DNA from: a bacterium
Lineage (GTDB): Bacteria > UBA4055
Reading direction: 5' to 3'
Length of the DNA stretch: 64,000 nt
Assembly: GCA_029559475.1 (NCBI GenBank)
Contig: JAKQBN010000055.1
Span: 7,089 to 71,088 of the forward strand
Position numbers and translations under genes: made by a program
Notes under the pieces: generated by a model
Database searches by the model: none
What the model saw: the letters and a program-made list of their open reading frames with translations, nothing else
Told to the model about the DNA's origin: nothing
Shown: positions 1 through 64,000 of the stretch, one piece after another
Layout: each line of letters starts with the position of its first letter
How positions within the stretch are numbered: the stretch's first letter is position 1

Positions 1-279
1 GAGGTCAATGCTTAGCCGGAAGGCTTAATACTTATTACCGGGCGTAGTTTCTTCTTCCTTTCCGATAAATTAACGAATAACAGACAGGAGCAATCATGCC
101 GCAGGTAGTAGAACACATAGACAGGATCGCAAGACAAAGAAAACAGGCTGTACTTTTTGCAGAACAAACACCATGATGATCCCGAATACGGGGAGGATTT
201 CTAAGATAAAATTTATTAAGAATTGTTTTGATTTAACGTTTAATATAGGATAAATTTACAGAACTTAGGAGATAAAAAA

Positions 280-1068
280 ATGTCGATCCAATTATTAAAA
301 GAGCTTAACGGGAACAATACAGGAATATTCAGTCAATTTATCAATACGCAGAAAACATGCCCGAGGATCGCTTGGTACCCATCTGCAGGGTCAGATTTCC
401 GAGCACTTCTTTTTTTAAGCCCGTTATACGCAAAAGCGAATCCTGCAAATTCACCAGAGCCTTCAAGCCCAGATTTATTCCTTTTTACGGATTATTTTCC
501 TTGGGAAAATTCAAAATTTCTTGACACAGCAATTATACATGACGATGGCAGATCAAAAGTAACAGTCGAGGAAATAGAAGAACTCCCAAAGATTGATCTA
601 CCTTTACACAAAGAGATCGTAGATTTTTCGAAAATCAAGATAACAACAAACAGAGTTGTTTTTATGAATGTCCGGATTGAAAGTAAAAGCCTCGGTACTT
701 TCAAATTTCCGATTGTTTATATATTTTCTGAAAATGAAGCTTTCTTCTGCGAAAAAATGCTCCCCGCTAAAGCAAAAATCAGCCATATAATACATATCAG
801 GTACGGCGGTGGCCTTGGAGGTGGAGGAAAAGCAAGGGGCGGCTGGATATCCCGAATTCTAAAACAAGTCGGTTGCGAAGTCCTTGTTTCAGATGGTCGT
901 CATAACGAAATGGGATCAGGCGATGAATTCATGCTGAATTACTGCAAAGAAGCAAATGCTGATGACAAATTCAGCCTGAACATTATCAGAACTGTAAAAA
1001 GCGAATCATGGTCTAACTATGGCAATGTGAACTGGAATGTAGTAGCCAAATCTCAACAAACAAGTTGA
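280..1068 (+). CDS. hypothetical protein (no domain recognised)
   Basis: Intact 262-aa ORF with ggag-type RBS (ttaggagataaaaaaATG). Gly-rich loop GGGLGGGGKARGG. No family recognised by eye. Confidence 0.5.
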   Translation: MSIQLLKELNGNNTGIFSQFINTQKTCPRIAWYPSAGSDFRALLFLSPLYAKANPANSPEPSSPDLFLFTDYFPWENSKFLDTAIIHDDGRSKVTVEEIEELPKIDLPLHKEIVDFSKIKITTNRVVFMNVRIESKSLGTFKFPIVYIFSENEAFFCEKMLPAKAKISHIIHIRYGGGLGGGGKARGGWISRILKQVGCEVLVSDGRHNEMGSGDEFMLNYCKEANADDKFSLNIIRTVKSESWSNYGNVNWNVVAKSQQTS

Positions 1069-1111
1069 TATTAATAATAGTGGATAATTGAAATTATTTT
1101 AATTTAGGAGA

Positions 1112-4100
1112 ATGGTAATGTTTAAGAATTATTTGAATGCAATAAAAGATCAGATAATTTCTGGGAATGTGCTTGAGAGAAATTTAAGAGCAGCAATTAA
1201 TAATTTATTAAATGAAATAATAAAAGAAAATAATCTGAAGCTATTATTAACTGAAGAGCCTGAAAAAAAAGAAATATTTGGCACTCCTGATTTTAAAATA
1301 ACATCGTCCCATAATATTATTGGCTATATAGAAACAAAAAAAATCGGTGAAGATTTAGATAAAATAATCAAATCCGATCAAATAAAAAAGTATCAAGAAC
1401 TGTCAGATAATATTTTATTGACTAACTATCTTGAGTGGGTATGGATAAAGGATAAAACTGTAAATAATAGGGCTGTGTTGTGTGATTTCTCAGACTTGGA
1501 GAAATCAAAATACAAACTAGAATCAAGTAAAATTGAAGCTGTAAGTAATATTATTAGTAATTTTTTTTCACAACCACCAATAGGGATTTCAGATTCAAAG
1601 AAACTTGCAAATGTACTTGCAATTAGAGCTAAATATCTTAAAGCATTTATTTTGGAGGAATTAGAAAATGAAGACAAAAAATCTGAGACGAGTAAATTAT
1701 CTGGACTTTATTCGACATTTCGTGACTTTGTTTTTGACCAGCTTAGTTTAAGCGAGTTCGCAGATGCTTTCTCCCAAACTCTAGTCTATGGTCTTTTTTT
1801 AGCTAAGCTAAATGCTGAAACAAACAAAATTGATCTATATAACGCAAAGAAATTTATTCCACAATCTTTTATTTTAATTAAAGAACTTGTGAATTTTCTC
1901 GATGAACTTGATAATGAGGAATATAAGCCTATTCGTTGGATTGTTGAAGAAGTTTTGACTGTTGTTAACAATTTGGATTTAGAATCAATTTATAGCGGTT
2001 TATCTTTCAAAACCAGAAAGAAGGACCAAGATGATTTTACAATTAAAGACCCATATGTTTATTTCTATGAAGATTTTCTGGGAGCTTACGATTCCAATTT
2101 AAGAAAATCAAAAGGTGTGTACTTTACCCCACCAGCGATAGTCAATTTTATTATCGATAGTATAGATGAAATAATAAGAAAAATGTTTGAAGTAAAGGAA
2201 GGTCTTGCGGACCATAAAAAAATTACTGTATTAGATTTCTCCACAGGAACAGGTACATTTTTAGTGGAAATAATTCAGAAAATTTTTGAAACTTTACCTA
2301 AAGGTTCAGGTAAGCGCAAACTTTTAATTAAAGAACATATTTTAAAAAATCTTTATGGGTTCGAATATATGATTGCGCCTTACACTATCAGTCATCTTAA
2401 ATTGTCACAGTATTTAAAAGATGAAGGTTACGACTTACAAGCCGATGAACGCTTTCAAATATACCTAACTAATACACTTGTACCAATGGATGGGCAATTA
2501 AAAATTCCTCTATTGCCCGCCTTATCAAAGGAAATTGAATCTGCACAAAAAGTGAAGGATTTCCCAGTTTTAGTAATAACTGGTAATCCACCGTATAGTA
2601 TAAAGTCAAAAAATACTGGTGACTGGATAACGCAACTTTTAAAAGGTATTGATATCTCTTCAGATGGGAAAAAAGACCATCAATTAAGCTATTATATGGT
2701 AGATGGGAAGCCCTTAAATGAGAGGCAAAATTGGTTAAGAGATGATTATGTGAAATTTATTAGTTTTGCGCAATGGAAGATGCAGAAAGTAGAGAATGGT
2801 ATTATTGGCATAATTACAAATCATACATTTTTGGATGGTATTACTTTTGGAGGGATGAGACAAAGTTTATTAAATAGTTTCGATCAAATGTTTTTTTTAG
2901 ACCTTCACGGAAGTGCTAAGAAAGAAGAAAATGTTCCTGACGGCATAAGGAATGATCCGGTATTCGATATAGGGCAGGGTGTTTCTATTTCTTTTTTTAT
3001 AAAAAAAAGAGGATTAGATAAAAAGGTGTATCATGCAGATATGTGGGGCAGTCGTGTTGAAAAATATAAGCAATGCTTTGAGAACTCAATATTTACATTA
3101 GACTGGAAAGAAATAAATCCTGTGTCTCCATATTATTTTTTTGTGCCTCGTACTGGTAATTTCAAAGAAAAATACGATACTTACTGGTCTGTTACTAAGA
3201 TATTTAAGGAATTCAGCCTACCAATAATGACTGGAAATGATCAAATAGCTATACAATTTAGGAAAGATGAAATTGAAGTCATTGTAAATGATGTAAAATC
3301 GATTACAGAAGATGAATTAAAAAATAAATATAAAATGAATGATAAAAAAATGTCTTGGATAGTCAATTCAAAAAAAGAAATTACAATGTCAAATTTTGAT
3401 GCATCTTTTTTTCAGATCGTTTCTTATCGCCCATTCGATAAAAGGATAACATATTTTACTGGCAAAAGCAATGGTTTTCATAGCCGTCCTGGTACAATTA
3501 CTAAGCATATGTTGTATGAAAACATAGGAATGCTTCTTCCAAGGCAGTTGGCAAGCAAATCTTTCCAGCATGTTTTCTGCACAGGAACTATTCCTGATTA
3601 TAACTGTATATCAACATCACAAAAAGAAGCAAATCAACTTTTTCCGTTGTACATTTATTACGAGGATATTATTGGAGATAAATGGCAAACAACTCGAAAA
3701 TCAAATTTTACTGACGAATTTAACAAATTCATCAGTACTAAATATAAAAGTGAATTTAAGCCTGAGCAAATATTTGGATATATCTATGCCGTGTTACATA
3801 GCGAAACATACAGAGAGAAATATTTTGAATTTTTAAAAGATGAATTCGCAAAAATACCATTTGTTTCTAAAATTGATGATTTTAGAATTATATCTGAAAA
3901 AGGAACAGAATTAGTAAATGCACATTTGTTAAAATCATTTACAAAGTCAGGATTTGGTATTTTTATGGGTGAAGGTTCTAATGTTGTTGATAAGATTGAG
4001 TACAATGAGATGTCAAAAACAATATCAATGAACAAAAGTCAATGTTTTGAAAATGTACCAGTTGAAGTTTATAATTTTAAAATCGGTGGATTTAAGCCCA

Positions 4101-4246
4101 TTTATCAATTTCTAAAAAGTAGAAAAGGTCGGTCATATCCTTTGACTTTAGATGAAATTGAGACTGTAGAGAACATAATAAATGTTATTGCTTTTACTAT
4201 TGAGAAAATGGAAGAGATAGAGGAATTAACAAAAGATTGGATATAA
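1112..4246 (+). CDS. single-polypeptide Type IIG/IIL-like restriction-modification enzyme (PD-ExK nuclease + N6-adenine methyltransferase + target-recognition region)
   Basis: 1044-aa ORF. N-terminal PDF...GYIETKK (PD-ExK-like). MTase motif I LDFSTGTGTF and motif IV GNPPY. Long C-terminal region with an FPLY motif typical of Type IIG/ISP-type specificity domains. RBS aggag (1106-1110) is better spaced for the second ATG at 1118. Confidence 0.8.
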   Translation: MVMFKNYLNAIKDQIISGNVLERNLRAAINNLLNEIIKENNLKLLLTEEPEKKEIFGTPDFKITSSHNIIGYIETKKIGEDLDKIIKSDQIKKYQELSDNILLTNYLEWVWIKDKTVNNRAVLCDFSDLEKSKYKLESSKIEAVSNIISNFFSQPPIGISDSKKLANVLAIRAKYLKAFILEELENEDKKSETSKLSGLYSTFRDFVFDQLSLSEFADAFSQTLVYGLFLAKLNAETNKIDLYNAKKFIPQSFILIKELVNFLDELDNEEYKPIRWIVEEVLTVVNNLDLESIYSGLSFKTRKKDQDDFTIKDPYVYFYEDFLGAYDSNLRKSKGVYFTPPAIVNFIIDSIDEIIRKMFEVKEGLADHKKITVLDFSTGTGTFLVEIIQKIFETLPKGSGKRKLLIKEHILKNLYGFEYMIAPYTISHLKLSQYLKDEGYDLQADERFQIYLTNTLVPMDGQLKIPLLPALSKEIESAQKVKDFPVLVITGNPPYSIKSKNTGDWITQLLKGIDISSDGKKDHQLSYYMVDGKPLNERQNWLRDDYVKFISFAQWKMQKVENGIIGIITNHTFLDGITFGGMRQSLLNSFDQMFFLDLHGSAKKEENVPDGIRNDPVFDIGQGVSISFFIKKRGLDKKVYHADMWGSRVEKYKQCFENSIFTLDWKEINPVSPYYFFVPRTGNFKEKYDTYWSVTKIFKEFSLPIMTGNDQIAIQFRKDEIEVIVNDVKSITEDELKNKYKMNDKKMSWIVNSKKEITMSNFDASFFQIVSYRPFDKRITYFTGKSNGFHSRPGTITKHMLYENIGMLLPRQLASKSFQHVFCTGTIPDYNCISTSQKEANQLFPLYIYYEDIIGDKWQTTRKSNFTDEFNKFISTKYKSEFKPEQIFGYIYAVLHSETYREKYFEFLKDEFAKIPFVSKIDDFRIISEKGTELVNAHLLKSFTKSGFGIFMGEGSNVVDKIEYNEMSKTISMNKSQCFENVPVEVYNFKIGGFKPIYQFLKSRKGRSYPLTLDEIETVENIINVIAFTIEKMEEIEELTKDWI

Positions 4247-4267
4247 TGAACTGGAATCTATAAAATC

Positions 4268-4714
4268 ATGATAGAAAAAATTGGTAATATAAAATGTACC
4301 GGAATCGATAATATTGAGCGTGATTTTATTTTGTCCAAAGAAAATGATAATTATAAAAACATAATTACATTCTATGTTTCATTACTGCCCATTATTGATA
4401 TTCAACCTAATTTTTACATGGTTGTAGAAAAAGTATTCAAGCCTAACAACGCTTATAAAGTTACGATGATAAATTGTAACAATGATGAAAAATTTTGTAA
4501 AAAAGGAATTCCGGATTCTTTGTTGCCAAGAGTAGCTGATTATTTGCAAACGGAAATTATTTCAAGCTCAGGTATAAAAGAGTTTAAAAGTACTGTCGGT
4601 GAGACAAGATATCCCGAAGCGACTACGATGTGGGAAAGATTAAGACAAAAAGGAATTGCTACATATTCGAAAAGAGAGGATATTTATACCATTGATTATA
4701 AGCTACTAAATTAA
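4268..4714 (+). CDS. hypothetical protein
   Basis: Intact 148-aa ORF 21 nt after the RM gene on the same strand. No domain recognised. Confidence 0.5.
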   Translation: MIEKIGNIKCTGIDNIERDFILSKENDNYKNIITFYVSLLPIIDIQPNFYMVVEKVFKPNNAYKVTMINCNNDEKFCKKGIPDSLLPRVADYLQTEIISSSGIKEFKSTVGETRYPEATTMWERLRQKGIATYSKREDIYTIDYKLLN

Positions 4715-4744
4715 AAAAATCGAGGCACAAAAGAGTCAGGATAA

Positions 4745-5326
4745 ATGAAGAAAAAAGATAAGTTGAAAATTATGGTATCATCCACTGTTTACGGCAGGGA
4801 GTATGAACTTGAACAAATTTACGCTATACTTACAGGCTATGGTTACGAAGTTATCATGTCTAAGGAAGGTTCGGTTTATCTGCCTGCCGGGGCTTCTATT
4901 CCTGAGTCTTGTCTAAAGGCTGTAGAGGACTGTGATTTGTTTTTGGGTATAATATTCCCTCGTTATGGTTCAGGAATTACTCATCAGGAATTTAAAAAAG
5001 CGATTGAATTGGGTAAACCAAGATGGTTTATTGCTCATCAATATGTGAATTTTGCCAAAAATATATTGGACCAGTATATGTTTAAAAAAGACGGCACTTT
5101 GAACATATCGTTTAAATTTAAAGAAACTTCTATGTTGGATAGTGCCGATATTGTGCACATGTACAATGATGCAGTATTGAATCATTTGAAGCCTGAAGAG
5201 AGAAGATCTAACTGGGTGCATCATTTCTTTAAAACGGATGAGATATTCACTTTTTTGAAGACGCAATTTGAACCTATCGAATCGAGGTGTGCTGAGATAG
5301 AAAAAATAAAGGGAACAAGAAAATGA
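4745..5326 (+). CDS. DUF4062-like protein (TIR / nucleoside deoxyribosyltransferase-like fold)
   Basis: N-terminal pattern KIMVSSTVYG..E...IY..L...GYEV...CL.AVEDCDLFLGII.PRYGSGITHQEF..A.ELGKP resembles the DUF4062 signature. Its stop overlaps the next start (ATGA at 5323-5326). Confidence 0.55.
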   Translation: MKKKDKLKIMVSSTVYGREYELEQIYAILTGYGYEVIMSKEGSVYLPAGASIPESCLKAVEDCDLFLGIIFPRYGSGITHQEFKKAIELGKPRWFIAHQYVNFAKNILDQYMFKKDGTLNISFKFKETSMLDSADIVHMYNDAVLNHLKPEERRSNWVHHFFKTDEIFTFLKTQFEPIESRCAEIEKIKGTRK

Positions 5327-6774
5327 AAGAAAATCAAATAATCCAAAACTTGATTGCCGATGGAGAAAATGAACAGCTTGGATTCAAATCGGATGTTCTC
5401 AAAGATTCAATTGCTAAAATTATTTGCAGTTTTTTGAATTCAAAGGGCGGTACGGTTCTTATCGGTATTGATGATAAAAAAAATATTGTCGGTGTGAAAA
5501 ATGCCGATAAACTTAAAGCTGACCTCGAAAATTATCTTGTTGCTGCCATTGTACCTGAAGCCCCAGTAACAGTTTCTATAGAAAAAATTAACGGTAAAAA
5601 ATTATTGCTATTAAAAGTTTGGGGCGGTTCTAAGCAGCCGTACATTTTTAACGGTAGCATTTATTATCGAAGAGGAAATATTACTCAGAAAGCTACCTCA
5701 AAAGAGATTTCAGACCTGATCCACAACAGATCAATTTCTGAAAAGAACTGGGAAAGGCAGGTATTTACAGAAGTAAGCTTGGAAGATCTTGACAGTAAAT
5801 TAATTATAGAAACGATTAAAGAATCGCATAAGAACAATAAGACTAATTTCACCGGTGATGACATTTTAAAATTCCTTATTCACTACGGGCTGTATGAAAA
5901 CGGTGCTTTTACAAAGGCTTGTGTAGTTCTATTCGCAAAAAATCCTGTAAGGTTTTTACCGCAGATCAGAGTAAGGCTGACCGAATACCCCGAATCTAAA
6001 ACAGATAAAGCATTAATTAGAGACAAGTATTTTGAAGGTAATCTTTTTAGAATAAGAGAAGATATTGAGAAATATATAAATGGCTTAGGAACAAGAAGCG
6101 TTTTTGACAAGAATCAATGGAAACGCATTGATTTTTCTTTCCCGAAAAAAGCTTTGCAGGAAGGCGTGATAAATGCTTTAATACATCGTGATTATTCCAG
6201 CTCGACAAGCGGAGTGGCAATAAGCGTATATCCCGATACTTTTGTTATTTCAAACAGCGGTAAGTTTCCTGATGATATTCAGATAAAAGATTTAAAAAGA
6301 AACCACAGGTCGCATCCTGTTAATCCTGATATTGCCCACATAGTTTATTTGCGGGGATTCATTGATAAACTTGGCAGAGGTACGGTAAAGTTAGTTGAAG
6401 AATGCCGTAGTGCCGGATTGAAGGAACCGGTTTGGAAAGAAACTTCAGAAGGTGTGACTTTGACTTTTCATGGCCCAAAAGCACTTTCAGAGAGAAAGCA
6501 GCAAAATGAGGCTGTAAATGAGGCTGTAAATGAGGCTGTAAAAATAAGATTATGTAAGGAACTTGTTACTATTTATGTTGAAAAAGGAATAGGATTAAAG
6601 GAACTTATGATTAAATTCAATATGTCAAGAGCTACATTGCAGAGAGATATTGCAGTTTTAAAAGAATATAATTTAATAATATTTGCCGGTTCAGCTAAGA
6701 CAGGTGTTTATAAATTAACCGAAGAACTGAAAGGGAAACTTGACAGTGTTCCAGCAGCGGGAAATAAAAGTTAG
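5323..6774 (+). CDS. AlbA_2 (Schlafen-type) / HATPase_c_4 / C-terminal wHTH protein, putative regulator or sensor
   Basis: The N-terminus EQLGFKSD...ICSFLNSKGGTVLIGIDD..NIVGV is typical of AlbA_2 (divergent AAA_4). The central ALQEGVINALIHRDYSS..GVAISVY resembles the RecG-like HATPase_c_4 region. The C-terminal SRATLQRDIAVLKEYNLI is HTH-like. Confidence 0.7.
   Translation: MKENQIIQNLIADGENEQLGFKSDVLKDSIAKIICSFLNSKGGTVLIGIDDKKNIVGVKNADKLKADLENYLVAAIVPEAPVTVSIEKINGKKLLLLKVWGGSKQPYIFNGSIYYRRGNITQKATSKEISDLIHNRSISEKNWERQVFTEVSLEDLDSKLIIETIKESHKNNKTNFTGDDILKFLIHYGLYENGAFTKACVVLFAKNPVRFLPQIRVRLTEYPESKTDKALIRDKYFEGNLFRIREDIEKYINGLGTRSVFDKNQWKRIDFSFPKKALQEGVINALIHRDYSSSTSGVAISVYPDTFVISNSGKFPDDIQIKDLKRNHRSHPVNPDIAHIVYLRGFIDKLGRGTVKLVEECRSAGLKEPVWKETSEGVTLTFHGPKALSERKQQNEAVNEAVNEAVKIRLCKELVTIYVEKGIGLKELMIKFNMSRATLQRDIAVLKEYNLIIFAGSAKTGVYKLTEELKGKLDSVPAAGNKS
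6505..6540 (+). repeat. perfect 12-bp x3 in-frame tandem repeat (aatgaggctgta, encodes NEAV x3)
   Basis: Read directly: 6505-6516, 6517-6528 and 6529-6540 are identical. It lies in the linker before the C-terminal HTH of the 5323-6774 protein. Confidence 0.95.
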
Positions 6775-6783
6775 ACAGGAAGA

Positions 6784-7215
6784 TTAGACGGGTTGAAGTC
6801 CAGTTGTACAGACAGTAAGGTCGTAAAAAGTGGTCTGTTCTTCGCCGGATTCTGTCTTTACCGTTACGCTGTAGCCCGCGTTGATTTTGTCGGCGGACAT
6901 TTTCTTCGAGAATTCCGATAAGATGCGTTTAATGCTCTCGGTTATCTCATTGGTCTGTATAGTAAAAGAAAAGTCTTTTTTCCTTCTCACGCGCACCCAT
7001 CCCTTAGCGAACAGGCTCTTCATGATTTCTTCTCTGGCTTTTCCTTCCCAGCCGTATTTCTCATGATACTTATCGAAAGCGTCTCTGACCTCATCAGCAC
7101 CAAAACCGAAATATTCCGGATCTGCGAGTATGGCAGATATGTGCTTGTTTTCGACCGGAGTGACTTTTCCGTCAGGGCTGATCCAGTATGCTTCTTTTGC
7201 AGTTTCGAATTCCAT
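6784..7215 (-). CDS. hypothetical protein
   Basis: Intact 143-aa ORF, convergent with 5323-6774. No domain recognised. Confidence 0.5.
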   Translation of the reverse strand: MEFETAKEAYWISPDGKVTPVENKHISAILADPEYFGFGADEVRDAFDKYHEKYGWEGKAREEIMKSLFAKGWVRVRRKKDFSFTIQTNEITESIKRILSEFSKKMSADKINAGYSVTVKTESGEEQTTFYDLTVCTTGLQPV

Positions 7216-7263
7216 GCATTAAATTTAACCGAAAAAAGAAATAAAGTCAAAAAGTTTTGAGAC

Positions 7264-7339
7264 CGCCATTATTTGGCGTTATCACTGTATTATATTACAT
7301 CCGGTATCAAAAGTTGTCTAAACTTAACCGGAGGAAAAA
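7264..7339 (+). promoter_or_regulatory. conserved leader copy A (hairpin cgcca-ttatt-tggcg + tatatt box + RBS)
   Basis: The 17-mer cgccattatttggcgtt (7264-7280) is identical to 11346-11362. Downstream blocks ttatatt / ccgg(t)at / taaact occur in the same order in both copies. It ends in ggagg RBS + ATG 7340. Confidence 0.5.
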
Positions 7340-7612
7340 ATGGAAGATCAGGTAAAAAAAATTGACAGAAGCGTGACTTCACACGCATACATTGAGATCA
7401 GAGACCTGAGGCGGTTCGCGCTTAAAGGGAACAAAATATCGGTATTTGACAACGAAGTGCTTAAGGCTGAATACGAGTTCCAGCTGGAATTCGAGGCCGG
7501 CGGGGCATATCAGAAGATAAATTATGTAATGGCGTGCGGAGGCAAAAGCCTGATAATCAAGCTGACTACAGAAATACCAGACCTCGAGATCGAGGAGTTT
7601 CATATAACATAG
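7340..7612 (+). CDS. hypothetical small protein (first gene of MoxR-VWA module)
   Basis: 90-aa ORF with ggagg RBS, 21 nt upstream of the next ORF on the same strand. Confidence 0.5.
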   Translation: MEDQVKKIDRSVTSHAYIEIRDLRRFALKGNKISVFDNEVLKAEYEFQLEFEAGGAYQKINYVMACGGKSLIIKLTTEIPDLEIEEFHIT

Positions 7613-7633
7613 AAAGCGAGGGAATAACAGAAT

Positions 7634-7927
7634 ATGAAAGTATTACAAAACATTATAGATTATCTTCTGCAGGAGAACAAAATCAAGCAGGATGATTATA
7701 ATTACCTTCAGCAGAAGGGTTTTTATGTCTTAGATTATGATGATCTGGATTTTTATGATGACGGATACTGGCGCATAGTTGAACAGGAAAATGAAGATTA
7801 TTGGAAGTATTATGAGGAAGATTATAATGATATTGAATTTGAGCCTTCTTTAGCAGATAAAAGAAGAAGAAAACAGGGTAGAAGAGCCCGTTTTGAAGGA
7901 CCGAAAAGAATCCGGCGGGCAGCATAA
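7634..7927 (+). CDS. hypothetical small protein, D/E/Y-rich core with basic tail
   Basis: 97-aa ORF. The central DYDDLDFYDDGYWRIVEQENEDYWKYYEEDYNDIEFE is followed by KRRRKQGRRARFEGPKRIRR. Confidence 0.5.
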   Translation: MKVLQNIIDYLLQENKIKQDDYNYLQQKGFYVLDYDDLDFYDDGYWRIVEQENEDYWKYYEEDYNDIEFEPSLADKRRRKQGRRARFEGPKRIRRAA

Positions 7928-7947
7928 ATAAGACTGGAGATAAATTT

Positions 7948-8961
7948 ATGATGGAAACGATCACTTTGAACCAGGCTAAGTCGCTGATCAAGGCTCTGGC
8001 AGCTAAAGAAAGTATATTATTGCTGTCAGCTCCCGGAGTAGGAAAATCAGATATCGTGAGGCAGGCAGCAACTGAAGCGGGTCTTGAATGCCGTTCGCTG
8101 CTCGGAACTCAGATCGCTCCGGAAGATGTGAGCGGAATACCCCGTATAGTAAATGAACGCTCCGTATTTTGTCCTCCTCGGATCTTGTTGCCGGAAGATC
8201 CCAAGCCATTCTGTCTGTTCCTTGATGAATTTCCCGCTGCCGCACCGGATGTCCAGAAAGCACTGTACGCTTTACTTCTTGAACGCCGTCTCGGTGAACA
8301 TTTACTGCCTGAAGGTACATGGGTAGTCGCCGCGGGTAACAGGCAGGAGGACAGAGCGCTTGTACGGCAGATGAGCAGCGCGCTTGTGAACAGGACTTTT
8401 GTCATGCAGGTAAGGGTGGATGTGAAGGAATGGATGATATGGGCGCAAAAGAACAAGGTCAGGCAGGAGATTTTATCGTTTATAGCATTTTTGCCCGAAG
8501 CATTGATGCGTCAGGTACCGGCAGAATCAGTTCCGTTCTCTACACCGAGAGCTTGGGCGTCTTTGTCAAATGCTCTTGATCTTGCGGAAAAAGCCGGAAT
8601 TCTCGACGATGAATTGTTTCGAGCCCTTTGTTTCGGGAGAGTATCGCCTGCCGATGCCGCTATTTTTTGTTCAATCAAAGAAATGAAAATAGATCAGTTC
8701 CTTCCGGCTGAAAAATATGTACTCGATCCTGATATGTTGCCAAAAGAGCATACTTCGCTCTGGTTCCTGCTGAACCTTATACGCAGCAGACTGTTGAAAA
8801 AAACAATTGAATTTGAGCCTGTAGTGATAAATAAGTTTCTTATGAGCCTGCCTCAGGAACAAAGATTTGCGATGTTTGCGGACTCTGTAAAAGAATGGGG
8901 AGAGCTTGGAGCTCAGGAAGCTTTACTTGAATCGCTAAAAGAAATAACGGTGTTATCATAA
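7948..8961 (+). CDS. MoxR-like AAA+ ATPase (AAA_5 type)
   Basis: Walker A LSAPGVGKS, Walker B CLFLDEF, sensor region VVAAGNRQEDRA. The size (337 aa) is typical of the MoxR family. Confidence 0.85.
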   Translation: MMETITLNQAKSLIKALAAKESILLLSAPGVGKSDIVRQAATEAGLECRSLLGTQIAPEDVSGIPRIVNERSVFCPPRILLPEDPKPFCLFLDEFPAAAPDVQKALYALLLERRLGEHLLPEGTWVVAAGNRQEDRALVRQMSSALVNRTFVMQVRVDVKEWMIWAQKNKVRQEILSFIAFLPEALMRQVPAESVPFSTPRAWASLSNALDLAEKAGILDDELFRALCFGRVSPADAAIFCSIKEMKIDQFLPAEKYVLDPDMLPKEHTSLWFLLNLIRSRLLKKTIEFEPVVINKFLMSLPQEQRFAMFADSVKEWGELGAQEALLESLKEITVLS

Positions 8962-8963
8962 AT

Positions 8964-10163
8964 ATTAATGAAAACATACTTCAAGAAGCAAAACAGGCAC
9001 TGCATATTGTCCGCATAACCGTTCCGTATCTTGCCGAACTTGCCGATGCTGTAGAACTTATACCGGATGACAGGATCGAAACCGCAGGTATATTTGCTTC
9101 GGGAAGGCTGATATTTAATCCTGAGTGGTTTGCAAAACTTTCATTAAGAGACAGATCGTTTGTCATTGCGCATGAAATTATGCATCTCGCGCTTAGAACT
9201 CATCACCGGACACTCATTCAGGACAGAGAACTGTTTAATATCACACATGATTTTATAATTAATGAATATCTAAAAGAGTCGTTTGGTCTGACTGAAACTC
9301 CGGCGGACGGCCTTGACTGGCAGACTGAATTCGGACGATATTACGATATAAAAGACAAACCGGCAGAAGAACTTATGAAGTTTATAAAAGACTCTTTCGG
9401 TAAGGAGCTTGATCGAAAAAGGATATACAGGCTGGTTTGCGATGTGTTTTCTGATGAGCTGGAATTAAAATTATTTCCCGGTCTGTCAATTCAAGATCTA
9501 ACTGCAAGAAAAGCAGACATAAATAGCAGATCGTTCAAGGCTATCAGCACCAAACTCATAATTGATAAAGCTGATTTAATCTTCGGAAAGGGTACAACTA
9601 CCGGCGATAATTCAAGTACTTATGATATGATTAGATCATTATATAAACCGCCGTGGGAGGCGGCTTTACAGAGCTGGATTGATTTCGCCATTCGGACAGG
9701 CCATACCTATTCACGCCCGAGCCGAAGAGGACAGAGCGCAGATTATGTTTTGCCCGGATATAAAAGGGAAGGCCATACACTGCATATTCTTGTTGACACA
9801 AGCGGTTCAATGTCAGGCGCACTAGGAATAGTACTGGGCGTAATAGCATCTTTCTGTGATGATCTGCAGGTTGAAAACATTCACATAATTCAATGTGATG
9901 CAGGTGTAAGCGACGACAACTGGTTTACGCCAGATCAATTAAACAGATTTAAGGTAAAAGGGCTCGGAGGAAGCGATATGTCTCCCGGAATGTATCGCCT
10001 GCAAAATGACCCTGAAGTCCAATATGCCCTGATAATTACCGACGGTTATATTGATTATCCGACGATCTCTATGCCATATCAGGTTCTCTGGGTATTGACG
10101 GAACAAAATTGCAGCTTTAAACCGGATTACGGTCAAATCATCAGTTTGCCTGCGTTGAAATAA
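8964..10163 (+). CDS. putative metallopeptidase (DUF2201_N-like, HExxH) + VWA domain protein; start codon unresolved
   Basis: The frame is open from 8931. Translation gives ...PYLAELA...FNPEWF...FVIAHEIMHLALRTHH (HExxH) and a C-terminal VWA MIDAS motif LVDTSGSMSG. No in-frame ATG/GTG/TTG occurs before 9180. The start here is set at ATT 8964 as a placeholder (see finding). Confidence 0.7.
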   Translation: MNENILQEAKQALHIVRITVPYLAELADAVELIPDDRIETAGIFASGRLIFNPEWFAKLSLRDRSFVIAHEIMHLALRTHHRTLIQDRELFNITHDFIINEYLKESFGLTETPADGLDWQTEFGRYYDIKDKPAEELMKFIKDSFGKELDRKRIYRLVCDVFSDELELKLFPGLSIQDLTARKADINSRSFKAISTKLIIDKADLIFGKGTTTGDNSSTYDMIRSLYKPPWEAALQSWIDFAIRTGHTYSRPSRRGQSADYVLPGYKREGHTLHILVDTSGSMSGALGIVLGVIASFCDDLQVENIHIIQCDAGVSDDNWFTPDQLNRFKVKGLGGSDMSPGMYRLQNDPEVQYALIITDGYIDYPTISMPYQVLWVLTEQNCSFKPDYGQIISLPALK

Positions 10164-10166
10164 TTG

Positions 10167-10292
10167 ATGTTGGTGATGACGGCACTGTTCTTCTGCACAG
10201 GCGTTTATGCGTGGAGTTATATCAAGGATTATTCGTCGGGCAAGCGGTTGTATGAGTTCGACGGCGAGTATATCAAAGACTATTCGTCATAA
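10167..10292 (+). CDS. 41-aa ORF with internal YIKDYSS repeat (possible 4-fold beta-flower-like fragment)
   Basis: MLVMTALFFCTGVYAWSYIKDYSSGKRLYEFDGEYIKDYSS. Hydrophobic N-terminus, and YIKDYSS occurs twice. Too short to be confident. Confidence 0.25.
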   Translation: MLVMTALFFCTGVYAWSYIKDYSSGKRLYEFDGEYIKDYSS

Positions 10293-10439
10293 TTCCCAGA
10301 GTTATCGTCGCGCTGATCGTGCTGCAGGGATTGTAAGCTACTCATTAAATTTCAGATAAAAAATATCATATTTAGATAAGAGTGTCATTAGATGAACGTC
10401 ATCGTTTCGTATATTGCGGGTAAGTAAGCGGAGATTTTT

Positions 10440-11333
10440 ATGAATACGCATGAATTAGAAAAGTTTGATGAAGATATCATCAGGGACAAGATCTATTCGA
10501 TCCGGGGATTTCAGGTAATGCTGGATTCTGATCTGGCAGAATTGTATGGTGTTGGGACTAAGATACTTAATAAAGCAGTGAAAAGAAATAGCGCTAGATT
10601 CCCTGCGGAATTTATGATGAAATTAACTCAGGATGAATACGAATGTATTTCAAACTTGAGGTTCCAAAATGGAACCTCAAGTTGGGGTGGTACAAGATAT
10701 CTTCCTTTTGTTTTCACTGAGCAGGGAGTTGCAATGCTCGCAGGAATTTTAACTAGTGAGACAGCTATAATAATCAGTATTAAGATTATCAAAGCTTTTG
10801 TCGAGATGCGTAAATTCATTCAATCAAATGCGCAGGTGTTTCAAAGACTTGATAGAGTAGAAATCAAGCTGATAGAAAATGATGTTAAATTCGATAAATT
10901 GTTTACCGCTCTTGAGAATAAAAAATTCCAGCCTAAGCAGGGAATATTTTATGACGGGCAGGTTTTCGATGCGTATAAGTTCGTGTCAGACCTGTTCAGG
11001 AGCACGAAAAGTTCCATTCTTATAATAGATAATTATATTGACGATTCGGTTCTGATTCATCTGACAGTGGTTTCAAAAAGCGTAAAGGTTAAGATACTCA
11101 CGAAATCTATATCGGATAAGCTTGTTTTGGATATAAAAAAGTTCAGCGAACAGTATTATCCTATTGAGGCTAAAGTATTCACTCTCGCGCATGATAGGTT
11201 CATTATTATTGACGATAAAGATGTTTATCACTTTGGAGCATCATTGAAAGACTTGGGAAAAAAATGGTTCGTGTTCTCGAAGATAGAGAAGTCTGATATG
11301 GAATTATTAAGCAGGCTGGAGAAAGTGAAATAA
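10440..11333 (+). CDS. ORF6N (KilA-N-like) domain DNA-binding protein
   Basis: IYSIRGFQVMLDSDLAELYGVGTKILNKAVKRNSARFPAEFMMKLT is the classic ORF6N signature. Confidence 0.8.
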   Translation: MNTHELEKFDEDIIRDKIYSIRGFQVMLDSDLAELYGVGTKILNKAVKRNSARFPAEFMMKLTQDEYECISNLRFQNGTSSWGGTRYLPFVFTEQGVAMLAGILTSETAIIISIKIIKAFVEMRKFIQSNAQVFQRLDRVEIKLIENDVKFDKLFTALENKKFQPKQGIFYDGQVFDAYKFVSDLFRSTKSSILIIDNYIDDSVLIHLTVVSKSVKVKILTKSISDKLVLDIKKFSEQYYPIEAKVFTLAHDRFIIIDDKDVYHFGASLKDLGKKWFVFSKIEKSDMELLSRLEKVK

Positions 11334-11345
11334 TTTTTATCCAAG

Positions 11346-11417
11346 CGCCATTATTTGGCGTTGTTCCAATGTTATATTCCGGATATGAATGTTAAACTCA
11401 GAAAAAGGAGAAAAAAT
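11346..11417 (+). promoter_or_regulatory. conserved leader copy B (same hairpin + tatatt box + RBS)
   Basis: Carries the 17-mer identical to 7264-7280 and collinear downstream blocks. It ends in aggag RBS + ATG 11418. The ORF-track start at 11355 falls inside this element. Confidence 0.5.
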
Positions 11418-13064
11418 ATGAAGGGACCGGTACACATAAAACTGATAGAAATAGCATCTGATGAGATGAACCTGACGAGACAGGTAAATACGGACGAGAT
11501 AAAAATGCTTATGAACGATTACGGTCTTACGAACAGCGAGGCCGTAATTTTCGCTTTTCTTTTAAAATATTCCATGGAAAGAACTCACCTCGAACTTGAA
11601 AAATTCGACAATCAGATCGTACGCAAAGGCGATGAAAATTATATAAGAATATACAGAGACCTTAAAAGCATGCAGAAGAAAGGTGTCATCGCGTTGAACG
11701 CGGAAGGCAGAAGGAGAAGGGGGGACGACCTTTTTAATCCCGCTATATCAATAGATGAAGCCGTTTTTTCAAGATTAGTCCTCGGAGAGGATATGTTCGC
11801 CGATACCGATTTTTCCTGCCCGTACTCTATACTCGAAACCGCGGATGAAGTAATAGACTCTAGGCTGGCTGAAAAGATATCCGGCGAGCAGTTCGAAAAA
11901 AGGATCGATATGCTAATGTCCAAAGCCGATCATAGCCTTGAATTAGTAAAAGTCCTGAAAAAATATGAAATAATAGAAAAAGCGCTGATCTTCAGAGCCT
12001 GCCTGAACGAAATAAAAGGCGACAGCGACGATACGATCAACGGATTCATATCAAATTTCGTATCATCCCTTTCGGAATCCGGAAGGATAATGAAGAAAAT
12101 ATATGAAAAGCGTATGAAATGCTTTAACGACAAGGTACTTGAGCTTAAAGACGGCCGCGGGATATTCGGGCTTATGGGTAATCCGGTTTTCATTATAACG
12201 GAAAAATATTTCGAGAAGATGTTCGATACGAAAACAAAGATCAAGATAAAAGAATTCACTCCGCGCTATACAGAACTTGTTAAGCACAAGGATATGAAAA
12301 AAGAACTTTTTTTCGAGCCGGGATTGAAAAAGGAAATAGATACGATCGCTTCCGCGCTCGAAGCAAAAAGATTTAAAGAAGTCTCGAAAAAGCTTAAAAG
12401 CAACGGGTTCCCTCAGGGTATAGTATCTATATTATACGGGTATCCCGGTACAGGGAAGACAGCGAGCGTTCACGAGATCGCAAGAGTTACGGGACGCAAC
12501 ATACTTCAGGTCGATATATCGAACATAAAGGATATGTACGTCGGCGAAAGCGAAAAGAGACTGAAGGATGTTTTTAAGGAATACAAAAAAGCGAAGAACA
12601 TTTTTAAAAAAGCTCCTATCCTTCTTTTCAACGAGGCTGACGCCATAATAGGTAAAAGGATCAATGTGTCCGACAGCGTGGACCAGATGTATAACAATAT
12701 GCAGAACATAATTTTGGAGGAGCTTGAAAAATTCGAGGGTATATTCTTCGCCACGACTAACATGATAAACAACATAGATGACGCTTTCGACAGAAGATTT
12801 TTATTCAAGGTGGAATTCGGAAAACCTTCACCCGAGATCAGAAAAAGGATATGGTCGTCCAAAATGAAAGATATTCCTGAGGAGTGGACAGATATCCTTT
12901 CGGTCTATGAGCTTACCGGAGGCCAAATAGACAACATAGTAAGAAAATACATGATCGACAGCGTGTTGAAAGATGTAAAAGGTATCGACGGGCTCAAAAA
13001 GTTTTGTTATGCGGAAACTGCTTTTAAAAAGGAAGGAACCCGCATTATCGGTTTCGGAAGATAA
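11418..13064 (+). CDS. AAA+ ATPase (classic AAA clade) with ~330-aa N-terminal non-ATPase region
   Basis: Walker A GYPGTGKT, Walker B ILLFNEAD, sensor-1 FFATTN, Arg-finger region DDAFDRRF. The start was moved to MKGPV (aggag 7 nt upstream). Confidence 0.8.
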   Translation: MKGPVHIKLIEIASDEMNLTRQVNTDEIKMLMNDYGLTNSEAVIFAFLLKYSMERTHLELEKFDNQIVRKGDENYIRIYRDLKSMQKKGVIALNAEGRRRRGDDLFNPAISIDEAVFSRLVLGEDMFADTDFSCPYSILETADEVIDSRLAEKISGEQFEKRIDMLMSKADHSLELVKVLKKYEIIEKALIFRACLNEIKGDSDDTINGFISNFVSSLSESGRIMKKIYEKRMKCFNDKVLELKDGRGIFGLMGNPVFIITEKYFEKMFDTKTKIKIKEFTPRYTELVKHKDMKKELFFEPGLKKEIDTIASALEAKRFKEVSKKLKSNGFPQGIVSILYGYPGTGKTASVHEIARVTGRNILQVDISNIKDMYVGESEKRLKDVFKEYKKAKNIFKKAPILLFNEADAIIGKRINVSDSVDQMYNNMQNIILEELEKFEGIFFATTNMINNIDDAFDRRFLFKVEFGKPSPEIRKRIWSSKMKDIPEEWTDILSVYELTGGQIDNIVRKYMIDSVLKDVKGIDGLKKFCYAETAFKKEGTRIIGFGR

Positions 13065-13065
13065 G

Positions 13066-13090
13066 AAAAAAGCGGGAATATCCCGCTTTC
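13066..13090. terminator. bidirectional intrinsic terminator between convergent genes
   Basis: Stem agcggga (13071-77) / tcccgct (13081-87), loop ata, flanked by an A-run and a T-run. Confidence 0.6.
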
Positions 13091-13091
13091 T

Positions 13092-14309
13092 TCATCTCTC
13101 TTTGCAGAGGCATGTGCCCTGAGGGACAGAGTTTATCACGAATCCCCTTTTAGCCGAAGCCAGAAATTCTTTATTGCCTATTATCGAAGCCAGCTTTCCG
13201 TCGTGAGAACACAAAAGCACTTTTCCGACATTCGCATTCTGAACATGGAATAAACATTTCGAGTTACCTTCTATTATATTGTTTCTCATCCAGTTCTCGA
13301 ACCTGCTTCTGTTGTTCGGGCCTACGGGAAGGATGATATCGCTTATCACTTTCCAGCCTTTCTGCGGAACTGAAGGCTCGTTATTATCGATAAAAAGATA
13401 CGAATAGTTAAGCTGTCTGTGATCGATCCCGGTTATCCTGTCTATGAAGGTGACGCCTTCAGGGACGTACCATGTGTTCTTGAACCAGCACCAGTCTGTC
13501 CTTTCGCTCTCTGAAGACAACGGGCATTCAAGAGTGTGAAGGCAGGGCGAAAGTACGCGGAACTTCCCGTGCATCTCTTTTAAAAGGGCGTTCCTTAAAG
13601 AACCGAGGGATCTCGAATGAACGTCCTGCCCGGGCTCGATGATAAGGAGGTTCCCTTTCATTACATTGATCAGGGATTCAAGCGTGACCAGCCTGTGTTT
13701 TTCAGGAATCTCGTTAAACACGTTAGCGCACAGTATGATGTCCGCATTTTCGGGAACTTTCAGCGCGGAGCTGTAATTATTATGTTCGATTTCAAGTGAC
13801 GGAAAAGCGGCTTTCAGAAGTTCAAACCCGGCATTGAGCATATTTGACGATCTTTCAACCGACATTATCTTTATCTTCTTTCCGGTCAGATCGATCCCCG
13901 CGAAATCCAGCGAGATCAGAAAGCCGGCGGTCGCGCTCAGCGGTCCCGCTCCAAAATCAAGTATCACAAGTTCGTCCTGACATTTGCAGATATTTTTTAA
14001 AAGATGCGCGTTCTGCCTGTTGGTCAGGATAGCGAAAGTCCTCTGAATGTTCGGCATGTAAAAAGATGATATGTAGGCGGCGACGAATTTCTTTTCATCT
14101 GAATACTTTTTCGTAAATTCGTCCCTGTTCTCATTGAATGACTTCCATAATGTCTTGATCCTGTCCCTGAGCCTGTCGCTCTCAGATCTTTTCTTATCTC
14201 CTTCGAGGGTGGAAAAGTCTTCCGTACCGATTATCATCTTCTGCCAGGATGAATAGAAAGCATTCCAGTCGAAGTGCCTGTATTTCAAATACGAGTTGAA
14301 TGAGCTCAT
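13092..14309 (-). CDS. Rsm22-like SAM-dependent methyltransferase (putative ribosomal small-subunit associated)
   Basis: SAM-binding LDFGAGPLSA. C-terminal Cys/His cluster CLHTLECP...WCWF as in bacterial Rsm22-family proteins. Start set at MSSFNS (aaggaaaacaATG). Confidence 0.6.
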   Translation of the reverse strand: MSSFNSYLKYRHFDWNAFYSSWQKMIIGTEDFSTLEGDKKRSESDRLRDRIKTLWKSFNENRDEFTKKYSDEKKFVAAYISSFYMPNIQRTFAILTNRQNAHLLKNICKCQDELVILDFGAGPLSATAGFLISLDFAGIDLTGKKIKIMSVERSSNMLNAGFELLKAAFPSLEIEHNNYSSALKVPENADIILCANVFNEIPEKHRLVTLESLINVMKGNLLIIEPGQDVHSRSLGSLRNALLKEMHGKFRVLSPCLHTLECPLSSESERTDWCWFKNTWYVPEGVTFIDRITGIDHRQLNYSYLFIDNNEPSVPQKGWKVISDIILPVGPNNRSRFENWMRNNIIEGNSKCLFHVQNANVGKVLLCSHDGKLASIIGNKEFLASAKRGFVINSVPQGTCLCKER

Positions 14310-14398
14310 TGTTTTCCTTTGTTTTAAAATCCGCCCAAATATAACAGAATCTTCAGATAAAAGACAGAAATATTTTTTATTAATTTGTTTTAAATTGC

Positions 14399-14427
14399 TT
14401 GACTTTATGCTCAAAAATTTTTATCAT
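14399..14427 (+). promoter_or_regulatory. sigma70-type promoter for the kdsD-...-hppA operon
   Basis: TTGACT (14399-14404), 17-nt spacer, TATCAT (14422-14427), about 55 nt upstream of ATG 14482. Confidence 0.4.
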
Positions 14428-14481
14428 TCGTCAGAATCATAATTAATCACCAAAATACTACCGGAAGATCCAGGTAAAATC

Positions 14482-15456
14482 ATGAAAAAAATGTCAGAAA
14501 AGAAGATAATTCAATTAGCAAAAAACGTATTTGAGACCGAGATAAAAGAGCTTGTCAGGGTTTCAGAGAAGATAGACGGAAGTTTTTATAAAGCCGTTAA
14601 ACTTATTCTCGAATGTAAAGGAAAATTGATAGTATCCGGAATGGGAAAATCGGGTCTTATCGGCAGAAAGATAGCCGCGACTTTATGTTCGACAGGTACG
14701 CTGGCGATATATATGCATCCGGCTGAAGGGCTTCACGGCGATCTCGGTGTTGCTGAAGATAACGATGTAGTGATAATGATCGGCAAAAGCGGCGAATCGG
14801 ATGAGATAGTTTCTATGCTTCCAGTGCTCAAAAAGATCGGCTGTAAAATAATAGCTATTACCGGAAACATAAATTCCACGCTTGCAAAGAACTCGGATGT
14901 CATACTCAATTCATACGTGGAAAAAGAGGCATGCAGCCTTAATCTCGCACCGACTTCAAGCACGACGGCCGCGCTCGTTATAGGAGATGCCATAGCCGCC
15001 GTACTTTCGCAGCTCAAGAATTTCAAAGAGGAGGATTTCGCTCTTTTCCATCCGGGCGGAACCTTAGGCAAAAGGCTTCTTTTAAAAGTCTCGGATTTCG
15101 TTCATCCTCTGTCTGAAACTGCAGTTTGCACAGAAGATACAAAATTCAGGGATGTTCTTATCAGAATGAGCGAAAGAAATCTCGGAGCCGCTTTAATAAT
15201 CGAAGACGGGAAACTTAAGGGAATAATCAGTGATGGCGATATAAAAAGGATACTTACAAAATTCACAAACGCGGATAACCTTACCGCCAAAGAGATGATG
15301 ACTCCTAATCCCAAGACGATCGAGTATGATATGATGGCGTATGATGCGTTGAAGATCATGAGATCGAGCGGAAGTTTCAGCGTAATGCCCGTTCTTCAGA
15401 ATGACGGACCCGCAGGCCTGATCAAACTTCACGACCTGCTGAAATCAGGTTTATAA
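14482..15456 (+). CDS. kdsD: KpsF/GutQ-family arabinose-5-phosphate isomerase (SIS + tandem CBS)
   Basis: SIS motif VSGMGKSGLIGRKIAATL...GESDE, then two CBS-like repeats at the C-terminus. Confidence 0.85.
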   Translation: MKKMSEKKIIQLAKNVFETEIKELVRVSEKIDGSFYKAVKLILECKGKLIVSGMGKSGLIGRKIAATLCSTGTLAIYMHPAEGLHGDLGVAEDNDVVIMIGKSGESDEIVSMLPVLKKIGCKIIAITGNINSTLAKNSDVILNSYVEKEACSLNLAPTSSTTAALVIGDAIAAVLSQLKNFKEEDFALFHPGGTLGKRLLLKVSDFVHPLSETAVCTEDTKFRDVLIRMSERNLGAALIIEDGKLKGIISDGDIKRILTKFTNADNLTAKEMMTPNPKTIEYDMMAYDALKIMRSSGSFSVMPVLQNDGPAGLIKLHDLLKSGL

Positions 15457-15469
15457 TCATAAAACGATA

Positions 15470-18076
15470 ATGAAAAAAGACAACTCAGACAGCCTTACCC
15501 CGATGATGAAACAATACCAGGAAATAAAAAGCAGAAATCCTGAACATATTTTATTTTACAGGCTGGGTGACTTCTATGAGATGTTTTTTGATGATGCAAA
15601 GACCGCAAGTAAAGTTCTGAACCTTACGCTTACCACCCGGGGTAAACATCTCGGCATAGAAATACCTCTGGCAGGTTTTCCTCACCATCAGATAAACAAT
15701 TACCTTTCTAAAATGATCAGGGCGGGCTATAAGGTCGCGGTCTGCGATCAGGCCGAGAACCCGAAATACGCAAAAGGGATCGTAAAAAGGGAGATAACAG
15801 ACATCGTTACCGCAGGAACCGCGCTTTCGGATGAAATGATCCGGGGCGATTCCAATAATTATATCGTATGCGTATTCACCGATGAAAAACACGGAACCGG
15901 ATTCGCGGCGGCGGATATTTCTACCGGAGAATTCACCGCATACAGCCCCGAAACAGCGGCAGAACTTAAAGAGACGGTATCTCTTTTCGATCCTTCGGAA
16001 ATACTTATTCCTTCAACCTGGTCGGAGATCGTTTTCGACGACAAAAGGACGCTGACAAAGATTGAAGACTATAAATTCTGCGGAACTGCGGCATCGGAAA
16101 AGCTCAAAGAATATTTTAAAATATCATCGGTCTCTTCACTCGGATTTACAGATGATGAGCCGGCAGTTATATGCGCCGGAGTACTTCTGGAATATCTGTC
16201 TGAAAATCTCAAATCGGGATTTTCCCATCTTGAAAAACCGAAAAAATACAGCGATAAGAATATCTGCGCGATAGATTACAGGACGAGAAAGAACCTTGAG
16301 ATCCTGGAGCCTGTAAATTCAGACGGCGACAAAAACGCCACTCTTTACGGCGTAATGAACAGGACGAAAACTCCTATGGGCGCAAGGCTTTTACGAAAAT
16401 GGCTGACAATGCCGTTAAGAGACAAAGAAGAGATAAACAAAAGACTGGAGATAACGGAAAAGCTGCTTTTAGAGACCGCCAGGAGAAGAAAGATAACTTC
16501 TATCTTATCGGATATGGCGGATATAGAAAGGCTTTCCGGAAAGATCAGCGCGAAAAAGATCAGGCCGGATGAGCTTTTAAGGCTTAAAAACTCGTTGAAT
16601 CTGCTGCCTGAAATAGCAGAACAGCTGAAAGGAACGGGATCTGAATTTATTGACGGGCTTATTTCAGATTTAGCGCCTGATGAAGGAATTATCAGCCTGA
16701 TCGACAATTCGATAAACGAGCCTGAAGGAATAGGCATAAAAGAGAAAAGGTTCATAAAAAAAGGCAGATCGAAAGAGCTTGATGAGCTTTACGATATAAT
16801 GGATAACGGAAAAGATAAGATCCTCGCCCTGTCCGATACTATCAAAAGCGAACTGAACATACCGACCTTAAGAACCGGCTACAACAAGGTATTCGGTTAT
16901 TATTTCGAGGTAACGAAAAAGTATTCGGAAATGATACCTGCGGGATTTATCAGAAAGCAGACTCTTGTAAATACGGAAAGGTTCATAAATCAGGAACTGA
17001 AGGAGTTCGAGGAGAAGATATTAAACGCGGACGAAAAGATAGAAGAGCTCGAAAAGGAAGTTTACGCCGGAGTTCTTAAAGAGGCTGAAAAGCACATTGA
17101 AAGCATAAAGCGAAATTCAGCCGTCATAGCCCGTCTCGACTGTTTAAATTCGTTCGCCGCATCGGCGGAGGCCGAAGGCTACATAAGGCCTGTCTTTACG
17201 GACAAGAACGAGATCATTATAAAGAACGGCAGGCATCCGGTAGTGGAGAAGATGCTGAAGCACGGGCAGGATTTTATACCTAACGACCTTACGGTAACTG
17301 AAGACAGGAACCTGCTTATAATAACCGGACCGAACATGTCCGGAAAATCGACATTTTTGAGGCAGACCGCGCTTATAGTCATAATGGCGCAGGCGGGAAG
17401 CTTCGTTCCAGCAGATAATGCCGTTATAGGCATGACGGACAGGATATTCACGCGGGTCGGAGCTTCAGACAACCTGAGCGGAGGAGAAAGCACGTTCCTC
17501 GTAGAAATGAACGAAACGGCCAATATCCTGAACAACGCTACAAAGGACAGCCTGATAATCTTCGACGAGGTCGGCAGAGGGACAGCCACTTTCGACGGAC
17601 TGAGCCTGGCCTGGGCGATACTAGAGTACATTCACGATGAACCGCGTCTGATGTCAAGAACACTTTTCGCGACCCATTATCACGAGCTGACCGACATCGA
17701 AAGGATCTGCCCGAGAGCTAAAAATTTCCATGCCAGCGTAAGAGAGCATAAAGACGAAGTGATATTTATGCGCAAGATCATCGAGGGCGGCGCGGACAAC
17801 AGCTACGGAATTTATGTGGCCAAGCTGGCGGGAATACCGGAAAAAGTCCTTTCGAGGGCGAAAGTCATACTCGGGAATCTCGAGGAGAACGAACTTACTC
17901 CCGATTCGAAACCGGTTATCGCGAAAGACAGGGATAAAAAGATCGTTGCTGACCAGCTGAGCCTGTTCATCTTCGATAATGATGGATTAAGGGAAAGACT
18001 GAGAGAGACCGATCTCAACAACATCACGCCGCTGCAGGCTTTCGACAAGCTGAAAGAACTGAAAGAAATGATTTAA
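15470..18076 (+). CDS. mutS: DNA mismatch repair protein MutS
   Basis: TPMMKQY...FYRLGDFYEMFFDDA N-terminus, Walker A GPNMSGKST, STFLVEM, DEVGRGT. Confidence 0.95.
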   Translation: MKKDNSDSLTPMMKQYQEIKSRNPEHILFYRLGDFYEMFFDDAKTASKVLNLTLTTRGKHLGIEIPLAGFPHHQINNYLSKMIRAGYKVAVCDQAENPKYAKGIVKREITDIVTAGTALSDEMIRGDSNNYIVCVFTDEKHGTGFAAADISTGEFTAYSPETAAELKETVSLFDPSEILIPSTWSEIVFDDKRTLTKIEDYKFCGTAASEKLKEYFKISSVSSLGFTDDEPAVICAGVLLEYLSENLKSGFSHLEKPKKYSDKNICAIDYRTRKNLEILEPVNSDGDKNATLYGVMNRTKTPMGARLLRKWLTMPLRDKEEINKRLEITEKLLLETARRRKITSILSDMADIERLSGKISAKKIRPDELLRLKNSLNLLPEIAEQLKGTGSEFIDGLISDLAPDEGIISLIDNSINEPEGIGIKEKRFIKKGRSKELDELYDIMDNGKDKILALSDTIKSELNIPTLRTGYNKVFGYYFEVTKKYSEMIPAGFIRKQTLVNTERFINQELKEFEEKILNADEKIEELEKEVYAGVLKEAEKHIESIKRNSAVIARLDCLNSFAASAEAEGYIRPVFTDKNEIIIKNGRHPVVEKMLKHGQDFIPNDLTVTEDRNLLIITGPNMSGKSTFLRQTALIVIMAQAGSFVPADNAVIGMTDRIFTRVGASDNLSGGESTFLVEMNETANILNNATKDSLIIFDEVGRGTATFDGLSLAWAILEYIHDEPRLMSRTLFATHYHELTDIERICPRAKNFHASVREHKDEVIFMRKIIEGGADNSYGIYVAKLAGIPEKVLSRAKVILGNLEENELTPDSKPVIAKDRDKKIVADQLSLFIFDNDGLRERLRETDLNNITPLQAFDKLKELKEMI

Positions 18077-18085
18077 ATAAATTAA

Positions 18086-19714
<1,629 letters not shown>

Positions 19715-19716
19715 GC

Positions 19717-20985
19717 ATGATGGTAAAAGAAGAGATCCAATATCTGTTCGACCGCGGGATGTTCGGAATGAAGCTCGGTCTGAAAAACATAACTGATCTT
19801 TTAGAATTCGGTTCTGTCGATCTTAAAAAGCTGCCGGCTGTTCATATTGCAGGAACTAACGGCAAAGGCTCTACATCTAATATCATAGCTCAGGTAATGA
19901 CAGCTAACGGATACAGGACAGGTCTCTTCACATCACCTCATCTGCAGAGGTTCAACGAAAGAATAAAGATAGACAACTTAGAAATATCGGATGATGAATT
20001 GTCTGAATACATTAAATTTTTCAGGCCTGCGATAGAAAAATTCAACTGCACGTTCTTCGAGGCCAATACAGCGATAGCGTTTAAATATTTTACTGATAAA
20101 AAGGTCGATCTGGCCGTGATAGAGACAGGGCTGGGCGGAAGCCTCGATTCCACTAATGTGATCACTCCGCTTTTATCGGTTATCACGGGAATAGATTTCG
20201 ACCACCAGAAACAGCTGGGATCATCGGTTGTTCAGATCGCCCGCGAAAAGGCGGGGATCTTCAAAAAAAGTGCGCCTGCCGTAGTTAATTTCAGAAGAGA
20301 AGCAGCAGGGAAGGTTCTTAGGTCATACGCAAAAAAGACAGGATCGAAGTTCCATATAGTCGATAAGCACAAAATCATGTTCAGAAATACTGACGGGAAA
20401 AAGACCCTTGAGTTCTATCTTAACGGAAAACGCGTTACCGCGACGGTAAATCTGAAAGGAAAATATCAGGAAGACAATCTTAGAACCGCTCTTACAGCTC
20501 TCAGGTTCATATCGAAAAAGTTTAGTCTCGATCCTGAAAAGACAGCCGAAGCTCTGTCAGATATCAGGATAAAAGGAAGGATGGAGACTTTATCACAAGA
20601 TCCGTTTTTTATGATCGACGCGGCGCATAATACAGAGGGGCTTACTTTTTTAAAGAACGAACTTGAAAAAGGAGCGTATAAAACGGTGCATCTGATAATC
20701 GGTATGGTAAAGGATAAGGATTTCGAGAAAGCACTAAAGCTTATCTCGGAAATCAAAGCTGAAAAATACTTCACACAGGCTGACAATAAAAGAATGCTCG
20801 ACATAGAAACGATAAAAAACTGCAAATATTTAAAAAGAAGCGGCGCTGCGGGATTTTTCGAAAAGCCTTCTGAAGCTTTCGATGAAGCCGCAAAGAGGTA
20901 TAAAAAAGGCGACATAATAGTCGCATCGGGTTCGCATTATATGCTCGGCGACCTTTTAAACGGAATAGAAAACAAATTAAAATAA
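19717..20985 (+). CDS. folC: bifunctional folylpolyglutamate synthase / dihydrofolate synthase
   Basis: P-loop [11 protein letters not shown], Mur-ligase-like layout, 422 aa. Confidence 0.9.
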
Positions 20986-20999
20986 AAAAGGAAAAGATC

Positions 21000-22298
21000 A
21001 TGGACGAACTGCAGAAGTACGATCTCAAAACATTAAAAAGCATGACGGTCAGGGAACTGACTGAGATAGCCATTAAGCTTGGCATCGAAGATTACGCGAC
21101 TCTTTTAAAGCAGGAGCTTATTTTCAAGATCCTGGAAGGCAACACGCAAGAAGAAGAGGGACTTGAGGGTGACGGTCTTTTAGAGATAATCGCGCTCGAT
21201 AAGGATAATAAATATGGATTTTTGAGATCCCCGAACACGAACTATCAGCAGGGCAAGAACGACATTTACGTTTCTCCCGCTCAGATAAAGAAATTCGGAT
21301 TAAGGACAGGCCACTATGTATCAGGCCAGATCAGAGCGCCCAAGGAAGGGGAGAAGTATTTCGCTCTTTTAAAGGTGGACAGCGTGAACGACATGGATCC
21401 CGATTACATCAAGAAGATCATTATGTTCGAGAACCTGACGCCGTTACACCCTAACGACAGATTCAAGCTCGAAAATAAAAAATTCGGCGTCGAGAATGAA
21501 ACTTTAAGGATACTCGATCTGTTCTCGCCTTTGGGAAAAGGGCAGAGAGCGCTGATCGTATCTCCGCCGAAAGCCGGAAAAACGACTATCATGAGACAGA
21601 TAGCCAACGCGATAGCGGAAAATCATCCTCAGGCCAAGATAATGATGCTTCTTGTAGACGAAAGGCCAGAAGAGGTCACAGAGATGCAGAGAAGCATTAA
21701 AGGCGAGGTCATCAGCTCCACATTCGACGAAAAACCCGAAAAGCATATTTCAGTAGCCAGAATGGTTCTCGATAAGGCTAAAAGAGAAGTCGAGTACGGA
21801 AAGGACGTTGTTATACTTCTCGACAGCATCACAAGGCTGGCAAGAGCCTATAACGCGGCGGCTCCCCACAGCGGAAGGATCCTTTCGGGAGGTGTGGACG
21901 CGAACGCTCTCTATGAACCGAAAAGATTTTACGGAGCTGCAAGGAACCTGGAGGAAGGCGGAAGCCTGACGATAATAGCCACCGCTCTGATCGATACGGG
22001 AAGCCGTATGGACGAAGTAATCTTCGAGGAGTTCAAGGGAACAGGCAACCTCGAGCTTGTTCTGGACAGAAGGCTCGCCGAAATGAGGATCTATCCGGCT
22101 ATAGATATAAATAAATCAGGCACGAGGAAAGAAGAGCTGCTGCTCGAGACCTCAACCCTGAATAAAATATGGATATTGAGAAAAATGCTCGCACCGATGT
22201 CGAATATCGAATCAATGAAATTCATGAAAGAGAAGATCGTACAGACAGAGAACAATACAGAGCTCTTCAAGATGATGACTAGCGGTTCGTCCTTTTAA
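21000..22298 (+). CDS. rho: transcription termination factor Rho
   Basis: Rho N-terminal and RNA-binding region (GFLR...DIYVSP.QI..F.LRTG), Walker [34 protein letters not shown]. Confidence 0.95.
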
Positions 22299-22317
22299 AA
22301 ATATTTAAGGAATCAAT

Positions 22318-24696
22318 TTGGATAAATTCAAACGATATACTCCCTATCTGATATTTCTTACGGTAACAGTTATTCTTTTCGGAGAATTTTTGTTTACGAA
22401 CGGAGTTCTTTTCAGCTCTGATCAGCTTGAGAGCGGTATTTTCTTTAGAAAATTCTATACAGATTTCGTAAAGGAATTCGGTGAAATGCCGATGTGGGAC
22501 AGATATATTTCTTGCGGCCTGCCTTTCGTAGACGCTACGCACGGCGATACTTTCTATCCGGCGGCTCTTTTACAGTTCTTCATTCCGCTGCATAAGGCAC
22601 TCGGATTAAAGCTCGTTCTGCATGTATTTCTCGCCGGCGTTTTTATGTTCGTTTTTCTCAAGAATTACGGTCTGAGAAAAATATCCTCTTTTGCAGGAGC
22701 TTTAGCTTATATGACGGCTCCGATGCTTGTTACCCTCGTTTATCCCGGCCACGATGCGAAAATGTATGTCGCGGCGCTTTTTCCTCTCGGCATGAACTTT
22801 TTGTATAAAGGCATCGAAGGCAAAGGGAATAAAAATTATGCATTCTTCGGCGCAACATTAGGATTTATGATCCTTTCATCTCATCTTCAGACTACCTATT
22901 TCGCTATGTGGTTCTATTTCTTCTACGCTCTCTACAGAGCCGTCAAAGATTATACAGTTTCAAAAAAGCTGATAAAGCCCGTATCGGGATTCGGCCTTTT
23001 CTGGGCAGGGATCATACTCGCCGTCTTCATAGGCGCGGTCCAGCTCGTGCCTCCTTATATGTACACGAAGGAATTCTCGATAAGGGGGACCGAAGCTAAA
23101 ACATCTTACGAGCACGCCATTTCCTGGGGAATTCATCCCGAAGAGGCGATGTCGCTTGTCGTGCCTGAATTCTGCGGCGAGAACAGGACTTCCCACGTTC
23201 AGAGCTACGAGGAACAGCAGGAAGTAATAAAAGACGGCGGAAATTCTTACTGGGGAAGGAACTCGTTCAAACTGAACAGCGAATATTCCGGCGTGATCCT
23301 GATACTTTTGACGATACTAGCACTTTTCATTTACAGAGGCAAACATTTCGGCGATGTCGTTTTCTTTTTCTGCTTCGGCGTGTTCACTCTTTTATATTCG
23401 CTGGGTGACCATACACCTCTTTTCAGGCTGGTTTACCATATCGTTCCCGGAGTGAAAATGTTCAGAGGCCAGGGAATGATACTCTTCTTGTTAACTTTCG
23501 TCCTTGCAGCCTGCGCGTCTGTGATCCTCGATCACATCATAAGCCTGAAAGAAGACGGAAAAGCTGAAAAGTATGTTAAGCCTTTAATGATCGCTGCAGG
23601 CGTAATATTGGCTGCGGGATTAATAAAGGCGGCCGCTGCGGGCAGTATGATGGAAATTTATCAGACGTTCTTTACGCCCGAAAGAATGCCGTCTGAAGAA
23701 TACTTAGGGACCATAAGTAAAGGGATAATATTATCAAGCCTGCTGATGTCGGGCACACTTATATTAATCTGGCTATATCTGAAAAACAAGATGAGCGCGA
23801 TAGTATTTATCAGCCTGATCTCCGTACTTATATTTGCCGACACATACAGAGTCGACCGGAAATTTATCCGTACGGTTTCAAAGGATGGTCTCGGTATAAA
23901 ATTCACCGATATCGATATCACAAAGCAGCTAAGGCAGCTTGAATCTGATGAAGGATATTTCAGAGTTTTGGATCTGAATATGTTCGGAGCTAACCAGCTT
24001 CCTATACACAAAGTCACAACCGTAACGGGATTCCATGACAACGAGCTTAAATGGTTCAGAAAATTCAGAGGCGTAAATATAGACGGTGTGAATACGGATG
24101 AAAATTTTACGTATAATTTAAATGAGTATTACAATAATAATTTTTTAAAACTTTCCGGCGCCAGATTCATTTTGTACAGGCCTGAAGGCTCGCAGGGAGA
24201 GATAATCCCCAACCAGAACTATCTTCCGAGAGCTTACACAGTAAGCAGTTGCGTAGTTATACCTGAAGAAGATAAGATCGCTGGAAGGCTGAAAACGGAT
24301 TTCGATCCTGCAGCGGTCGTGATATTAGAAAAGGAACCGTCCATAAAACCTGTAAACGATTCTATCCCGCCGGGAAATGTTACAGGCTACAAATATCTTG
24401 GCAACGAGATAGAACTCACGGCTGTGATGAACAGGGACGGTTTTGTTGTAATGACTGACAATTATTTCCCGTACTGGCACGCATTCGATGAAAGCGGCAA
24501 AGAGATCGAAATATACAAGGCTGATCTCACTTTCAGATCTATCGAACTGAAAAAAGGTGAACACAGGATCACCTTCAAATATGTTTCAAAGCCGTATGCA
24601 GTCGGAAAATCTGCAACAATATTAGGGTTGATTTTTTTATCCGTTATTATTATTTTTGAAAGTTTTATACGGAATAAGCGTAGAAAATTAAAATAA
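22318..24696 (+). CDS. YfhO-like polytopic membrane protein (putative glycosyltransferase)
   Basis: 792 aa with many hydrophobic segments. C-terminal NYFPYWHAFDESGKEIEIYKADLTFRSIELKKGEHRITFKY resembles the YfhO family. TTG start. Confidence 0.65.
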   Translation: MDKFKRYTPYLIFLTVTVILFGEFLFTNGVLFSSDQLESGIFFRKFYTDFVKEFGEMPMWDRYISCGLPFVDATHGDTFYPAALLQFFIPLHKALGLKLVLHVFLAGVFMFVFLKNYGLRKISSFAGALAYMTAPMLVTLVYPGHDAKMYVAALFPLGMNFLYKGIEGKGNKNYAFFGATLGFMILSSHLQTTYFAMWFYFFYALYRAVKDYTVSKKLIKPVSGFGLFWAGIILAVFIGAVQLVPPYMYTKEFSIRGTEAKTSYEHAISWGIHPEEAMSLVVPEFCGENRTSHVQSYEEQQEVIKDGGNSYWGRNSFKLNSEYSGVILILLTILALFIYRGKHFGDVVFFFCFGVFTLLYSLGDHTPLFRLVYHIVPGVKMFRGQGMILFLLTFVLAACASVILDHIISLKEDGKAEKYVKPLMIAAGVILAAGLIKAAAAGSMMEIYQTFFTPERMPSEEYLGTISKGIILSSLLMSGTLILIWLYLKNKMSAIVFISLISVLIFADTYRVDRKFIRTVSKDGLGIKFTDIDITKQLRQLESDEGYFRVLDLNMFGANQLPIHKVTTVTGFHDNELKWFRKFRGVNIDGVNTDENFTYNLNEYYNNNFLKLSGARFILYRPEGSQGEIIPNQNYLPRAYTVSSCVVIPEEDKIAGRLKTDFDPAAVVILEKEPSIKPVNDSIPPGNVTGYKYLGNEIELTAVMNRDGFVVMTDNYFPYWHAFDESGKEIEIYKADLTFRSIELKKGEHRITFKYVSKPYAVGKSATILGLIFLSVIIIFESFIRNKRRKLK

Positions 24697-24709
24697 AGAG
24701 GGAGTGTTT

Positions 24710-26917
24710 ATGATCAACAATCTGTTCTGGCTGGCGCCGATAGGCTCTGTAATAGCGCTTATCTTCGCTTTCTACTTTTACAAAAAACTTCTGAAAGAAG
24801 ACGAAGGCACGGACAAAATGAAAAAGATAGCCGCGCATGTAAGAGTGGGAGCGATGGCATACTTAAAACAGCAGTACAAAGTAGTGACGATAGTGTTTGT
24901 CATTATAGCTGTGCTTTTCGCGATTATGGCTTATGTTCTTAAGATCCAGAACGAATGGGTATGGTTCGCGTTTTTAACAGGCGGATTCTTTTCGGGGTTG
25001 TCGGGATTCTTCGGAATGAAAACGGCGACTTACGCTTCAGCAAGGACTGCTTTCGCCGCTCAGAAATCATTAAACGACGGTCTAAGGGTAGCTTTCCGTT
25101 CCGGAGCAGTTATGGGTCTTGTAGTAGTCGGACTGGGGCTATTGGACATTTCGTTATGGTTCCTTATCATGAATTACTTCTATCCTTTCGGCGAAGCGAA
25201 TAATGCGATAATCATTACGACTACTATGCTTACATTCGGCATGGGAGCTTCGACTCAGGCTCTGTTCGCAAGAGTCGGCGGAGGTATATTTACTAAAGCC
25301 GCTGACGTGGGAGCTGATCTTGTCGGAAAAGTCGAAGCGGGAATTCCCGAGGACGATCCCAGGAATCCGGCCGTTATAGCTGATAACGTAGGAGATAACG
25401 TTGGCGATGTTGCAGGTATGGGCGCTGACCTTTATGAATCTTACTGCGGATCGATACTGGCTACCGCATCATTGGGAGCCGCTATATTCGTAGGAAAAGC
25501 TGATACGTTGATGCAGTTCAATTTCGTTATTGCACCGATGCTAATCGCGGCTGTTGGTATAGTTCTTTCGCTTATCGGTATTTTTATGGTAAAAACAAAA
25601 GAAGGCGCTTCGCAGAAAGATCTTCTCGCATCTCTGGCTACCGGAGTTAATATCAGCTCTGTGCTGATAGCTGTTGCTTCTTTTATGATCATGAAATACC
25701 TTGATATGGATAATTATCTCGGAATTTGGGGATCTGTCGTTACCGGACTTTTGACAGGCATAATAATAGGTAAAACTACAGAATACTATACATCACATTC
25801 GTTCAAACCTACTCAGTCAGTCGCTGATAATGCTAAGACGGGACATGCGACCGTGATTATCGCCGGTCTCGGACTCGGAATGCTTTCAACGGCTATACCG
25901 GTGATAACAGTTGTTGTAGGTACAATACTCTCTTTTCTTTTCGCATCGGGAGGAGATTTGTCTCATGTATCAATGGGATTATACGGGATCGGGATCGCTG
26001 CCGTAGGGATGCTTTCGACACTCGGAATAACATTAGCTACCGATGCATACGGACCGATAGCTGATAACGCGGGCGGTAACGCAGAAATGAGCGGGCTGGA
26101 CAAGGAAGTCAGAAAAAGAACTGATGCTCTGGATGCTCTGGGAAACACCACGGCTGCAACAGGAAAAGGGTTCGCAATAGGTTCAGCAGCTTTAACAGCG
26201 CTTGCTCTTTTAGCTTCTTATGTTGACGAGATCAAGATAGCGCTCGAAAGAGCAGGACAGACTACTCTTGAAGTTGCCGGAGGGGCTATAGTAGCTGTTA
26301 ATGAAGCATCGCTCAATGATTTCATGTCGGCATTCAATATCACGCTCATGAATCCGTTCGTTCTGGTCGGAATATTTCTGGGATCTATGATGGCGTTCAT
26401 GTTCTCCGGATTGTCGATGCTGGCAGTCGGAAAGGCAGCAGGAAAGATGGTGGAAGAGGTAAGAAGACAGTTCAGAGAGATCAAAGGCATTATGGAAGGT
26501 AAAGCCGAACCTGATTACGCAAGATGCGTAGAGATATCCACGAAAGGCGCTCAGAGAGCGATGATGCTTCCTTCGCTTCTTGCTATAATAGTTCCGATAG
26601 TAACAGGAATAATATTCGGAGTTCCCGGAGTCATGGGACTTCTGATCGGCGGAACATCTACGGGATTCGTACTCGCGATATTTATGGCGAATGCCGGCGG
26701 AGCATGGGATAACGCGAAGAAATACATCGAGGAAGGACATCACGGCGGAAAGGGCTCGGACGCGCACAAAGCGGCAGTTACGGGTGATACAGTCGGCGAT
26801 CCTTTCAAGGATACCGCAGGACCCAGCCTCAATATTCTGATCAAGTTAATGAGCATGGTATCGATCGTTATGGCCGGTCTGACCGTAAGCTTCAATATGC
26901 TTAATCTTTTCAAATAG
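24710..26917 (+). CDS. hppA: membrane-bound K+/Na+ or H+-translocating pyrophosphatase
   Basis: [67 protein letters not shown] 24710 is preferred (gagggag RBS). Confidence 0.95.
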
Positions 26918-26933
26918 ATAATTATATCGTAAT

Positions 26934-26964
26934 AAAAAACCCCGGCTTAGTTCCGGGGTTTTTT
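26934..26964. terminator. bidirectional intrinsic terminator
   Basis: aaaaaaCCCCGGcttagttCCGGGGtttttt between convergent hppA and mscS-like genes. Confidence 0.8.
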
Positions 26965-26978
26965 AATTTCAATATATT

Positions 26979-28031
26979 TTATTTCTTGTATATCGTCTGC
27001 GTCGGGTAAGCGAACTCCAGCCCGTTCTCATTGAATCTTTTTAATACCTCAAGATTGATCTTTGATTGTGCTTTTAGAATGTCGGCCTCTTTTCTTATGT
27101 AATAAATAAAGAGAATACCCAGCGAGAATTCACCCCAGCTGTTGAAAGACACGAGGCAGTCTTCGCTAACGATCTCATTATTGTTCTTTATAATATCTTT
27201 TAAAATATTCATGGCTGCGTCCATCTTCTCCGGAGAAGTGTCGTAAACAAGGCCGAGATTAACAACAACTTTCCTTGTCGGCTCGGCAGAATTGTTAGTT
27301 ACGCTGGATTCCGCGAATTTAGAATTCGGCACAGTTACGAGCCTGCCTTCGAGAGTTCTGATTCTTGTGCTTCTTATGCCGACTTCTTCAACAATTCCGT
27401 TGTCGCCGCCTATTACTACCCAGTCTCCAAGCTGGAAAGGCTTGTCGATGAAGATCATTACCCCACCGAAAATATTCTTCACAGTATCCTGGGCTGCAAG
27501 GGCAAGAGCGAGACCTCCGATACCGAGACCTGCGATTAGAGCCATAATATCGAATCCCGCATTATCGAGCGCAACGATCAGGCCGATGATCCAGAGCAGG
27601 ACTTTTACTCCTGTTCTTAGGATAGGTACTATCTGGTCGTCAAAAGTATTCTCTGATTTCTCTGCTAAAGGTATAAGTATCTCGCCTATAAGAGCGTCGA
27701 TAGCCCTTACTATGAGCCATGTGATGTTAAAAATCAGCACGAACATCAGCGCTCTGTGCATAAAATTCTCGAATCCTTCAGGAAAGGTCAGCCTGTTGAA
27801 TCCCATCCACATACCTGTCAGAACTATGCCGTAAACGACTGGTTTTTCGATCGCGCCGATAAGAGCGTCGTCAATGTTCGTTTTTGTTTTCGCGGTAAGT
27901 TTTTTTACTACTTCCTTGATCACCCAGTAGATGGCCTTGGAAAACAATATACCTCCGAGAACGAACAGAAGAGAATAGAACCACTGTTCAACGGTATTTC
28001 CGTAAAATGTCTTTGAGAAAAATTCATCCAT
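26979..28031 (-). CDS. mechanosensitive ion channel (MscS family)
   Basis: N-terminal TM helices, then GLGIGGLALALAAQDTVKNIFGG..I..DKPFQLGDWV and the beta-domain. Confidence 0.85.
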   Translation of the reverse strand: MDEFFSKTFYGNTVEQWFYSLLFVLGGILFSKAIYWVIKEVVKKLTAKTKTNIDDALIGAIEKPVVYGIVLTGMWMGFNRLTFPEGFENFMHRALMFVLIFNITWLIVRAIDALIGEILIPLAEKSENTFDDQIVPILRTGVKVLLWIIGLIVALDNAGFDIMALIAGLGIGGLALALAAQDTVKNIFGGVMIFIDKPFQLGDWVVIGGDNGIVEEVGIRSTRIRTLEGRLVTVPNSKFAESSVTNNSAEPTRKVVVNLGLVYDTSPEKMDAAMNILKDIIKNNNEIVSEDCLVSFNSWGEFSLGILFIYYIRKEADILKAQSKINLEVLKRFNENGLEFAYPTQTIYKK

Positions 28032-28059
28032 ATTTCAACCTCATGTTAATTTTTTCGCA

Positions 28060-28089
28060 AATATAACAATAGCTGTAAGGATTAGTCAA
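28060..28089 (-). promoter_or_regulatory. sigma70-type promoter for the MscS-family gene
   Basis: Minus strand: TTGACT (28084-28089), 18-nt spacer, TATATT (28060-28065). RBS gaggt precedes ATG 28031. Confidence 0.35.
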
Positions 28090-28118
28090 TATATAAATAG
28101 AATATTCGGACGCGTTTA

Positions 28119-28865
28119 TTATACTTTTCCCACAGGCGCGAGATATACGACGAACTCATCTTTTCCGTCAGCCTTAACGAATGAATCACACTTTTTCTGG
28201 TCATATGCGCCTATTCCGCATGTTCCGCAGCTGACAGCCTCGCAGGCCAGATAAAGATTCTGGCACAGATGTCCGGCGTCAAGAGCAACAAGTTTAGCTG
28301 ATGCGGAGCTGTAGCGCCATTCGGTCCTGTAGGGTATAGCTGTCCAGATAAAGTAAACGGCGGGATCCCAGAACTGCTCAAGCGTGGCTTCGTGAAGATC
28401 TTTTACCATATCTCTTTTATATTCGCGTTCGGGATAAAGCATATGAGCTATCGGGAGGTATCTGTAAATTCCTTTTTCCAGTCCTGTCACGTTCCAAACG
28501 AACAGGTAGGTTTCGAAAGGGTGTCTTGCTCCGCCTGAAGGTACTGTTCTGAAAGTATACTTTTCAGTAAATTTTCTTACTCCCTGGGTCGCATAAAGCA
28601 GGAATGAAAGTTCTTCTATTGTCAGAGGTTCTTTTGAGTATTTTCTTCTGCTCTGCCTGTTCAGAATTGCCTGTTCAAGTGTAACCGGTTTGATCTTCCA
28701 TTCATCTTTTTTAACGAGCGGTATCAGCTGTCGTGTCCTGTCTATGGGCTTTTCCATAGCCGGAAGAGGTTTTTTCAAAGCCTGATCAGAAACTTCAAGA
28801 TCCAATACGTCCCAGTTCGATCTTAAATACTCTCTGTTTTTTAAGAGTTTCTCGTTACTCTGCAT
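28119..28865 (-). CDS. SagB/ThcOx-type nitroreductase-family dehydrogenase
   Basis: RQSRRKY...LSFLLYATQG...RTVPSGGARHPFETY...GIYRY pattern. Confidence 0.7.
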   Translation of the reverse strand: MQSNEKLLKNREYLRSNWDVLDLEVSDQALKKPLPAMEKPIDRTRQLIPLVKKDEWKIKPVTLEQAILNRQSRRKYSKEPLTIEELSFLLYATQGVRKFTEKYTFRTVPSGGARHPFETYLFVWNVTGLEKGIYRYLPIAHMLYPEREYKRDMVKDLHEATLEQFWDPAVYFIWTAIPYRTEWRYSSASAKLVALDAGHLCQNLYLACEAVSCGTCGIGAYDQKKCDSFVKADGKDEFVVYLAPVGKV

Positions 28866-28874
28866 ATTTCCTCC

Positions 28875-29249
28875 CTAAAAAATCTTTGGTATAAAAATTA
28901 TCAGTCCTGTAACTACCGATACTATAGCGGCAACCAGAACCATTGCTGAACAAAGGTCTTTCGTTATGCCGACGATCATATTGTGCTCGGGAGATACGAA
29001 ATCGGCGATCCTTTCCACGGCTGCGTTAAAAATTTCGGACACAAGCACTAATCCTATGACAACTGAAATCATGATCCATTCTATGGCTGAGATATTAAAA
29101 ATGATCCCGAAGGCGACAGTTACCGATGCCGCGATAATGTGTATCCTGAAATTGGGTTCTTCATAAAACATAATAGCAACGCCCTTGAATGCGTATCTGA
29201 AACTGTGTATCCTGTTCCTGACTGAAAAACCAAGGCTGTTTTTGCTCAT
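28875..29249 (-). CDS. dgkA: diacylglycerol kinase (prokaryotic DAGK family)
   Basis: 124 aa, three TM segments, FRYAFKG...EPNFRIH...E.FN.A.E motif. Confidence 0.8.
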   Translation of the reverse strand: MSKNSLGFSVRNRIHSFRYAFKGVAIMFYEEPNFRIHIIAASVTVAFGIIFNISAIEWIMISVVIGLVLVSEIFNAAVERIADFVSPEHNMIVGITKDLCSAMVLVAAIVSVVTGLIIFIPKIF

Positions 29250-29262
29250 CGACCTGTCTCCT

Positions 29263-30015
29263 TTAAAAAACTGCCGTTATCTTTATTCCGTAAGTTCCGA
29301 CATCGAAGTCGGGAATTATACCTATTAATTTATCATTTAGATCTGTATTGCCACTTCTTTTGAACGGTTCGAAACGGTAAACAAGATCCGCGCAAAGCAT
29401 TCCGATACCTGCTCCAGCGAGAACATCTCCTGTCCAGTGCTTATTGTTAAGTATTCTAAGAGCACCCGTTGCAGTTGCGAAAGCGAATCCGCTATAAGCG
29501 ATAAAGCTGTTCGAATTTTTATATTCGTGAAAAAGAATCGATGCGTTGGTAAAAGCGATATTCGTGTGATTGGAGGGGAAAGATTCACGATCATCTCCGT
29601 CCGGTCTCAGCTTGTCAGTTGTATATTTCAGGATCTGAACGATTATCTGCGATGAAAGATTAGCCAGAAATACGTTTTTCGATCTTTCATAAAATCTGTT
29701 TTCTGCCTTTATTCCCATAAGATCAAAAATATATATTTCAGCCATGGGAACGTGGACTATGTAATCGTCGGCTTTAAGACTGAAGTCTTCTCCTGCCGCT
29801 TGTCTTATATCCGCCTGCAAATCTTTTTCAAACCCGCTTCCGCTTATAGCGCAACCGGCCGTTATAATCGTGATGGGCAGAATATATGGCAGAAAGGGGT
29901 TCTGATTACTTGTATTAAAACTGTCCTGCGCCTGAAGTGCCAATAAGATCGTCAGAATCAATAAAATGACCGTATGCCTGAAATTCGCTGCCAACAGATA
30001 CCCCGTGTAAGACAA
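29263..30015 (-). CDS. PAP2-family phosphatase
   Basis: KYTTDKLRPDG / SFPSNHT / HWTGDVLAG match the three PAP2 motifs. TTG start. Confidence 0.8.
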   Translation of the reverse strand: MSYTGYLLAANFRHTVILLILTILLALQAQDSFNTSNQNPFLPYILPITIITAGCAISGSGFEKDLQADIRQAAGEDFSLKADDYIVHVPMAEIYIFDLMGIKAENRFYERSKNVFLANLSSQIIVQILKYTTDKLRPDGDDRESFPSNHTNIAFTNASILFHEYKNSNSFIAYSGFAFATATGALRILNNKHWTGDVLAGAGIGMLCADLVYRFEPFKRSGNTDLNDKLIGIIPDFDVGTYGIKITAVF

Positions 30016-30053
30016 TGAAAATTAGTTCATATATTGCGTGAAATCAAGGTAAA

Positions 30054-31424
30054 TCAAACAGAATTGTATTTAGGTTTACGTCTGTATTCAACGGTTTTGG
30101 GCTCTTTGATTTCTGCCGGTTTATGCTTGAATCTGTCGGGAGACCGGTGCGCAGGCCTTTTATTCTGAACTGATTCTGAAAGTTTACGTTCAGCGACCTT
30201 TCTGGGCAGTTCCTTTGCGGAAACCGGGACCGGAGTGACGCCGGTGAACGGATAGGGGTGATCTTCGACTACCGGGATCTTTTTCGAGATAAGTTTCTCG
30301 ATATCACGCAGGTAAGGTCTTTCTTCAATGTCGCAGAATGAATAGGATGTGCCTCTTGCTCCGGCTCTTCCTGTCCTGCCGATCCGGTGAACGTACATCT
30401 CCGCGATATTGGAAATTTCGTAATTAATTACATATTCAAGATCGTTCACGTCTATTCCTCTTGCGGCTATATCGGTAGCTACAAGAACTCGGGTCGACTG
30501 ATCTTTGAAATTATTAAGAGCTCTCTGTCTGGCATTCTGAGCTTTGTTACCGTGTATCGCCTCTGCCGTAATATTGTTTTTCTGAAGAATCTTAACAACT
30601 TTATCCGCGCCGTGTTTTGTGCGTGTGAAAACCAGAGCTGTTTTAATTTCTTTGTTCTTGAGAATATCAATAAGAAGCGCCGACTTGTTCGCTTTATCCA
30701 CGAAGTAAACGTACTGATCGATCGTATCTACAGTAGAAGATATTGGAGTCACTGAAACATGAGAAGGATCATTAAGGATCGTTCCCGCCAGTTTTATGAT
30801 CTCATCCGGCATTGTTGCGGAAAAGAAAAGCGACTGTCTTTTTTTCGGAAGAACGGCAAGAACTTTTCTGATATCGTGAATGAATCCCATATCGAGCATT
30901 CTGTCAGCTTCGTCAAGAACGAATATCTCAATATCCTGGAGGCTTATAAATTTCTGGTTCATCAGATCTAAAAGCCTTCCGGGAGTGGCGATAAGTATAT
31001 CTATCCCGTCCTTTAATATCTGTGTCTGCGGATACTGATTAACTCCGCCGAAGATCACGGCGGTCTTTAGTTTTGTGTATCTTCCGTAGGCTTTGAAGCT
31101 GTCGCCGATCTGAATCGCAAGTTCTCTTGTCGGAGTAAGTATCAGGCTTCTTATCTTTCTTTTTCCTTCGTGTTTTCTTTCGCTGAGCAGTTGAAGGATA
31201 GGCACTGCGAAAGCGGCAGTCTTACCTGTGCCTGTCTGTGCGCACCCGAGAAGGTCGCGGCCTTTCAGGCAGACCGGTATGGATCGTACCTGTATCGGCG
31301 TCGGAGTCTTGTAGCCTTCGACAGCAATAGCTCTCAAGATCGGTTCGATTATATTTAATTGTTTGAACGGTGAATTTTCGTTCAAAGGTGAAACTTCAGA
31401 TTTTATCGTATTCGTCAAAATCAT
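30054..31424 (-). CDS. DEAD-box ATP-dependent RNA helicase
   Basis: Q-motif region, [25 protein letters not shown], basic C-terminal tail. Confidence 0.9.
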
Positions 31425-31545
31425 TCCTTAATTTTCTATTATTTGCGGATTATTCCGGTAATTGATTCAATACTCTATCGTTTGTTTGTTCTATGTTACA
31501 TACCTGATCAAACTTGATATCGTATCTTATTTGAAACGGTGACCG

Positions 31546-31574
31546 AATATAATCAATATTTTATATTAAATCAA
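31546..31574 (-). promoter_or_regulatory. sigma70-type promoter for the DEAD-box helicase gene (long 5' UTR)
   Basis: Minus strand: gccTTGATT (31569-31574), 17-nt spacer, TATATT (31546-31551), about 115 nt upstream of the ATG. Confidence 0.35.
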
Positions 31575-31592
31575 GGCAATTAAAAGTTCTGC

Positions 31593-32408
31593 CTATTTAC
31601 CCACTCCGTACATCGGCGTAATACCCTGTCCGAGGATGATCGAAACATTCTGCTTTTCTCTGACCAGCTCGATCTTTTCTTTCTCGATCTCGAGTGCACG
31701 GAGCTGCAGATATTCCTGGATTGACATAGACATCTGATTCTGATAGGCTTTATCAGCAATAGCTTTATTAACCTCGGCTTCCTTTCTGGAAACCTCAGCC
31801 TTAGATCTTGCTTCCTGTGTAAGTATGCTCTGATTCTGAGCTGCGGTCCTTTTTGTTTCCTCGAGAACTTCCTGCGGTGGAGTAACGGCACCGACCACTA
31901 CCTGCAGAATTTCAACAGGAATATCTATCTTTTTGCAGTAATCAGTAATAAGCGTGAAAGTTTCGCTCTGGATCTCCGCAAGTACCTGTCGGTTCCCCGC
32001 AAGATCGAACATTTTGTAAGAAGAGGCTTTATCCCTTATCATAGTTCTGAAAGTTTCCTGAATCGACATCGCATACCAGTTCTGACCGAATTTTTCATAA
32101 AGTTTAGGCGTTTGGCCTTTTATGATCTGAAGTTTCAGATATGCGTTGAAGTCCACCGGAATGTTGTCGTCGGTTATCATATCATCGAACGGTTCTGTGA
32201 TCGTCAGAGGCGTAACTTTAAAAAAAATCGCGCTTGTTGTCGGTGCCACCCAGACTAGACCCGGCTTTACAGCATCCTGATCAACTCCTCCATGTCCGAA
32301 AACCCAGGGCTGCATAAGAAGTACAGCTTCTTCATCCCCGTTCGGAGATACGGAGCAACCGGCAAGAAAAATTAACGAGGTTAATAGGAGATATTTTACA
32401 TACTTCAT
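31593..32408 (-). CDS. SPFH/Band-7 (prohibitin-like) lipoprotein
   Basis: Signal peptide with lipobox LAGCS. Prohibitin-like core and C-terminal coiled coil. Confidence 0.7.
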   Translation of the reverse strand: MKYVKYLLLTSLIFLAGCSVSPNGDEEAVLLMQPWVFGHGGVDQDAVKPGLVWVAPTTSAIFFKVTPLTITEPFDDMITDDNIPVDFNAYLKLQIIKGQTPKLYEKFGQNWYAMSIQETFRTMIRDKASSYKMFDLAGNRQVLAEIQSETFTLITDYCKKIDIPVEILQVVVGAVTPPQEVLEETKRTAAQNQSILTQEARSKAEVSRKEAEVNKAIADKAYQNQMSMSIQEYLQLRALEIEKEKIELVREKQNVSIILGQGITPMYGVGK

Positions 32409-32421
32409 TTGATCCTCCTGT

Positions 32422-33354
32422 TTAGTTTTGTCTTATATTATGTTCGGCGAGTCCGTAACATTCGTTCTTTTCGTGATTCTCGTGATGCCCCATCGGTTCT
32501 ATATGAACCACGATGTCGTAAACGTTCGGGATCTCTGATCTAATTTTATCTTCAAGCGCCATTACGAGATCGTGGGCATCAGATACTTTAATATTCCCGT
32601 CAACTTCCACGTCCATGTCGATAGTGTAAAGCACTCCGAGCTTAGTTATTCTAACGCGGTGCGGATTACCCACTCCGTCAGATTTTCTTACGACCTCGAA
32701 AATCTTATTGTATAGTTCCTGATCAACTTCTCCTTCCATCAGTTCCGTTAGGGTTCCCATGAATATCCTGACTGCGGAGAACATTATCCATACGCTTATT
32801 ATTATTGCAATTATCCTGTCTATTACAGGCATGTGAAAGTAAAAAGCGCAACATAGACCCATAAGTACACCGGTTGAAGTGACAACATCGTTGAGCATAT
32901 TTCTGCAGTTAGCTTTAAGCATTTCGCTGCGGGATTTTTTACCGAGAGCGTACTGGCTGTACGATAAAAGTATTTTTCCGAATATCGAGAAAACGGTCAC
33001 GTAGACGGCCCATATTCCCGGCATTTCTATAACAGGATGATTCGCGAGCTTATCTATCGTCGTCATAGCGAGCTGGCCGCCTATGAAGAACATTATAAAT
33101 GAAAGAACCGCAGTAGCTATTGTTTCAGCTCTGAAATGGCCGTACGGGTGTTTAGCGTCCGGAGGAGTATCAATTATCTTAGCCACGAACAGAGTGATTA
33201 TAGATATAAAAATATCGGTCATGCTGTCGATACCGTCGCTGACTACGGACATACTTCCTGACATCAGACCTATTATGATCTTGGATGCCGAAAGCACTGC
33301 ATTACCCGCGATGCTTATGATTGAAGCTGTTCTTATTATTCTGTTCCTGTCCAT
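32422..33354 (-). CDS. cation diffusion facilitator (CDF) family metal transporter
   Basis: Six TM segments with SMSVVSDGIDSMTD and HPYGH motifs. Cytoplasmic C-terminal domain. Confidence 0.85.
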   Translation of the reverse strand: MDRNRIIRTASIISIAGNAVLSASKIIIGLMSGSMSVVSDGIDSMTDIFISIITLFVAKIIDTPPDAKHPYGHFRAETIATAVLSFIMFFIGGQLAMTTIDKLANHPVIEMPGIWAVYVTVFSIFGKILLSYSQYALGKKSRSEMLKANCRNMLNDVVTSTGVLMGLCCAFYFHMPVIDRIIAIIISVWIMFSAVRIFMGTLTELMEGEVDQELYNKIFEVVRKSDGVGNPHRVRITKLGVLYTIDMDVEVDGNIKVSDAHDLVMALEDKIRSEIPNVYDIVVHIEPMGHHENHEKNECYGLAEHNIRQN

Positions 33355-33363
33355 AAGAATAGA

Positions 33364-33392
33364 ATATTATGAAATAAAAAAATCTAAATCAA
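33364..33392 (-). promoter_or_regulatory. sigma70-type promoter for the CDF gene, near-leaderless geometry
   Basis: Minus strand: accTTGATT (33387-33392), 17-nt spacer, TAATAT (33364-33369). Only 9 nt separate the -10 box from ATG 33354. Confidence 0.4.
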
Positions 33393-33478
33393 GGTAAATA
33401 AAAAGTCTGATCGTTTATTACTTGAAATATGATTATATTTTGTTTAATATATCATCAGTATAATCTTAGGGAGGGTCT

Positions 33479-35005
33479 ATGACTTTATCAAAATCAAAAA
33501 TGCTGTTTAATTCGATATTACTGATCTGTACCGTTGTTTCATCACAGACAATAGTTCAGTGGTACACATCAATGGGGAATTTTAAAGGCCAGATGAGAGA
33601 GGATCTCGTTCCTATCACAGCTAATAATTTTATCGATCTTACAAACGCGGGTTTTTATGACGGTCTGATATTTCACAGAGTGATACAGGGTTTTGTCATA
33701 CAGGACGGCGACCCGCTGGGTACAGGCACCGGAGGACCGGGATATACGATACCTGATGAATTTCATCCTGATCTCAACCACAATTCCGCGGGAGTGCTCT
33801 CTATGGCAAATGCGGGGCCTAATACAGGGGGCTCACAGTATTTCATAACGCTGGATTCTTATCCTCATCTTAACGATAGCTATTCGGTCTTCGGTAAGAT
33901 AGTCGAGGGGATGGATGTTGTTTTCAATATCAGTTATGTTCCGGTAGATGATTCAGACAAACCGGTAACTCCTGTAAGAATAGACAGTATCAGAGTCGTA
34001 TATTCACCTCCTGCAGATGGAGTTTATCTAAGCGGTTATATCGAAGGCAGGACGCTTGTTTATGACGAAATATCCCTTGTCAATGTTAATGACCTGTTCT
34101 CGGATCGCGGCGGTGCGGACATTATGCTGAGTATTGAAGGCAATAGCAACCCTGAGATTCTTTCGTGTGCTCTGAACGATTCAGTCCTGACTCTAACGGC
34201 AGGAAATACTTCCGAAGGCTCATCTATAGTTACACTTAAAGGTACCGCGGGTGATTCATCAGAGACTTTTGATATTAAAGTATCTGTAATTGACTATAGC
34301 ATGACAGTGGAAGATTTTGAATCTGGAAGTATAGTCAGATTCCCGTGGCAGACAGGAATATACGGCTGGTCAGCTCAGAATACCGATCCGCAGGAAGGGG
34401 TCTACAGCCTGCAGTCCGACGCGATCGGGCATAGCCAGACCACGGAAATATTCATTGATACATATTATGAAAACGACGGTGAAATAAGCTTCTGGTACAA
34501 AGTTTCGTCCCAGGAAGATTATGATTATCTGGAGTTTTGGATCAACAGGATTAAAAAGATGTCCGTAAGCGGAGAGACACCCTGGAGAAAGATCGCTTTT
34601 CCAGTATCGTCCGGCAACCGCACTTTTAAATGGTATTATAAAAAAAGTGCTTCGGGGGTCTCCGGCGAGGACTGCGCAAGGATCGACAGGATAGAATTCA
34701 GAGGCGGTTCACCGGTATCGATAGAGCCTCAGATCACGCCTGTTCAGGTAGAGCTTTATAAGAATTATCCGAATCCGTTCAATCCAAGCACAGAAATAAC
34801 TTTTTCAATAGACAGAGCTCAACCTGTCAGGCTGTCGGTTTATAATCTTTCAGGCCAATTGGTCTCAGATCTCGTCAACAGGAAGCTGGAAAAAGGTTTT
34901 CATCAAATCAATTTTGATGCTTCAAACCTAAACAGCGGGATTTACTTTTATAAATTGGAATGCGAAGGTTTTACCGGGACGAATAAAATGCTGCTTATCA
35001 AATAG
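33479..35005 (+). CDS. secreted cyclophilin-type peptidyl-prolyl isomerase with extra beta-rich domains and T9SS C-terminal sorting domain
   Basis: FHRVIQGFVIQDGDP, SMANAGPNTGGSQYFIT. The C-terminal YPNPFNPSTEITFSI...SGIYFYKL is a T9SS type-A sorting domain. Confidence 0.85.
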   Translation: MTLSKSKMLFNSILLICTVVSSQTIVQWYTSMGNFKGQMREDLVPITANNFIDLTNAGFYDGLIFHRVIQGFVIQDGDPLGTGTGGPGYTIPDEFHPDLNHNSAGVLSMANAGPNTGGSQYFITLDSYPHLNDSYSVFGKIVEGMDVVFNISYVPVDDSDKPVTPVRIDSIRVVYSPPADGVYLSGYIEGRTLVYDEISLVNVNDLFSDRGGADIMLSIEGNSNPEILSCALNDSVLTLTAGNTSEGSSIVTLKGTAGDSSETFDIKVSVIDYSMTVEDFESGSIVRFPWQTGIYGWSAQNTDPQEGVYSLQSDAIGHSQTTEIFIDTYYENDGEISFWYKVSSQEDYDYLEFWINRIKKMSVSGETPWRKIAFPVSSGNRTFKWYYKKSASGVSGEDCARIDRIEFRGGSPVSIEPQITPVQVELYKNYPNPFNPSTEITFSIDRAQPVRLSVYNLSGQLVSDLVNRKLEKGFHQINFDASNLNSGIYFYKLECEGFTGTNKMLLIK

Positions 35006-35020
35006 CGGCAGTTTCGGAAT

Positions 35021-35539
35021 TTATTCAACTTCGATATCGAAAGATTTTAATAGTGATATTGCTTCCGGGATCGAAAATTTTGCTTTCTTGTGAATATTCT
35101 GGTTCAGATTTATTTCATAATTGACCGCATTGACGAATGAGGCAGAACTGAGGTCGCAATTCTTAAACCTGCTGTTTTGTAGGTCTGAATTGTCAAAAAC
35201 AGCTTTAGTCAGGTTAGTTCTATAAAAATCGCAATCGTGAATTTTGCAGCTGTCAAATATAATATTCTTCAGATCCATTTCAGAAAACACGCACAAGGTT
35301 ATCTGACAGTCTTTGCAGTTAAAGCTGAATGTGAAAGTATCGCAGTTTGAAAAATTCAGCCCCAGCATTTTGCAGTTATTGAACGAAACATTTATAAGCC
35401 TGGTTTTAGTCAGATCTACATTCGACAGATTGCAGTTTTCAAAGCGGCAGTCTGTGAAGGCTGTTCTCTTAAAAGATAGGCCGGTGAAATTTATATTTTC
35501 AAAGGTTTCAGATTCAAATTCATTATTTTCGTATTCCAT
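35021..35539 (-). CDS. pentapeptide-repeat protein
   Basis: Repeated A(D/N)LxX-type units throughout (FENCNLSNVDLTKTRLINVSFNNCKM...). Confidence 0.85.
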   Translation of the reverse strand: MEYENNEFESETFENINFTGLSFKRTAFTDCRFENCNLSNVDLTKTRLINVSFNNCKMLGLNFSNCDTFTFSFNCKDCQITLCVFSEMDLKNIIFDSCKIHDCDFYRTNLTKAVFDNSDLQNSRFKNCDLSSASFVNAVNYEINLNQNIHKKAKFSIPEAISLLKSFDIEVE

Positions 35540-35565
35540 AGCTATATCTTTTCCAGATAAGGTTA

Positions 35566-35590
35566 GACTTTTTTGCGACGAATAAATTTA
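35566..35590 (+). repeat. junction repeat M1 (gacttttttgcgacgaataaattta)
   Basis: 22/25 identical to M2 at 37321-37345. It overlaps the RhuM stop codon. Confidence 0.85.
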
Positions 35591-36637
35591 TTTTAATTTC
35601 TTTACATCTATTTTTTTGATATCTGTTTCAAGCTCTTTCAGGCTATTTTCTCTTTCTGCAAGCCTCTGGTTCTCAATGAATTTCTCATATTCGGCTTCTG
35701 ACTTCTCAAGAGCTGCCTGATGACTTATTTTTCCTGCGTGTGTGAGTAATTCTCTCTTGTTCATTTTTAAAATATCGTCAAGCTTTTCTATCCAGTCTTT
35801 CATATACATCGGAATATGCTGATTCGCCATTGTCTCAGCGAACGCGAGATACTGCTCCACAAGAAGCCCGAGAAGGCTCATTTCGTTCTCATTCAGATAA
35901 TTTTTTGCTGTCGAAACTTCGCTTTTTGTAATTCGTGTGCCGGAATCTTTATCGTAAGACTGCATGCCCATCAAAGGCATTTTTGCATCAGCTCTTCGAT
36001 AAATCAGCTCAGCTGCGGTCTGCTTACTTATAGCCCATAATAGTTTATTCTGAACGATCTTGAAGAATTCGATAGTTTTTTCATCTTTGGGATTATAATC
36101 TATGCTTGTTGTATAAATATCTTTGATCTTCTGATAAAAGAACCGTTCTGAGATCCTTATCTCGCGAAGTCGTGCCTGAAGTTCGTTAAAATAATTCATC
36201 GAATTACCCTTTTTGAACCTCTCATCGTTCAGAGTGAAGCCTTTAACGATATATTCCTTAAGCCTCTGAGTAGCCCATTTTCTGAATTGGGTACCCTGGA
36301 GTGATTTTACACGATATCCGACAGAAATTATAGCATCGAGATTATAATAATTAACTTCCGTTTCTTGAGTTTTACCTTCAATTGCACCGTGCTGAGTGGT
36401 TTGTCGGAATTTCCGACATACCATATGTTCATCCAATTCGCACTCTTTAAAAATATTTCTAATATGTTCAGTTATTGTCGTTCTGCCTTTCCCGAAAAGC
36501 TGAGCTATCTGATTTTGATTCAGCCATACGGTTTCACTTTCCAGGATCACATCGATCTTTACTTTGCCGTCATCAGCTTCGTAAACAAGGAATTGGCTGC
36601 TCTTCGAATCATGTATTGTGATATCATTTTTTGCCAT
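35588..36637 (-). CDS. RhuM-family protein
   Basis: N-terminal FLVYEADDGKVKIDVILESETVWLNQNQIAQLFGKGRTTITEHIRNIF and the central region are typical of RhuM. Confidence 0.8.
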   Translation of the reverse strand: MAKNDITIHDSKSSQFLVYEADDGKVKIDVILESETVWLNQNQIAQLFGKGRTTITEHIRNIFKECELDEHMVCRKFRQTTQHGAIEGKTQETEVNYYNLDAIISVGYRVKSLQGTQFRKWATQRLKEYIVKGFTLNDERFKKGNSMNYFNELQARLREIRISERFFYQKIKDIYTTSIDYNPKDEKTIEFFKIVQNKLLWAISKQTAAELIYRRADAKMPLMGMQSYDKDSGTRITKSEVSTAKNYLNENEMSLLGLLVEQYLAFAETMANQHIPMYMKDWIEKLDDILKMNKRELLTHAGKISHQAALEKSEAEYEKFIENQRLAERENSLKELETDIKKIDVKKLK

Positions 36638-36695
36638 ATATTCTCCTCAGTAACTTCATAGGCAATTTAAGAAAAAATTCAAAGATATTCTATAT

Positions 36696-36733
36696 TTACC
36701 TGAATTATTTACATGAACCTTATTATTGACGAT
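36696..36733 (+). repeat. junction repeat N1 (ttacctgaattattta...ccttattattga)
   Basis: 32/38 identical to N2 at 38022-38059, including an exact 16-mer. Contains ACCTGAAT, also present in R1/R2. Confidence 0.85.
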
Positions 36734-36784
36734 TTGATTTAATCGGAAAAATTCGTATATTACGGATAAGAAAACGGAGTAAGA

Positions 36785-37033
36785 ATGCCTGTAATATCAA
36801 GATTCTATGGCATAATAATTAAGATGTACTTCAATGAGCACGGAATTCCTCATTTTCATGCTATTTATAATGAGTATAACGGAGTTTTCAGCATATCTGA
36901 TCTGATAATGATAGAAGGGGATTTGCCTTCAAAAGCACAGACACTTGTAAAGGAGTGGGCATTTAAATATAAAGATGAACTTGAAAAGATGTGGGCAACG
37001 AAAGACATAATTACTCTTCCGGGGTTGGAATAA
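36785..37033 (+). CDS. DUF4160-family protein
   Basis: MPVISRFYGIIIKMYFNEHGIPHFHA is the DUF4160 signature. Confidence 0.8.
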   Translation: MPVISRFYGIIIKMYFNEHGIPHFHAIYNEYNGVFSISDLIMIEGDLPSKAQTLVKEWAFKYKDELEKMWATKDIITLPGLE

Positions 37034-37320
37034 TGAATTTCCATAGAATTAAAAATATAGAGGTTTTGAATAATTATCAGCTCAAAGTTGAATTTATAAC
37101 CGGCGAAATAAAAATATACGATTGCAAACCACTGCTTGAGAAAGATGTTTTCAAAGCTCTGGAAAATGAGAATTTATTCAGGAAAGTAAAGGTTGATATT
37201 GGAGGCTACGGTATTATCTGGAACGATGAAATTGATATTTCTGAATCTGAATTATGGATAAACGGCAAAAATATTAACTCCCAAGTCGCTGAAGACAAAG
37301 CAGATTACAATTCAAAATAA
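37033..37320 (+). CDS. DUF2442-family protein (usual partner of DUF4160)
   Basis: The ATG overlaps the upstream stop (taATG). IKNIEVLNNYQLKVEFITGEIKIYD resembles DUF2442. Confidence 0.75.
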   Translation: MNFHRIKNIEVLNNYQLKVEFITGEIKIYDCKPLLEKDVFKALENENLFRKVKVDIGGYGIIWNDEIDISESELWINGKNINSQVAEDKADYNSK

Positions 37321-37345
37321 GACTTTTTTATAACGAATAAATTTA
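37321..37345 (+). repeat. junction repeat M2 (gacttttttataacgaataaattta)
   Basis: Starts immediately after the DUF2442 stop codon. 22/25 identical to M1. Confidence 0.85.
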
Positions 37346-37350
37346 CTCGA

Positions 37351-37899
37351 TTACGGCAGGCGGCCGAGCAGAAGGTTTAAACTCAGGCCCGCAAAGCTTT
37401 TCTCCGCATTGATATTCCCGAAAGCCGAAAGACTTAATCCGAAAGGACGCGCTCTGTTCAGATCAAGCTGAATTTCCAAAGGAAACCCGAATGTCTGAAA
37501 ATTGTTCATTTCGTATCTTGGTGAAGGATCGTTCTCAATAAAATATTTTTTACCTTCATATTCACCGGTTGTAACACTAATACCGCAAAGATATGATAAA
37601 TGAATATTCCCGAAAGATCGTCCGTATCCGTAAAGCAAACCATAATCCCAGGCTGAACCGCCATTATAAGGCTCACACGAAATAGTGCTACCTCCCGCAA
37701 TTCTCAACTTGATAACGTGCGTGTATTTTGAAAAATTGATTGAAACATTACCGCCTGTTAAGCCTGTATCCTCTGTAACAACTGCGCCTAATCCTGCGCT
37801 GAACCAGAGATGGTAGGGGAAAGGTCCGGTGCGTTCCTTGAAATTTATCGCGTTCAGGCATGAGGCGGTGAAGATCAGGAACAATAAAAAATACTTCAT
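37351..37899 (-). CDS. putative secreted or outer-membrane beta-rich protein
   Basis: N-terminal signal peptide (MKYFLLFLIFTASCLNA). Gly/aromatic-rich alternating pattern. No family recognised. Confidence 0.45.
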   Translation of the reverse strand: MKYFLLFLIFTASCLNAINFKERTGPFPYHLWFSAGLGAVVTEDTGLTGGNVSINFSKYTHVIKLRIAGGSTISCEPYNGGSAWDYGLLYGYGRSFGNIHLSYLCGISVTTGEYEGKKYFIENDPSPRYEMNNFQTFGFPLEIQLDLNRARPFGLSLSAFGNINAEKSFAGLSLNLLLGRLP

Positions 37900-38021
37900 T
37901 TTGACCTCAGTTTTGCAGTCGAATTACACTTTCTGATAATTTAGGAACACTTGAGACTTTTTGCAAGGTAATATTATCGTTTTGCTGTCCTCAGCAAAAT
38001 GATCGGAACTCACATTTCCGC

Positions 38022-38059
38022 TTACCTGAATTATTTATAAAAGCCTTATTATTGAAGAG
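38022..38059 (+). repeat. junction repeat N2
   Basis: 32/38 identical to N1. Its last 11 nt overlap the stop and last codons of the DUF4143 ATPase gene. Confidence 0.85.
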
Positions 38060-39254
38060 TTGGTTTAGACAGAAAATCAAACAGATTTATATGTTTTACG
38101 CCTGACTTTCTTTTAAAAACGACCGGATCCATTGAAATAACATACTTCGGATGGTTGTCCCTGACAGCCTCAAGGGCTGAAAACTCTCTTTCTGCTGTTT
38201 CCTGATTCTGCATCAGATATGATACCTGAATATAGATTTTTTCTTCTTCCTTTTCCGCTATAAAATCAATTTCCTTGTCTCCTATTCTGCCGAATGATAC
38301 TTTATAATCCCTTCTGTAAAGCTCAAGGCAGACTATGTTCTCCAGTATTCCGCCGATATCTTCATCTCTGAATCCCAGTACCGCGTGTCTTAAACCCAGG
38401 TCGCCGGCGTAATATTTTGCGTTCGTGTCAAGATATTCTTTTCCTTTTAAGTCGTATTGCCTGATCTTATGTGTGATCATTACATCGTTCAGGTTGTGTA
38501 TAAGGCTCAGAATAGTCGGAACACTGGTTTTTATGTGCTGGTTCTTCATATATTTTACGACGCTGCTTGCGTTGAACTGATTACCTATGTTATCGAAAAC
38601 AAAGCTCACTACGTCCTCCAGCAGGCTCACATTCCTTACATTGAATTTCTTAACTATATCTTTGAGAAGTATCGTCTGGTAGATAGCATCAAGGAACTGA
38701 AATGTTGCGGAAGCTTGAAAATCCAGATGAAAAAGTCCCGGCAGCCCTCCGAATCTGATATATTTTCTGAATACTTCCTCCTTCGGCTTACTTTCAAAAC
38801 CTCCGAGCTCGGTAAATTCATTGAAGCTGAAAGTATATATTTTGAACTCGACATATCTGCCTGAGATCAAAGTGGCAAGATCAGATGAGAGAAGATGCGA
38901 GTTCGATCCTGTGATATAAACATCCATGCCTTCAGCCAGAAAAGAGTTCACCGACCGTTCCCATTCCTTTATTTCCTGTACTTCATCAATAAGGATAACC
39001 GAACCGGACTTTCCTCCCGATTCGTCTATATAGCTATTCAATACTTTATAGTCAGTTATAAAATCGAACTGACGAAGCTCTTTATTTATTGAAATGACTT
39101 TCTTTTTCGGTTCGTTATGTTTTATCTCAGCTTCGATCTGCTTCAGCAGTTCACTTTTTCCCACCCTTCTCATACCGCTCAGGATCTTTATGACCGGTTT
39201 ACCCATAAAAGGCCTGATCTTTTTTAAATATGTTTCCCTTATTATAGTTTTCAT
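38049..39254 (-). CDS. AAA_14 + DUF4143 ATPase
   Basis: Walker A SGMRRVGKS, Walker B VILIDEVQ. C-terminal DUF4143-like region (GRIGDKEIDFI...). Confidence 0.8.
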   Translation of the reverse strand: MKTIIRETYLKKIRPFMGKPVIKILSGMRRVGKSELLKQIEAEIKHNEPKKKVISINKELRQFDFITDYKVLNSYIDESGGKSGSVILIDEVQEIKEWERSVNSFLAEGMDVYITGSNSHLLSSDLATLISGRYVEFKIYTFSFNEFTELGGFESKPKEEVFRKYIRFGGLPGLFHLDFQASATFQFLDAIYQTILLKDIVKKFNVRNVSLLEDVVSFVFDNIGNQFNASSVVKYMKNQHIKTSVPTILSLIHNLNDVMITHKIRQYDLKGKEYLDTNAKYYAGDLGLRHAVLGFRDEDIGGILENIVCLELYRRDYKVSFGRIGDKEIDFIAEKEEEKIYIQVSYLMQNQETAEREFSALEAVRDNHPKYVISMDPVVFKRKSGVKHINLFDFLSKPTLQ

Positions 39255-39409
39255 GTTTTAATTCCTATTTTAAATTCCTGACAAAATAAAGGAAATTTAA
39301 TATATACTTTAGATAAATGCAAGTTTTTAATTAATTTAAAATGTAAAATTATTTAAATATTAAAGCTGCGGCTTCATACTGCGTAGAAGTATCATTTATT
39401 TCTGACCAC

Positions 39410-39497
39410 TTTTGGCTGTTTTACAAGGATAATAAATAACATTAATGGACAAAAGGAAAGGTTATTTTAACAATATTTTGGCTATTTTACAAGGATA
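39410..39497 (+). repeat. two 22-nt direct repeats (ttttggctRttttacaaggata) 66 nt apart
   Basis: 39410-39431 and 39476-39497 differ at one position. They lie in the 336-nt AT-rich gap upstream of the DUF4143 ATPase gene. Confidence 0.85.
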
Positions 39498-39590
39498 CTT
39501 TATTTTGAACGATTAATTAACAGGCATATAGGGTAAGTTTCAAATCAACGATACAAGATAAAATTCCCAAATATTCTATAACTACCTTCA

Positions 39591-40094
39591 CTACCCCAGC
39601 CCCAGCACCAATTCCGGAATAAACTTATTCCTTGCGTCAGGATAGATCTTCTTTCTAAAGTTCTCTACCGCAATTTTCTCATATAAGTATAAAGACCCTC
39701 CGTCTCCGGCTATTGAATATTTAGGCATAATAATATCACCCAGCTTAATATCCGCTTTCAAAGCACCTGCCGCGCCTATGAATATCACTTTTTTGCATTT
39801 CGATCCGCCCAGAGTCAAACATGAATCGATCGTATTGGCCGCACCCGCCGCTACCTGAATATAGCCGAAACTTTTACCTTCAAATTCTACGGTATAACCG
39901 CAATAATACGGACCTTTTTTTTCTACTCTGACCACAGGATTGTATGCCGAAAAAATAATTTCAGGATTCCACGAAGGAGCCACGATTACCGCATCGTATT
40001 CAAAATCGGGATCTAACCCGTAGATATCTTTCAGCAGATTATCACAGGCGTTATACTTATGCAGGGATGATTTAAATTTTTCGTAGAGGGTCAT
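39591..40094 (-). CDS. nucleoside phosphorylase-family (PNP_UDP_1-like) protein, apparently C-terminally truncated
   Basis: VIFIGAAGALKADIKLGDIIMPKYSIAGDGGS resembles the phosphorylase core. At 167 aa it is short for the family. Confidence 0.45.
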   Translation of the reverse strand: MTLYEKFKSSLHKYNACDNLLKDIYGLDPDFEYDAVIVAPSWNPEIIFSAYNPVVRVEKKGPYYCGYTVEFEGKSFGYIQVAAGAANTIDSCLTLGGSKCKKVIFIGAAGALKADIKLGDIIMPKYSIAGDGGSLYLYEKIAVENFRKKIYPDARNKFIPELVLGLG

Positions 40095-40179
40095 CTATTC
40101 GAACTCCTTTGAGCATTTGAGCCTGAAGCATTCAGATACTTATAACTTTTTTTTGTCGTCAATCTAAGAGGGAATAGTA

Positions 40180-40731
40180 TCATTTTTCAAGAAATTGAAT
40201 AGCTTTATATATATTTGAGTATGATCCTCCTTTAAGTTCTAATTCTGAAGCGTATTGAACGGCTTTATACTGTCCTGAAATTAATTTTTCAACCCACTCT
40301 CTATTTTTTAGAAATTTCTCAGTTTTATCATAGCTCTCAATATATTTCAGTAACTCTTTTTTCAATTCGCCATAACTAGAGTATCGCTTATTGCGCTGAA
40401 CAAAATGGATAAGGAACCAGAATTCTATTGAAGGCAGGCTGTCGCAAATCAGCACGTTTTTATTGTCTTTGTATCTTTTTCTAAACTTTTCCAGTTTATC
40501 CTTCTCAACGTCATTTCTTTGTGATACATCAGCATCGAATACGCATATCGCTACAGCATCGGCTTCTAAAATTTCCTTTACTTTTTTCTCTATCTTCGAG
40601 ATGCAGGTATTACTGTCGCAAAATCTTGGACTCACACTATATTTATAATCTTTAAGAATTTTCAGGTGTTTAAAGTAATATTTTTCTGTTACACCTTCTC
40701 CGATTATATGTATTGCTTGCTTTAATTTCAT
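40180..40731 (-). CDS. RloB/AbiLii-like protein
   Basis: The N-terminal IHIIGEGVTEKYYFKHLK matches the RloB signature (cEGe.TE..Yf). It sits 7 nt downstream of the ATPase partner. Confidence 0.75.
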   Translation of the reverse strand: MKLKQAIHIIGEGVTEKYYFKHLKILKDYKYSVSPRFCDSNTCISKIEKKVKEILEADAVAICVFDADVSQRNDVEKDKLEKFRKRYKDNKNVLICDSLPSIEFWFLIHFVQRNKRYSSYGELKKELLKYIESYDKTEKFLKNREWVEKLISGQYKAVQYASELELKGGSYSNIYKAIQFLEK

Positions 40732-40738
40732 TATAATC

Positions 40739-42034
40739 TTAATCTATATTAGGCACTGCTCCGAATTTTCCGTATTTATATGCTTTCTGCAGAGATGAGA
40801 TTCTGTTAAGACCGTTGAAACCTGTAAGGGGATAAAGCTTTGTCGAGCCGTCTTCTCTTTTTTCCGTGAACCAGAAATTATCCTTTCTAAGAAGATCTGT
40901 TTCGTCGAATAAATTGTCATAGTGAGTCGCAACAAGCACCTGAGCTTGGTCTGAATTACGTAGAAAATGCTCAAGAACATATTCAATAAGCCTTGGATGC
41001 AGCTTTGATTCTATCTCATCTATCGTAATGAATGCGTTATCCTCAATCGATTTAATAATTGCTCCGAACAAACCGAATATTCTTTTTGTACCCTCTGATT
41101 GCCATTCTATAGGCAGTCCGTAAATTTCTTTTCTACCATCGCTGACGACAGTATGCTTGAATTCAGTTACAGGATATTTAAAACTCTTATCTTTTTTTAA
41201 ATCTTCAATAACAGATGCGCGAATACTTAAAAAATTACCTATTGTCTGAGCCTGTTTTATAAAATCATCATCAACACTCTGAACGAATTCTTTGACATTT
41301 ATATCAGAAATATTAAAATCAGCCTCTTTCAGGCACTCAAGCATTTTTAATTTATGGCTAGGGTTTGTTTTAATTAATTCCTCTGAAAAATGCTGTAAAG
41401 GATCGTTAGGCACGATTGAATTGAAAACATGATCAAATAGCCATTTTGTAACATCGCTCAAGCCGTTCAGATAAGCATTTATCTTTCTCAATGCCGCCAG
41501 GACAGACATATTTTTCAAACATTTTACATTTAGTTCATCTTGAGTGATCTTGCTGATATTGTTTTTTCCTTTAAAAACTATTTTGGAAACGTCCGACTTC
41601 TCGTCATAATTTCTTTCAAAAAGAGTAGCAGGCTGAGTACCCGGATACATATCAAGCTTTTCATAAAGGACAGCTTTCTGATCGACCTCTAAATAATAAA
41701 CATATTTGATCCCATCTTTATAAAAAACAAGCTTAAACACGCTCGGGTGGTTTCTGCTTGTTTTATCGAGAAGAAAAGGTATTGCATTGGTGCCGGAATA
41801 CTTATTGTCGGTTCCTATAAACCAGAAATTTATAAGGAACTGAAAAGCAGCTATAAGATTAGACTTTCCGGACGCATTGGAACCATATAAAATGCCCAAC
41901 TTTAACAGGCGGACCCCTTTTGCGGCCTCTACAACATGATGATCTTCAAAAGTCCTGTCTTTCGAAGCTTCGAAAGAATATGTAACTTCATCTCTGAACG
42001 AGAGAAAATTCTTGATTGTAAGTGAATGTATCAT
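40739..42034 (-). CDS. AAA_21/ABC-type ATPase, AbiLi-like partner of RloB
   Basis: Walker A YGSNASGKSN, Walker B/D-loop FITIDEIESKLHP. Confidence 0.8.
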   Translation of the reverse strand: MIHSLTIKNFLSFRDEVTYSFEASKDRTFEDHHVVEAAKGVRLLKLGILYGSNASGKSNLIAAFQFLINFWFIGTDNKYSGTNAIPFLLDKTSRNHPSVFKLVFYKDGIKYVYYLEVDQKAVLYEKLDMYPGTQPATLFERNYDEKSDVSKIVFKGKNNISKITQDELNVKCLKNMSVLAALRKINAYLNGLSDVTKWLFDHVFNSIVPNDPLQHFSEELIKTNPSHKLKMLECLKEADFNISDINVKEFVQSVDDDFIKQAQTIGNFLSIRASVIEDLKKDKSFKYPVTEFKHTVVSDGRKEIYGLPIEWQSEGTKRIFGLFGAIIKSIEDNAFITIDEIESKLHPRLIEYVLEHFLRNSDQAQVLVATHYDNLFDETDLLRKDNFWFTEKREDGSTKLYPLTGFNGLNRISSLQKAYKYGKFGAVPNID

Positions 42035-42371
42035 TTTTCCGGTTCCGGCAGATTAAACATTGTCAGAAATGTAAAACAAAACACTTAATTTGTCAAGTGA
42101 GTTTATGAAAATAGCAGAAAAATTGCAAAAACATAAAATAAGGTTGTTGTATAAATATAATTATCCTATTTGTTGTGTTAACTTTAAAAAATTACTAACT
42201 TATCTATACGCCAATAATATTTTTTCTAATTTCATAATATAATTTTAATTTAAAAATTACTTTGGATTATTATTATTAATGGGATAGATTTAGTTTATAT
42301 TTGTATCGTAAAGTGAAAAGTCAGGGAACTACGGGAGAGTCCAAATGAGTGAGCCTGTAAACGAAAGAAAC

Positions 42372-42439
42372 ATTGTCGTATCGACAAAACGACAATTAAC
42401 AATAATGCAAGGTTAGATGCATGGAAAAAGATTCCATGC
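42372..42439 (+). other. two hairpins in the leader of the DUF5131 gene
   Basis: attgtcg (42372-78) / cgacaat (42390-96) with an 11-nt loop. gcatgga (42419-25) / tccatgc (42433-39) with a 7-nt loop. The second ends 36 nt before ATG 42475. Confidence 0.4.
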
Positions 42440-42474
42440 GAGTAAATCTGTAATTAGAGAAAAGTAAAACGCAA

Positions 42475-43209
42475 ATGGCAACGACTAAGATAGAATGGAC
42501 AGAATCAACATGGAATCCGATCACCGGATGCACAAAATTATCCGCAGGCTGCAAATTCTGTTATGCCGAAGTAATGGCGAGAAGGCTCAAAGCTATGGGA
42601 CAGCCGAAATACAAAGACGGTTTCAAGCTTACGCTCCATCCCGACACGCTGACAGAACCTTACACTTGGAAGAAGCCTAAAATGATCTTCGTGAACTCAA
42701 TGAGCGATCTCTTCCATAAAGATGTCCCCGTTGATTACATACAAAAAATATTCAAAGTCATCAAAGACAATCCTCAGCATGTATTTCAGATACTAACAAA
42801 AAGAGCCGACATATTAAGATACTACGACAGTGAAGGCTGGCTTGACTGGCCGCATAACCTTTGGATGGGCGTGACAGTGGAAGATTCAACCGTAACATCA
42901 AGAATTGACTGCCTGAGAAAAACAAAAGCAAGAGTAAAATTCCTCTCCTGCGAACCGCTCCTAAGCTCATTACCCGAACTCAACCTACAAGCAATAGACT
43001 GGGTCATCGTAGGCGGAGAAAGCGGAAGAACACCGCGCCCGATCAAAGAAGAATGGATAATCGAAATAAAAGAACAATGTGAAAAAGCCGGAACAGCATT
43101 CTACTTTAAACAGTGGGGCGGCACCAACAAAAAAGAAGCAGGCAGGCTGTTACAAGGCAAAAGGTACGATCAAATGCCTGAAATGGTCGAGCAAGAAACT
43201 CTAATATAA
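42475..43209 (+). CDS. DUF5131 (phage Gp37/Gp68) family protein
   Basis: MATTKIEWTESTWNPITGCTKLSAGCKFCYA, with three Cys, is the family N-terminus. Also GGESG...FFKQWG. Confidence 0.85.
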   Translation: MATTKIEWTESTWNPITGCTKLSAGCKFCYAEVMARRLKAMGQPKYKDGFKLTLHPDTLTEPYTWKKPKMIFVNSMSDLFHKDVPVDYIQKIFKVIKDNPQHVFQILTKRADILRYYDSEGWLDWPHNLWMGVTVEDSTVTSRIDCLRKTKARVKFLSCEPLLSSLPELNLQAIDWVIVGGESGRTPRPIKEEWIIEIKEQCEKAGTAFYFKQWGGTNKKEAGRLLQGKRYDQMPEMVEQETLI

Positions 43210-43234
43210 AACTTTTTGTTACGAATAAATCTTA
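43210..43234 (+). repeat. junction repeat M3 (aactttttgttacgaataaatctta)
   Basis: Starts right after the DUF5131 stop. Shares acttttt + acgaataaat with M1/M2 at the same spacing (one T fewer). Confidence 0.6.
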
Positions 43235-43279
43235 TGCTGTCCGGTCAGTAGACTATCTTTTCTTTACTTCAAATGCGTT

Positions 43280-44647
43280 CTAATTCTTAAATATTTTATC
43301 GTATTTTGTGTAATCGAAATTTGGTCCTAGAATTTTACTTGATTTATCTTTTAATTGTTTTGTTATACGATATATTTCATTGTTGTTATAGAATTCCCCA
43401 TTCTCATTGATTAACTTAAATAATAACTCAAAATCACTATTGTCAAAATCGTTTAAAATTTTGCTAATGATATTATCATACGTGCTTAAAGCAGAATAAT
43501 AAGTAAACGATTTTCCACAATAATTTATCAAGAATGTCTTAACTTGAATTTGAGATAAAACAATTTTTGATCTATTATAAAGCTGCATCAGAGCATCTTC
43601 CTGTATACAGTCGTATAGATTTACATTTACATAGCCATTAGGCTCAATAAGTATTTTATCATGTATTTCTTCGATTTTAGATATATGCGCCTCAATGCTA
43701 TTACTTAGAAAATATGCTACTGTAAATAAAGAAATATTTTTGTTAGCTTCGATTTGTATATAATTTTTTACTGTCGAATCTAGGACATTATATATTTCTG
43801 GATATTTGCTAATATATGATGTAAGAGCAGTAATTCGAGAACTACCTTGATTTATAGCCTTATCGTTTATGCTACAAGAAAAATTACTGGGTTTAATATT
43901 GTTGAATTTTTGTGAATTTTGCTTGATTAAATTTATAAAATCTTCAAGATGTTTTTCTGTAAGTGTCTTAATACAAAATACATTCAGATAACGGTTTTTT
44001 TCGCATTCAGAATTATCAAGAATAAATGTAAGTTTCCATAAAGATTCGAATAGTTTTTCTCTCACTGGTTTGTTAATTCTCGAGTAGTATCGTACATTTA
44101 GGAAATCTTCTAATCCCTCAGTACGGACTCTTTCAAAATAATCTGTAGTATTTTTTAAAAATTCATCAATTATCTTTTTACATAATAACGCTTCTTTCTC
44201 AAAGACAATTTCAAACATATTTCTCATGTGGTTTCTAACATTTTCCGGTGTCGGATTTATTAATCTATTTCCATTGTCAATTAATGGATGAGCAGCTATG
44301 TTTCGTTCTTTAACAAGTTCATTTATTCTATGAAATTCTACATCATTAATTAATTCAGTACTATCTTTTATTTCTTGTAACAATGTTTTTTCCCAGTCTG
44401 AAGATGTAGGTTTTAGCTTTTGTTCGTTCTTGATTTTATCAATTATTCTTTTTGCGTTATTATCAGAATATATTTCATCGAGCAAAATCAATTTGTTCAT
44501 TAAATCATAGACTACTACTGAATACAAAACGACTATTGCAGAACGATAATTACCGTTATGATAACTTGATAAGACTTCTTTTAAGTATTCTTTAGTTTGT
44601 ATGTTTGGAATTTTCTTTATCTCATCTTCAATAATAAATTCATCCAT
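43280..44647 (-). CDS. HEPN-like (Rx4H) N-terminal domain protein with unknown C-terminal region
   Basis: Helical N-terminus (NYRSAIVVLYSVVVYDLMNKL) followed by VKERNIAAHP (R-x4-H). aaggtg RBS. Last gene of the six-gene operon. Confidence 0.5.
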   Translation of the reverse strand: MDEFIIEDEIKKIPNIQTKEYLKEVLSSYHNGNYRSAIVVLYSVVVYDLMNKLILLDEIYSDNNAKRIIDKIKNEQKLKPTSSDWEKTLLQEIKDSTELINDVEFHRINELVKERNIAAHPLIDNGNRLINPTPENVRNHMRNMFEIVFEKEALLCKKIIDEFLKNTTDYFERVRTEGLEDFLNVRYYSRINKPVREKLFESLWKLTFILDNSECEKNRYLNVFCIKTLTEKHLEDFINLIKQNSQKFNNIKPSNFSCSINDKAINQGSSRITALTSYISKYPEIYNVLDSTVKNYIQIEANKNISLFTVAYFLSNSIEAHISKIEEIHDKILIEPNGYVNVNLYDCIQEDALMQLYNRSKIVLSQIQVKTFLINYCGKSFTYYSALSTYDNIISKILNDFDNSDFELLFKLINENGEFYNNNEIYRITKQLKDKSSKILGPNFDYTKYDKIFKN

Positions 44648-44679
44648 TCTTCACCTTCTTTTTTTTATTACAATATTAT

Positions 44680-45639
44680 TTAAGAAAATTTATTTAAAAG
44701 AGTTAAAATCTTTTTAATTTCATATTTTATTTCAGGGCTATCATTGATAGAATCAGCGAATTCAGAATCAGTAATGAGCTCTCGAAATGCTCTCATCTTT
44801 TTATAGATACTATCTATTTTTCCAGTATCTTTAACCTGTTCGAAACCATTATAAATATCTTTTTGCCCCGATGCTATCTCAGCGAGAACTTTTTTCGCTT
44901 TTTTATCAGGACACTTAGCTATTTCACCTACCTTTCTGATGTCAGAAGCCTGTTGTATTTCTTTGTTTTTTATTTGCAAAACGAGAGTATTAACTAATTC
45001 AGGATGAGATTTGGTTGCATTATTTATAGATTTGTTCTTGAGCAACTCGTCATAATAACTCCAATTTGTCGGTTCCAAGTCTTTAGTCTCAATCATAAAA
45101 GAGAAGACTTTTAAATATCTTTGAGCATCTCCTTTTTTTATACCTAACTCTTTAGCCATTATGTCAACAGATAGCTTTGATTCTTTACTTCGTCTGTACA
45201 AATATCCAGCCTGCTCGTATGGACTCCAGTCTTTTCTTCCTATAATGTGATATTGCCCAAGAAGAGTAAAAATAGATGATTCATCAATGTCTGAAGGTAA
45301 AATTAAACATTTAACTTTACCCCATGAAATAGGATCTTTTTGACATAAAATTCGATATGCCGCTAATCGGCTATTTCCTTCAAGTACAACTAAATCACCA
45401 TCACGCACAATTAAAGGATCAATTAGACCGCCATTACTTTCAATGGAAAGCCTAAGTTGCTTCACATGCTCCATCGAAATCATCAATTTTTCAATGTTAC
45501 TTTGATCGGGCTTGATGTCATCAGAAACTCTTAGGGCACTATAGACTCGAGGATTATCGACATAGAACTTAAGAGAAGCTTGGAGGATTTCCTCTTCTTT
45601 TACTTGAAACTCTTTTTTGCCAATTGTCAATGTATTCAT
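44680..45639 (-). CDS. ParB/Srx-fold N-terminal domain protein (paralogue 2)
   Basis: DNPR, NGGLIDPLIVRDGDLVVLEGNSRLAAY, GRKDWSPYEQAGYLY. Its start overlaps the SNF2 stop (ATGA). Confidence 0.7.
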   Translation of the reverse strand: MNTLTIGKKEFQVKEEEILQASLKFYVDNPRVYSALRVSDDIKPDQSNIEKLMISMEHVKQLRLSIESNGGLIDPLIVRDGDLVVLEGNSRLAAYRILCQKDPISWGKVKCLILPSDIDESSIFTLLGQYHIIGRKDWSPYEQAGYLYRRSKESKLSVDIMAKELGIKKGDAQRYLKVFSFMIETKDLEPTNWSYYDELLKNKSINNATKSHPELVNTLVLQIKNKEIQQASDIRKVGEIAKCPDKKAKKVLAEIASGQKDIYNGFEQVKDTGKIDSIYKKMRAFRELITDSEFADSINDSPEIKYEIKKILTLLNKFS

Positions 45640-47120
45640 GTTTCACTCTCACTATTTTCATTTAAAATATCTTTAACAAGCTCACCAAAACTATAATCCG
45701 CAACATTTTGGTATTTCTTCAAAACATAATCTCCTTGAGCTAAAAAAGCTGCATTCTGTTTGGCTTTGAGTAAAAGGTCAATCCAAATGTCAATACTATC
45801 TTTAACCATCAAATTATAGATGTTGCAAGTTTTTGTTTGTGAAATACGATGAATTCTATCTTGTGCCTGCAAATAATCATCAAGATTAAAACCGCGATCG
45901 TAAAAAATGACATTGTTCGCAACTGTCAGTGTAAGTCCTTCTTTCGCGGATTGAGGCGTAGCAAATAATACTTTAGCATCTCCATTTTTAAACTCACGTA
46001 CAGAATGTATTCTTTCTTCAATTTTCATTTTTCCGGTAATTTTTACTGCATTAAGGTACTTATACTTTTTACAGAAATGATCAACATTGTCAATAAAAAT
46101 TGACCAAACTATAATCTTTTCATCTCTATTGATTATTTCTTTGATTAATTCATCTAGTTTAGCTTCCTTACCTGAAAAACAGCAGTATAAGTCATCTAAT
46201 AATCTAGGATTTGATGTAATCTGTACCAGTCTTAACAATCTTTTTATTGAATCAGAAGATTCATCAAGTATAGCCACATCATCCCGTTGCAATAATAGTT
46301 GCATCTCTGTTCTAACTTTATCATACATCATGTATTGGGTCTTTTCAAAATCGACAAACACATCATAATACACTTTGTTTGGAAGTGTTATAATTCCGCT
46401 GCTCTTAGTCTCACGTACAGTAAAATCTTTAATTCTCGTAAAAATATTAGATACAGATGATTCAAACACATCTCTTTTTACTTTGTTATTGGACAAATCA
46501 TTAGTAAGATTTGTTGTCGATTTGAACTCAGAGAAATTAGTTCCCAGGCTCTTCCCGTTATCGAGGAAATAAATCTGAGCCCAAATATCATATGGTCTAT
46601 TAGCCACAGGTGTGCCTGTCATTATAACCCGAATCTTAAATAAACTAGAAATCTCGAAAAAATCTTGTGTTAGTCTAGAATCGGGATTTTTTAGTTTCGT
46701 AGATTCATCGATAATAATGGCAACATTCCTAGTCTTTAGAAAAAGCTTGAATCTCACTAACTCACCAGATATAGTTTCAAAATTCGTAATTATTACTCTA
46801 GTAGCGCTATTAAATACATAGTAATTTTCTGTCCGTTTACTTGTTAGGATTCTAGGTGTAATATTAGTATGTATTTCAAACTCGCCACGCCAATTTTCAA
46901 CTAATTGCTTTTTTGTGACAATAAGTACGGTATCAATTTCCAAAAATTCTAACCAATATAAAAGAAGATCAATTGCTATTTTCGTTTTACCTAGTCCTTG
47001 CTCATGAAAGATTGCTGCATATGGCAAATTTTTCATTGCTTCAAAAGCTTCGTATTGATATGGGAATGCATTTAGCTTCGCTGTTAGATTTTGTCCGGGT
47101 AAATTGATTATTTTTCTCAT
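45636..47120 (-). CDS. compact SNF2-family helicase/translocase
   Basis: Motif I HEQGLGKT, motif II IIDESTKLKN, motif VI QAQDRIHRISQTK. 494 aa with no accessory domains. Confidence 0.9.
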   Translation of the reverse strand: MRKIINLPGQNLTAKLNAFPYQYEAFEAMKNLPYAAIFHEQGLGKTKIAIDLLLYWLEFLEIDTVLIVTKKQLVENWRGEFEIHTNITPRILTSKRTENYYVFNSATRVIITNFETISGELVRFKLFLKTRNVAIIIDESTKLKNPDSRLTQDFFEISSLFKIRVIMTGTPVANRPYDIWAQIYFLDNGKSLGTNFSEFKSTTNLTNDLSNNKVKRDVFESSVSNIFTRIKDFTVRETKSSGIITLPNKVYYDVFVDFEKTQYMMYDKVRTEMQLLLQRDDVAILDESSDSIKRLLRLVQITSNPRLLDDLYCCFSGKEAKLDELIKEIINRDEKIIVWSIFIDNVDHFCKKYKYLNAVKITGKMKIEERIHSVREFKNGDAKVLFATPQSAKEGLTLTVANNVIFYDRGFNLDDYLQAQDRIHRISQTKTCNIYNLMVKDSIDIWIDLLLKAKQNAAFLAQGDYVLKKYQNVADYSFGELVKDILNENSESET

Positions 47121-47530
47121 ACGATACTTACGCTCCCGATGTCGTTTAAAATATGAAGCTTGACCGATGAATTTTGTTCCGCTTTGATTCTTTTAGCCAT
47201 GTTTTTTATTCTTGCGTATGAATAAATTGATGTACAAATAATAATATGGCTTTCTTCATCAAATAATGAGGCTTCTCTAATATATGATCTATACTGTTCA
47301 ATACTGTGTTTACGGTCAATATCATTCTCAGTTTTAGCTTCTCCAATTATCAAACGACGAGTATCTTTGTAATATAGGTCAGGTATAAAATTACCAATCG
47401 TTCTTTCTGGTCTTCTGTTACTATCGGGTAAATCTACTAGCACAAGTGCCCTTGCGTCGAAAGGTAATAATAAAAATACATAATTAGCAATTTGGCGAAC
47501 ATAATTTATATGTTCAATAGATTCAGCCAT
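47117..47530 (-). CDS. small PD-(D/E)xK-like nuclease-fold protein
   Basis: FIPDLYYKDTRRLIIGEAKT gives D...ExK with 14-residue spacing. 137 aa. Its stop overlaps the SNF2 start (ATGA). Confidence 0.5.
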   Translation of the reverse strand: MAESIEHINYVRQIANYVFLLLPFDARALVLVDLPDSNRRPERTIGNFIPDLYYKDTRRLIIGEAKTENDIDRKHSIEQYRSYIREASLFDEESHIIICTSIYSYARIKNMAKRIKAEQNSSVKLHILNDIGSVSIV

Positions 47531-47534
47531 AAAA

Positions 47535-48545
47535 TTAATCTTCAGGTTGTATGTCTTTCAATATTTCTTGGAGACCTTCAAAAATATCAAGGAGCATTGT
47601 TTTCTTTTTTTCGTATTCGGGATCACTACCTAAATTTTTTACTTCTTTGTATTCTAGCCTGTTAAGCGCTTCTAAGAATTTTGTACCAAGAACATCATAT
47701 GTAAACTTATCTAGCTCATTATGTGTATTCTCAGTTATAGCTATCTTTTTTACAGCTTCTGAGATATTTCTTCTTAAAAAAACTTTTAACGCTTCTGGTT
47801 CCTTCAGTACTGCGGGTAATTGACGCACATTTTGCGCTGTATCGATGTTATCATCGACAACCCATTTTGCAAAATCATTTTTTGTAAAACCTTTATTGGT
47901 TAGTGCATAAGTTATTGTTGACCGTTGAAGCTCAACAAATTTTGAAAATTCTCTTATATCAAAATCATCACCTTTTTCTTTTACTGCTTTGGCATAATAT
48001 ACTTGCATGTCGCGGTATGCACTTATAAGCTTATTTATTTCTGAAGTATTACCACCGCACATGGATATGATATTTGCCATTGGCAAGCGTTCAATTTCAC
48101 TCAGTTGATGTAGATATTTAGCTTTTGAATACGGATCCCAATCACGAGGACCAACTAAATGTGACTGTAATCTAATGGAATGTTTTTCTGAGTCAGTTAA
48201 GCATTCGTAAATAATGGAACTGATTTTACTCCAAGGGCCTGTTGGATTTAACGCTAGAAATTCTTTATAAATTTGAAGTCTCGTATTCCCTTCGATTACG
48301 ATTAAACGTCCATCCGGTTCTTTACTGACTATAATTGGATGAATAATTCCTCCACTGACCTTAATAGACTCCTTTAGAGTATTATAAGATGTAGATGAAT
48401 CACCGTTACCTGGGTTTGTTAATGCAAGTGCAATAGCTTCACTTGTTATTTCACCCGGATAAATCTCAAGATATTGCTTGATTCTTGGATTGTCGAGGTC
48501 AAGATGAATTTCGCTAATGTCCAATTCAATGTATTTAGGTTCCAT
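47535..48545 (-). CDS. ParB/Srx-fold N-terminal domain protein (paralogue 1)
   Basis: LDLDNPR, SGGIIHPIIVSKEPDGRLIVIEGNTRLQIY, GPRDWDPYSKAKYLH. agaggg RBS. Confidence 0.7.
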   Translation of the reverse strand: MEPKYIELDISEIHLDLDNPRIKQYLEIYPGEITSEAIALALTNPGNGDSSTSYNTLKESIKVSGGIIHPIIVSKEPDGRLIVIEGNTRLQIYKEFLALNPTGPWSKISSIIYECLTDSEKHSIRLQSHLVGPRDWDPYSKAKYLHQLSEIERLPMANIISMCGGNTSEINKLISAYRDMQVYYAKAVKEKGDDFDIREFSKFVELQRSTITYALTNKGFTKNDFAKWVVDDNIDTAQNVRQLPAVLKEPEALKVFLRRNISEAVKKIAITENTHNELDKFTYDVLGTKFLEALNRLEYKEVKNLGSDPEYEKKKTMLLDIFEGLQEILKDIQPED

Positions 48546-48556
48546 ATTTTACCCTC

Positions 48557-49810
48557 TTATTTAGATTTATACTGATTAATTTCTTCGAATCTTAAATCAT
48601 AATACTTCTTTGCGATTTCAGGAAACTCCATTTCAAAATCAATCATTGCTTTATAACAAGAGCAATATCCTTTTATGATGTTTGTATGGGTCAGGTGGTA
48701 TTCCTCATTTGCTTTACAGTACTGTCTAAAGCTTTTCTTTTTTAAAAAGTTTGGTTGATTACACCATCTTGCCAACTGTATATACATTGATTTATATTTA
48801 GATTCTTTATAATCCTCATATCTCATTATATAAGGCAAACATCCATGTTCCATTATTATTTTAATACGTTCAAAAGTATTCTCAATATCTCGTTCATCCT
48901 GGCTATCGTATCCGGTAAGGACATATAATTTTGTGGATTTTTTGTAATATTTTTTCCAAATCTTCAAGCTGTTGGAAATTTTTTCAGCATCTTCAATATG
49001 GTCAAATGCAAATATAAAATCACCTTTGTATTTAACTTTTGCAAGCCGTTCAGCTTTATCAGCTGTCATTAGTCGTATATCTAGACCCTGTCTAAATTGG
49101 AAAGGCTTCCCAGTAGCTATTAATGCATCAAGAATGGTGTAGAAGTCAGGTGAAGCCATAAAATTGTCATCCCATAAATATATGCCTCGTCTTTTTGGGT
49201 CTAAAAATTCCGAGATTGGAGAGTGTTTAATAACACGGTCATATTTCCTGTTAACACAATAACTACATTTTCTAAAACAACCTCTTGTCGTGAATCCGAT
49301 TGAGTAATTCAAGTAATCTTCATATCTAATAACATTCTTAGTAAAATTATCTGTTTGACTAGAAATAAAGTCTGTATAGAGTTCATAATCAGGCATGTGA
49401 TGTTCTATCTTATCCGGTAGATCTGGACTGTCCATCCCATAGAAACCTGTACCTCCGATAATTATCTCTTTATTATCAATTCTCTTTTGAATAACAGCTG
49501 GAATTTTAGTAAAATTAAAAACTTTAGACATTATTAAAAAATCATAAATATCTTCTTTCAATTTATCTGCAATTTCAGAGTAGTCACATATTAATTTAAC
49601 GCTATGTCTGAACTCTTTGCAATATCCCGATATTTTAAGTAAAGCAAGATTTGGATGCTTTGTGCCTTGGTCAAGAAGGTCGGCATCAATTATTCCAATT
49701 TTAAATTGTTTGTCGTTAGCCTCAATTAATTCACAAAAAATGAATCCTAATTTATTTTCGAGGAGTTTGTAGTAATTATTTTTTTGAAGGTTTTCTTTTT
49801 TACTTAACAT
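48557..49810 (-). CDS. radical SAM protein with N-terminal Rossmann/B12-binding-like extension
   Basis: GFTTRGCFRKCSYCVN gives CxxxCxxC. About 170 aa precede the cluster (IGIIDADLL...LALLKISGY). ATG 49810 is preferred over TTG 49819. Confidence 0.8.
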   Translation of the reverse strand: MLSKKENLQKNNYYKLLENKLGFIFCELIEANDKQFKIGIIDADLLDQGTKHPNLALLKISGYCKEFRHSVKLICDYSEIADKLKEDIYDFLIMSKVFNFTKIPAVIQKRIDNKEIIIGGTGFYGMDSPDLPDKIEHHMPDYELYTDFISSQTDNFTKNVIRYEDYLNYSIGFTTRGCFRKCSYCVNRKYDRVIKHSPISEFLDPKRRGIYLWDDNFMASPDFYTILDALIATGKPFQFRQGLDIRLMTADKAERLAKVKYKGDFIFAFDHIEDAEKISNSLKIWKKYYKKSTKLYVLTGYDSQDERDIENTFERIKIIMEHGCLPYIMRYEDYKESKYKSMYIQLARWCNQPNFLKKKSFRQYCKANEEYHLTHTNIIKGYCSCYKAMIDFEMEFPEIAKKYYDLRFEEINQYKSK

Positions 49811-50030
49811 AATTTCCAAGTTTTAAAGTTACAGAATGCTTAACTGAGAGGAAAGTGAGGACTATTTTTGATAGCAATAGACCACTTTTTGTTTAATAGA
49901 ATGAGATATTTTAATGAACTGCTTCGTTTTATAGCTGCGTTATCGTTTCATTTATGACATTAGGAAAATAAAACCTTATGAATGAATAATCAAGTAAATT
50001 GCTTTAGTATTTTGTCTGATATAATTCGAA

Positions 50031-50087
50031 TTAATTAACTTTCTTATACCTGAATACTGCGTAGTTGGTTACGACTGTGCTGTAATG
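50031..50087 (+). repeat. direct repeat R1: displaced copy of the ABC-2 permease 3' end
   Basis: Aligns to 51835-51892 with 4 mismatches and 1 indel over 58 nt. Its minus strand encodes STVVTNYAVFRYKKVN*, against STVVTAYAVFRYKKVN* in the real gene. Confidence 0.9.
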
Positions 50088-50109
50088 TAAAATATATTAT
50101 ACAAATGTA

Positions 50110-50138
50110 TTGACAAAAATAATTGACATGTGTATATT
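50110..50138 (+). promoter_or_regulatory. near-consensus sigma70 promoter of the XRE-Panacea gene
   Basis: TTGACA (50110-15), 17-nt spacer, TATATT (50133-38). A second TTGACA lies at 50123-28. aggagg RBS before ATG 50165. Confidence 0.55.
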
Positions 50139-50164
50139 GCAGCTACATATTATACAGGAGGTTT

Positions 50165-51022
50165 ATGATGGCGATGAATGAATACATTAGAAAAATGAGA
50201 GAAATGAAAAATATTTCTCAAGAGATCGCCGCAAAAGAACTGGGATATACAAGACAGACATATATACAGATCGAGAGCGGCAGCAGAGATATTACTTTAA
50301 GCGAGTTGAAGAAACTTTCGGCTATGTTTGATATTCCTTTTAATAAATTTGTGACCGAAACAGAACCTGACACATTTAACATAGATTTTGAGGAAAAGGA
50401 AGCGGATATTGAGTCAAAGGAGATAAGGATAAGTGTTCCGCAGAACAGAGTCGGTAAATTCAAGGAGGTTCTGCTTTATATTCTGTCTAAGGCGGGAGCA
50501 AAGCCGAACATTGGTGAGACAGCTATTTATAAACTTTTGTATTTTATTGATTTTGATTATTACGAGAAGTATGAAGAACAGTTGATAGGGGCGAATTATA
50601 TCAAAAATCATTATGGACCGACTCCAGTGATATTTAAAAAACTGACTGAAGAAATGATCGCTGATAATGAGCTTGAAGTGATCGAAAAAACTTATTATGA
50701 ATTCAATCAAAAGAAATATTTACCGAGAAGATGTGCCGATTTAAGTAAAATATCCGCCCGTGAGATTAAGCATATTGACGAGGAACTGGAAAGGCTAAGT
50801 GATAAAAATGCAGCTGAGTTGAGCGAGCTGTCGCATAAAGATGTCCCGTGGATCACAGCGAAGGAAGGTGAAACGATTGAATATGAAGGCGTTTTTTACC
50901 GCACAGGAGATACTTCGGTGAGATATAAAAAATTGAAAGATCGTATGTCCATGGCTGCGGAAGCTTTGTATAACGATTATTGTTCTGATAAAGAGCTCAC
51001 TGCATTTACCGATCTTATTTGA
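50165..51022 (+). CDS. XRE-family HTH fused to Panacea (DUF4065/SocA-like) antitoxin-type domain
   Basis: The HTH is ISQEIAAKELGYTRQTYIQIESG. The Panacea-like core is GETAIYKLLYFIDFDYYEKYEEQLIGANYIKNHYGPTP. The ORF-track start at 50123 is actually a -35 box. Confidence 0.8.
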   Translation: MMAMNEYIRKMREMKNISQEIAAKELGYTRQTYIQIESGSRDITLSELKKLSAMFDIPFNKFVTETEPDTFNIDFEEKEADIESKEIRISVPQNRVGKFKEVLLYILSKAGAKPNIGETAIYKLLYFIDFDYYEKYEEQLIGANYIKNHYGPTPVIFKKLTEEMIADNELEVIEKTYYEFNQKKYLPRRCADLSKISAREIKHIDEELERLSDKNAAELSELSHKDVPWITAKEGETIEYEGVFYRTGDTSVRYKKLKDRMSMAAEALYNDYCSDKELTAFTDLI

Positions 51023-51080
51023 ATAAGTAGGTTTTGAGAACTCAACTATGCGGAGTGTAGTTAGCTTGAGGGATGGTATT

Positions 51081-51497
51081 TTAATTTTTAAAAGGATTTA
51101 TGATTTTAAGAGTGTTTTCAATCAGTTGATTATGCTGCATATCTTCGCTGTATAAAATTGAACATCCCGACTCCAATGCGGAAGCAATTACTAAGCTGTC
51201 CCAATATGAGAATCCATACCGGTCTTTGATTTCCATAGCCTTAATTACATCAAAAGTGCTTATATCGACTACATTAAAATTAGCTATAGTCTCGATAATG
51301 ATATCATTTACTTTGCCTTTTGTATTGATAGCTTTTTTTACTAGTGCTGAATAAAGCTCATTTAAAATTTGCGTACTTATGATAATATTTTCAAAATTTT
51401 CAGTAATTAACTTATCGGCTATATTTTTTTTTGAGATATCTTCGCTGTAATAAAGGTAAACCCATACATTGGTATCAATAAAAACCTTATCTGTCAT
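51081..51497 (-). CDS. PIN-domain toxin (VapC-like)
   Basis: MTDKVFIDTNVWVYLY N-terminus, DSLVIASAL, YSEDM acidic residues. Confidence 0.8.
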   Translation of the reverse strand: MTDKVFIDTNVWVYLYYSEDISKKNIADKLITENFENIIISTQILNELYSALVKKAINTKGKVNDIIIETIANFNVVDISTFDVIKAMEIKDRYGFSYWDSLVIASALESGCSILYSEDMQHNQLIENTLKIINPFKN

Positions 51498-51693
51498 ATA
51501 ATTCTTCCCGGTTGAACTTATAGCCCTTTTCAAATTTCATCTGATATCTTTTAACAAAATCAAGAAAACTTTTCTTTTTGTCGTGTTTTTCATCAATAAT
51601 AATGACTTTAATTTTCTGCCCGTCAACCAACCCGAATTCTTCATCTAAAGTCAGGTTATTGTTATTGTATGTGGCGGTAACTACTTTAAACAT
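51487..51693 (-). CDS. putative antitoxin (DUF104-like)
   Basis: 68 aa. Overlaps the PIN start by 11 nt. ATYNNNNLTLDEEFGLVDGQKIKVIIID resembles the DUF104 pattern. Confidence 0.5.
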   Translation of the reverse strand: MFKVVTATYNNNNLTLDEEFGLVDGQKIKVIIIDEKHDKKKSFLDFVKRYQMKFEKGYKFNREELYDR

Positions 51694-51834
51694 AATAATT
51701 TTCTCCTTTTGCTATTCTGGTTCAATTTAGCAAAAAAAAGGATTAATTCCAAATGAAATATCAAAAAAGGCGGTCAGGGATGTTCTGACGCAGATTTTCA
51801 GAAAAACTGTTAATGAACATTGTGATACTCTTCA

Positions 51835-51892
51835 TTAATTCACTTTCTTATACCTGAATACTGCGTATGCGGTTACGACTGTGCTGTAAATG
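51835..51892 (+). repeat. direct repeat R2 (functional 3' end of the ABC-2 permease gene)
   Basis: Partner of R1. Includes the 16-nt near-palindrome tactgcgtatgcggta. Confidence 0.9.
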
Positions 51893-52962
51893 GTCATTAT
51901 TAAAAAGTGTTTTGAGATGTCTGAGAAGCCTGATCCTTTTAGGAGTACCATGCGCATTGCGTCTATGAAGTATGCTATCGGGTTGAACCATGTTATGCGC
52001 TGCGCCCACATCGGCATGCTTTGTATGGGTGTGAAGAGGCCTGACATGAGCAGGAAGATCACTAGTATGAACCATGAGATGAACATAGCCTGCTGCTGGG
52101 TGTCCGCGAAGGTTGAGATCACGAGTCCGACGGATAGGACTGCCACGAGGTAAACGGCTGCGAAAAAGAATATGAGGGTGAGGCTTCCGTTGAAGGGGAT
52201 GTCGAAAATAAGCTTGGCTATGAATAATCCGAATGTGAGTTCGAAGAGCGCGATGATGAAGAAGGGGGTGAGTTTGCCGATTATGAATTCATATTTTTTT
52301 ATCGGGGTGACATTGATCTGCTCGATCGTGCCTATTTCCTTTTCTTTTACCACGCTCATGGAGGAGAGGAACATTCCGATGAAGGTGACGAGGAGTACGA
52401 GTATGCCCGGTACCATGAAAGTGATGTAATCAAGTTCGGGATTATACCAGTGGAGATATGATACCTGCACCGTTGAAGATTGTACAGGCGTGATGACATT
52501 TATTAGGTTCATGCCTTCATCAATATTAAAATCCCTTACGATGCTCTGGGAATATGCCGCTATTATGCCTGCTGCGCCTCCGTCTATGGCGTTGATCAGG
52601 AATTGGACTTCAGCCTTATTTTCTTTGATGAGATCTCTTTCAAAATTCTTCGGGATGACTATTGTGAGTTTTGAACGGTCTTTTAAGATGCCTTCTTCCG
52701 CATCTTTCTGGCTCTGCGGATAGTCGGTTCTGGTAAAATGGGGAGAGGCTTCAAACTTTGAGGCAAGCCTTGTTGAAAGCGGGCTTCTGTCGAGATCGAG
52801 CACTCCGAAATTTACATTTTTTATTTCAAATGTGGTGGCGTTGGCTAAGATCAGAAGCTGGATGATGGGCATAACGAAGATCATCGGGAGCATTGATCTG
52901 TTCCTGAAAACCTGCCTGAATTCTTTCCTCACTATAAAAAAGATCGTTCTCATTCCGGTCAC
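51835..52962 (-). CDS. ABC-2 type transporter permease (YbhR/YbhS-like)
   Basis: 375 aa. N-terminal TM helix, large periplasmic loop and five C-terminal TM helices, the typical ABC-2 layout. Confidence 0.85.
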   Translation of the reverse strand: MTGMRTIFFIVRKEFRQVFRNRSMLPMIFVMPIIQLLILANATTFEIKNVNFGVLDLDRSPLSTRLASKFEASPHFTRTDYPQSQKDAEEGILKDRSKLTIVIPKNFERDLIKENKAEVQFLINAIDGGAAGIIAAYSQSIVRDFNIDEGMNLINVITPVQSSTVQVSYLHWYNPELDYITFMVPGILVLLVTFIGMFLSSMSVVKEKEIGTIEQINVTPIKKYEFIIGKLTPFFIIALFELTFGLFIAKLIFDIPFNGSLTLIFFFAAVYLVAVLSVGLVISTFADTQQQAMFISWFILVIFLLMSGLFTPIQSMPMWAQRITWFNPIAYFIDAMRMVLLKGSGFSDISKHFLIMTIYSTVVTAYAVFRYKKVN

Positions 52963-54062
52963 AGCCTCGTTTTAAATTTTTTTATACTCAGTCCGAGAAG
53001 AAAGACGGTCATGGATATCAGCACGAGAGTTTCTTTGTAAACATACGAAAAACCCGTACCTTTGAGCATTATGTTCTTTATGATTATCACGAACCATTTA
53101 GCCGGAAGTATGTGCGAGATCCACTGAAGCGGCCACGGCATATTTTCGATCGGGAAAATAAATCCCGAAAGAAGCACGGTGGGCATCATAAGACCGACGA
53201 GGGAGATCATCATGGCTACCTGCATTGAACCTGCGACCGTAGAGATAAGAATTCCCAAGGAAAGCGCGGTCGTTATGAACAGGGCGCATTCGGCAATAAG
53301 AAGGATCATACTGCCTCTGACAGGCATACCGAAAACTGTCATTGAGATCCATAATATCAACGTCAGATTGACAAGGGACAGGAGCAGGTACGGAGCGACT
53401 TTGCCGAGTATTATCTGATACGGCTTAAGGGGAGAGGCCAAGAGGACTTCCATCGTGCCGAATTCTTTCTCCCGTGTGATCGTTATGCTCGTCATCATGG
53501 CCGAGATCAGCATGAGAATCGTCGCCATTATACCGGGGACGAACATGAAAACGCTCTTAAGCTCCTCATTATAAAGCATCTTAATCTCTGGCGTAATGAC
53601 AAATGACCTTTCTTTTCCGGCTGAAAGCGATTGAGAAAAATCCAGAATTATTCCGGTCGTATAAGAAAGCGCGAGATTGGCCATATTAGGCTCCGATGCG
53701 TCTGTGATTATCTGAACTTCGGCTCTGCCTTCTTTCTGAAGTTTTTCCGCGAAACCGCTCTCAAAAACTATAACTTCCTTGACAAGCCCTTTTTTGAATG
53801 CCGCGTCTATCTGACTTTCATCCGTCAGATATTCTTTTAAAATAAAATAATCGGACGACAGGATCTTAGAAGTAAGTTTCTGCGTCATTTCATCCTTCGA
53901 TCTATCAAGAATGCCTATGTTGACCGAATTGAGCTCGTTCCTGATGGCGAATCCGAAAAGTATGACCTGAATTACGGGCATTCCGATAAGAATTATCATC
54001 GTTCTGTAATCTCTTATCAGGTGCAGAAATTCCTTATATACAAATCCTTTGAATTTATTCAT
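52959..54062 (-). CDS. ABC-2 type transporter permease (YbhS/YbhR-like)
   Basis: Paralogue of the downstream permease. Start set at MNKFKGF (ATGAATAA overlap with the upstream stop). Confidence 0.85.
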   Translation of the reverse strand: MNKFKGFVYKEFLHLIRDYRTMIILIGMPVIQVILFGFAIRNELNSVNIGILDRSKDEMTQKLTSKILSSDYFILKEYLTDESQIDAAFKKGLVKEVIVFESGFAEKLQKEGRAEVQIITDASEPNMANLALSYTTGIILDFSQSLSAGKERSFVITPEIKMLYNEELKSVFMFVPGIMATILMLISAMMTSITITREKEFGTMEVLLASPLKPYQIILGKVAPYLLLSLVNLTLILWISMTVFGMPVRGSMILLIAECALFITTALSLGILISTVAGSMQVAMMISLVGLMMPTVLLSGFIFPIENMPWPLQWISHILPAKWFVIIIKNIMLKGTGFSYVYKETLVLISMTVFLLGLSIKKFKTRL

Positions 54063-54789
54063 TTTTACCTCTCGCAAGATGCAGGAACACCTCATACATC
54101 GAACCGACATTATAGCTGCTCTTCAGCTCAGCCGGAGTTCCCATCGCGGCTATTTTCCCGTCGACCATCATGCTTATCCTGCCGCAGTATTCAGCCTCAT
54201 CCATATAATGAGTGGTCACCAGTACGCTGATACCGTCATCCGCCGCTTTATAGATAAGATCCCAGAACTGCCTTCTCGTCACAGGATCGACTCCGCCCGT
54301 AGGTTCATCCAAGAAAACTATCTTGGGGCTGTGAATTACGGCTACCGAAAAAGCCAGTTTCTGCCTCCAGCCGAGGGGAAGCGATCTTATCAGAGAATCC
54401 GCCGATCTTTCAAGCCCGAGCTCGCTGATCAGCAGCTTCGATCTCTCTTTAATTTCTTTCGTGCTCAGCCTGTAAATTCCCGCGTAGAATTCAATATTCT
54501 CCTTAACGGTCAAGTCCTCATAAAGCGAAAATTTCTGGCTCATATAGCCTATATTCAGCTTGATCTTTTCGGTGTCCTTATAAATATCATAACCGCCGAT
54601 AGAAGCTTTACCTGATGTCGGAAGAAGCAGTCCGCAGAGCATCCTGATAGCCGTGGTCTTTCCGGCTCCGTTCGCGCCCAAAAATCCGAATATCTCGCCC
54701 TTTTTCACGCTGAATGAAATCTTGTCGCAGGCTGTGAAGCTTCCGAATTTTTTTGTAAGATCTTCAGTTATTATGATATTTTCGTTCAT
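54055..54789 (-). CDS. ABC transporter ATP-binding protein
   Basis: Walker A GANGAGKTT, Walker B VFLDEPTGGVD, degenerate signature LPLGWRQKL. Confidence 0.9.
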   Translation of the reverse strand: MNENIIITEDLTKKFGSFTACDKISFSVKKGEIFGFLGANGAGKTTAIRMLCGLLLPTSGKASIGGYDIYKDTEKIKLNIGYMSQKFSLYEDLTVKENIEFYAGIYRLSTKEIKERSKLLISELGLERSADSLIRSLPLGWRQKLAFSVAVIHSPKIVFLDEPTGGVDPVTRRQFWDLIYKAADDGISVLVTTHYMDEAEYCGRISMMVDGKIAAMGTPAELKSSYNVGSMYEVFLHLARGKNE

Positions 54790-55703
54790 TTGTTCTCTTC
54801 TTTATTCATCAATTCCATAAAGCAGTCCTCGATAGACGGATGCACAGGGAAAATTTTAATGTCTTTATGATCTCTTGCTTCAAGATAGCTTAAGAGTTTA
54901 TTTCCGTCGGGACAGTTCTTAACATCGGCGTGGATGAATTCACCGAAAATATATGCCGAAGTTATGCCCTCGAACTCTTTCAGATCAAAATTCAATCTGG
55001 ACATATCATTTGATCTTACTGCATAAAGATGTCCTGTGAAAGCCGAAACGATATTCTCAAGAGTGTCAATACGCATTATCCTGCCCCGCTGGATCAGAGC
55101 TATCCTGTCGCAAAGCGCAGCTTCATCCATATACGGCGTTGAAACGAGGATCGTAATTCCTTTCGTTTTCAGTTTCTTCAGCATCTCCCAGAATTCGTGC
55201 CTTGAAACAGGGTCAACTCCTGTCGTAGGCTCGTCCAAAAATAGAACTTTCGGCTGATGGATTAGTGCGCAGCATAAAGCAAGTTTCTGCTTCATACCGC
55301 CTGAAAGTTGACCTGCTCTTCTTTTCCTGAACGGTTCGATCTGAACATAGATATCTCTGATCAGCTCGTAATTATCTTCGACGGTCGTATCGAACACGGT
55401 CGCGAAGAATTTTAAATTCTCTTCGACCGACAGATCCTGATATAATGAAAACCGTCCGGGCATGTAGCCGATAATTTTCCTGATAGCTTTATAATCCTTT
55501 TCGACATCAAAGCCTTCGACAGTCGCGCTTCCGCTGTCTTTTAATAAAAGCGTAGTCAGTATCCTAAAAAGCGTGGTTTTGCCTGCGCCGTCAGGACCGA
55601 TAAGCCCGAAGATCTCGCCTTTATTCACATTAAGGCTGATGTCTTTCAATGCCTGAACTTTCTGATATGATTTATCTATATTTTTAACTTCGATAGAATA
55701 CAT
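54786..55703 (-). CDS. ABC transporter ATP-binding protein
   Basis: Walker A GPDGAGKTT, signature LSGGMKQKL, Walker B LFLDEPTTGVD. Confidence 0.9.
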   Translation of the reverse strand: MYSIEVKNIDKSYQKVQALKDISLNVNKGEIFGLIGPDGAGKTTLFRILTTLLLKDSGSATVEGFDVEKDYKAIRKIIGYMPGRFSLYQDLSVEENLKFFATVFDTTVEDNYELIRDIYVQIEPFRKRRAGQLSGGMKQKLALCCALIHQPKVLFLDEPTTGVDPVSRHEFWEMLKKLKTKGITILVSTPYMDEAALCDRIALIQRGRIMRIDTLENIVSAFTGHLYAVRSNDMSRLNFDLKEFEGITSAYIFGEFIHADVKNCPDGNKLLSYLEARDHKDIKIFPVHPSIEDCFMELMNKEENK

Positions 55704-55705
55704 CT

Positions 55706-56623
55706 TTAATCCTCAAAAGGATGGATCTTGTTAAAGTCCGGCCGGTAATTATTGTGACTGTCAAACTCCTGAACCCAGCCGTTATCAAGTCCGAGCCTGT
55801 TCATTTCTTCGGTAACGCGCAGATAATCAGCTTCTTTGATCTTATGATTGAGCGCTTCACGGTCGAATTTCTTAGGAGCCCAGTACTGGGACATAAGCGA
55901 AATATTTATCTTAGGCGATATTTCTTCCGCGATCGTTTTTAGAACCGCGAGGCTGTTTTCAACCTCTCCGGGCAGGATCAGGTGCCTGATGATTAGACCG
56001 CTCTCAGCGTATCCTGAATCGTTAGTGATCAGCAATGAGCCTTTCTGACGATACATTTCCTTTATAGCTTTATAAGCAATTTCAGGATAGTCAGGCGCAT
56101 CTGAAAGTTCTTTTGAAAGAACGGGATCGCTGTACTTGAAGTCAGGCAGATAGACATCAACGATGCTTTCGAGCTCCTTCAAAGTCTCAACTCTATCGTA
56201 CCCGTTTGAATTATATACTATGGTCGGCTTGTAAGATCTTTTATGAAGCTCTTCAATGATAGAGAGCATCTGCGGGATCTGATGCGACGGAGAAACAAAA
56301 CCCAGCACCTGAATGCCTTTATCGAGGATATCTATGATTTTATTTACGGCTGCTTCAAGCGTCATTTCATACCTGTCAGCTGCGAATTTATTATCGCTGA
56401 TCTGATAATTCTGGCAGTAAACGCACTGAAGATTACAGTGCGCAAAGAACACATTGCAGATCCCGTGCGGGCCGCTTACCGGAGGCTCTTCACCCTTATG
56501 AATGCAAATCGAGGAGATATATATCTTATCATCGAGCCCGCACCAGCCCTTTTCTCCCTTTGTGCGGTCAATTCCGCAATTCCTCGGACACAATGTGCAG
56601 TGTTTTAATCTATCTGACAACAT
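55706..56623 (-). CDS. PflX-like (COG1313-type) radical SAM protein
   Basis: CTLCPRNCGIDRTKGEKGWCG, HKGEEPPVSG, FFAHCNLQCVYCQNYQIS (CxxxCxxC). Confidence 0.75.
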   Translation of the reverse strand: MLSDRLKHCTLCPRNCGIDRTKGEKGWCGLDDKIYISSICIHKGEEPPVSGPHGICNVFFAHCNLQCVYCQNYQISDNKFAADRYEMTLEAAVNKIIDILDKGIQVLGFVSPSHQIPQMLSIIEELHKRSYKPTIVYNSNGYDRVETLKELESIVDVYLPDFKYSDPVLSKELSDAPDYPEIAYKAIKEMYRQKGSLLITNDSGYAESGLIIRHLILPGEVENSLAVLKTIAEEISPKINISLMSQYWAPKKFDREALNHKIKEADYLRVTEEMNRLGLDNGWVQEFDSHNNYRPDFNKIHPFED

Positions 56624-57509
56624 TAAAATTCGCCTCGCCGGGCATACCGATTTTCAGGCTGCCGTCGTTTTTAACTTTTATCTTCACGGCGTAAACCAGA
56701 TTCACTCTTTCAGCCTTGGTCTGAATGATCTTCGGCGTGAATTCAGCCTTATCGGATATCCAGGTGACCGTACCTTCATGCTTCTTCATTTCGCCTGACT
56801 GAGTATCCGTCAGAACTTCCGCTTTACCGTTCAGCTTTAAGGAAGATATCTGATCGCCGGAAACATATACTTTCAGATAGATATCCGACAATCCGGCGAT
56901 TTTATACAGCGGCTTGCCAAAAGCGGTGATCTCGCCGGCATTCGCGTACTTCGTCAGAACGGTTCCGCCGATCGGATTGACCACATAGCATTTCCGGATC
57001 TGATCATTGATCTGATCGATCTGAATATCTATTGATTTCAGCTCGTCGCCGATGGAAGTTCCCTGCGTGGAAATGCTCTGCATCTGCCTGTCGAACACCT
57101 TGATCTGGGCTGAAATATCATCAAGCTGTTTCTGCGTGGCGGCGTCATCCTTTAAAAGCTTTTCAAATCTGTCGAGTTCGCGCACTGCATTAGCTTTCTG
57201 CTCTTTCACGACTTCGATCTGCGCATAAATATTTTTATTTCGAGCTCTGACTATATCCTTTTGCGTCACAAGCTGCGCTTTTTTCAGGCTCAGCTGAATT
57301 GTATCAATTACAGCCGTGATCTCATTTGCAGCCGCTTCATCGCCTTCGCTGATATTAAAAAATCCTATCATTCCGTTAGCCTGCGATGAAACTATGATCT
57401 CATCAGCCTCAAAATTACCGTAGGCGTCGCTTTTCTGCTCATTCGCCGTGCATGAAGCGAGGATAAAAGTAATTGATATTATCAGAGCGTATAAAATTCT
57501 GTTCTTCAT
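56610..57509 (-). CDS. HlyD-family periplasmic adaptor (YbhG-like)
   Basis: Lipoprotein-like N-terminus (LASCT), coiled-coil hairpin region, beta-barrel C-terminus. Confidence 0.8.
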   Translation of the reverse strand: MKNRILYALIISITFILASCTANEQKSDAYGNFEADEIIVSSQANGMIGFFNISEGDEAAANEITAVIDTIQLSLKKAQLVTQKDIVRARNKNIYAQIEVVKEQKANAVRELDRFEKLLKDDAATQKQLDDISAQIKVFDRQMQSISTQGTSIGDELKSIDIQIDQINDQIRKCYVVNPIGGTVLTKYANAGEITAFGKPLYKIAGLSDIYLKVYVSGDQISSLKLNGKAEVLTDTQSGEMKKHEGTVTWISDKAEFTPKIIQTKAERVNLVYAVKIKVKNDGSLKIGMPGEANFNVVR

Positions 57510-57512
57510 GAT

Positions 57513-58787
57513 CTATTCCTGATTGTTTAATAAATTGTTGTAATTGACCTTAGCCTGAACAAGCATAATTTCGTGCGATCTCAAAGACTGCCTCGATAGG
57601 TTCAGTGCGCTTGAATATCCGATATAATCGTTCACGGTTATCGTACCGTGCGCAAGCTGTTTATCCGCAGTCTCAAGAATACTTTCTCTGATGGTGATTA
57701 TCTCTTTATCTTTTTCCAGCAGGCTTTTATAATTCTCAATATCTGCTAATGTCTTATTAAGCTGGATGTCGAGCGTTTTATTGAAAGCTTCCTTCTGCTT
57801 TTCGATGATATGTTTCGTATTTGTAAGAATGTCTTTCTCGCGTGAATTCGTATAAAGACCCGAAATGTCATATTCAGCCCTGACACCCACTATACCGTAG
57901 GTATCGAATTCATTGCTGAACATATTCAGCCCGGGTTTTGAATAACCCGTCTGCGCGAATCCGTAAAGCTTTGGCATCAGCTTTGATTCAACCGTCCTTA
58001 TCGTGTTATCGAGCTTCAGTCTTTCATTCTTGAAAGATTCAAGCTCGAGCCGTTTTGAATTCTTAGAAACTTCAGCCGCTTCCGGAATGACAAATTCCGT
58101 ATCAGAGCTTATTTCTCTGCTCATCAGATCAGAGAGCATATCAATGTTCGCTTTCTTAAGAACATCTGTCTCTGATACCTGCTGTTCAAGGTTAAGGATC
58201 TCCGCTTTCAGGATCAGTGAGCTTGTCTGAAGCATCACGCCGTTCTTCACTCCGGATTCAACCGTTCTCATCTTGGAACTAAGATCATTCAGGCTGATCT
58301 CAAGCGCTGCTTTTTTCTCCTGAAGGAGAAGGACGGCGAAATATAGACTGTTTACTGTCTCATTTAATTTATAAAGTTCAGACTCAACTTTAAGGCTGTC
58401 GCCGAGATAGATCGTTTTTTCAGTATTTATCTGACTTTTCACTAACCCGCCGTCCCAGATAAGCTGTTTTACATCAAGCTGGAACTGATATCTGTCTTTA
58501 TCCGGAGATTCAGGCGATTCGATCGTGAAAAGGGGAGAGGAAGGGAATTTGATCGGGAATTCAGTCACATCGCTCTGATAAGTTGCCTGAGCTGACAGCG
58601 TCAACTTAGGATAATAGTTCGTGAAGAGGTTTTTACTCTTCATCCTGAACGAACTCTTCAGATATTCCTTATTCTGATATGTCGGAAAGTTCTTTCTGAC
58701 CTCTGATCTGCATTCCTCAAGCGTAAGCTTCGTCTGCGCGAACAAAGCAGAAACAGCGAGAAGGAAAATTAATAATTTCATCTTCAT
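57513..58787 (-). CDS. TolC-family outer-membrane efflux protein
   Basis: Signal peptide and two repeats of the TolC/OEP coiled-coil + beta pattern. 424 aa. Confidence 0.8.
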   Translation of the reverse strand: MKMKLLIFLLAVSALFAQTKLTLEECRSEVRKNFPTYQNKEYLKSSFRMKSKNLFTNYYPKLTLSAQATYQSDVTEFPIKFPSSPLFTIESPESPDKDRYQFQLDVKQLIWDGGLVKSQINTEKTIYLGDSLKVESELYKLNETVNSLYFAVLLLQEKKAALEISLNDLSSKMRTVESGVKNGVMLQTSSLILKAEILNLEQQVSETDVLKKANIDMLSDLMSREISSDTEFVIPEAAEVSKNSKRLELESFKNERLKLDNTIRTVESKLMPKLYGFAQTGYSKPGLNMFSNEFDTYGIVGVRAEYDISGLYTNSREKDILTNTKHIIEKQKEAFNKTLDIQLNKTLADIENYKSLLEKDKEIITIRESILETADKQLAHGTITVNDYIGYSSALNLSRQSLRSHEIMLVQAKVNYNNLLNNQE

Positions 58788-59416
58788 TTTATCACTATCG
58801 AGTTAATTATTGTTTCGGTCACTATCTTTTTTCTGTCCTGAATGAATTTATTGAATTCGGCTTCATCCATCCTGAATAAGCCCTTAACCAGAGGTTTGGC
58901 GGCAAAAGGAAAAACATTCATTGAAATGAGGTTTATCATTACCTGCCTCAGGTCAACATCCTTCAGCCTGCCTGCTTTTTTCTCTTTTTCGATCTGGGCA
59001 AGGATCTTTTTAAGCCTGTCATCCTTTTCATATAACTTAGAAAAAATATTCACGAACATCTCGGGACGCCTGTTCACTTCATTTACGATAAAAAGGGGCA
59101 GATGCCTGTTCTTGCTCAAAAAATCCGCGTGCTTATCAACGAATACGGTGATTTTGTCCTCAAGGCTCATGTCCGCATTAAATAGGAAATCCATTTCTTT
59201 CGCAAGCCTGTTGAAAGCCATCGCGAAAATCATCTCGAACAGCTTATCCTTCGAGCGGAAATAATAATGTAAAAGAGCCTTGTTGATCCCTGCTTTATCG
59301 GCGATCTCCTGCATCTTGGCGCCGTCATAACCTTTCTTCTCGAAGATCTCATTTGCGGCAGTGATTATTTTCTCTTCGGTATTCTCATTTTTATCTTCAG
59401 CCATTTTAAAATCCAT
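58784..59416 (-). CDS. TetR/AcrR-family transcriptional regulator
   Basis: The HTH is MQEIADKAGINKALLHYYFRSKDKLF. Its stop overlaps the TolC start (ATGA). Start set at MDFKMAEDK (59404 is also possible). Confidence 0.85.
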   Translation of the reverse strand: MDFKMAEDKNENTEEKIITAANEIFEKKGYDGAKMQEIADKAGINKALLHYYFRSKDKLFEMIFAMAFNRLAKEMDFLFNADMSLEDKITVFVDKHADFLSKNRHLPLFIVNEVNRRPEMFVNIFSKLYEKDDRLKKILAQIEKEKKAGRLKDVDLRQVMINLISMNVFPFAAKPLVKGLFRMDEAEFNKFIQDRKKIVTETIINSIVIK

Positions 59417-59693
59417 TTTGTTAACTTTATGATTTAACTGTTTGGTTATACCGAATGGTAAGATAACACAATGAAAAGGTTTTGTCAAGAAGCAGACAAA
59501 GAAATATCATTTGTGTTTCAAGAATACTGGCGTTAAATTACTAACTAAAATTTTTATTGAAACAAAAGTATGTAACCGCAAGAGGCAATGTTGAAATAGC
59601 ACAGGCTGATATGTAACTACAATTCAGCAATAAATTTTCGCAGAAAATGAGACGAGTTGAAAATAAAAATTTGAAAAATTGGAGAAGTTATAT

Positions 59694-59819
59694 ATGGAAT
59701 GGTTAAATAAACTTTTCGGCAGGAAAGAAAATTCGGTAACTTCCGCGCCTAGCCAAAATCAAATATGCAGCGTCTGTGAACAAGAATATAAGATCGAAGT
59801 AGATTCTGTTGCCGTTTGA
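59694..59819 (+). CDS. 41-aa ORF with a single CxxC
   Basis: ggaga RBS 8 nt upstream. MEWLNKLFGRKENSVTSAPSQNQICSVCEQEYKIEVDSVAV. Possibly a truncated zinc-ribbon remnant. Confidence 0.25.
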   Translation: MEWLNKLFGRKENSVTSAPSQNQICSVCEQEYKIEVDSVAV

Positions 59820-59887
59820 CTTGAGTTTACATACACAAAAAGCTTGATATTCTGCTAAAAACAATCTAAATTACTTGAAAAGGAGTT

Positions 59888-60589
59888 GTGATGTCAACAA
59901 CACTAAAGAATTCCACAAAGGAAACTAGTACCAATGCTGATAGTCCTGTAGAAGGACTTGTGTCATTGTCAGCCATAGAAAATCCGGAAAATTATATTGG
60001 ACAAACAGCATTTGATCCAGGTAATGGACATTATCTCGGAAAATTAGTCAGTATAGAAAAAGAGAATGGGAAATGCTTGGTCAAAACCGACTTTGGTAAA
60101 GAAATAAGCCGGGATGTAAATCAAGTGATCGTGACAAATGCTTCGGAGAATACTCAATCCTCTGAAATGAGTTTTAAGGAGGTTAAGAAACTGTATTATA
60201 TATCACGGAGATTTTTGCTTGTTCCCTTTATACTGGGGCTGGGCATTCTTTATTTTGCCTATGGATTGGCTGGAATTTTTGAAAACTATAGTATTTGGAT
60301 AGAAGAGAAGGTTAAGTTTGCTATTGTTGTGGTTATTCTTACTTCAATAATTATATTCCTGTTCATCACCTATGTTGGTAGCATTAAAAGGACAAGTTGG
60401 GGTAGAGTTATGATGATGATTGTGTTTTATGTGTTTATTATTATCAAAATACCGTTCTTCATTTCCCCTATTTTCGCAATTATTGGATTCTTCGAATTTC
60501 GTAAGTCTAAAGCGTTGTTTGGTGAAAATCGGATTACTCATACCGCTATTAAAAAGGAATTTAAATCCCGTAAGGTATTAGGAAAATGA
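59888..60589 (+). CDS. hypothetical membrane protein
   Basis: 233 aa. Soluble N-terminal ~100 aa, then 3-4 hydrophobic helices. Its stop overlaps the next start. Confidence 0.5.
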   Translation: MMSTTLKNSTKETSTNADSPVEGLVSLSAIENPENYIGQTAFDPGNGHYLGKLVSIEKENGKCLVKTDFGKEISRDVNQVIVTNASENTQSSEMSFKEVKKLYYISRRFLLVPFILGLGILYFAYGLAGIFENYSIWIEEKVKFAIVVVILTSIIIFLFITYVGSIKRTSWGRVMMMIVFYVFIIIKIPFFISPIFAIIGFFEFRKSKALFGENRITHTAIKKEFKSRKVLGK

Positions 60590-60999
60590 GGAATTGGTTA
60601 AACAACATGAAAGGAGATCTTGAAATGAATTACCAATCAGGAATCTGCATGGACTTACGGTGTCACCGCAGACAGCAAGCGTTTATTTATTATGCGTTGA
60701 TCGCTTTTGTTGTCGGCATCGTCCTTGGAGGATGTTCCCATAGTGAGACTAAGTGGAAAGAAACTCAAGAACAGTATACGATTGAAGCCTACATATCTTA
60801 CATGAAAGAGTTACCGGATAGCCCTCATGTAAACGAGGCGAAAGCTCGAATCGAAGAGCTTGAGTGGGAAGCAGCTTTTAAGGCCAAAGACGAGCAGCTA
60901 ATACGTGTCCTTTTAAAGAAGTACCCATCCGACAAGAACCGGATCCGAGCTGAAGAAGTTTTGTGGTCAATCAAGTGGCCAACCGTTAGGCAATCATAA
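60586..60999 (+). CDS. hypothetical lipoprotein with one TPR-like unit
   Basis: Lipobox VLGGCS. YTIEAYISYMKELPDSPHVNEAKARIEELEW resembles the repeat units of the next gene. The true start is uncertain. Confidence 0.45.
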   Translation: MRNWLNNMKGDLEMNYQSGICMDLRCHRRQQAFIYYALIAFVVGIVLGGCSHSETKWKETQEQYTIEAYISYMKELPDSPHVNEAKARIEELEWEAAFKAKDEQLIRVLLKKYPSDKNRIRAEEVLWSIKWPTVRQS

Positions 61000-61018
61000 T
61001 AAGGAACAGTATATACTT

Positions 61019-63076
61019 ATGAAACTTTTAGGAAATATTATCGCTTTGCTGATTGTTGTAGTAATACTTGCAGGATGCGTAAGCACTGCGTATAAGACCG
61101 CAACTATTGCGAATACGATTGCATCTTACGATCAATTCCTTAGAAATCATCCTGGCAGTCAATTTGAATCTGATGCCCGGAGTCGGCTCGACTCGCTGTA
61201 CTTTCAGAGTACCGAGTGGGAAGGTTCGATCCAGGCGTATGAGAACTTCCTTCAAGTGCACAAGAACTCTCCCTATATAGCAGAAGCCCGGAGTCGGCTC
61301 GACTCGCTGTACTTTCAGAGTACCGAGCGGGAAGGTTCGATCTATGCGTATGAGAACTTCCTTCAAGTGCACAAGAACTCTCCCTATATAGCAGAAACCC
61401 GGAGCCGGCTCGACTCGCTGTACTTTCAGAATACCGAGAAGTACTGGGCAGCTGCGCAAGAGACCGACAATATCGAAGGATATGTGGCATTCCTTGATGA
61501 ACATCCCGGGTCGTCTCGTACAAAGGAGGCAACAGCACGAAAAGAATTGCTCGAAAAACACTTGGACGAATGGAAAGATGTCATGCGTAATCCTACCAGG
61601 CAGAGTCTCATGCTTTACTGCGACCGGAATTCGGATAGCCCTTACCTCACAAAAGCAAGGGTTGTAATTCAGGACATGGAAGGACGCGACATCGTCGATC
61701 TCCTGAATGAAAAAAAAGTCGAGATTGAGACCAATGGCAGTGGAATTCAGGAGATAAGAGCCCGTATCCGGAAGCTTGTAGATTATCCTATAAGGGTTCT
61801 TTTTCCTATTGGTAGCTACTTTGTCTCCTCCAGGCTGTCGGCGCAGAACATGGTATCGACAGCAGAGACGAGCATGCATCTTACAGGCAGCGAATGGAAA
61901 TCGGTTTCGATATCGGCAGCATGCGCTAATAGACTAAAGCATATTCCTGGTTCAGAAGACACGTTCACTGTTCAGCGATTATATTTGGAGGAACTGGCTA
62001 GAATTATGCCTGTTCTTGATAAGGCAGGTGTGAGTTACGAAACACGCCAAGCAGCAGTATGGATTGTGACGGACAATGCCGATTACAATGATCTTGGAAT
62101 CCTTGTCCAAGACGACAGAAGTCGAGAAATAAACGAACTTGAAGCGGCGCGTGCCATGAAGATTTGCGTCGAAGCTGGTATTGATATCCGGCTGAAGAGA
62201 ATCTGGAGCGACTGGCAGGAGATTATTACTGGATTGCATGACGCTGAATTGAAGACATGGTTCGCTATTTACGGAGCACATTTTCTTGATTCAGATAAAA
62301 AAAGTGCTAAAGATCGAAATAACAAAAAGGTACAGAAAAATATTGAAGCAATCCCTGAAATGGTATTTGTGGAGGGTGGTACGTTTCAGATGGGAAGTAC
62401 TAGCGGAGATCAAGATGAAAAGCCTGTTCATAATGTAACACTTTCTGATTTTTACATCGGCAAGACTGAGGTGACACAGGCGCAGTACCAGGCTGTCATT
62501 GGCGAAAATCCGTGTTGTTTTAAAGACGATAATTTACCGATAGTAAATGTGTCTTGGTACGATGCAGTTAATTTCTGCAATAGGCTTAGTGAAATGGAGG
62601 GACTGGATATTTGTTACAGTGAAAACGATTTTAAAATTACCTGTAATTTCAAAGCCAAAGGGTACAGGCTCCCGACTGAGGCTGAATGGGAGTATGCAGC
62701 AAGAGGGGGGAATAATAGCAAAGGATACAAGTATTCCGGAAGCAACAATGCAGATGATGTTGCCTCAGAGTATGGTTCGAATCCATATTCTGTAGCAGCA
62801 AAACAGCCTAATGAAATTGGTATATATGATATGAGTGGAAATGTCTGGGAGTGGTGCTTTGATTGGTACCGCAGTTACATGAACAGTCCAAGTAATAATC
62901 CAACAGGGCCAAGTTCGGGCTATAATATAATCTGCAGTGGCATCTGGGACCACTTTGTCGGGTTCTGCCGCGTCCTACGGGGCGGCGACTGGAAATACCG
63001 GTGTGTTGATCGATACTACTATCCCCCATGGCGCAGAATCAACCGCGTCGGCTTTCGTGTCGCAAGGACGCCTTGA
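61019..63076 (+). CDS. lipoprotein with TPR-like repeats and C-terminal FGE-sulfatase (SUMF1/EgtB/PvdO-type) domain
   Basis: Lipobox LAGCVS. The C-terminus carries GGTFQMGS...DEKPVHNVTLSDFYIGKTEVT, YRLPTEAEWEYAARGG, NVWEWCFDWY, RVLRGGDW and GFRVARTP. Confidence 0.85.
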   Translation: MKLLGNIIALLIVVVILAGCVSTAYKTATIANTIASYDQFLRNHPGSQFESDARSRLDSLYFQSTEWEGSIQAYENFLQVHKNSPYIAEARSRLDSLYFQSTEREGSIYAYENFLQVHKNSPYIAETRSRLDSLYFQNTEKYWAAAQETDNIEGYVAFLDEHPGSSRTKEATARKELLEKHLDEWKDVMRNPTRQSLMLYCDRNSDSPYLTKARVVIQDMEGRDIVDLLNEKKVEIETNGSGIQEIRARIRKLVDYPIRVLFPIGSYFVSSRLSAQNMVSTAETSMHLTGSEWKSVSISAACANRLKHIPGSEDTFTVQRLYLEELARIMPVLDKAGVSYETRQAAVWIVTDNADYNDLGILVQDDRSREINELEAARAMKICVEAGIDIRLKRIWSDWQEIITGLHDAELKTWFAIYGAHFLDSDKKSAKDRNNKKVQKNIEAIPEMVFVEGGTFQMGSTSGDQDEKPVHNVTLSDFYIGKTEVTQAQYQAVIGENPCCFKDDNLPIVNVSWYDAVNFCNRLSEMEGLDICYSENDFKITCNFKAKGYRLPTEAEWEYAARGGNNSKGYKYSGSNNADDVASEYGSNPYSVAAKQPNEIGIYDMSGNVWEWCFDWYRSYMNSPSNNPTGPSSGYNIICSGIWDHFVGFCRVLRGGDWKYRCVDRYYYPPWRRINRVGFRVARTP
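61175..61440 (+). repeat. 111-bp (37-codon) tandem repeat, about 2.4 copies, inside the lipoprotein gene
   Basis: Copy 1 (61175-61285) and copy 2 (61286-61396) differ at 3 positions. A third partial copy starts at 61397. Confidence 0.9.
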
Positions 63077-63310
63077 TGCATATGGGGGTACTTGCATGCG
63101 GGGGTGGGAATGAGTTACCTTTTAGCCTTCTTACCTTTTTACCTTATTTTTGAATTTGATTTAAACGGGAATATTTTGTATGGTATTTTGGTAAGTCCAT
63201 ATTACAATCGTTGTAAAAGATTGTATTCAGTTGAGAAAGAAAACACTTGCAATAAAACTATTATAGTGTTATATTATAACTAAAATGTAACTACAGAAAG
63301 GAGTAGAGGC

Positions 63311-63496
63311 ATGAATATAACGATAAGAAATATACCGGATGATGTAATTGACAAAATAAAAACAATTTCTAAGATGGAAAAGAGAAGTCTGAATAATGAA
63401 ATTCTCCTTGTCTTAGAACGCGGAATTGAAGATGAATTAAGAAATTCATTCAATATTTACGACGGCAGAACTTTAGGCCGCGAGGTTGAGCTATGA
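63311..63496 (+). CDS. ribbon-helix-helix (Arc/FitA-like) antitoxin
   Basis: MNITIRNIPDDVIDKIKTISKMEKRSLNNEILLVLERG. Its stop overlaps the ATG of the vapC remnant (ATGA). Confidence 0.7.
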   Translation: MNITIRNIPDDVIDKIKTISKMEKRSLNNEILLVLERGIEDELRNSFNIYDGRTLGREVEL

Positions 63497-63696
63497 TCCT
63501 TCTCGATACAGGCATTTGTATTGAAATACTTCGGGGAAACAACTATGCGGTCGAAAGAAGGTAGTCCTACGATGAAAGAGTTACGATCAGTTTCATAGTT
63601 GCCACCGTTTTCACTAAATGTACAAAACTAGTCACCGGCAATACAAAACACTTTGACAGGTTCGAGAATCTTACGATTGAAAACTGGCTGAAATAG
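63493..63696 (+). pseudogene. decayed PIN-domain vapC (N- and C-terminal fragments only)
   Basis: MILLDTGICIEILRGNNYAVERR* (63493-63564) is a PIN N-terminus. ...LVTGNTKHFDRFENLTIENWLK* (ends 63696) is a PIN C-terminus in another frame. The middle ~190 nt expected for a full PIN are missing. Confidence 0.65.
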
Positions 63697-63754
63697 GGTT
63701 ACTGCTCAACTGCCACTTTGTTTATCAAGCAGTATATTATTTTAAAAGAGAATA

Positions 63755-63783
63755 TTGACAATGTATGTCAAATGCCTTATATT
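63755..63783 (+). promoter_or_regulatory. promoter with palindromic operator, leaderless geometry
   Basis: TTGACA-atgta-TGTCAA (63755-63771). 17-nt spacer from the -35 box to TATATT (63778-83). The ATG at 63790 sits where the TSS is expected. Confidence 0.45.
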
Positions 63784-63789
63784 GCTTTT

Positions 63790-64000
63790 ATGAAGATATT
63801 CAAGTGGAATGCAGAGAAAAACGAAACACTTTCAAAAGAAAGAGGCATTACTTTTGAGGAGATCATTCAAAGAATTGAAGCAGGTGCGGCAGTAATAGAA
63901 ACTGATCATCCGAATAAAGAAAAGTATCCCAATCAGAAAATTCTGATCGTTGATGTCGAAGGATACGCATATTTAGTTCCGTGCGTGATCACAGGAGATG
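63790..64000 (+). CDS. BrnT/DUF497-like toxin, partial (runs off the window)
   Basis: MKIFKWNAEKNETLSKERGITFEEI...NQKILIVDVEGYAYLVPCV loosely fits the F.W...K...L...RG.sFEE pattern of BrnT-type toxins. No stop before 64000. Confidence 0.45.
   Translation, partial: MKIFKWNAEKNETLSKERGITFEEIIQRIEAGAAVIETDHPNKEKYPNQKILIVDVEGYAYLVPCVITGD

Follow-up and report, generated by a model that had tools for sequence, protein, structure and literature searches.

The window (the whole 64,000-nucleotide stretch of DNA that was analysed) carries on its minus strand an operon encoding, in order, a radical SAM protein (rSAM), a ParB-like protein, a PD-(D/E)xK nuclease, an SNF2 helicase, a second ParB-like protein and a homolog of PD-T7-3. 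The first five genes are spaced by 11, 4, −4 and −4 nt, and 32 nt lie ahead of the sixth. The preliminary description had placed the radical SAM gene at 48557–49810 and at the head of the operon, and both statements hold. On the minus strand, its reading frame begins with an ATG at 49810, extendable to a TTG at 49819, ends with a stop codon at 48557–48559, and encodes 417 amino acids of the phrog_9298 family. The operon sits in a defence island of low GC content (31–37% GC vs 42–45% in the flanks). The 312-nt intergenic region upstream of it (49811–50122, minus strand), common to the operon and a divergent HTH-SocA/Panacea gene, presumably holds the operon promoter. A promoter scan of this region gave one minus-strand match (50116–50089), and promoter-like sites were not enriched over shuffled sequences. 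The region has no riboswitch or other Rfam match, and thus neither a cobalamin nor a SAM riboswitch precedes the operon.

At its N-terminus rSAM has a B12-type Rossmann-like domain; a cluster loop, a core in the form of a partial TIM barrel and a C-terminal region of helices follow (residues 332–411 are all-helical in the model). The CxxxCxxC cluster motif (GCFRKCSYC) is found at C178, C182 and C185, in keeping with its earlier placement about 175 residues into the protein, and the Rossmann/B12-binding-like region suspected ahead of it is there too, as a domain of the Rossmann B12 type in front of the radical SAM core. This is not a chance motif, since it is invariant among 21 close homologs (alignment A1), and all but one of 46 diverse members of the family have it (alignment A2, which is too variable for a locus scan). 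The DxHxxG motif, already missed in the preliminary description, is indeed absent from rSAM, and H52 is replaced by phenylalanine in 20 of the 46 diverse members. The additional C-terminal cysteines reported there exist as well, namely as four subfamily-specific cysteines (C324, C350, C365 and C381/C383), but their invariance is limited to the close subfamily (A1). Cysteines occupy the corresponding positions in 23, 27, 23 and 11 of the 46 diverse members, respectively, and at 11–27 of 46 they do not constitute a universal auxiliary-cluster motif. A SPASM/twitch domain was rejected: Cys 324, 350, 365 and 383 are dispersed, lack CxxC spacing and are poorly conserved.

The protein is a genuine radical SAM enzyme outside every curated subclass. 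Profile searches gave no significant match in Pfam, NCBIfam or PADLOC; Radical_SAM (PF04055) stays below its gathering score (15.6 bits vs a cut-off of 29.5) and covers residues 174–197 only, and the same model finds weak matches in 14 of 46 relatives, at best 6e-6. The only family recovered is phrog_9298 ("radical SAM domain protein") in PHROG, with an E-value of 5.2e-52 that aligns residues 37–364 to profile positions 2–294 of 305. This HMM check leaves the subclass as unclear as it had first been called. A sequence search of the PDB with rSAM found no match. Its partial TIM-barrel core is the one common to solved radical SAM enzymes. The best structural matches are MgmA and RimO, which act on proteins, MiaB, which acts on tRNA, and AprD4, CysS and TsrM, which act on small molecules; none acts on DNA, a point that counts against a DNA substrate. 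No close structural similarity was seen to solved viperins, QueE or spore photoproduct lyases, as had been anticipated from motifs. Membership of the methylthiotransferases (MiaB/RimO) was rejected, as no cysteine before residue 178 is invariant in A1 (hence no UPF0004 Cys triad) and there is no TRAM domain.

The Rossmann-type domain ahead of the radical SAM core is common to rSAM and the class B radical SAM methylases (MgmA, PDB 9ccb; CysS; TsrM; TokK). In contrast to these, rSAM gives no Pfam B12-binding or Radical_SAM match at the gathering score, and sequence is no guide to whether it binds cobalamin, a point that also weighs against the DNA-modification reading given below. DxHxxG is dispensable for B12 binding in many class B enzymes, and AprD4, a close structural match, has a B12-type domain and no cobalamin. 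The substrates of known class B enzymes are proteins or small molecules; for rSAM, the gene neighbourhoods point to DNA. The family is large (2,940 clusters at 50% identity) and extends through anaerobes of many phyla, archaea, phages and plasmids. A literature search, with most subscription journals outside its coverage, found no published description of the family or of the cassette. Prokaryotic viperins (pVip) and Ophion OpnA resemble rSAM in being radical SAM enzymes within an anti-phage locus; Ophion itself, a different three-gene system, was rejected for this locus. By analogy with viperin, which makes ddhCTP, rSAM could make a small molecule. This would be a modified nucleotide that is toxic to the replication of phages or acts as a signal for the ParB, helicase and nuclease proteins encoded downstream, with the NTP-binding ParB-like proteins as possible sensors. 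We regard this as rather unlikely.

The four genes that follow rSAM form a block of their own. ParB1 (47535–48545, minus strand, 336 aa) is a ParB/Srx-like protein with the motifs DxxNPR and (I/V)EGNTR, in which E85, G86, N87, T88 and R89 are invariant. It matches the PADLOC profiles PDC-M38A (4e-7) and PD-Lambda-5_A (1e-6), Pfam ParB_N (0.016) and a ParB-like PHROG family, and, weakly, PDB profiles of Noc, SbnI and ParB. Its ParB/Srx-like paralog ParB2 (44680–45639, minus strand, 319 aa), with the motifs NPR and LEGNSR and invariant E87, G88, N89 and R91, matches PDC-M38A (3e-10), the ParB-like phrog_4715 (4e-12) and phrog_620 (9e-5), with only spurious matches among PDB profiles; the two paralogs match each other at about 1e-15. 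Both ParB assignments rest on weak profile matches, which counts against the model proposed below. Between them lie a small PD-(D/E)xK-type nuclease, p137 (47117–47530, minus strand, 137 aa), and an SNF2-family helicase/translocase (45636–47120, minus strand, 494 aa). The catalytic signature of p137 is E3...D51...E64-A-K66; among 15 orthologs E3, D51, A65, K66, T67, D70 and H75 are invariant and E64 is kept in at least 90%. Its fold assignment rests on this motif because p137 has no match in the profile libraries searched. In an archaeal locus (L085) nuclease and SNF2 helicase form one protein, with the nuclease at its N-terminus. The SNF2 protein, very highly conserved among cassettes, is recognised by SNF2-rel_dom (4e-24) and Helicase_C (2e-19), and in PADLOC by the helicase region of ZorD (9e-43) and by DpdE (1e-32). 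Zorya and Dpd were both rejected with PADLOC: the operon has no ZorA, ZorB or ZorC, and, besides the match to DpdE, no DpdA (tRNA-guanine-transglycosylase-like), DpdB or DpdC.

The ParB1/p137/SNF2/ParB2 block adjoins a gene of the rSAM family in 31 of 34 complete metagenomic loci with flanks, where that gene may be first, last or divergent, and the two recur together, in differing gene orders, in Bacteroidota, Bacillota, Kiritimatiellia and Thermoplasmata archaea. The three exceptions carry DNA adenine methylases (Dam-type) in the position of rSAM and a restriction enzyme on the other side of the block. In L140 (Pfam-confirmed), a Dam and an N6/N4 methyltransferase lie upstream and a DpnII endonuclease downstream, a gene layout repeated in L168; in L167, a Dam lies upstream and a DUF6996-DUF6997-DUF7226 protein downstream. 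On plasmids, this last protein and a DNA adenine methylase make up a cassette of two genes. The rSAM gene is thus interchangeable with Dam-type methylases beside one and the same block. The layout recalls type II restriction-modification, with the block set between Dam-type methylases and DpnII or the DUF6996-DUF6997-DUF7226 protein, and mirrors loci in which rSAM, the block and a domain that we call d225 (below) follow each other. Unlike such systems, the window has neither a SAM-dependent DNA methyltransferase nor a type II endonuclease of the classical sort; its nuclease is a 137-aa PD-(D/E)xK protein that would work with a helicase. Among the 34 complete metagenomic loci the block was never seen without either rSAM or a methylase, whereas rSAM often occurs without the block, an asymmetry expected of a modification gene. 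This context suggests that rSAM takes the part of the DNA methyltransferase in a restriction-modification-like system. The preliminary description had regarded rSAM as dedicated to the helicase, nuclease and ParB set; the linkage stands, but the dedication does not, as the block is found in only 20 of 80 species-level rSAM loci.

The other species-level loci contain PbeA/PbeC (30), a pair of a PLD and a PD-(D/E)xK nuclease (7), GmrSD-like genes (4) or DndFGH (2), so that a restriction-type module is recognised in 63 of the 80. The matches are strong for PbeA (3e-194), PbeC (4e-77) and DndF (4e-147, with two large genes behind it); the remaining partners are an enzyme with GmrSD_N and GmrSD_C, and a PLD nuclease with PDDEXK_11. 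Seventeen of the 80 loci have no recognisable partner, which speaks against the DNA reading and, together with the differences in neighbours between genomes, is what could be said for a housekeeping or metabolic enzyme that neighbours defence genes by chance. Such an enzyme, assigned to a housekeeping family and with varying neighbours, was what would have undone the earlier view of the gene. The neighbours do vary, but among defence-type restriction modules, and no curated housekeeping family was matched; moreover, a nuclease/helicase-type module adjoins in the 63 loci just mentioned, gene order is kept across phyla, the family is present in phages and plasmids, and the locus in the window is the low-GC island described above. 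We consider this possibility extremely improbable.

At least 49 of the 80 loci also encode d225, a domain of about 225 aa that is fused to the C-terminus of rSAM, has a gene of its own beside rSAM or forms part of the PLD nuclease by fusion. When modelled with AF2 (pLDDT 93), it finds matches among winged-helix DNA binders and in the FokI recognition domain. The domain is similar to DUF7226 (hhalign E 9.5e-5), which is also the only, weak, match that Pfam gives on d225; a literature search found no mention of "DUF7226". This fused domain of DNA type is one argument against rSAM modifying a protein, as do MgmA and RimO, or an RNA, as MiaB does with tRNA, and thereby regulating the defence genes. 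In addition, rSAM has neither the N-terminal Cys triad of MiaB and RimO nor a TRAM domain. Furthermore, its partners are wholly different between the ParB block, PbeA/C, DndFGH, GmrSD-like and PLD contexts, and the phage copies have none at all, so that no common protein substrate is encoded nearby. A protein or RNA target is therefore quite improbable.

The exchange of partners has a precedent in the Dnd/Ssp phosphorothioate systems, in which one modification module is swapped among several restriction modules (DndFGH, PbeABCD, SspE), just as rSAM relatives adjoin PbeA/PbeC, DndF-G-H-like and GmrSD/SspE-like genes. The CxC/Pbe neighbourhoods were reportedly first described in the ABC-ATPase paper of Krishnan et al. 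in 2020. For some restriction modules of these types, a phosphorothioate or methylase module has been described as the modifying companion, and Dnd/Ssp also involve proteins of the ParB superfamily (DndB, and DUF262 in SspE) (PMC10853773). The rSAM loci differ from them in lacking DndA/C/D/E and SspABCD, the candidate modifier being a true radical SAM protein, and the ParB/nuclease/SNF2/ParB block of the window is none of the published Dnd/Ssp restriction partners. With no modification or partner genes of these systems among ten window proteins (PADLOC), membership of Dnd/Ssp/Pbe was rejected. In the Dpd 7-deazaguanine system, too, a DNA-modifying enzyme (in the window, a candidate one) is accompanied by a ParB-like protein and a helicase of the SNF2 type; the chemistry of Dpd would differ from that of rSAM. 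According to PMC10853773, Pbe-type systems and DndFGH can work even where no modification partner is present, and adjacency to them is therefore not in itself proof of a modification role.

Based on the above data, we favour, by a narrow balance of confidence, a model in which rSAM is a DNA-modifying enzyme that supplies the self-mark for interchangeable restriction modules. We infer from genomic context (guilt by association) that DNA is its most likely substrate. Using a [4Fe-4S] cluster and SAM, possibly with a corrinoid, rSAM would mark the host chromosome covalently, and the co-transcribed block would restrict incoming DNA that lacks the mark: the ParB-like paralogs, as NTPase/clamp proteins, would be loaded onto DNA, translocation would fall to the SNF2 motor and cleavage to the small PD-(D/E)xK nuclease. 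We likewise infer that the mark protects self DNA, as well as this division of labour and any role of cobalamin. As a guess, the mark may be a C-methylation or a functionalised pyrimidine 5-methyl group, which fits the fold and the C5-methylase neighbours best. It is worth noting that a phage DNA thymine dioxygenase requires a ParB-like activator on double-stranded DNA (PMC13229309), and that phage clusters for thymidine hypermodification include radical SAM genes (PMC5889632). These ParB-dependent 5-methylpyrimidine dioxygenases (5mYOX/TET-JBP) share with the rSAM loci the association of a base modifier with a ParB-like protein, there a needed one, and lie in phage clusters with C5 methylases (PMC13229309); they depend, however, on O2 and 2-oxoglutarate, whereas the rSAM family comprises putative oxygen-sensitive radical SAM enzymes found in anaerobes.

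Relatives of rSAM are also carried by viruses (17 GenBank phage records and 182 IMG/VR contigs). There rSAM is an orphan: a defence partner module was found in only 2 of 80 viral loci fetched, and the usual order is a ParB-N6/N4 methyltransferase, rSAM and a C5 methyltransferase. Of 79 viral loci analysed, 50 have a recognisable DNA methyltransferase within 6 kb and 28 have it immediately adjacent. Across the family as a whole, one member has the C-terminal piece of a C5 methylase fused upstream. The phage copies bear on the proposal that rSAM is an effector or processor of foreign nucleic acid, which would damage or crosslink invading DNA by radical chemistry, or remove or alter phage DNA modifications and so enable the nuclease. 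Such a role would share the DNA-centred context of the model above. 5'-Deoxyadenosyl radicals can take hydrogen from the thymine methyl group or from positions on the sugar, a chemistry known from spore photoproduct lyase, which counts in its favour, and so does the argument that Pbe-type systems and DndFGH work without a modification partner (PMC10853773). However, orphan phage copies are widespread and co-oriented with protective methyltransferases, the position of rSAM in Dam/DpnII-flanked blocks is that of the methylase and not of the endonuclease, and the asymmetry between rSAM and the block is that of a modifier. We judge an effector role rather unlikely, too.

The self-mark model can be extended to the whole family. 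Tentatively, and with somewhat less than even confidence, we propose that its members are post-replicative DNA modifiers with an undescribed mark. With it, anaerobic bacteria and archaea would label their own DNA for at least five restriction modules that can replace one another, and their phages would use it as anti-restriction armour. Examples of such marks are a cobalamin-assisted C-methylation or the 5-methyl functionalisation of thymine or 5-methylcytosine, and the family would then correspond, under anaerobic conditions, to DNA methyltransferases or TET/JBP dioxygenases. If rSAM marks DNA, it would represent a new type of enzyme for modifying DNA, and a radical-chemistry route would join methylation, phosphorothioation and 7-deazaguanine insertion as genome self-labels. 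The result would be an epigenetic mark in anaerobes of gut, rumen and sediment that standard methylome pipelines probably fail to see. It would also explain how Pbe-, DndFGH- and GmrSD-type modules without Dnd or methylase partners tell self from non-self, define a new ParB/nuclease/SNF2/ParB restriction block, and give a function to thousands of "hypothetical proteins" unseen by curated models. Cultured carriers and isolated phages exist, which makes the question directly testable. Among the carriers, Clostridium paridis YIM B02565 has the ParB block with a long rSAM (L057), Acidaminobacter sp. JC074, Peptacetobacter hominis, Enorma massiliensis and Mitsuokella jalaludinii DSM 13811 have loci of the Pbe type, and Flavonifractor plautii ATCC 29863 has one of the PLD type; the phages include Clostridium phage phiCT453B and the Bacteroides phages LoVEphage and BKO1-TP3.

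Lastly, the sixth gene of the operon (43280–44647, minus strand, 455 aa) matches PADLOC PD-T7-3 over its full length (E 5e-104), and whether it is part of the system is uncertain; in E. coli, PD-T7-3 is a stand-alone defence gene. The window cassette has no d225, not even as a relic (HMM search over six frames, best E 0.16), and the PD-T7-3 homolog in its stead is a further observation against the DNA reading. A divergent d225 was rejected as the identity of this protein (hhalign probability 0.3%, BLASTP not significant), and it is also unrelated to the DUF7226 protein. The sixth position of the cassette is variable: close relatives of the window locus (L011, L012) encode the winged-helix d225 there.

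The radical SAM gene of the window lies on the minus strand (48557-49810), runs from an ATG at 49810 to a stop codon at 48557-48559, with a possible extension of the frame to a TTG at 49819, and encodes 417 residues; an identical protein is recorded in a Clostridiales MAG as a "hypothetical protein". The gene coordinates bear out its position as the first gene of a close-packed minus-strand operon, as the preliminary description had it. After an 11-nt gap follow a 336-aa ParB-like protein (ParB1, 47535-48545), a 4-nt gap, a 137-aa protein (47117-47530) overlapping by 4 nt a 494-aa SNF2 helicase (45636-47120), which overlaps by 4 nt a 319-aa ParB-like protein (ParB2, 44680-45639), and, 32 nt further, a 455-aa homolog of PD-T7-3 as sixth gene (43280-44647, minus strand; full-length match, E 5e-104). 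The last of these carries the sequence KERNIAAHP, whose Rx4H pattern recalls the motifs of HEPN RNases.

The SNF2 identity of the 494-aa protein is unambiguous at the level of sequence (SNF2-rel_dom 4e-24, Helicase_C 2e-19; PADLOC ZorD 9e-43, DpdE 1e-32). The 137-aa protein matched nothing in any profile library searched, and its 15 orthologs have in common E3 ... D51 ... E64-A-K66 (no ortholog departs from E3, D51 or K66, and at least 90% have E64), a predicted PD-(D/E)xK signature. It is fused onto the N-terminus of the SNF2 helicase in an archaeal locus (L085), and the two proteins may act as one nuclease-helicase unit. ParB1 and ParB2 are paralogs (cross-hits of about 1e-15) in which the NPR and EGN(T/S)R motifs are invariant. 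Their matches to ParB-type profiles are modest (PADLOC PDC-M38A 4e-7 and 3e-10, PHROG ParB-like 4e-12, Pfam ParB_N 0.016), and the ParB1 profile finds Noc, SbnI and ParB weakly in the PDB (E 0.04-0.5).

We collected metagenomic loci around the SNF2 gene of the cassette that carry the complete ParB1/137-aa protein/SNF2/ParB2 block with at least 2.2 kb on each side. A gene of the radical SAM family stands directly beside the block in 31 of these 34 loci, leading the set as it does in the window or closing it in a longer form; included here is a divergent branch of about 680 aa that is followed by a GHKL-type ATPase. Among 80 species-level GTDB loci of the family, 20 contain the block, with the radical SAM gene first, last or divergently transcribed. 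Because composition is kept while order shifts, across phyla and domains, the block and the radical SAM protein are a functional unit; that the latter is an unrelated housekeeping enzyme is extremely improbable. The divergent radical SAM proteins (674-687 aa; family HMM E of about 1e-25, CxxxCxxC present) close a variant of the cassette in L151 (11567-15028), L156, L164, L166 and L170. The protein of about 480 aa that comes next in L151 matches GHKL/HATPase_c_3, and genes of similar size take this place in L164, L166 and L170.

In the three exceptions, DNA adenine methyltransferases occupy the position of the radical SAM gene. In L140 (999-7443), Pfam identifies two methylases upstream of the block, one Dam-class and one N6/N4, and, on its downstream side, a DpnII endonuclease; L168 (5902-12340) matches it in gene layout and sizes; and L167 (6613-12627) has a Dam-class methylase upstream and a DUF6996-DUF6997-DUF7226 protein downstream. 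The block interrupts type II restriction-modification cassettes here, with the methylase gene or genes on one side and the endonuclease gene on the other. On Megamonas and Enterococcus plasmids the DUF6996-DUF6997-DUF7226 protein and a DNA adenine methylase form a two-gene cassette with the layout of a type II restriction-modification pair. In these exceptions the block is thus flanked by an "M" gene on one side and an "R/recognition" gene on the other, and the M position is the one that the radical SAM gene takes elsewhere.

Based on these data and on the contexts described below, we lean toward the radical SAM protein being a DNA-modifying, self-marking enzyme. It would act on DNA to supply a covalent self-mark, and the ParB/nuclease/SNF2/ParB block would restrict DNA that lacks it. 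In the loci seen, the block always accompanies a radical SAM or methylase gene and the radical SAM gene often occurs without the block, an asymmetry that fits a modification gene. We consider it unlikely that the enzyme is instead an effector on foreign DNA. DpdB assists DpdA. A phage thymine dioxygenase requires its ParB on dsDNA (PMC13229309). Since ParB-family proteins are thus known to work alongside DNA-modifying enzymes, one of the two paralogs may recruit the radical SAM enzyme or open the DNA for it; when the modification enzyme is swapped, however, both remain beside the nuclease-helicase.

The other cellular contexts among the 80 loci are PbeA, PbeC and a 146-aa gene (30 loci; PADLOC PbeA 3e-194, PbeC 4e-77), a PLD nuclease with a PDDEXK_11 protein (seven; Pfam), GmrSD_N with a GmrSD_C/HNH enzyme (four; Pfam), and DndF with two large genes (two; PADLOC DndF 4e-147). 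The remaining 17 loci have no recognisable partner; short contigs are among them, as is at least one confirmed prophage, and one locus of this group has the gene between terminase and portal genes. Neither Dnd/Ssp sulfur-transfer genes nor methyltransferases were found among the recurrent neighbour clusters of the family loci. The literature describes PbeABCD (the CxC ABC-ATPase system) and DndFGH as restriction modules that pair up with modification modules of the phosphorothioate or methylase kind and are also able to stand alone (PMC10853773).

Restriction-modification logic predicts a DNA-recognition domain common to the modifying enzyme and the nuclease. A winged-helix-like domain of about 225 aa that resembles DUF7226 (d225; motifs DIPQFS, KYGENHxK and SxSTxxRRxSN) is fused to the C-terminus of the radical SAM protein in forms of 625-640 aa, and elsewhere is a separate gene beside it, follows ParB2, or is fused to the PLD nuclease. 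The pair of radical SAM protein and d225 therefore parallels that of methylase and DUF7226 protein. The window contains no d225 (best six-frame HMM match, E 0.16). In its closest relatives, L011 and L012 (75-78% identity), d225 takes the position of the PD-T7-3 homolog, and no relation between the two was found. Since it is also absent from L018, L035, L060, L073 and L085, d225 is frequent, not obligatory. It also forms the N-terminus of a protein of about 800 aa with sigma-70 regions 2 and 4 (L004 15202-17634, also L017, L021 and L023; PADLOC MzaA 1e-30); the sixth position of the cassette is then held by a sigma-factor-like module.

The cluster motif noted in the preliminary description is real: GCFRKCSYC provides CxxxCxxC at C178/C182/C185, and of 46 diverse members of the family 45 have it. 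The window protein stays below the Pfam Radical_SAM cut-off (15.6 vs 29.5 bits, residues 174-197 only) and had no match in NCBIfam or PADLOC or, by sequence, in the PDB; PHROGs is the only library that recognises the family (phrog_9298, "radical SAM domain protein", E 5.2e-52). Its structural matches are MgmA (15.0), RimO (14.8), MiaB (13.7), AprD4 (13.6), CysS (12.4), TsrM (11.6) and TokK (9.2). A methylthiotransferase of the MiaB/RimO type is excluded by the lack of any invariant cysteine before residue 178 and by the helical C-terminus. The extra C-terminal cysteines first noticed in that description are present, though invariant solely among near relatives of the window protein (11-27 of 46 family-wide), and they lack SPASM spacing. 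The N-terminal domain has strongly conserved loops (D42, D44, P53, N54, K59, S61; GGTGF at 119-123) and, in agreement with the initial reading, no DxHxxG motif. What the preliminary description observed on the protein is thus upheld in full. The modeled fold suggests that the chemistry might be a cobalamin-type C-methylation. The closest structural relatives act on non-DNA substrates, which, with the lack of d225 in the window cassette and the fact that Pbe/DndFGH modules are not strictly dependent on a modification partner, is the main weakness of the self-marking proposal. A small-molecule synthase seems to us quite unlikely, and a modifier of protein or RNA very unlikely.

Relatives of 28-45% identity occur in 17 GenBank phage records, with hosts including Oscillospiraceae, Bacteroides/Phocaeicola, Clostridium tetani, Marinitoga and Methanomassiliicoccales, and on 182 IMG/VR contigs. 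In an Oscillospiraceae phage the gene overlaps an upstream DNA methyltransferase gene and is followed by a second one; in LoVEphage and BKO1-TP3 the surrounding genes include DNA methylases, of the Dam or another type, and PAPS-reductase-like proteins; and in an archaeal virus it adjoins a ParB-like gene. A recognisable DNA methyltransferase lies within 6 kb in 50 of the 79 viral loci analysed and is immediately adjacent in 28, the usual order being a ParB-domain N6/N4 methylase, a radical SAM protein of about 365 aa and an HhaI-like C5 methylase, often directly upstream of terminase. In one family member a C-terminal C5-methylase portion is fused upstream of the radical SAM protein. The phage methylase encoded upstream of the radical SAM gene (L090 4776-6017 and many IMG/VR loci, L216-L243) consists of a ParB N-terminal domain, matching PDB 4umk over residues 10-90, and a DpnA/CcrM-like amino-methyltransferase, so that among the phage copies, too, ParB domains are found together with DNA-modifying enzymes. 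A defence partner was present in only 2 of 80 viral loci fetched, and such orphan copies among protective methylases resemble the pattern one sees with anti-restriction modification genes. The C5-methylase neighbours suggest action on the pyrimidine 5-methyl group, which would make the enzyme an anaerobic counterpart of TET/JBP; radical SAM genes are present in phage thymidine hypermodification clusters (PMC5889632).

A full-text literature search found no description of the family or the cassette. It brought up a single defence system with a radical SAM enzyme, Ophion, which has three genes and is a different system, and a comparative-genomics paper on Dnd/Pbe neighbourhoods names cytosine methylases and an "MTaX1" domain and no radical SAM partner. 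The concept of a modification module with exchangeable restriction modules is already known; what seems new is the radical SAM family as the modification enzyme, together with the ParB/nuclease/SNF2/ParB block.

A word-indexed search returned more than 5,900 homologs, none annotated, and when 1.84 billion cluster representatives were searched exhaustively with a profile, 2,940 clusters matched at E<=1e-3, of which 372 reached E<=1e-30. Read from GTDB contigs with one genome per species, the carriers are Bacteroidota, Bacillota, Actinomycetota (Collinsella, Enorma), Spirochaetales, Lentisphaerae, Kiritimatiellia and Chloroflexi and, among archaea, Thermoplasmata/Methanomethylophilaceae. These lineages are mostly from gut, rumen and other anaerobic habitats, as expected of an oxygen-sensitive enzyme. 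An intein interrupts some members (P0177, LAGLIDADG_3 match 9e-9), and for a copy on an archaeal plasmid (LC711081.1, 23156-25117) the annotation names both a radical SAM enzyme and an intein homing endonuclease.

The operon sits in a low-GC island (31-37% at about 36-52 kb vs 42-45% on either side), which also contains an AbiLi/AbiLii pair, a DUF5131 protein and an HTH-SocA/Panacea gene. The AbiLi/AbiLii-like pair (40180-42034, minus strand), an AAA_21 ATPase (PADLOC AbiLi 2e-72) and a RloB-like protein (AbiLii 4e-16), is an abortive-infection module distinct from the operon. The DUF5131 (phage Gp37/Gp68) protein adjoins the operon (42475-43209, plus strand; Pfam 9e-99), matches the PADLOC candidates PDC-M41B/M30B (about 3e-124) and, weakly, NCBIfam "radical SAM mobile pair protein A", and with its Cys-rich N-terminus (CTKLSAGCKFC) is a putative second Fe-S enzyme of the island. 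Divergent from the operon, within 50123-51533, an HTH_3 and SocA/Panacea antitoxin-like gene (plus strand) is followed by a 150-aa ORF (51081-51533, minus strand), and the island may thus end in a toxin-antitoxin pair made up of these two. A second low-GC stretch of the window, at 1-6 kb, contains a 1044-aa ORF.

What the first reader, a model, noticed from the sequence alone, without database searches (positions are those of the whole stretch)
50031..51892. 58-bp direct repeat duplicates the last 17 codons of the ABC-2 permease gene and flanks a 1.75-kb TA-type insert
The sequence at 50031-50087 aligns to 51835-51892 with 4 mismatches and 1 indel (counted by eye). The right copy is the real 3' end of the permease gene (...STVVTAYAVFRYKKVN*). 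The left copy still encodes STVVTNYAVFRYKKVN* but has no gene body.

This is the classical signature of an element integrated into a gene's 3' end while supplying a replacement end (attL/attR). The enclosed segment carries only an XRE-Panacea gene and a PIN TA pair, with no recombinase. It is therefore either a decayed element or was mobilised in trans. R2 contains a 16-nt near-palindrome (tactgcgtatgcggta) that could be a recombinase core.
Basis: seen in the sequence. Interest (0 to 1): 0.6.

Follow-up and report, generated by a model that had tools for sequence, protein, structure and literature searches.

The report
Displaced gene end beside toxin-antitoxin insert

Summary
Observation confirmed. 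Window 50030-50085 (R1) and 51834-51889 (R2) are a 56-nt ungapped direct repeat, 52/56 identical and unique in the window. R2 is the true 3' end of the ABC-2 permease. R1 is a body-less copy.

Fifteen related Ca. Delongbacteria contigs show what it is.
- Two strains have an empty site with one copy (L005, L089).
- Others carry one to three displaced permease ends of 23 to 255 nt.
- These ends lie between different TA or defence cassettes, always in the same orientation.
- No locus carries a recombinase.
- The cassette-side junction of the XRE-Panacea gene is identical in six lineages. It abuts a roughly 130-147-nt pseudo-end in three of them, so R1 is best read as a trimmed relic of a longer duplication.

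The window's insert is composite: an orphan XRE-Panacea antitoxin that lost its PemK toxin, plus a later AF2212-like/PIN pair.

The attL/attR and recombinase-core reading is not supported, because repeat lengths and outer boundaries vary, the near-palindrome is not conserved, and no attP-like copy was found.

Best fit is insertion with long target duplication, previously described for restriction-modification cassettes. It probably arises by one-sided homologous plus illegitimate recombination; that mechanism is inferred. Interest is moderate.

The parts
51835..52953 (-). ABC-2 family permease gene (372 aa as called in the source MAG), the last gene of a TetR/OEP/radical-SAM/ABC export operon. 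It is the recurrent insertion target.
   Evidence: Pfam ABC2_membrane_3, E = 1.8e-50. Gene tables.
51834..51889 (-). R2: the functional 3' end of the permease (last 17 codons, stop, and 1 nt).
50030..50085 (-). R1: a displaced, body-less copy of the permease 3' end (pseudo-end). With one gap it extends to 50088.
   Evidence: It matches real ends of other strains at 50-52/56, about as well as R2 does.
49959..50029 (-). Original sequence downstream of the permease (the long allele, ...AAAGCAATTTACTTGATTATTCA). It travels with the pseudo-ends.
   Evidence: Conserved next to pseudo-ends in L003 (88%), L008 (two copies), L092, L096 and L091. Its ACTTGATTATTCATTCA core follows the real stop in the empty-site strain L005.
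50086..50164 (+). Leader and promoter region of the XRE-Panacea gene. Its outer end (...ATGTAAAATATAT on the + strand) is the conserved cassette-side junction.
   Evidence: Promoter-like sites at 50110-50138 (11/12) and 50123-50151. The junction is identical in six lineages.
50165..51022 (+). XRE-HTH + Panacea (SocA-like) antitoxin gene. It is an orphan here: the toxin is lost and the PemK-type C-terminal tail is truncated.
   Evidence: Pfam. Relatives pair it with PemK (L004, L092) or with a 122-aa gene (L087). Tails are compared.
51026..51047 (.). Remnant of the tail and terminator-hairpin region that abuts the permease stop in toxin-less variants (L086, L091). It marks the inner edge of the later PIN-TA insertion.
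51081..51497 (-). PIN-domain toxin (VapC-like).
   Evidence: Pfam PIN, E = 2.9e-15.
51487..51693 (-). 68-aa AF2212-like putative antitoxin. It overlaps the PIN start by 11 nt.
   Evidence: Weak Pfam AF2212-like hit, E = 5.8e-4, just under the cutoff. The gene is retained without PIN in L003.
51773..51789 (-). Terminator-like hairpin plus T-run, 45 nt after the permease stop. It is supplied by the PIN-TA cassette.

Best explanation
R1 is the old 3' end of the permease gene. It was displaced together with its native downstream sequence when a Panacea-type toxin-antitoxin cassette was inserted at the gene's end with a long duplication of the target.

Shown:
- The duplication was originally at least about 130-147 nt. 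That form survives in L004, L092 and L096.
- In the window's lineage its proximal part is missing, leaving 56 nt.
- The present insert is composite. It holds an XRE-Panacea antitoxin gene that lost its PemK toxin and the last 8 codons of its tail, and a later-arriving AF2212-like/PIN pair set between it and the permease stop.
- The site is the proximal edge of a roughly 14-17 kb low-GC defence island. Across Ca. Delongbacteria it has taken such duplicative insertions repeatedly, leaving arrays of one to three pseudo-ends.

Inferred mechanism: no dedicated recombinase is involved. Incoming DNA from a relative recombines homologously inside the permease or its operon. Its far end is joined illegitimately further upstream in the recipient's permease 3' region. 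This is homology-facilitated illegitimate recombination, and the outcome is what has been described as 'insertion with long target duplication'. The donor supplies an intact gene end, so the gene survives and the recipient's end becomes a pseudo-end.

Once present, cassette plus repeats spread among strains and sister species by ordinary homologous recombination.
For: 1. Empty sites have one copy: L005 has permease stop, then AATAAACTTGATTATTCATTCA, then the next gene. L089/L090 have a single core within 10 kb.
2. Pseudo-ends vary in length and have different inner junctions: 56 (window, L008), 62 (L087), 149 (L003), about 130-160 at 71-74% (L004), 255 plus two of about 40 (L091), 23 (L008, second copy), 34+32 (L092), 43+36 (L096) and about 30 (L099).
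3. Pseudo-ends always sit in gene orientation downstream of the permease, and conservation falls with distance from the gene in L091 and L008. This fits serial displacement.
4. In L091 the real end is followed by native-like downstream sequence and a Schlafen/AlbA_2 gene, then by a 255-nt pseudo-end. An element-borne att mimic does not explain this, but a donor fragment joined back at -255 does.
5. The cassette-side junction is identical in six lineages, with a full, an internally deleted, or a proximally deleted pseudo-end.
6. XRE-Panacea is 91-93% identical in nucleotides between lineages whose permeases are 74-84% identical. L004 and L096 pseudo-ends share a 20-mer that is absent from both real ends. 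So the cassette and the proximal pseudo-end move together.
7. No integrase or transposase appears in any variant locus or in 40 window ORFs. No terminal inverted repeats flank the insert.
8. Other, unrelated long direct repeats made of gene 3' ends flank small cassettes in the same islands: window 36696-36750/38022-38076, and L089 14219-14266/15344-15391.
9. All descriptive criteria of 'insertion with long target duplication' except the cargo type are met (PMC2853133).
Against: - The mechanism is inferred from end products only. No junction could be compared with an unrearranged donor, so microhomology at the illegitimate joint is untested.
- The permease 3' haplotype does not obviously co-vary with the adjacent cassette. 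The window and L008 real ends differ at about the gene-wide rate.
- Four different cassettes begin 0-1 nt after the stop codon, and every pseudo-end keeps the last 23 nt or more. A fixed recombination core would also predict both features.
- Natural competence of these uncultured bacteria is unknown.
- Deriving the 56-nt form from the 147-nt form requires a deletion plus a 1-nt slip. It also requires R1 to have been refreshed by recombination with a species-level real end.
Confidence: 0.55

Rival explanations
1. Site-specific integration in trans (a CIME-like or decayed integrative element, with tandem accretion). The last roughly 24 nt of the permease (TTCAGGTAYAAGAARGTNAATTAR) would be an attB. 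Cassettes carrying a matching attP, plus variable amounts of gene-end mimic, would be inserted one after another by a recombinase encoded elsewhere.
For: - All pseudo-ends retain the terminal 23-30 nt, lie in one orientation, and form arrays separated by cassettes.
- Several cassettes start 0-1 nt after the stop.
- The XRE-Panacea cassette crossed between lineages whose targets are only 74% identical. That divergence is a barrier to homologous recombination.
Against: - No recombinase is linked in about 15 variants or found in the window.
- Identity blocks range from 23 to 255 nt. Outer limits lie at the stop codon in some loci, 7 nt past it in L087, and apparently about 30 nt past it in L096 by eye.
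- One cassette end is joined to two different gene positions.
- In L091 native downstream DNA lies inside the 'element'.
- The core is absent from 2.9 M viral contigs. In species genomes it is found only at this locus.
- Other cassettes in the island are flanked by repeats of unrelated sequence.
Confidence: 0.2
2. Campbell-type integration by host homologous recombination. A circular DNA carrying the cassette and a fragment of the permease 3' end would integrate by a single crossover within that fragment. The fragment's length would set the repeat length. The cassette could then loop out and re-enter other cells.
For: - Variable repeat lengths and absence of a recombinase.
- The same cassette plus 56-nt repeat lies next to two different downstream alleles: L087 versus the window and L008.
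- R1 is species-level sequence.
Against: - It needs a separate illegitimate circularisation for every repeat length.
- The same cassette end would have to be joined independently to -147 and to -56.
- 56 nt, and 74% identity between species, are poor substrates for RecA.
- No circular form has been observed.
Confidence: 0.15
3. Local origin: a tandem duplication or unequal crossing-over of the permease end in situ, or a true staggered-cut target duplication, with later replacement of the interior by TA genes.
For: - Direct repeats of target sequence only.
- The empty site has one copy.
Against: - The interior is foreign low-GC DNA that is shared across species at higher identity than the flanks.
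- L004's pseudo-end is only 71-74% identical to its own gene and resembles another lineage's permease.
- Staggered cuts 56-255 nt apart have no known enzyme.
Confidence: 0.07
4. Assembly artefact: a strain-chimeric MAG contig looping through a shared 56-mer.
For: The window comes from a metagenome-assembled genome.
Against: The cassette|pseudo-end junction recurs in two further independent assemblies from other samples, with 2-8% sequence divergence (L008, L087). Homologous junctions occur in L004, L092 and L096.
Confidence: 0.01

Closest known systems
Insertion with long target duplication (described for restriction-modification cassettes; Furuta, Abe & Kobayashi 2010, PMC2853133, which cites the original 2000 H. 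pylori report)
   Same: - A small selfish or defence gene cassette is flanked by long direct repeats of variable length: 46 to about 420 nt there, 23-255 nt here.
- The empty site in a relative has one copy.
- There are no mobility genes.
- The repeat can overlap a gene's 3' end.
- The repeat is unique in the genome.
- The insert is low in GC.
   Different: - The cargo is toxin-antitoxin or other defence genes, not an R+M pair.
- Insertions recur serially at one gene end and give arrays of displaced ends.
- The cassette is also exchanged between sister species.
- In both cases the mechanism remains unproven.
Homology-facilitated illegitimate recombination during natural transformation (named from my own knowledge of the Acinetobacter and S. 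pneumoniae work; no paper was read here)
   Same: - One homologous anchor plus one illegitimate joint.
- No element-encoded enzyme.
- Variable junction positions.
   Different: - The classic experimental products are insertion-deletions rather than duplications.
- Competence and microhomology joints are untested here.
Recombinase-less att-flanked elements (CIMEs) and tandem accretion at gene or tRNA 3' ends, including tycheposon remnant arrays (named from my own knowledge)
   Same: - Cargo without an integrase sits between repeated 3'-end fragments.
- Arrays of fragments lie next to a variable island.
- The gene is kept intact.
   Different: - In those systems the repeat is a fixed att core set by a known integrase family, and autonomous integrase-bearing relatives occupy the same site.
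- Neither feature was found here.
Core defence hotspots or defence islands turned over by flanking homologous recombination (named from my own knowledge)
   Same: A fixed core-gene border (the permease) sits next to strain-specific sets of defence genes: AbiL, PD-T7-3, PDC-S01, type I/III restriction-modification, Mrr, Schlafen-like and TA genes.
   Different: Simple allelic replacement leaves no duplicated gene ends. Here the border gene's end is duplicated repeatedly.
Panacea (PanA) antitoxin TA modules (Kurata et al. 2022, PMC8832971; title and abstract seen only)
   Same: - An HTH + Panacea antitoxin.
- The toxin partner differs between near-identical antitoxins: PemK, a 122-aa unknown protein, or none.
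   Different: - In the window there is no cognate toxin.
- The neighbouring PIN has its own small antitoxin.

Membership tests
Insertion with long target duplication (criteria of PMC2853133) | Direct repeat longer than 30 bp flanking the insert | tested here: met
   56 nt, 52/56 identical
Insertion with long target duplication (criteria of PMC2853133) | A related genome lacks the insert and aligns with a single copy of the repeat | tested here: met
   L005 and L089/L090 have one copy
Insertion with long target duplication (criteria of PMC2853133) | Insert shorter than 20 kb, with no mobility-related genes in or beside it | tested here: met
   1,748-bp insert with three genes. No integrase or transposase Pfam hit in the island or window.
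Insertion with long target duplication (criteria of PMC2853133) | Repeat length long and variable between events | tested here: met
   23-255 nt across strains
Insertion with long target duplication (criteria of PMC2853133) | Cargo includes both R and M genes | tested here: not met
   The cargo is XRE-Panacea plus a PIN TA pair. This criterion reflects the scope of that survey, not a mechanism.
Integrative element with attL/attR (including recombinase-less CIME) | Recombinase gene in the element, or autonomous relatives with a recombinase at the same site | tested here: not met
   None in about 15 variant loci
Integrative element with attL/attR (including recombinase-less CIME) | Constant identity block or crossover core shared by independent insertions | tested here: not met
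   Inner junctions fall at -23, -30, -56, -147, -160 and -255. Outer limits lie at the stop codon in some loci, 7 nt past it in L087, and apparently about 30 nt past it in L096 by eye. A shared terminal stretch of about 23 nt exists but behaves as ordinary coding sequence.
Integrative element with attL/attR (including recombinase-less CIME) | attP-bearing copy elsewhere (phage, plasmid or another locus) | tested here: not met
   The core has 0 matches in viral contigs. In genome contigs it matches only two Delongbacteria permease loci. Only exact matches were searched.
Integrative element with attL/attR (including recombinase-less CIME) | Excision circle and repaired attB detectable in reads | not testable with these tools
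   There is no read access.
DNA transposon | Short target duplication (under about 15 bp), terminal inverted repeats, transposase | tested here: not met
   56-nt repeat. No inverted repeat at the insert ends. No transposase.
Integron cassette array | intI integrase and attC hairpin sites between cassettes | tested here: not met
No integrase was found. The separators are permease 3' fragments.
Type II TA, PIN/VapC-like | PIN-domain toxin with a small upstream, overlapping antitoxin gene | tested here: met
   PIN E = 2.9e-15. The 68-aa gene overlaps by 11 nt. The AF2212-like hit is weak, E = 5.8e-4. Activity was not tested.
Panacea (PanA) TA module | Panacea-domain antitoxin | tested here: met
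   SocA_Panacea E = 6.8e-18, plus HTH_3
Panacea (PanA) TA module | Cognate toxin gene in the same operon | tested here: not met
   There is none in the window. PemK is present in L004 and L092, and a 122-aa gene in L087. The window's tail is truncated.

The most novel reading that the evidence does not exclude
The permease gene end is a dedicated landing pad. Its conserved terminal core of about 24 nt would be used by an unlinked recombinase, or by a host pathway, to capture defence and TA cassettes one after another. That would make it an integron-like cassette array without a linked integrase at the border of a defence island. Alternatively, the XRE-Panacea module itself promotes duplicative insertion: a 69%-identical PanA-PemK module at an unrelated locus (L100) is also bracketed by 65-nt and 33-nt direct repeats.
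Probability: 0.1. Interest if true: 0.75.

Novelty: new member of a known kind. Interest (0 to 1): 0.4.

Why it matters
It shows, in an uncultured phylum, how a defence island grows at a fixed core-gene border without any element-encoded recombinase. Each insertion brings a fresh gene end and strands the old one, which leaves a readable layered record of past insertions.

It extends 'insertion with long target duplication' from restriction-modification cassettes to toxin-antitoxin and other defence cargo.

It also gives a natural series of one Panacea antitoxin paired with different toxins, or with none, at one locus.

For annotation, it warns that a duplicated gene end is not by itself evidence for an att site.

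Tried and rejected
- A third copy of the repeat at the far end of the low-GC island (about 35 kb), which whole-island attL/attR would need. None was found by word-7 blastn or by the core at 3 mismatches or fewer.
- The metagenome scan with the permease protein mostly returned 51-58% relatives. It added only L007 and L008.
- A test for a donor tract: elevated identity of the permease 3' end among strains sharing the PIN-TA cassette. There was no clear signal; the window and L008 differ at 5 of 175 positions by my own count, about the gene-wide rate.
- L005 as an empty site for the whole island. Its downstream gene is only 37% identical to the window's 37351-37899 product and the contig ends, so the claim is limited to the first 450 bp.
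- Plasmid or phage carriage of the XRE-Panacea gene. Only hits at 39% identity or less were found.
- Exact look-up of the 375-aa GTG-start permease failed. The source calls the 372-aa form.
- The near-palindrome as a recombinase core. Rejected, because the sequence changes at third-codon positions between strains.
- Terminal inverted repeats of the insert. None were found.
Full report
**1. The observation**

The repeat is real. The repeat finder reports 50030-50085 and 51834-51889 as a 56-nt ungapped direct repeat at 93% identity, 52/56. blastn gives E = 1.6e-18.

Both halves of the repeat occur exactly twice in the window and never in 100 shuffles. No degenerate third copy exists.

R2 is the end of the permease ORF 51835-52953(-), which hits ABC2_membrane_3 at E = 1.8e-50. 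R1 encodes ...STVVTNYAVFRYKKVN* behind an in-frame stop and has no gene body.

The 1,748-bp interval holds three genes and no recombinase domain:
- an XRE-HTH/Panacea gene, 50165-51022(+);
- a PIN gene, 51081-51497(-);
- an overlapping 68-aa AF2212-like gene, 51487-51693(-).

**2. Context**

The window is contig DAOMLF010000006.1 of MAG GCA_035422465.1. Close relatives of its proteins are labelled Candidatus Delongbacteria.

Core DNA has a GC content of 0.42-0.47. The region from 35 to 51.8 kb has 0.28-0.38. It is a defence island containing:
- RhuM;
- DUF4160/DUF2442;
- PDC-S01;
- AbiLi/AbiLii;
- DUF5131;
- PD-T7-3;
- an SNF2 helicase with two ParB-like genes and a CX3CX2C protein.

No integrase or transposase domain appears there or in 20 further window ORFs. 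There are no tRNA genes.

**3. Relatives decide the question**

I recovered the same locus from about 15 independent assemblies, using exact-protein look-ups of the permease and its 90% cluster members plus collection scans. Coordinates below have the permease on the + strand.

| Locus | Arrangement downstream of the permease |
|---|---|
| L005 | Empty site: stop, AATAAACTTGATTATTCATTCA, next gene; one copy |
| L089/L090 | One copy, followed directly by an AAA_15/DUF4276 island that runs to RhuM |
| L087/L007 | 15 nt, 122-aa gene, XRE-Panacea, 56-62-nt pseudo-end, native downstream |
| L008 | As in the window; then a UvrD-like helicase and a DUF4062 protein; then a second, degraded pseudo-end (23 nt plus downstream); then Mrr and DUF5677 |
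| L003 | 68-aa antitoxin, PIN reduced to about 8 codons, 109 nt, 149-nt pseudo-end (93%), native downstream, HsdR |
| L004 | PemK, XRE-Panacea (97.6% to the window), a pseudo-end of about 130-160 nt only 71-74% identical to its own gene |
| L091 | Native-like downstream, Schlafen/AlbA_2 gene, 255-nt pseudo-end (92%), hairpin, 62-aa remnant sharing the XRE-Panacea C-terminus, then two more pseudo-ends |
| L092 | PemK, XRE-Panacea, and a pseudo-end in two pieces |
| L096 (sister species) | AAA-ATPase, XRE-Panacea, and a pseudo-end in two pieces |
| L099 | One convergent 351-aa gene, then a pseudo-end of about 30 nt |

The 24-nt gene-end core is found only at real and displaced ends. It is always in gene orientation, with one to four copies per locus.

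**4. What this means for R1**

The sequence to the left of R1 (49959-50029) is the native downstream region. It accompanies pseudo-ends in five lineages, and its core follows the real stop in the empty site.

The outer end of the XRE-Panacea leader (…TTGTATAATATATTTTACAT) is identical in the window, L008, L087, L004, L092 and L096. What follows that junction differs:
- In L004 it is a full pseudo-end starting at about -147.
- In L092 and L096 it is the same start with an internal deletion.
- In the window, L008 and L087 it is only the last 56-59 nt.

The simplest reading is one ancestral duplication of at least 130-147 nt that has since been trimmed. Both breakpoints read CAT, which is compatible with a microhomology deletion (my inference).

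R1 is as similar to the real ends of other strains (50-52/56) as R2 is (51-53/56). Its N codon (AAC) can be connected through ACC (L087) to GCC (L008), which suggests drift in a pseudogene.

**5. The insert is composite**

XRE-Panacea proteins linked to PemK end in …TAFTDLDMEEFYEAR. Those linked to the 122-aa gene or to the ATPase end at …SVRSYDKL. The window and L008 end in …TAFTDLI.

The 22 nt after the window's stop codon (51026-51047) match the region that, in L086 and L091, runs into a perfect hairpin abutting the permease stop.

So the window's antitoxin is an orphan. The AF2212-like/PIN pair, together with a terminator-like hairpin at 51773-51789, was inserted later between the antitoxin and the permease. 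That second cassette spans roughly 51050-51833.

**6. Mobility of the cassette**

XRE-Panacea is 91% identical in nucleotides (94% in amino acids) between the window and L096, whereas the adjacent permeases are 74% identical. Against L092 the figures are 93% and 84%.

The pseudo-ends of L004 and L096 share GGTAATGCTCAAAGGATCAG, which neither genome's real end has. L004's pseudo-end translates to a permease tail closest to the sister-species proteins.

Cassette and proximal pseudo-end therefore move together between lineages, more recently than the core genomes diverged.

**7. Mechanism**

Against a dedicated site-specific system:
- no recombinase is linked in any variant;
- repeat lengths range from 23 to 255 nt, and inner and outer limits both vary;
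- one cassette end is joined at two different gene positions;
- in L091, native downstream DNA lies inside the supposed element;
- the core has no match in 2.9 million viral contigs and occurs only at this locus among 185,579 species genomes;
- repeats of unrelated sequence flank other small cassettes in the same islands.

In favour of a site-specific system:
- every pseudo-end keeps the last 23 nt or more;
- several cassettes begin right after the stop codon;
- the cassette crossed a 26% divergence barrier.

I therefore prefer recombinase-free duplicative insertion, with confidence 0.55. In this model donor DNA pairs homologously in the permease or operon. Its far end is joined illegitimately upstream in the recipient's permease 3' region. 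The donor's gene end becomes the working one, and the recipient's end is stranded. This step is inferred, not shown.

The outcome matches the descriptive class 'insertion with long target duplication'. Its criteria are a repeat over 30 bp, an insert under 20 kb, no mobility genes, and an empty site with one copy. The class is reported mostly from naturally competent species, and its own authors left the mechanism open (PMC2853133).

The rivals are:
- a trans-acting recombinase (0.2);
- Campbell-type integration of circles (0.15);
- a local duplication (0.07);
- an assembly artefact (0.01).

**8. Comparison and novelty**

This is a new example of a known kind of rearrangement. The cargo differs (TA and defence genes instead of restriction-modification), and the serial record at one defence-island border is unusually clear. 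It is not a new class of element.

- Genomes lacking the segment have one copy, which supports insertion.
- L003, which lacks most of the segment, still has two copies. That fits serial and composite insertion.
- The repeat is not dispersed.

**9. Limits**

- All relatives are metagenome contigs, and many end inside the island.
- Exact-pattern scans miss diverged cores.
- No reads, no complete genome and no experiment were available.
- Several junction statements rest on reading alignments by eye: the -147 start, the CAT microhomology, L099's 30-nt pseudo-end and L096's outer repeat limit.

Noticed in passing
window 36696-36750 and 38022-38076: A second long direct repeat in the same island: 55 nt, 82% identical. 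The right copy is the last 9 codons plus 27 nt downstream of the AAA_14/DUF4143 (PDC-S01) gene. The repeats bracket a DUF4160/DUF2442 pair and a small beta-barrel-like gene. Strain L089 lacks the DUF4160/DUF2442 pair at this position.
   Followed up: partly
L089 14219-14266 and 15344-15391: Two 48-nt fragments (85% identical) that match the 3' end of the window's DUF2442 gene (37285-37328). They flank a 327-aa gene, and there is no DUF2442 gene body nearby. This is another stranded gene end.
   Followed up: partly
L100 7208-7272/9184-9248 and 7881-7913/10578-10610: A 69%-identical XRE-Panacea + PemK module at an unrelated locus in another organism is bracketed by a 65-nt repeat (85%). It is also bracketed by a 33-nt repeat (97%) whose right copy lies in the 3' end of a Fic gene.
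   Followed up: no
window 50165-51022; L004 11476-12354; L087 3288-4061; L092 2288-3169; L096 4092-4868: Near-identical Panacea antitoxins (94-99% in amino acids) sit beside different partners: PemK, a 122-aa protein with no Pfam hit, an AAA/DUF234 ATPase, or nothing. The C-terminal tail changes with the partner. The gene is far more conserved across species than the neighbouring core gene (91% vs 74% in nucleotides).
   Followed up: partly
window 44680-49819: A five-gene minus-strand cluster: a 420-aa CX3CX2C (radical-SAM-like) protein, a 336-aa protein with weak PDC-M38A/PD-Lambda-5_A hits (ParB-like by my reading of its sequence), a 137-aa protein, an SNF2 helicase (ZorD/DpdE-like), and a 319-aa protein with the same weak PADLOC hits. 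Four of the five have no Pfam hit. It may be an undescribed defence system.
   Followed up: no
window 1112-6774: A second low-GC stretch (0.29-0.35) with a Type ISP-like restriction-modification gene (1044 aa), a DUF4062 protein and a Schlafen/AlbA_2-HATPase_c_4 protein. It looks like another defence island at the window's left end.
   Followed up: no
window 61172-61438: Three tandem copies of a 111-nt unit (95-100% identical) inside the 685-aa FGE-sulfatase-domain ORF (61019-63076).
   Followed up: no
window 39591-40094; L096 6070-6858: The window's PNP_UDP_1 ORF matches only positions 66-112 of the family profile, whereas the sister species has a 262-aa version. The window copy is probably a gene fragment inside the island.
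   Followed up: no
L003 1405-2897; L004 2710-3383; L089 2104-3418 (left of the TetR gene; window about 59.5-60 kb): The other end of the permease operon is also a variable spot. It holds AbiEii in one strain, FitA/PIN in another, and BrnT/CopG plus FitA/PIN in a third.
   Followed up: no
L091 4260-4400: Short tandem repeats (CAGGTGGTCAAG and CCCCGCAAGTTA units) fill the gap between the second and third displaced permease ends.
   Followed up: no
window 33479-35005: A cyclophilin with a type IX secretion sorting domain (Por_Secre_tail). The source labels this MAG 'Clostridiales bacterium', while its closest relatives are labelled Candidatus Delongbacteria. The taxonomic label looks doubtful.
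   Followed up: no
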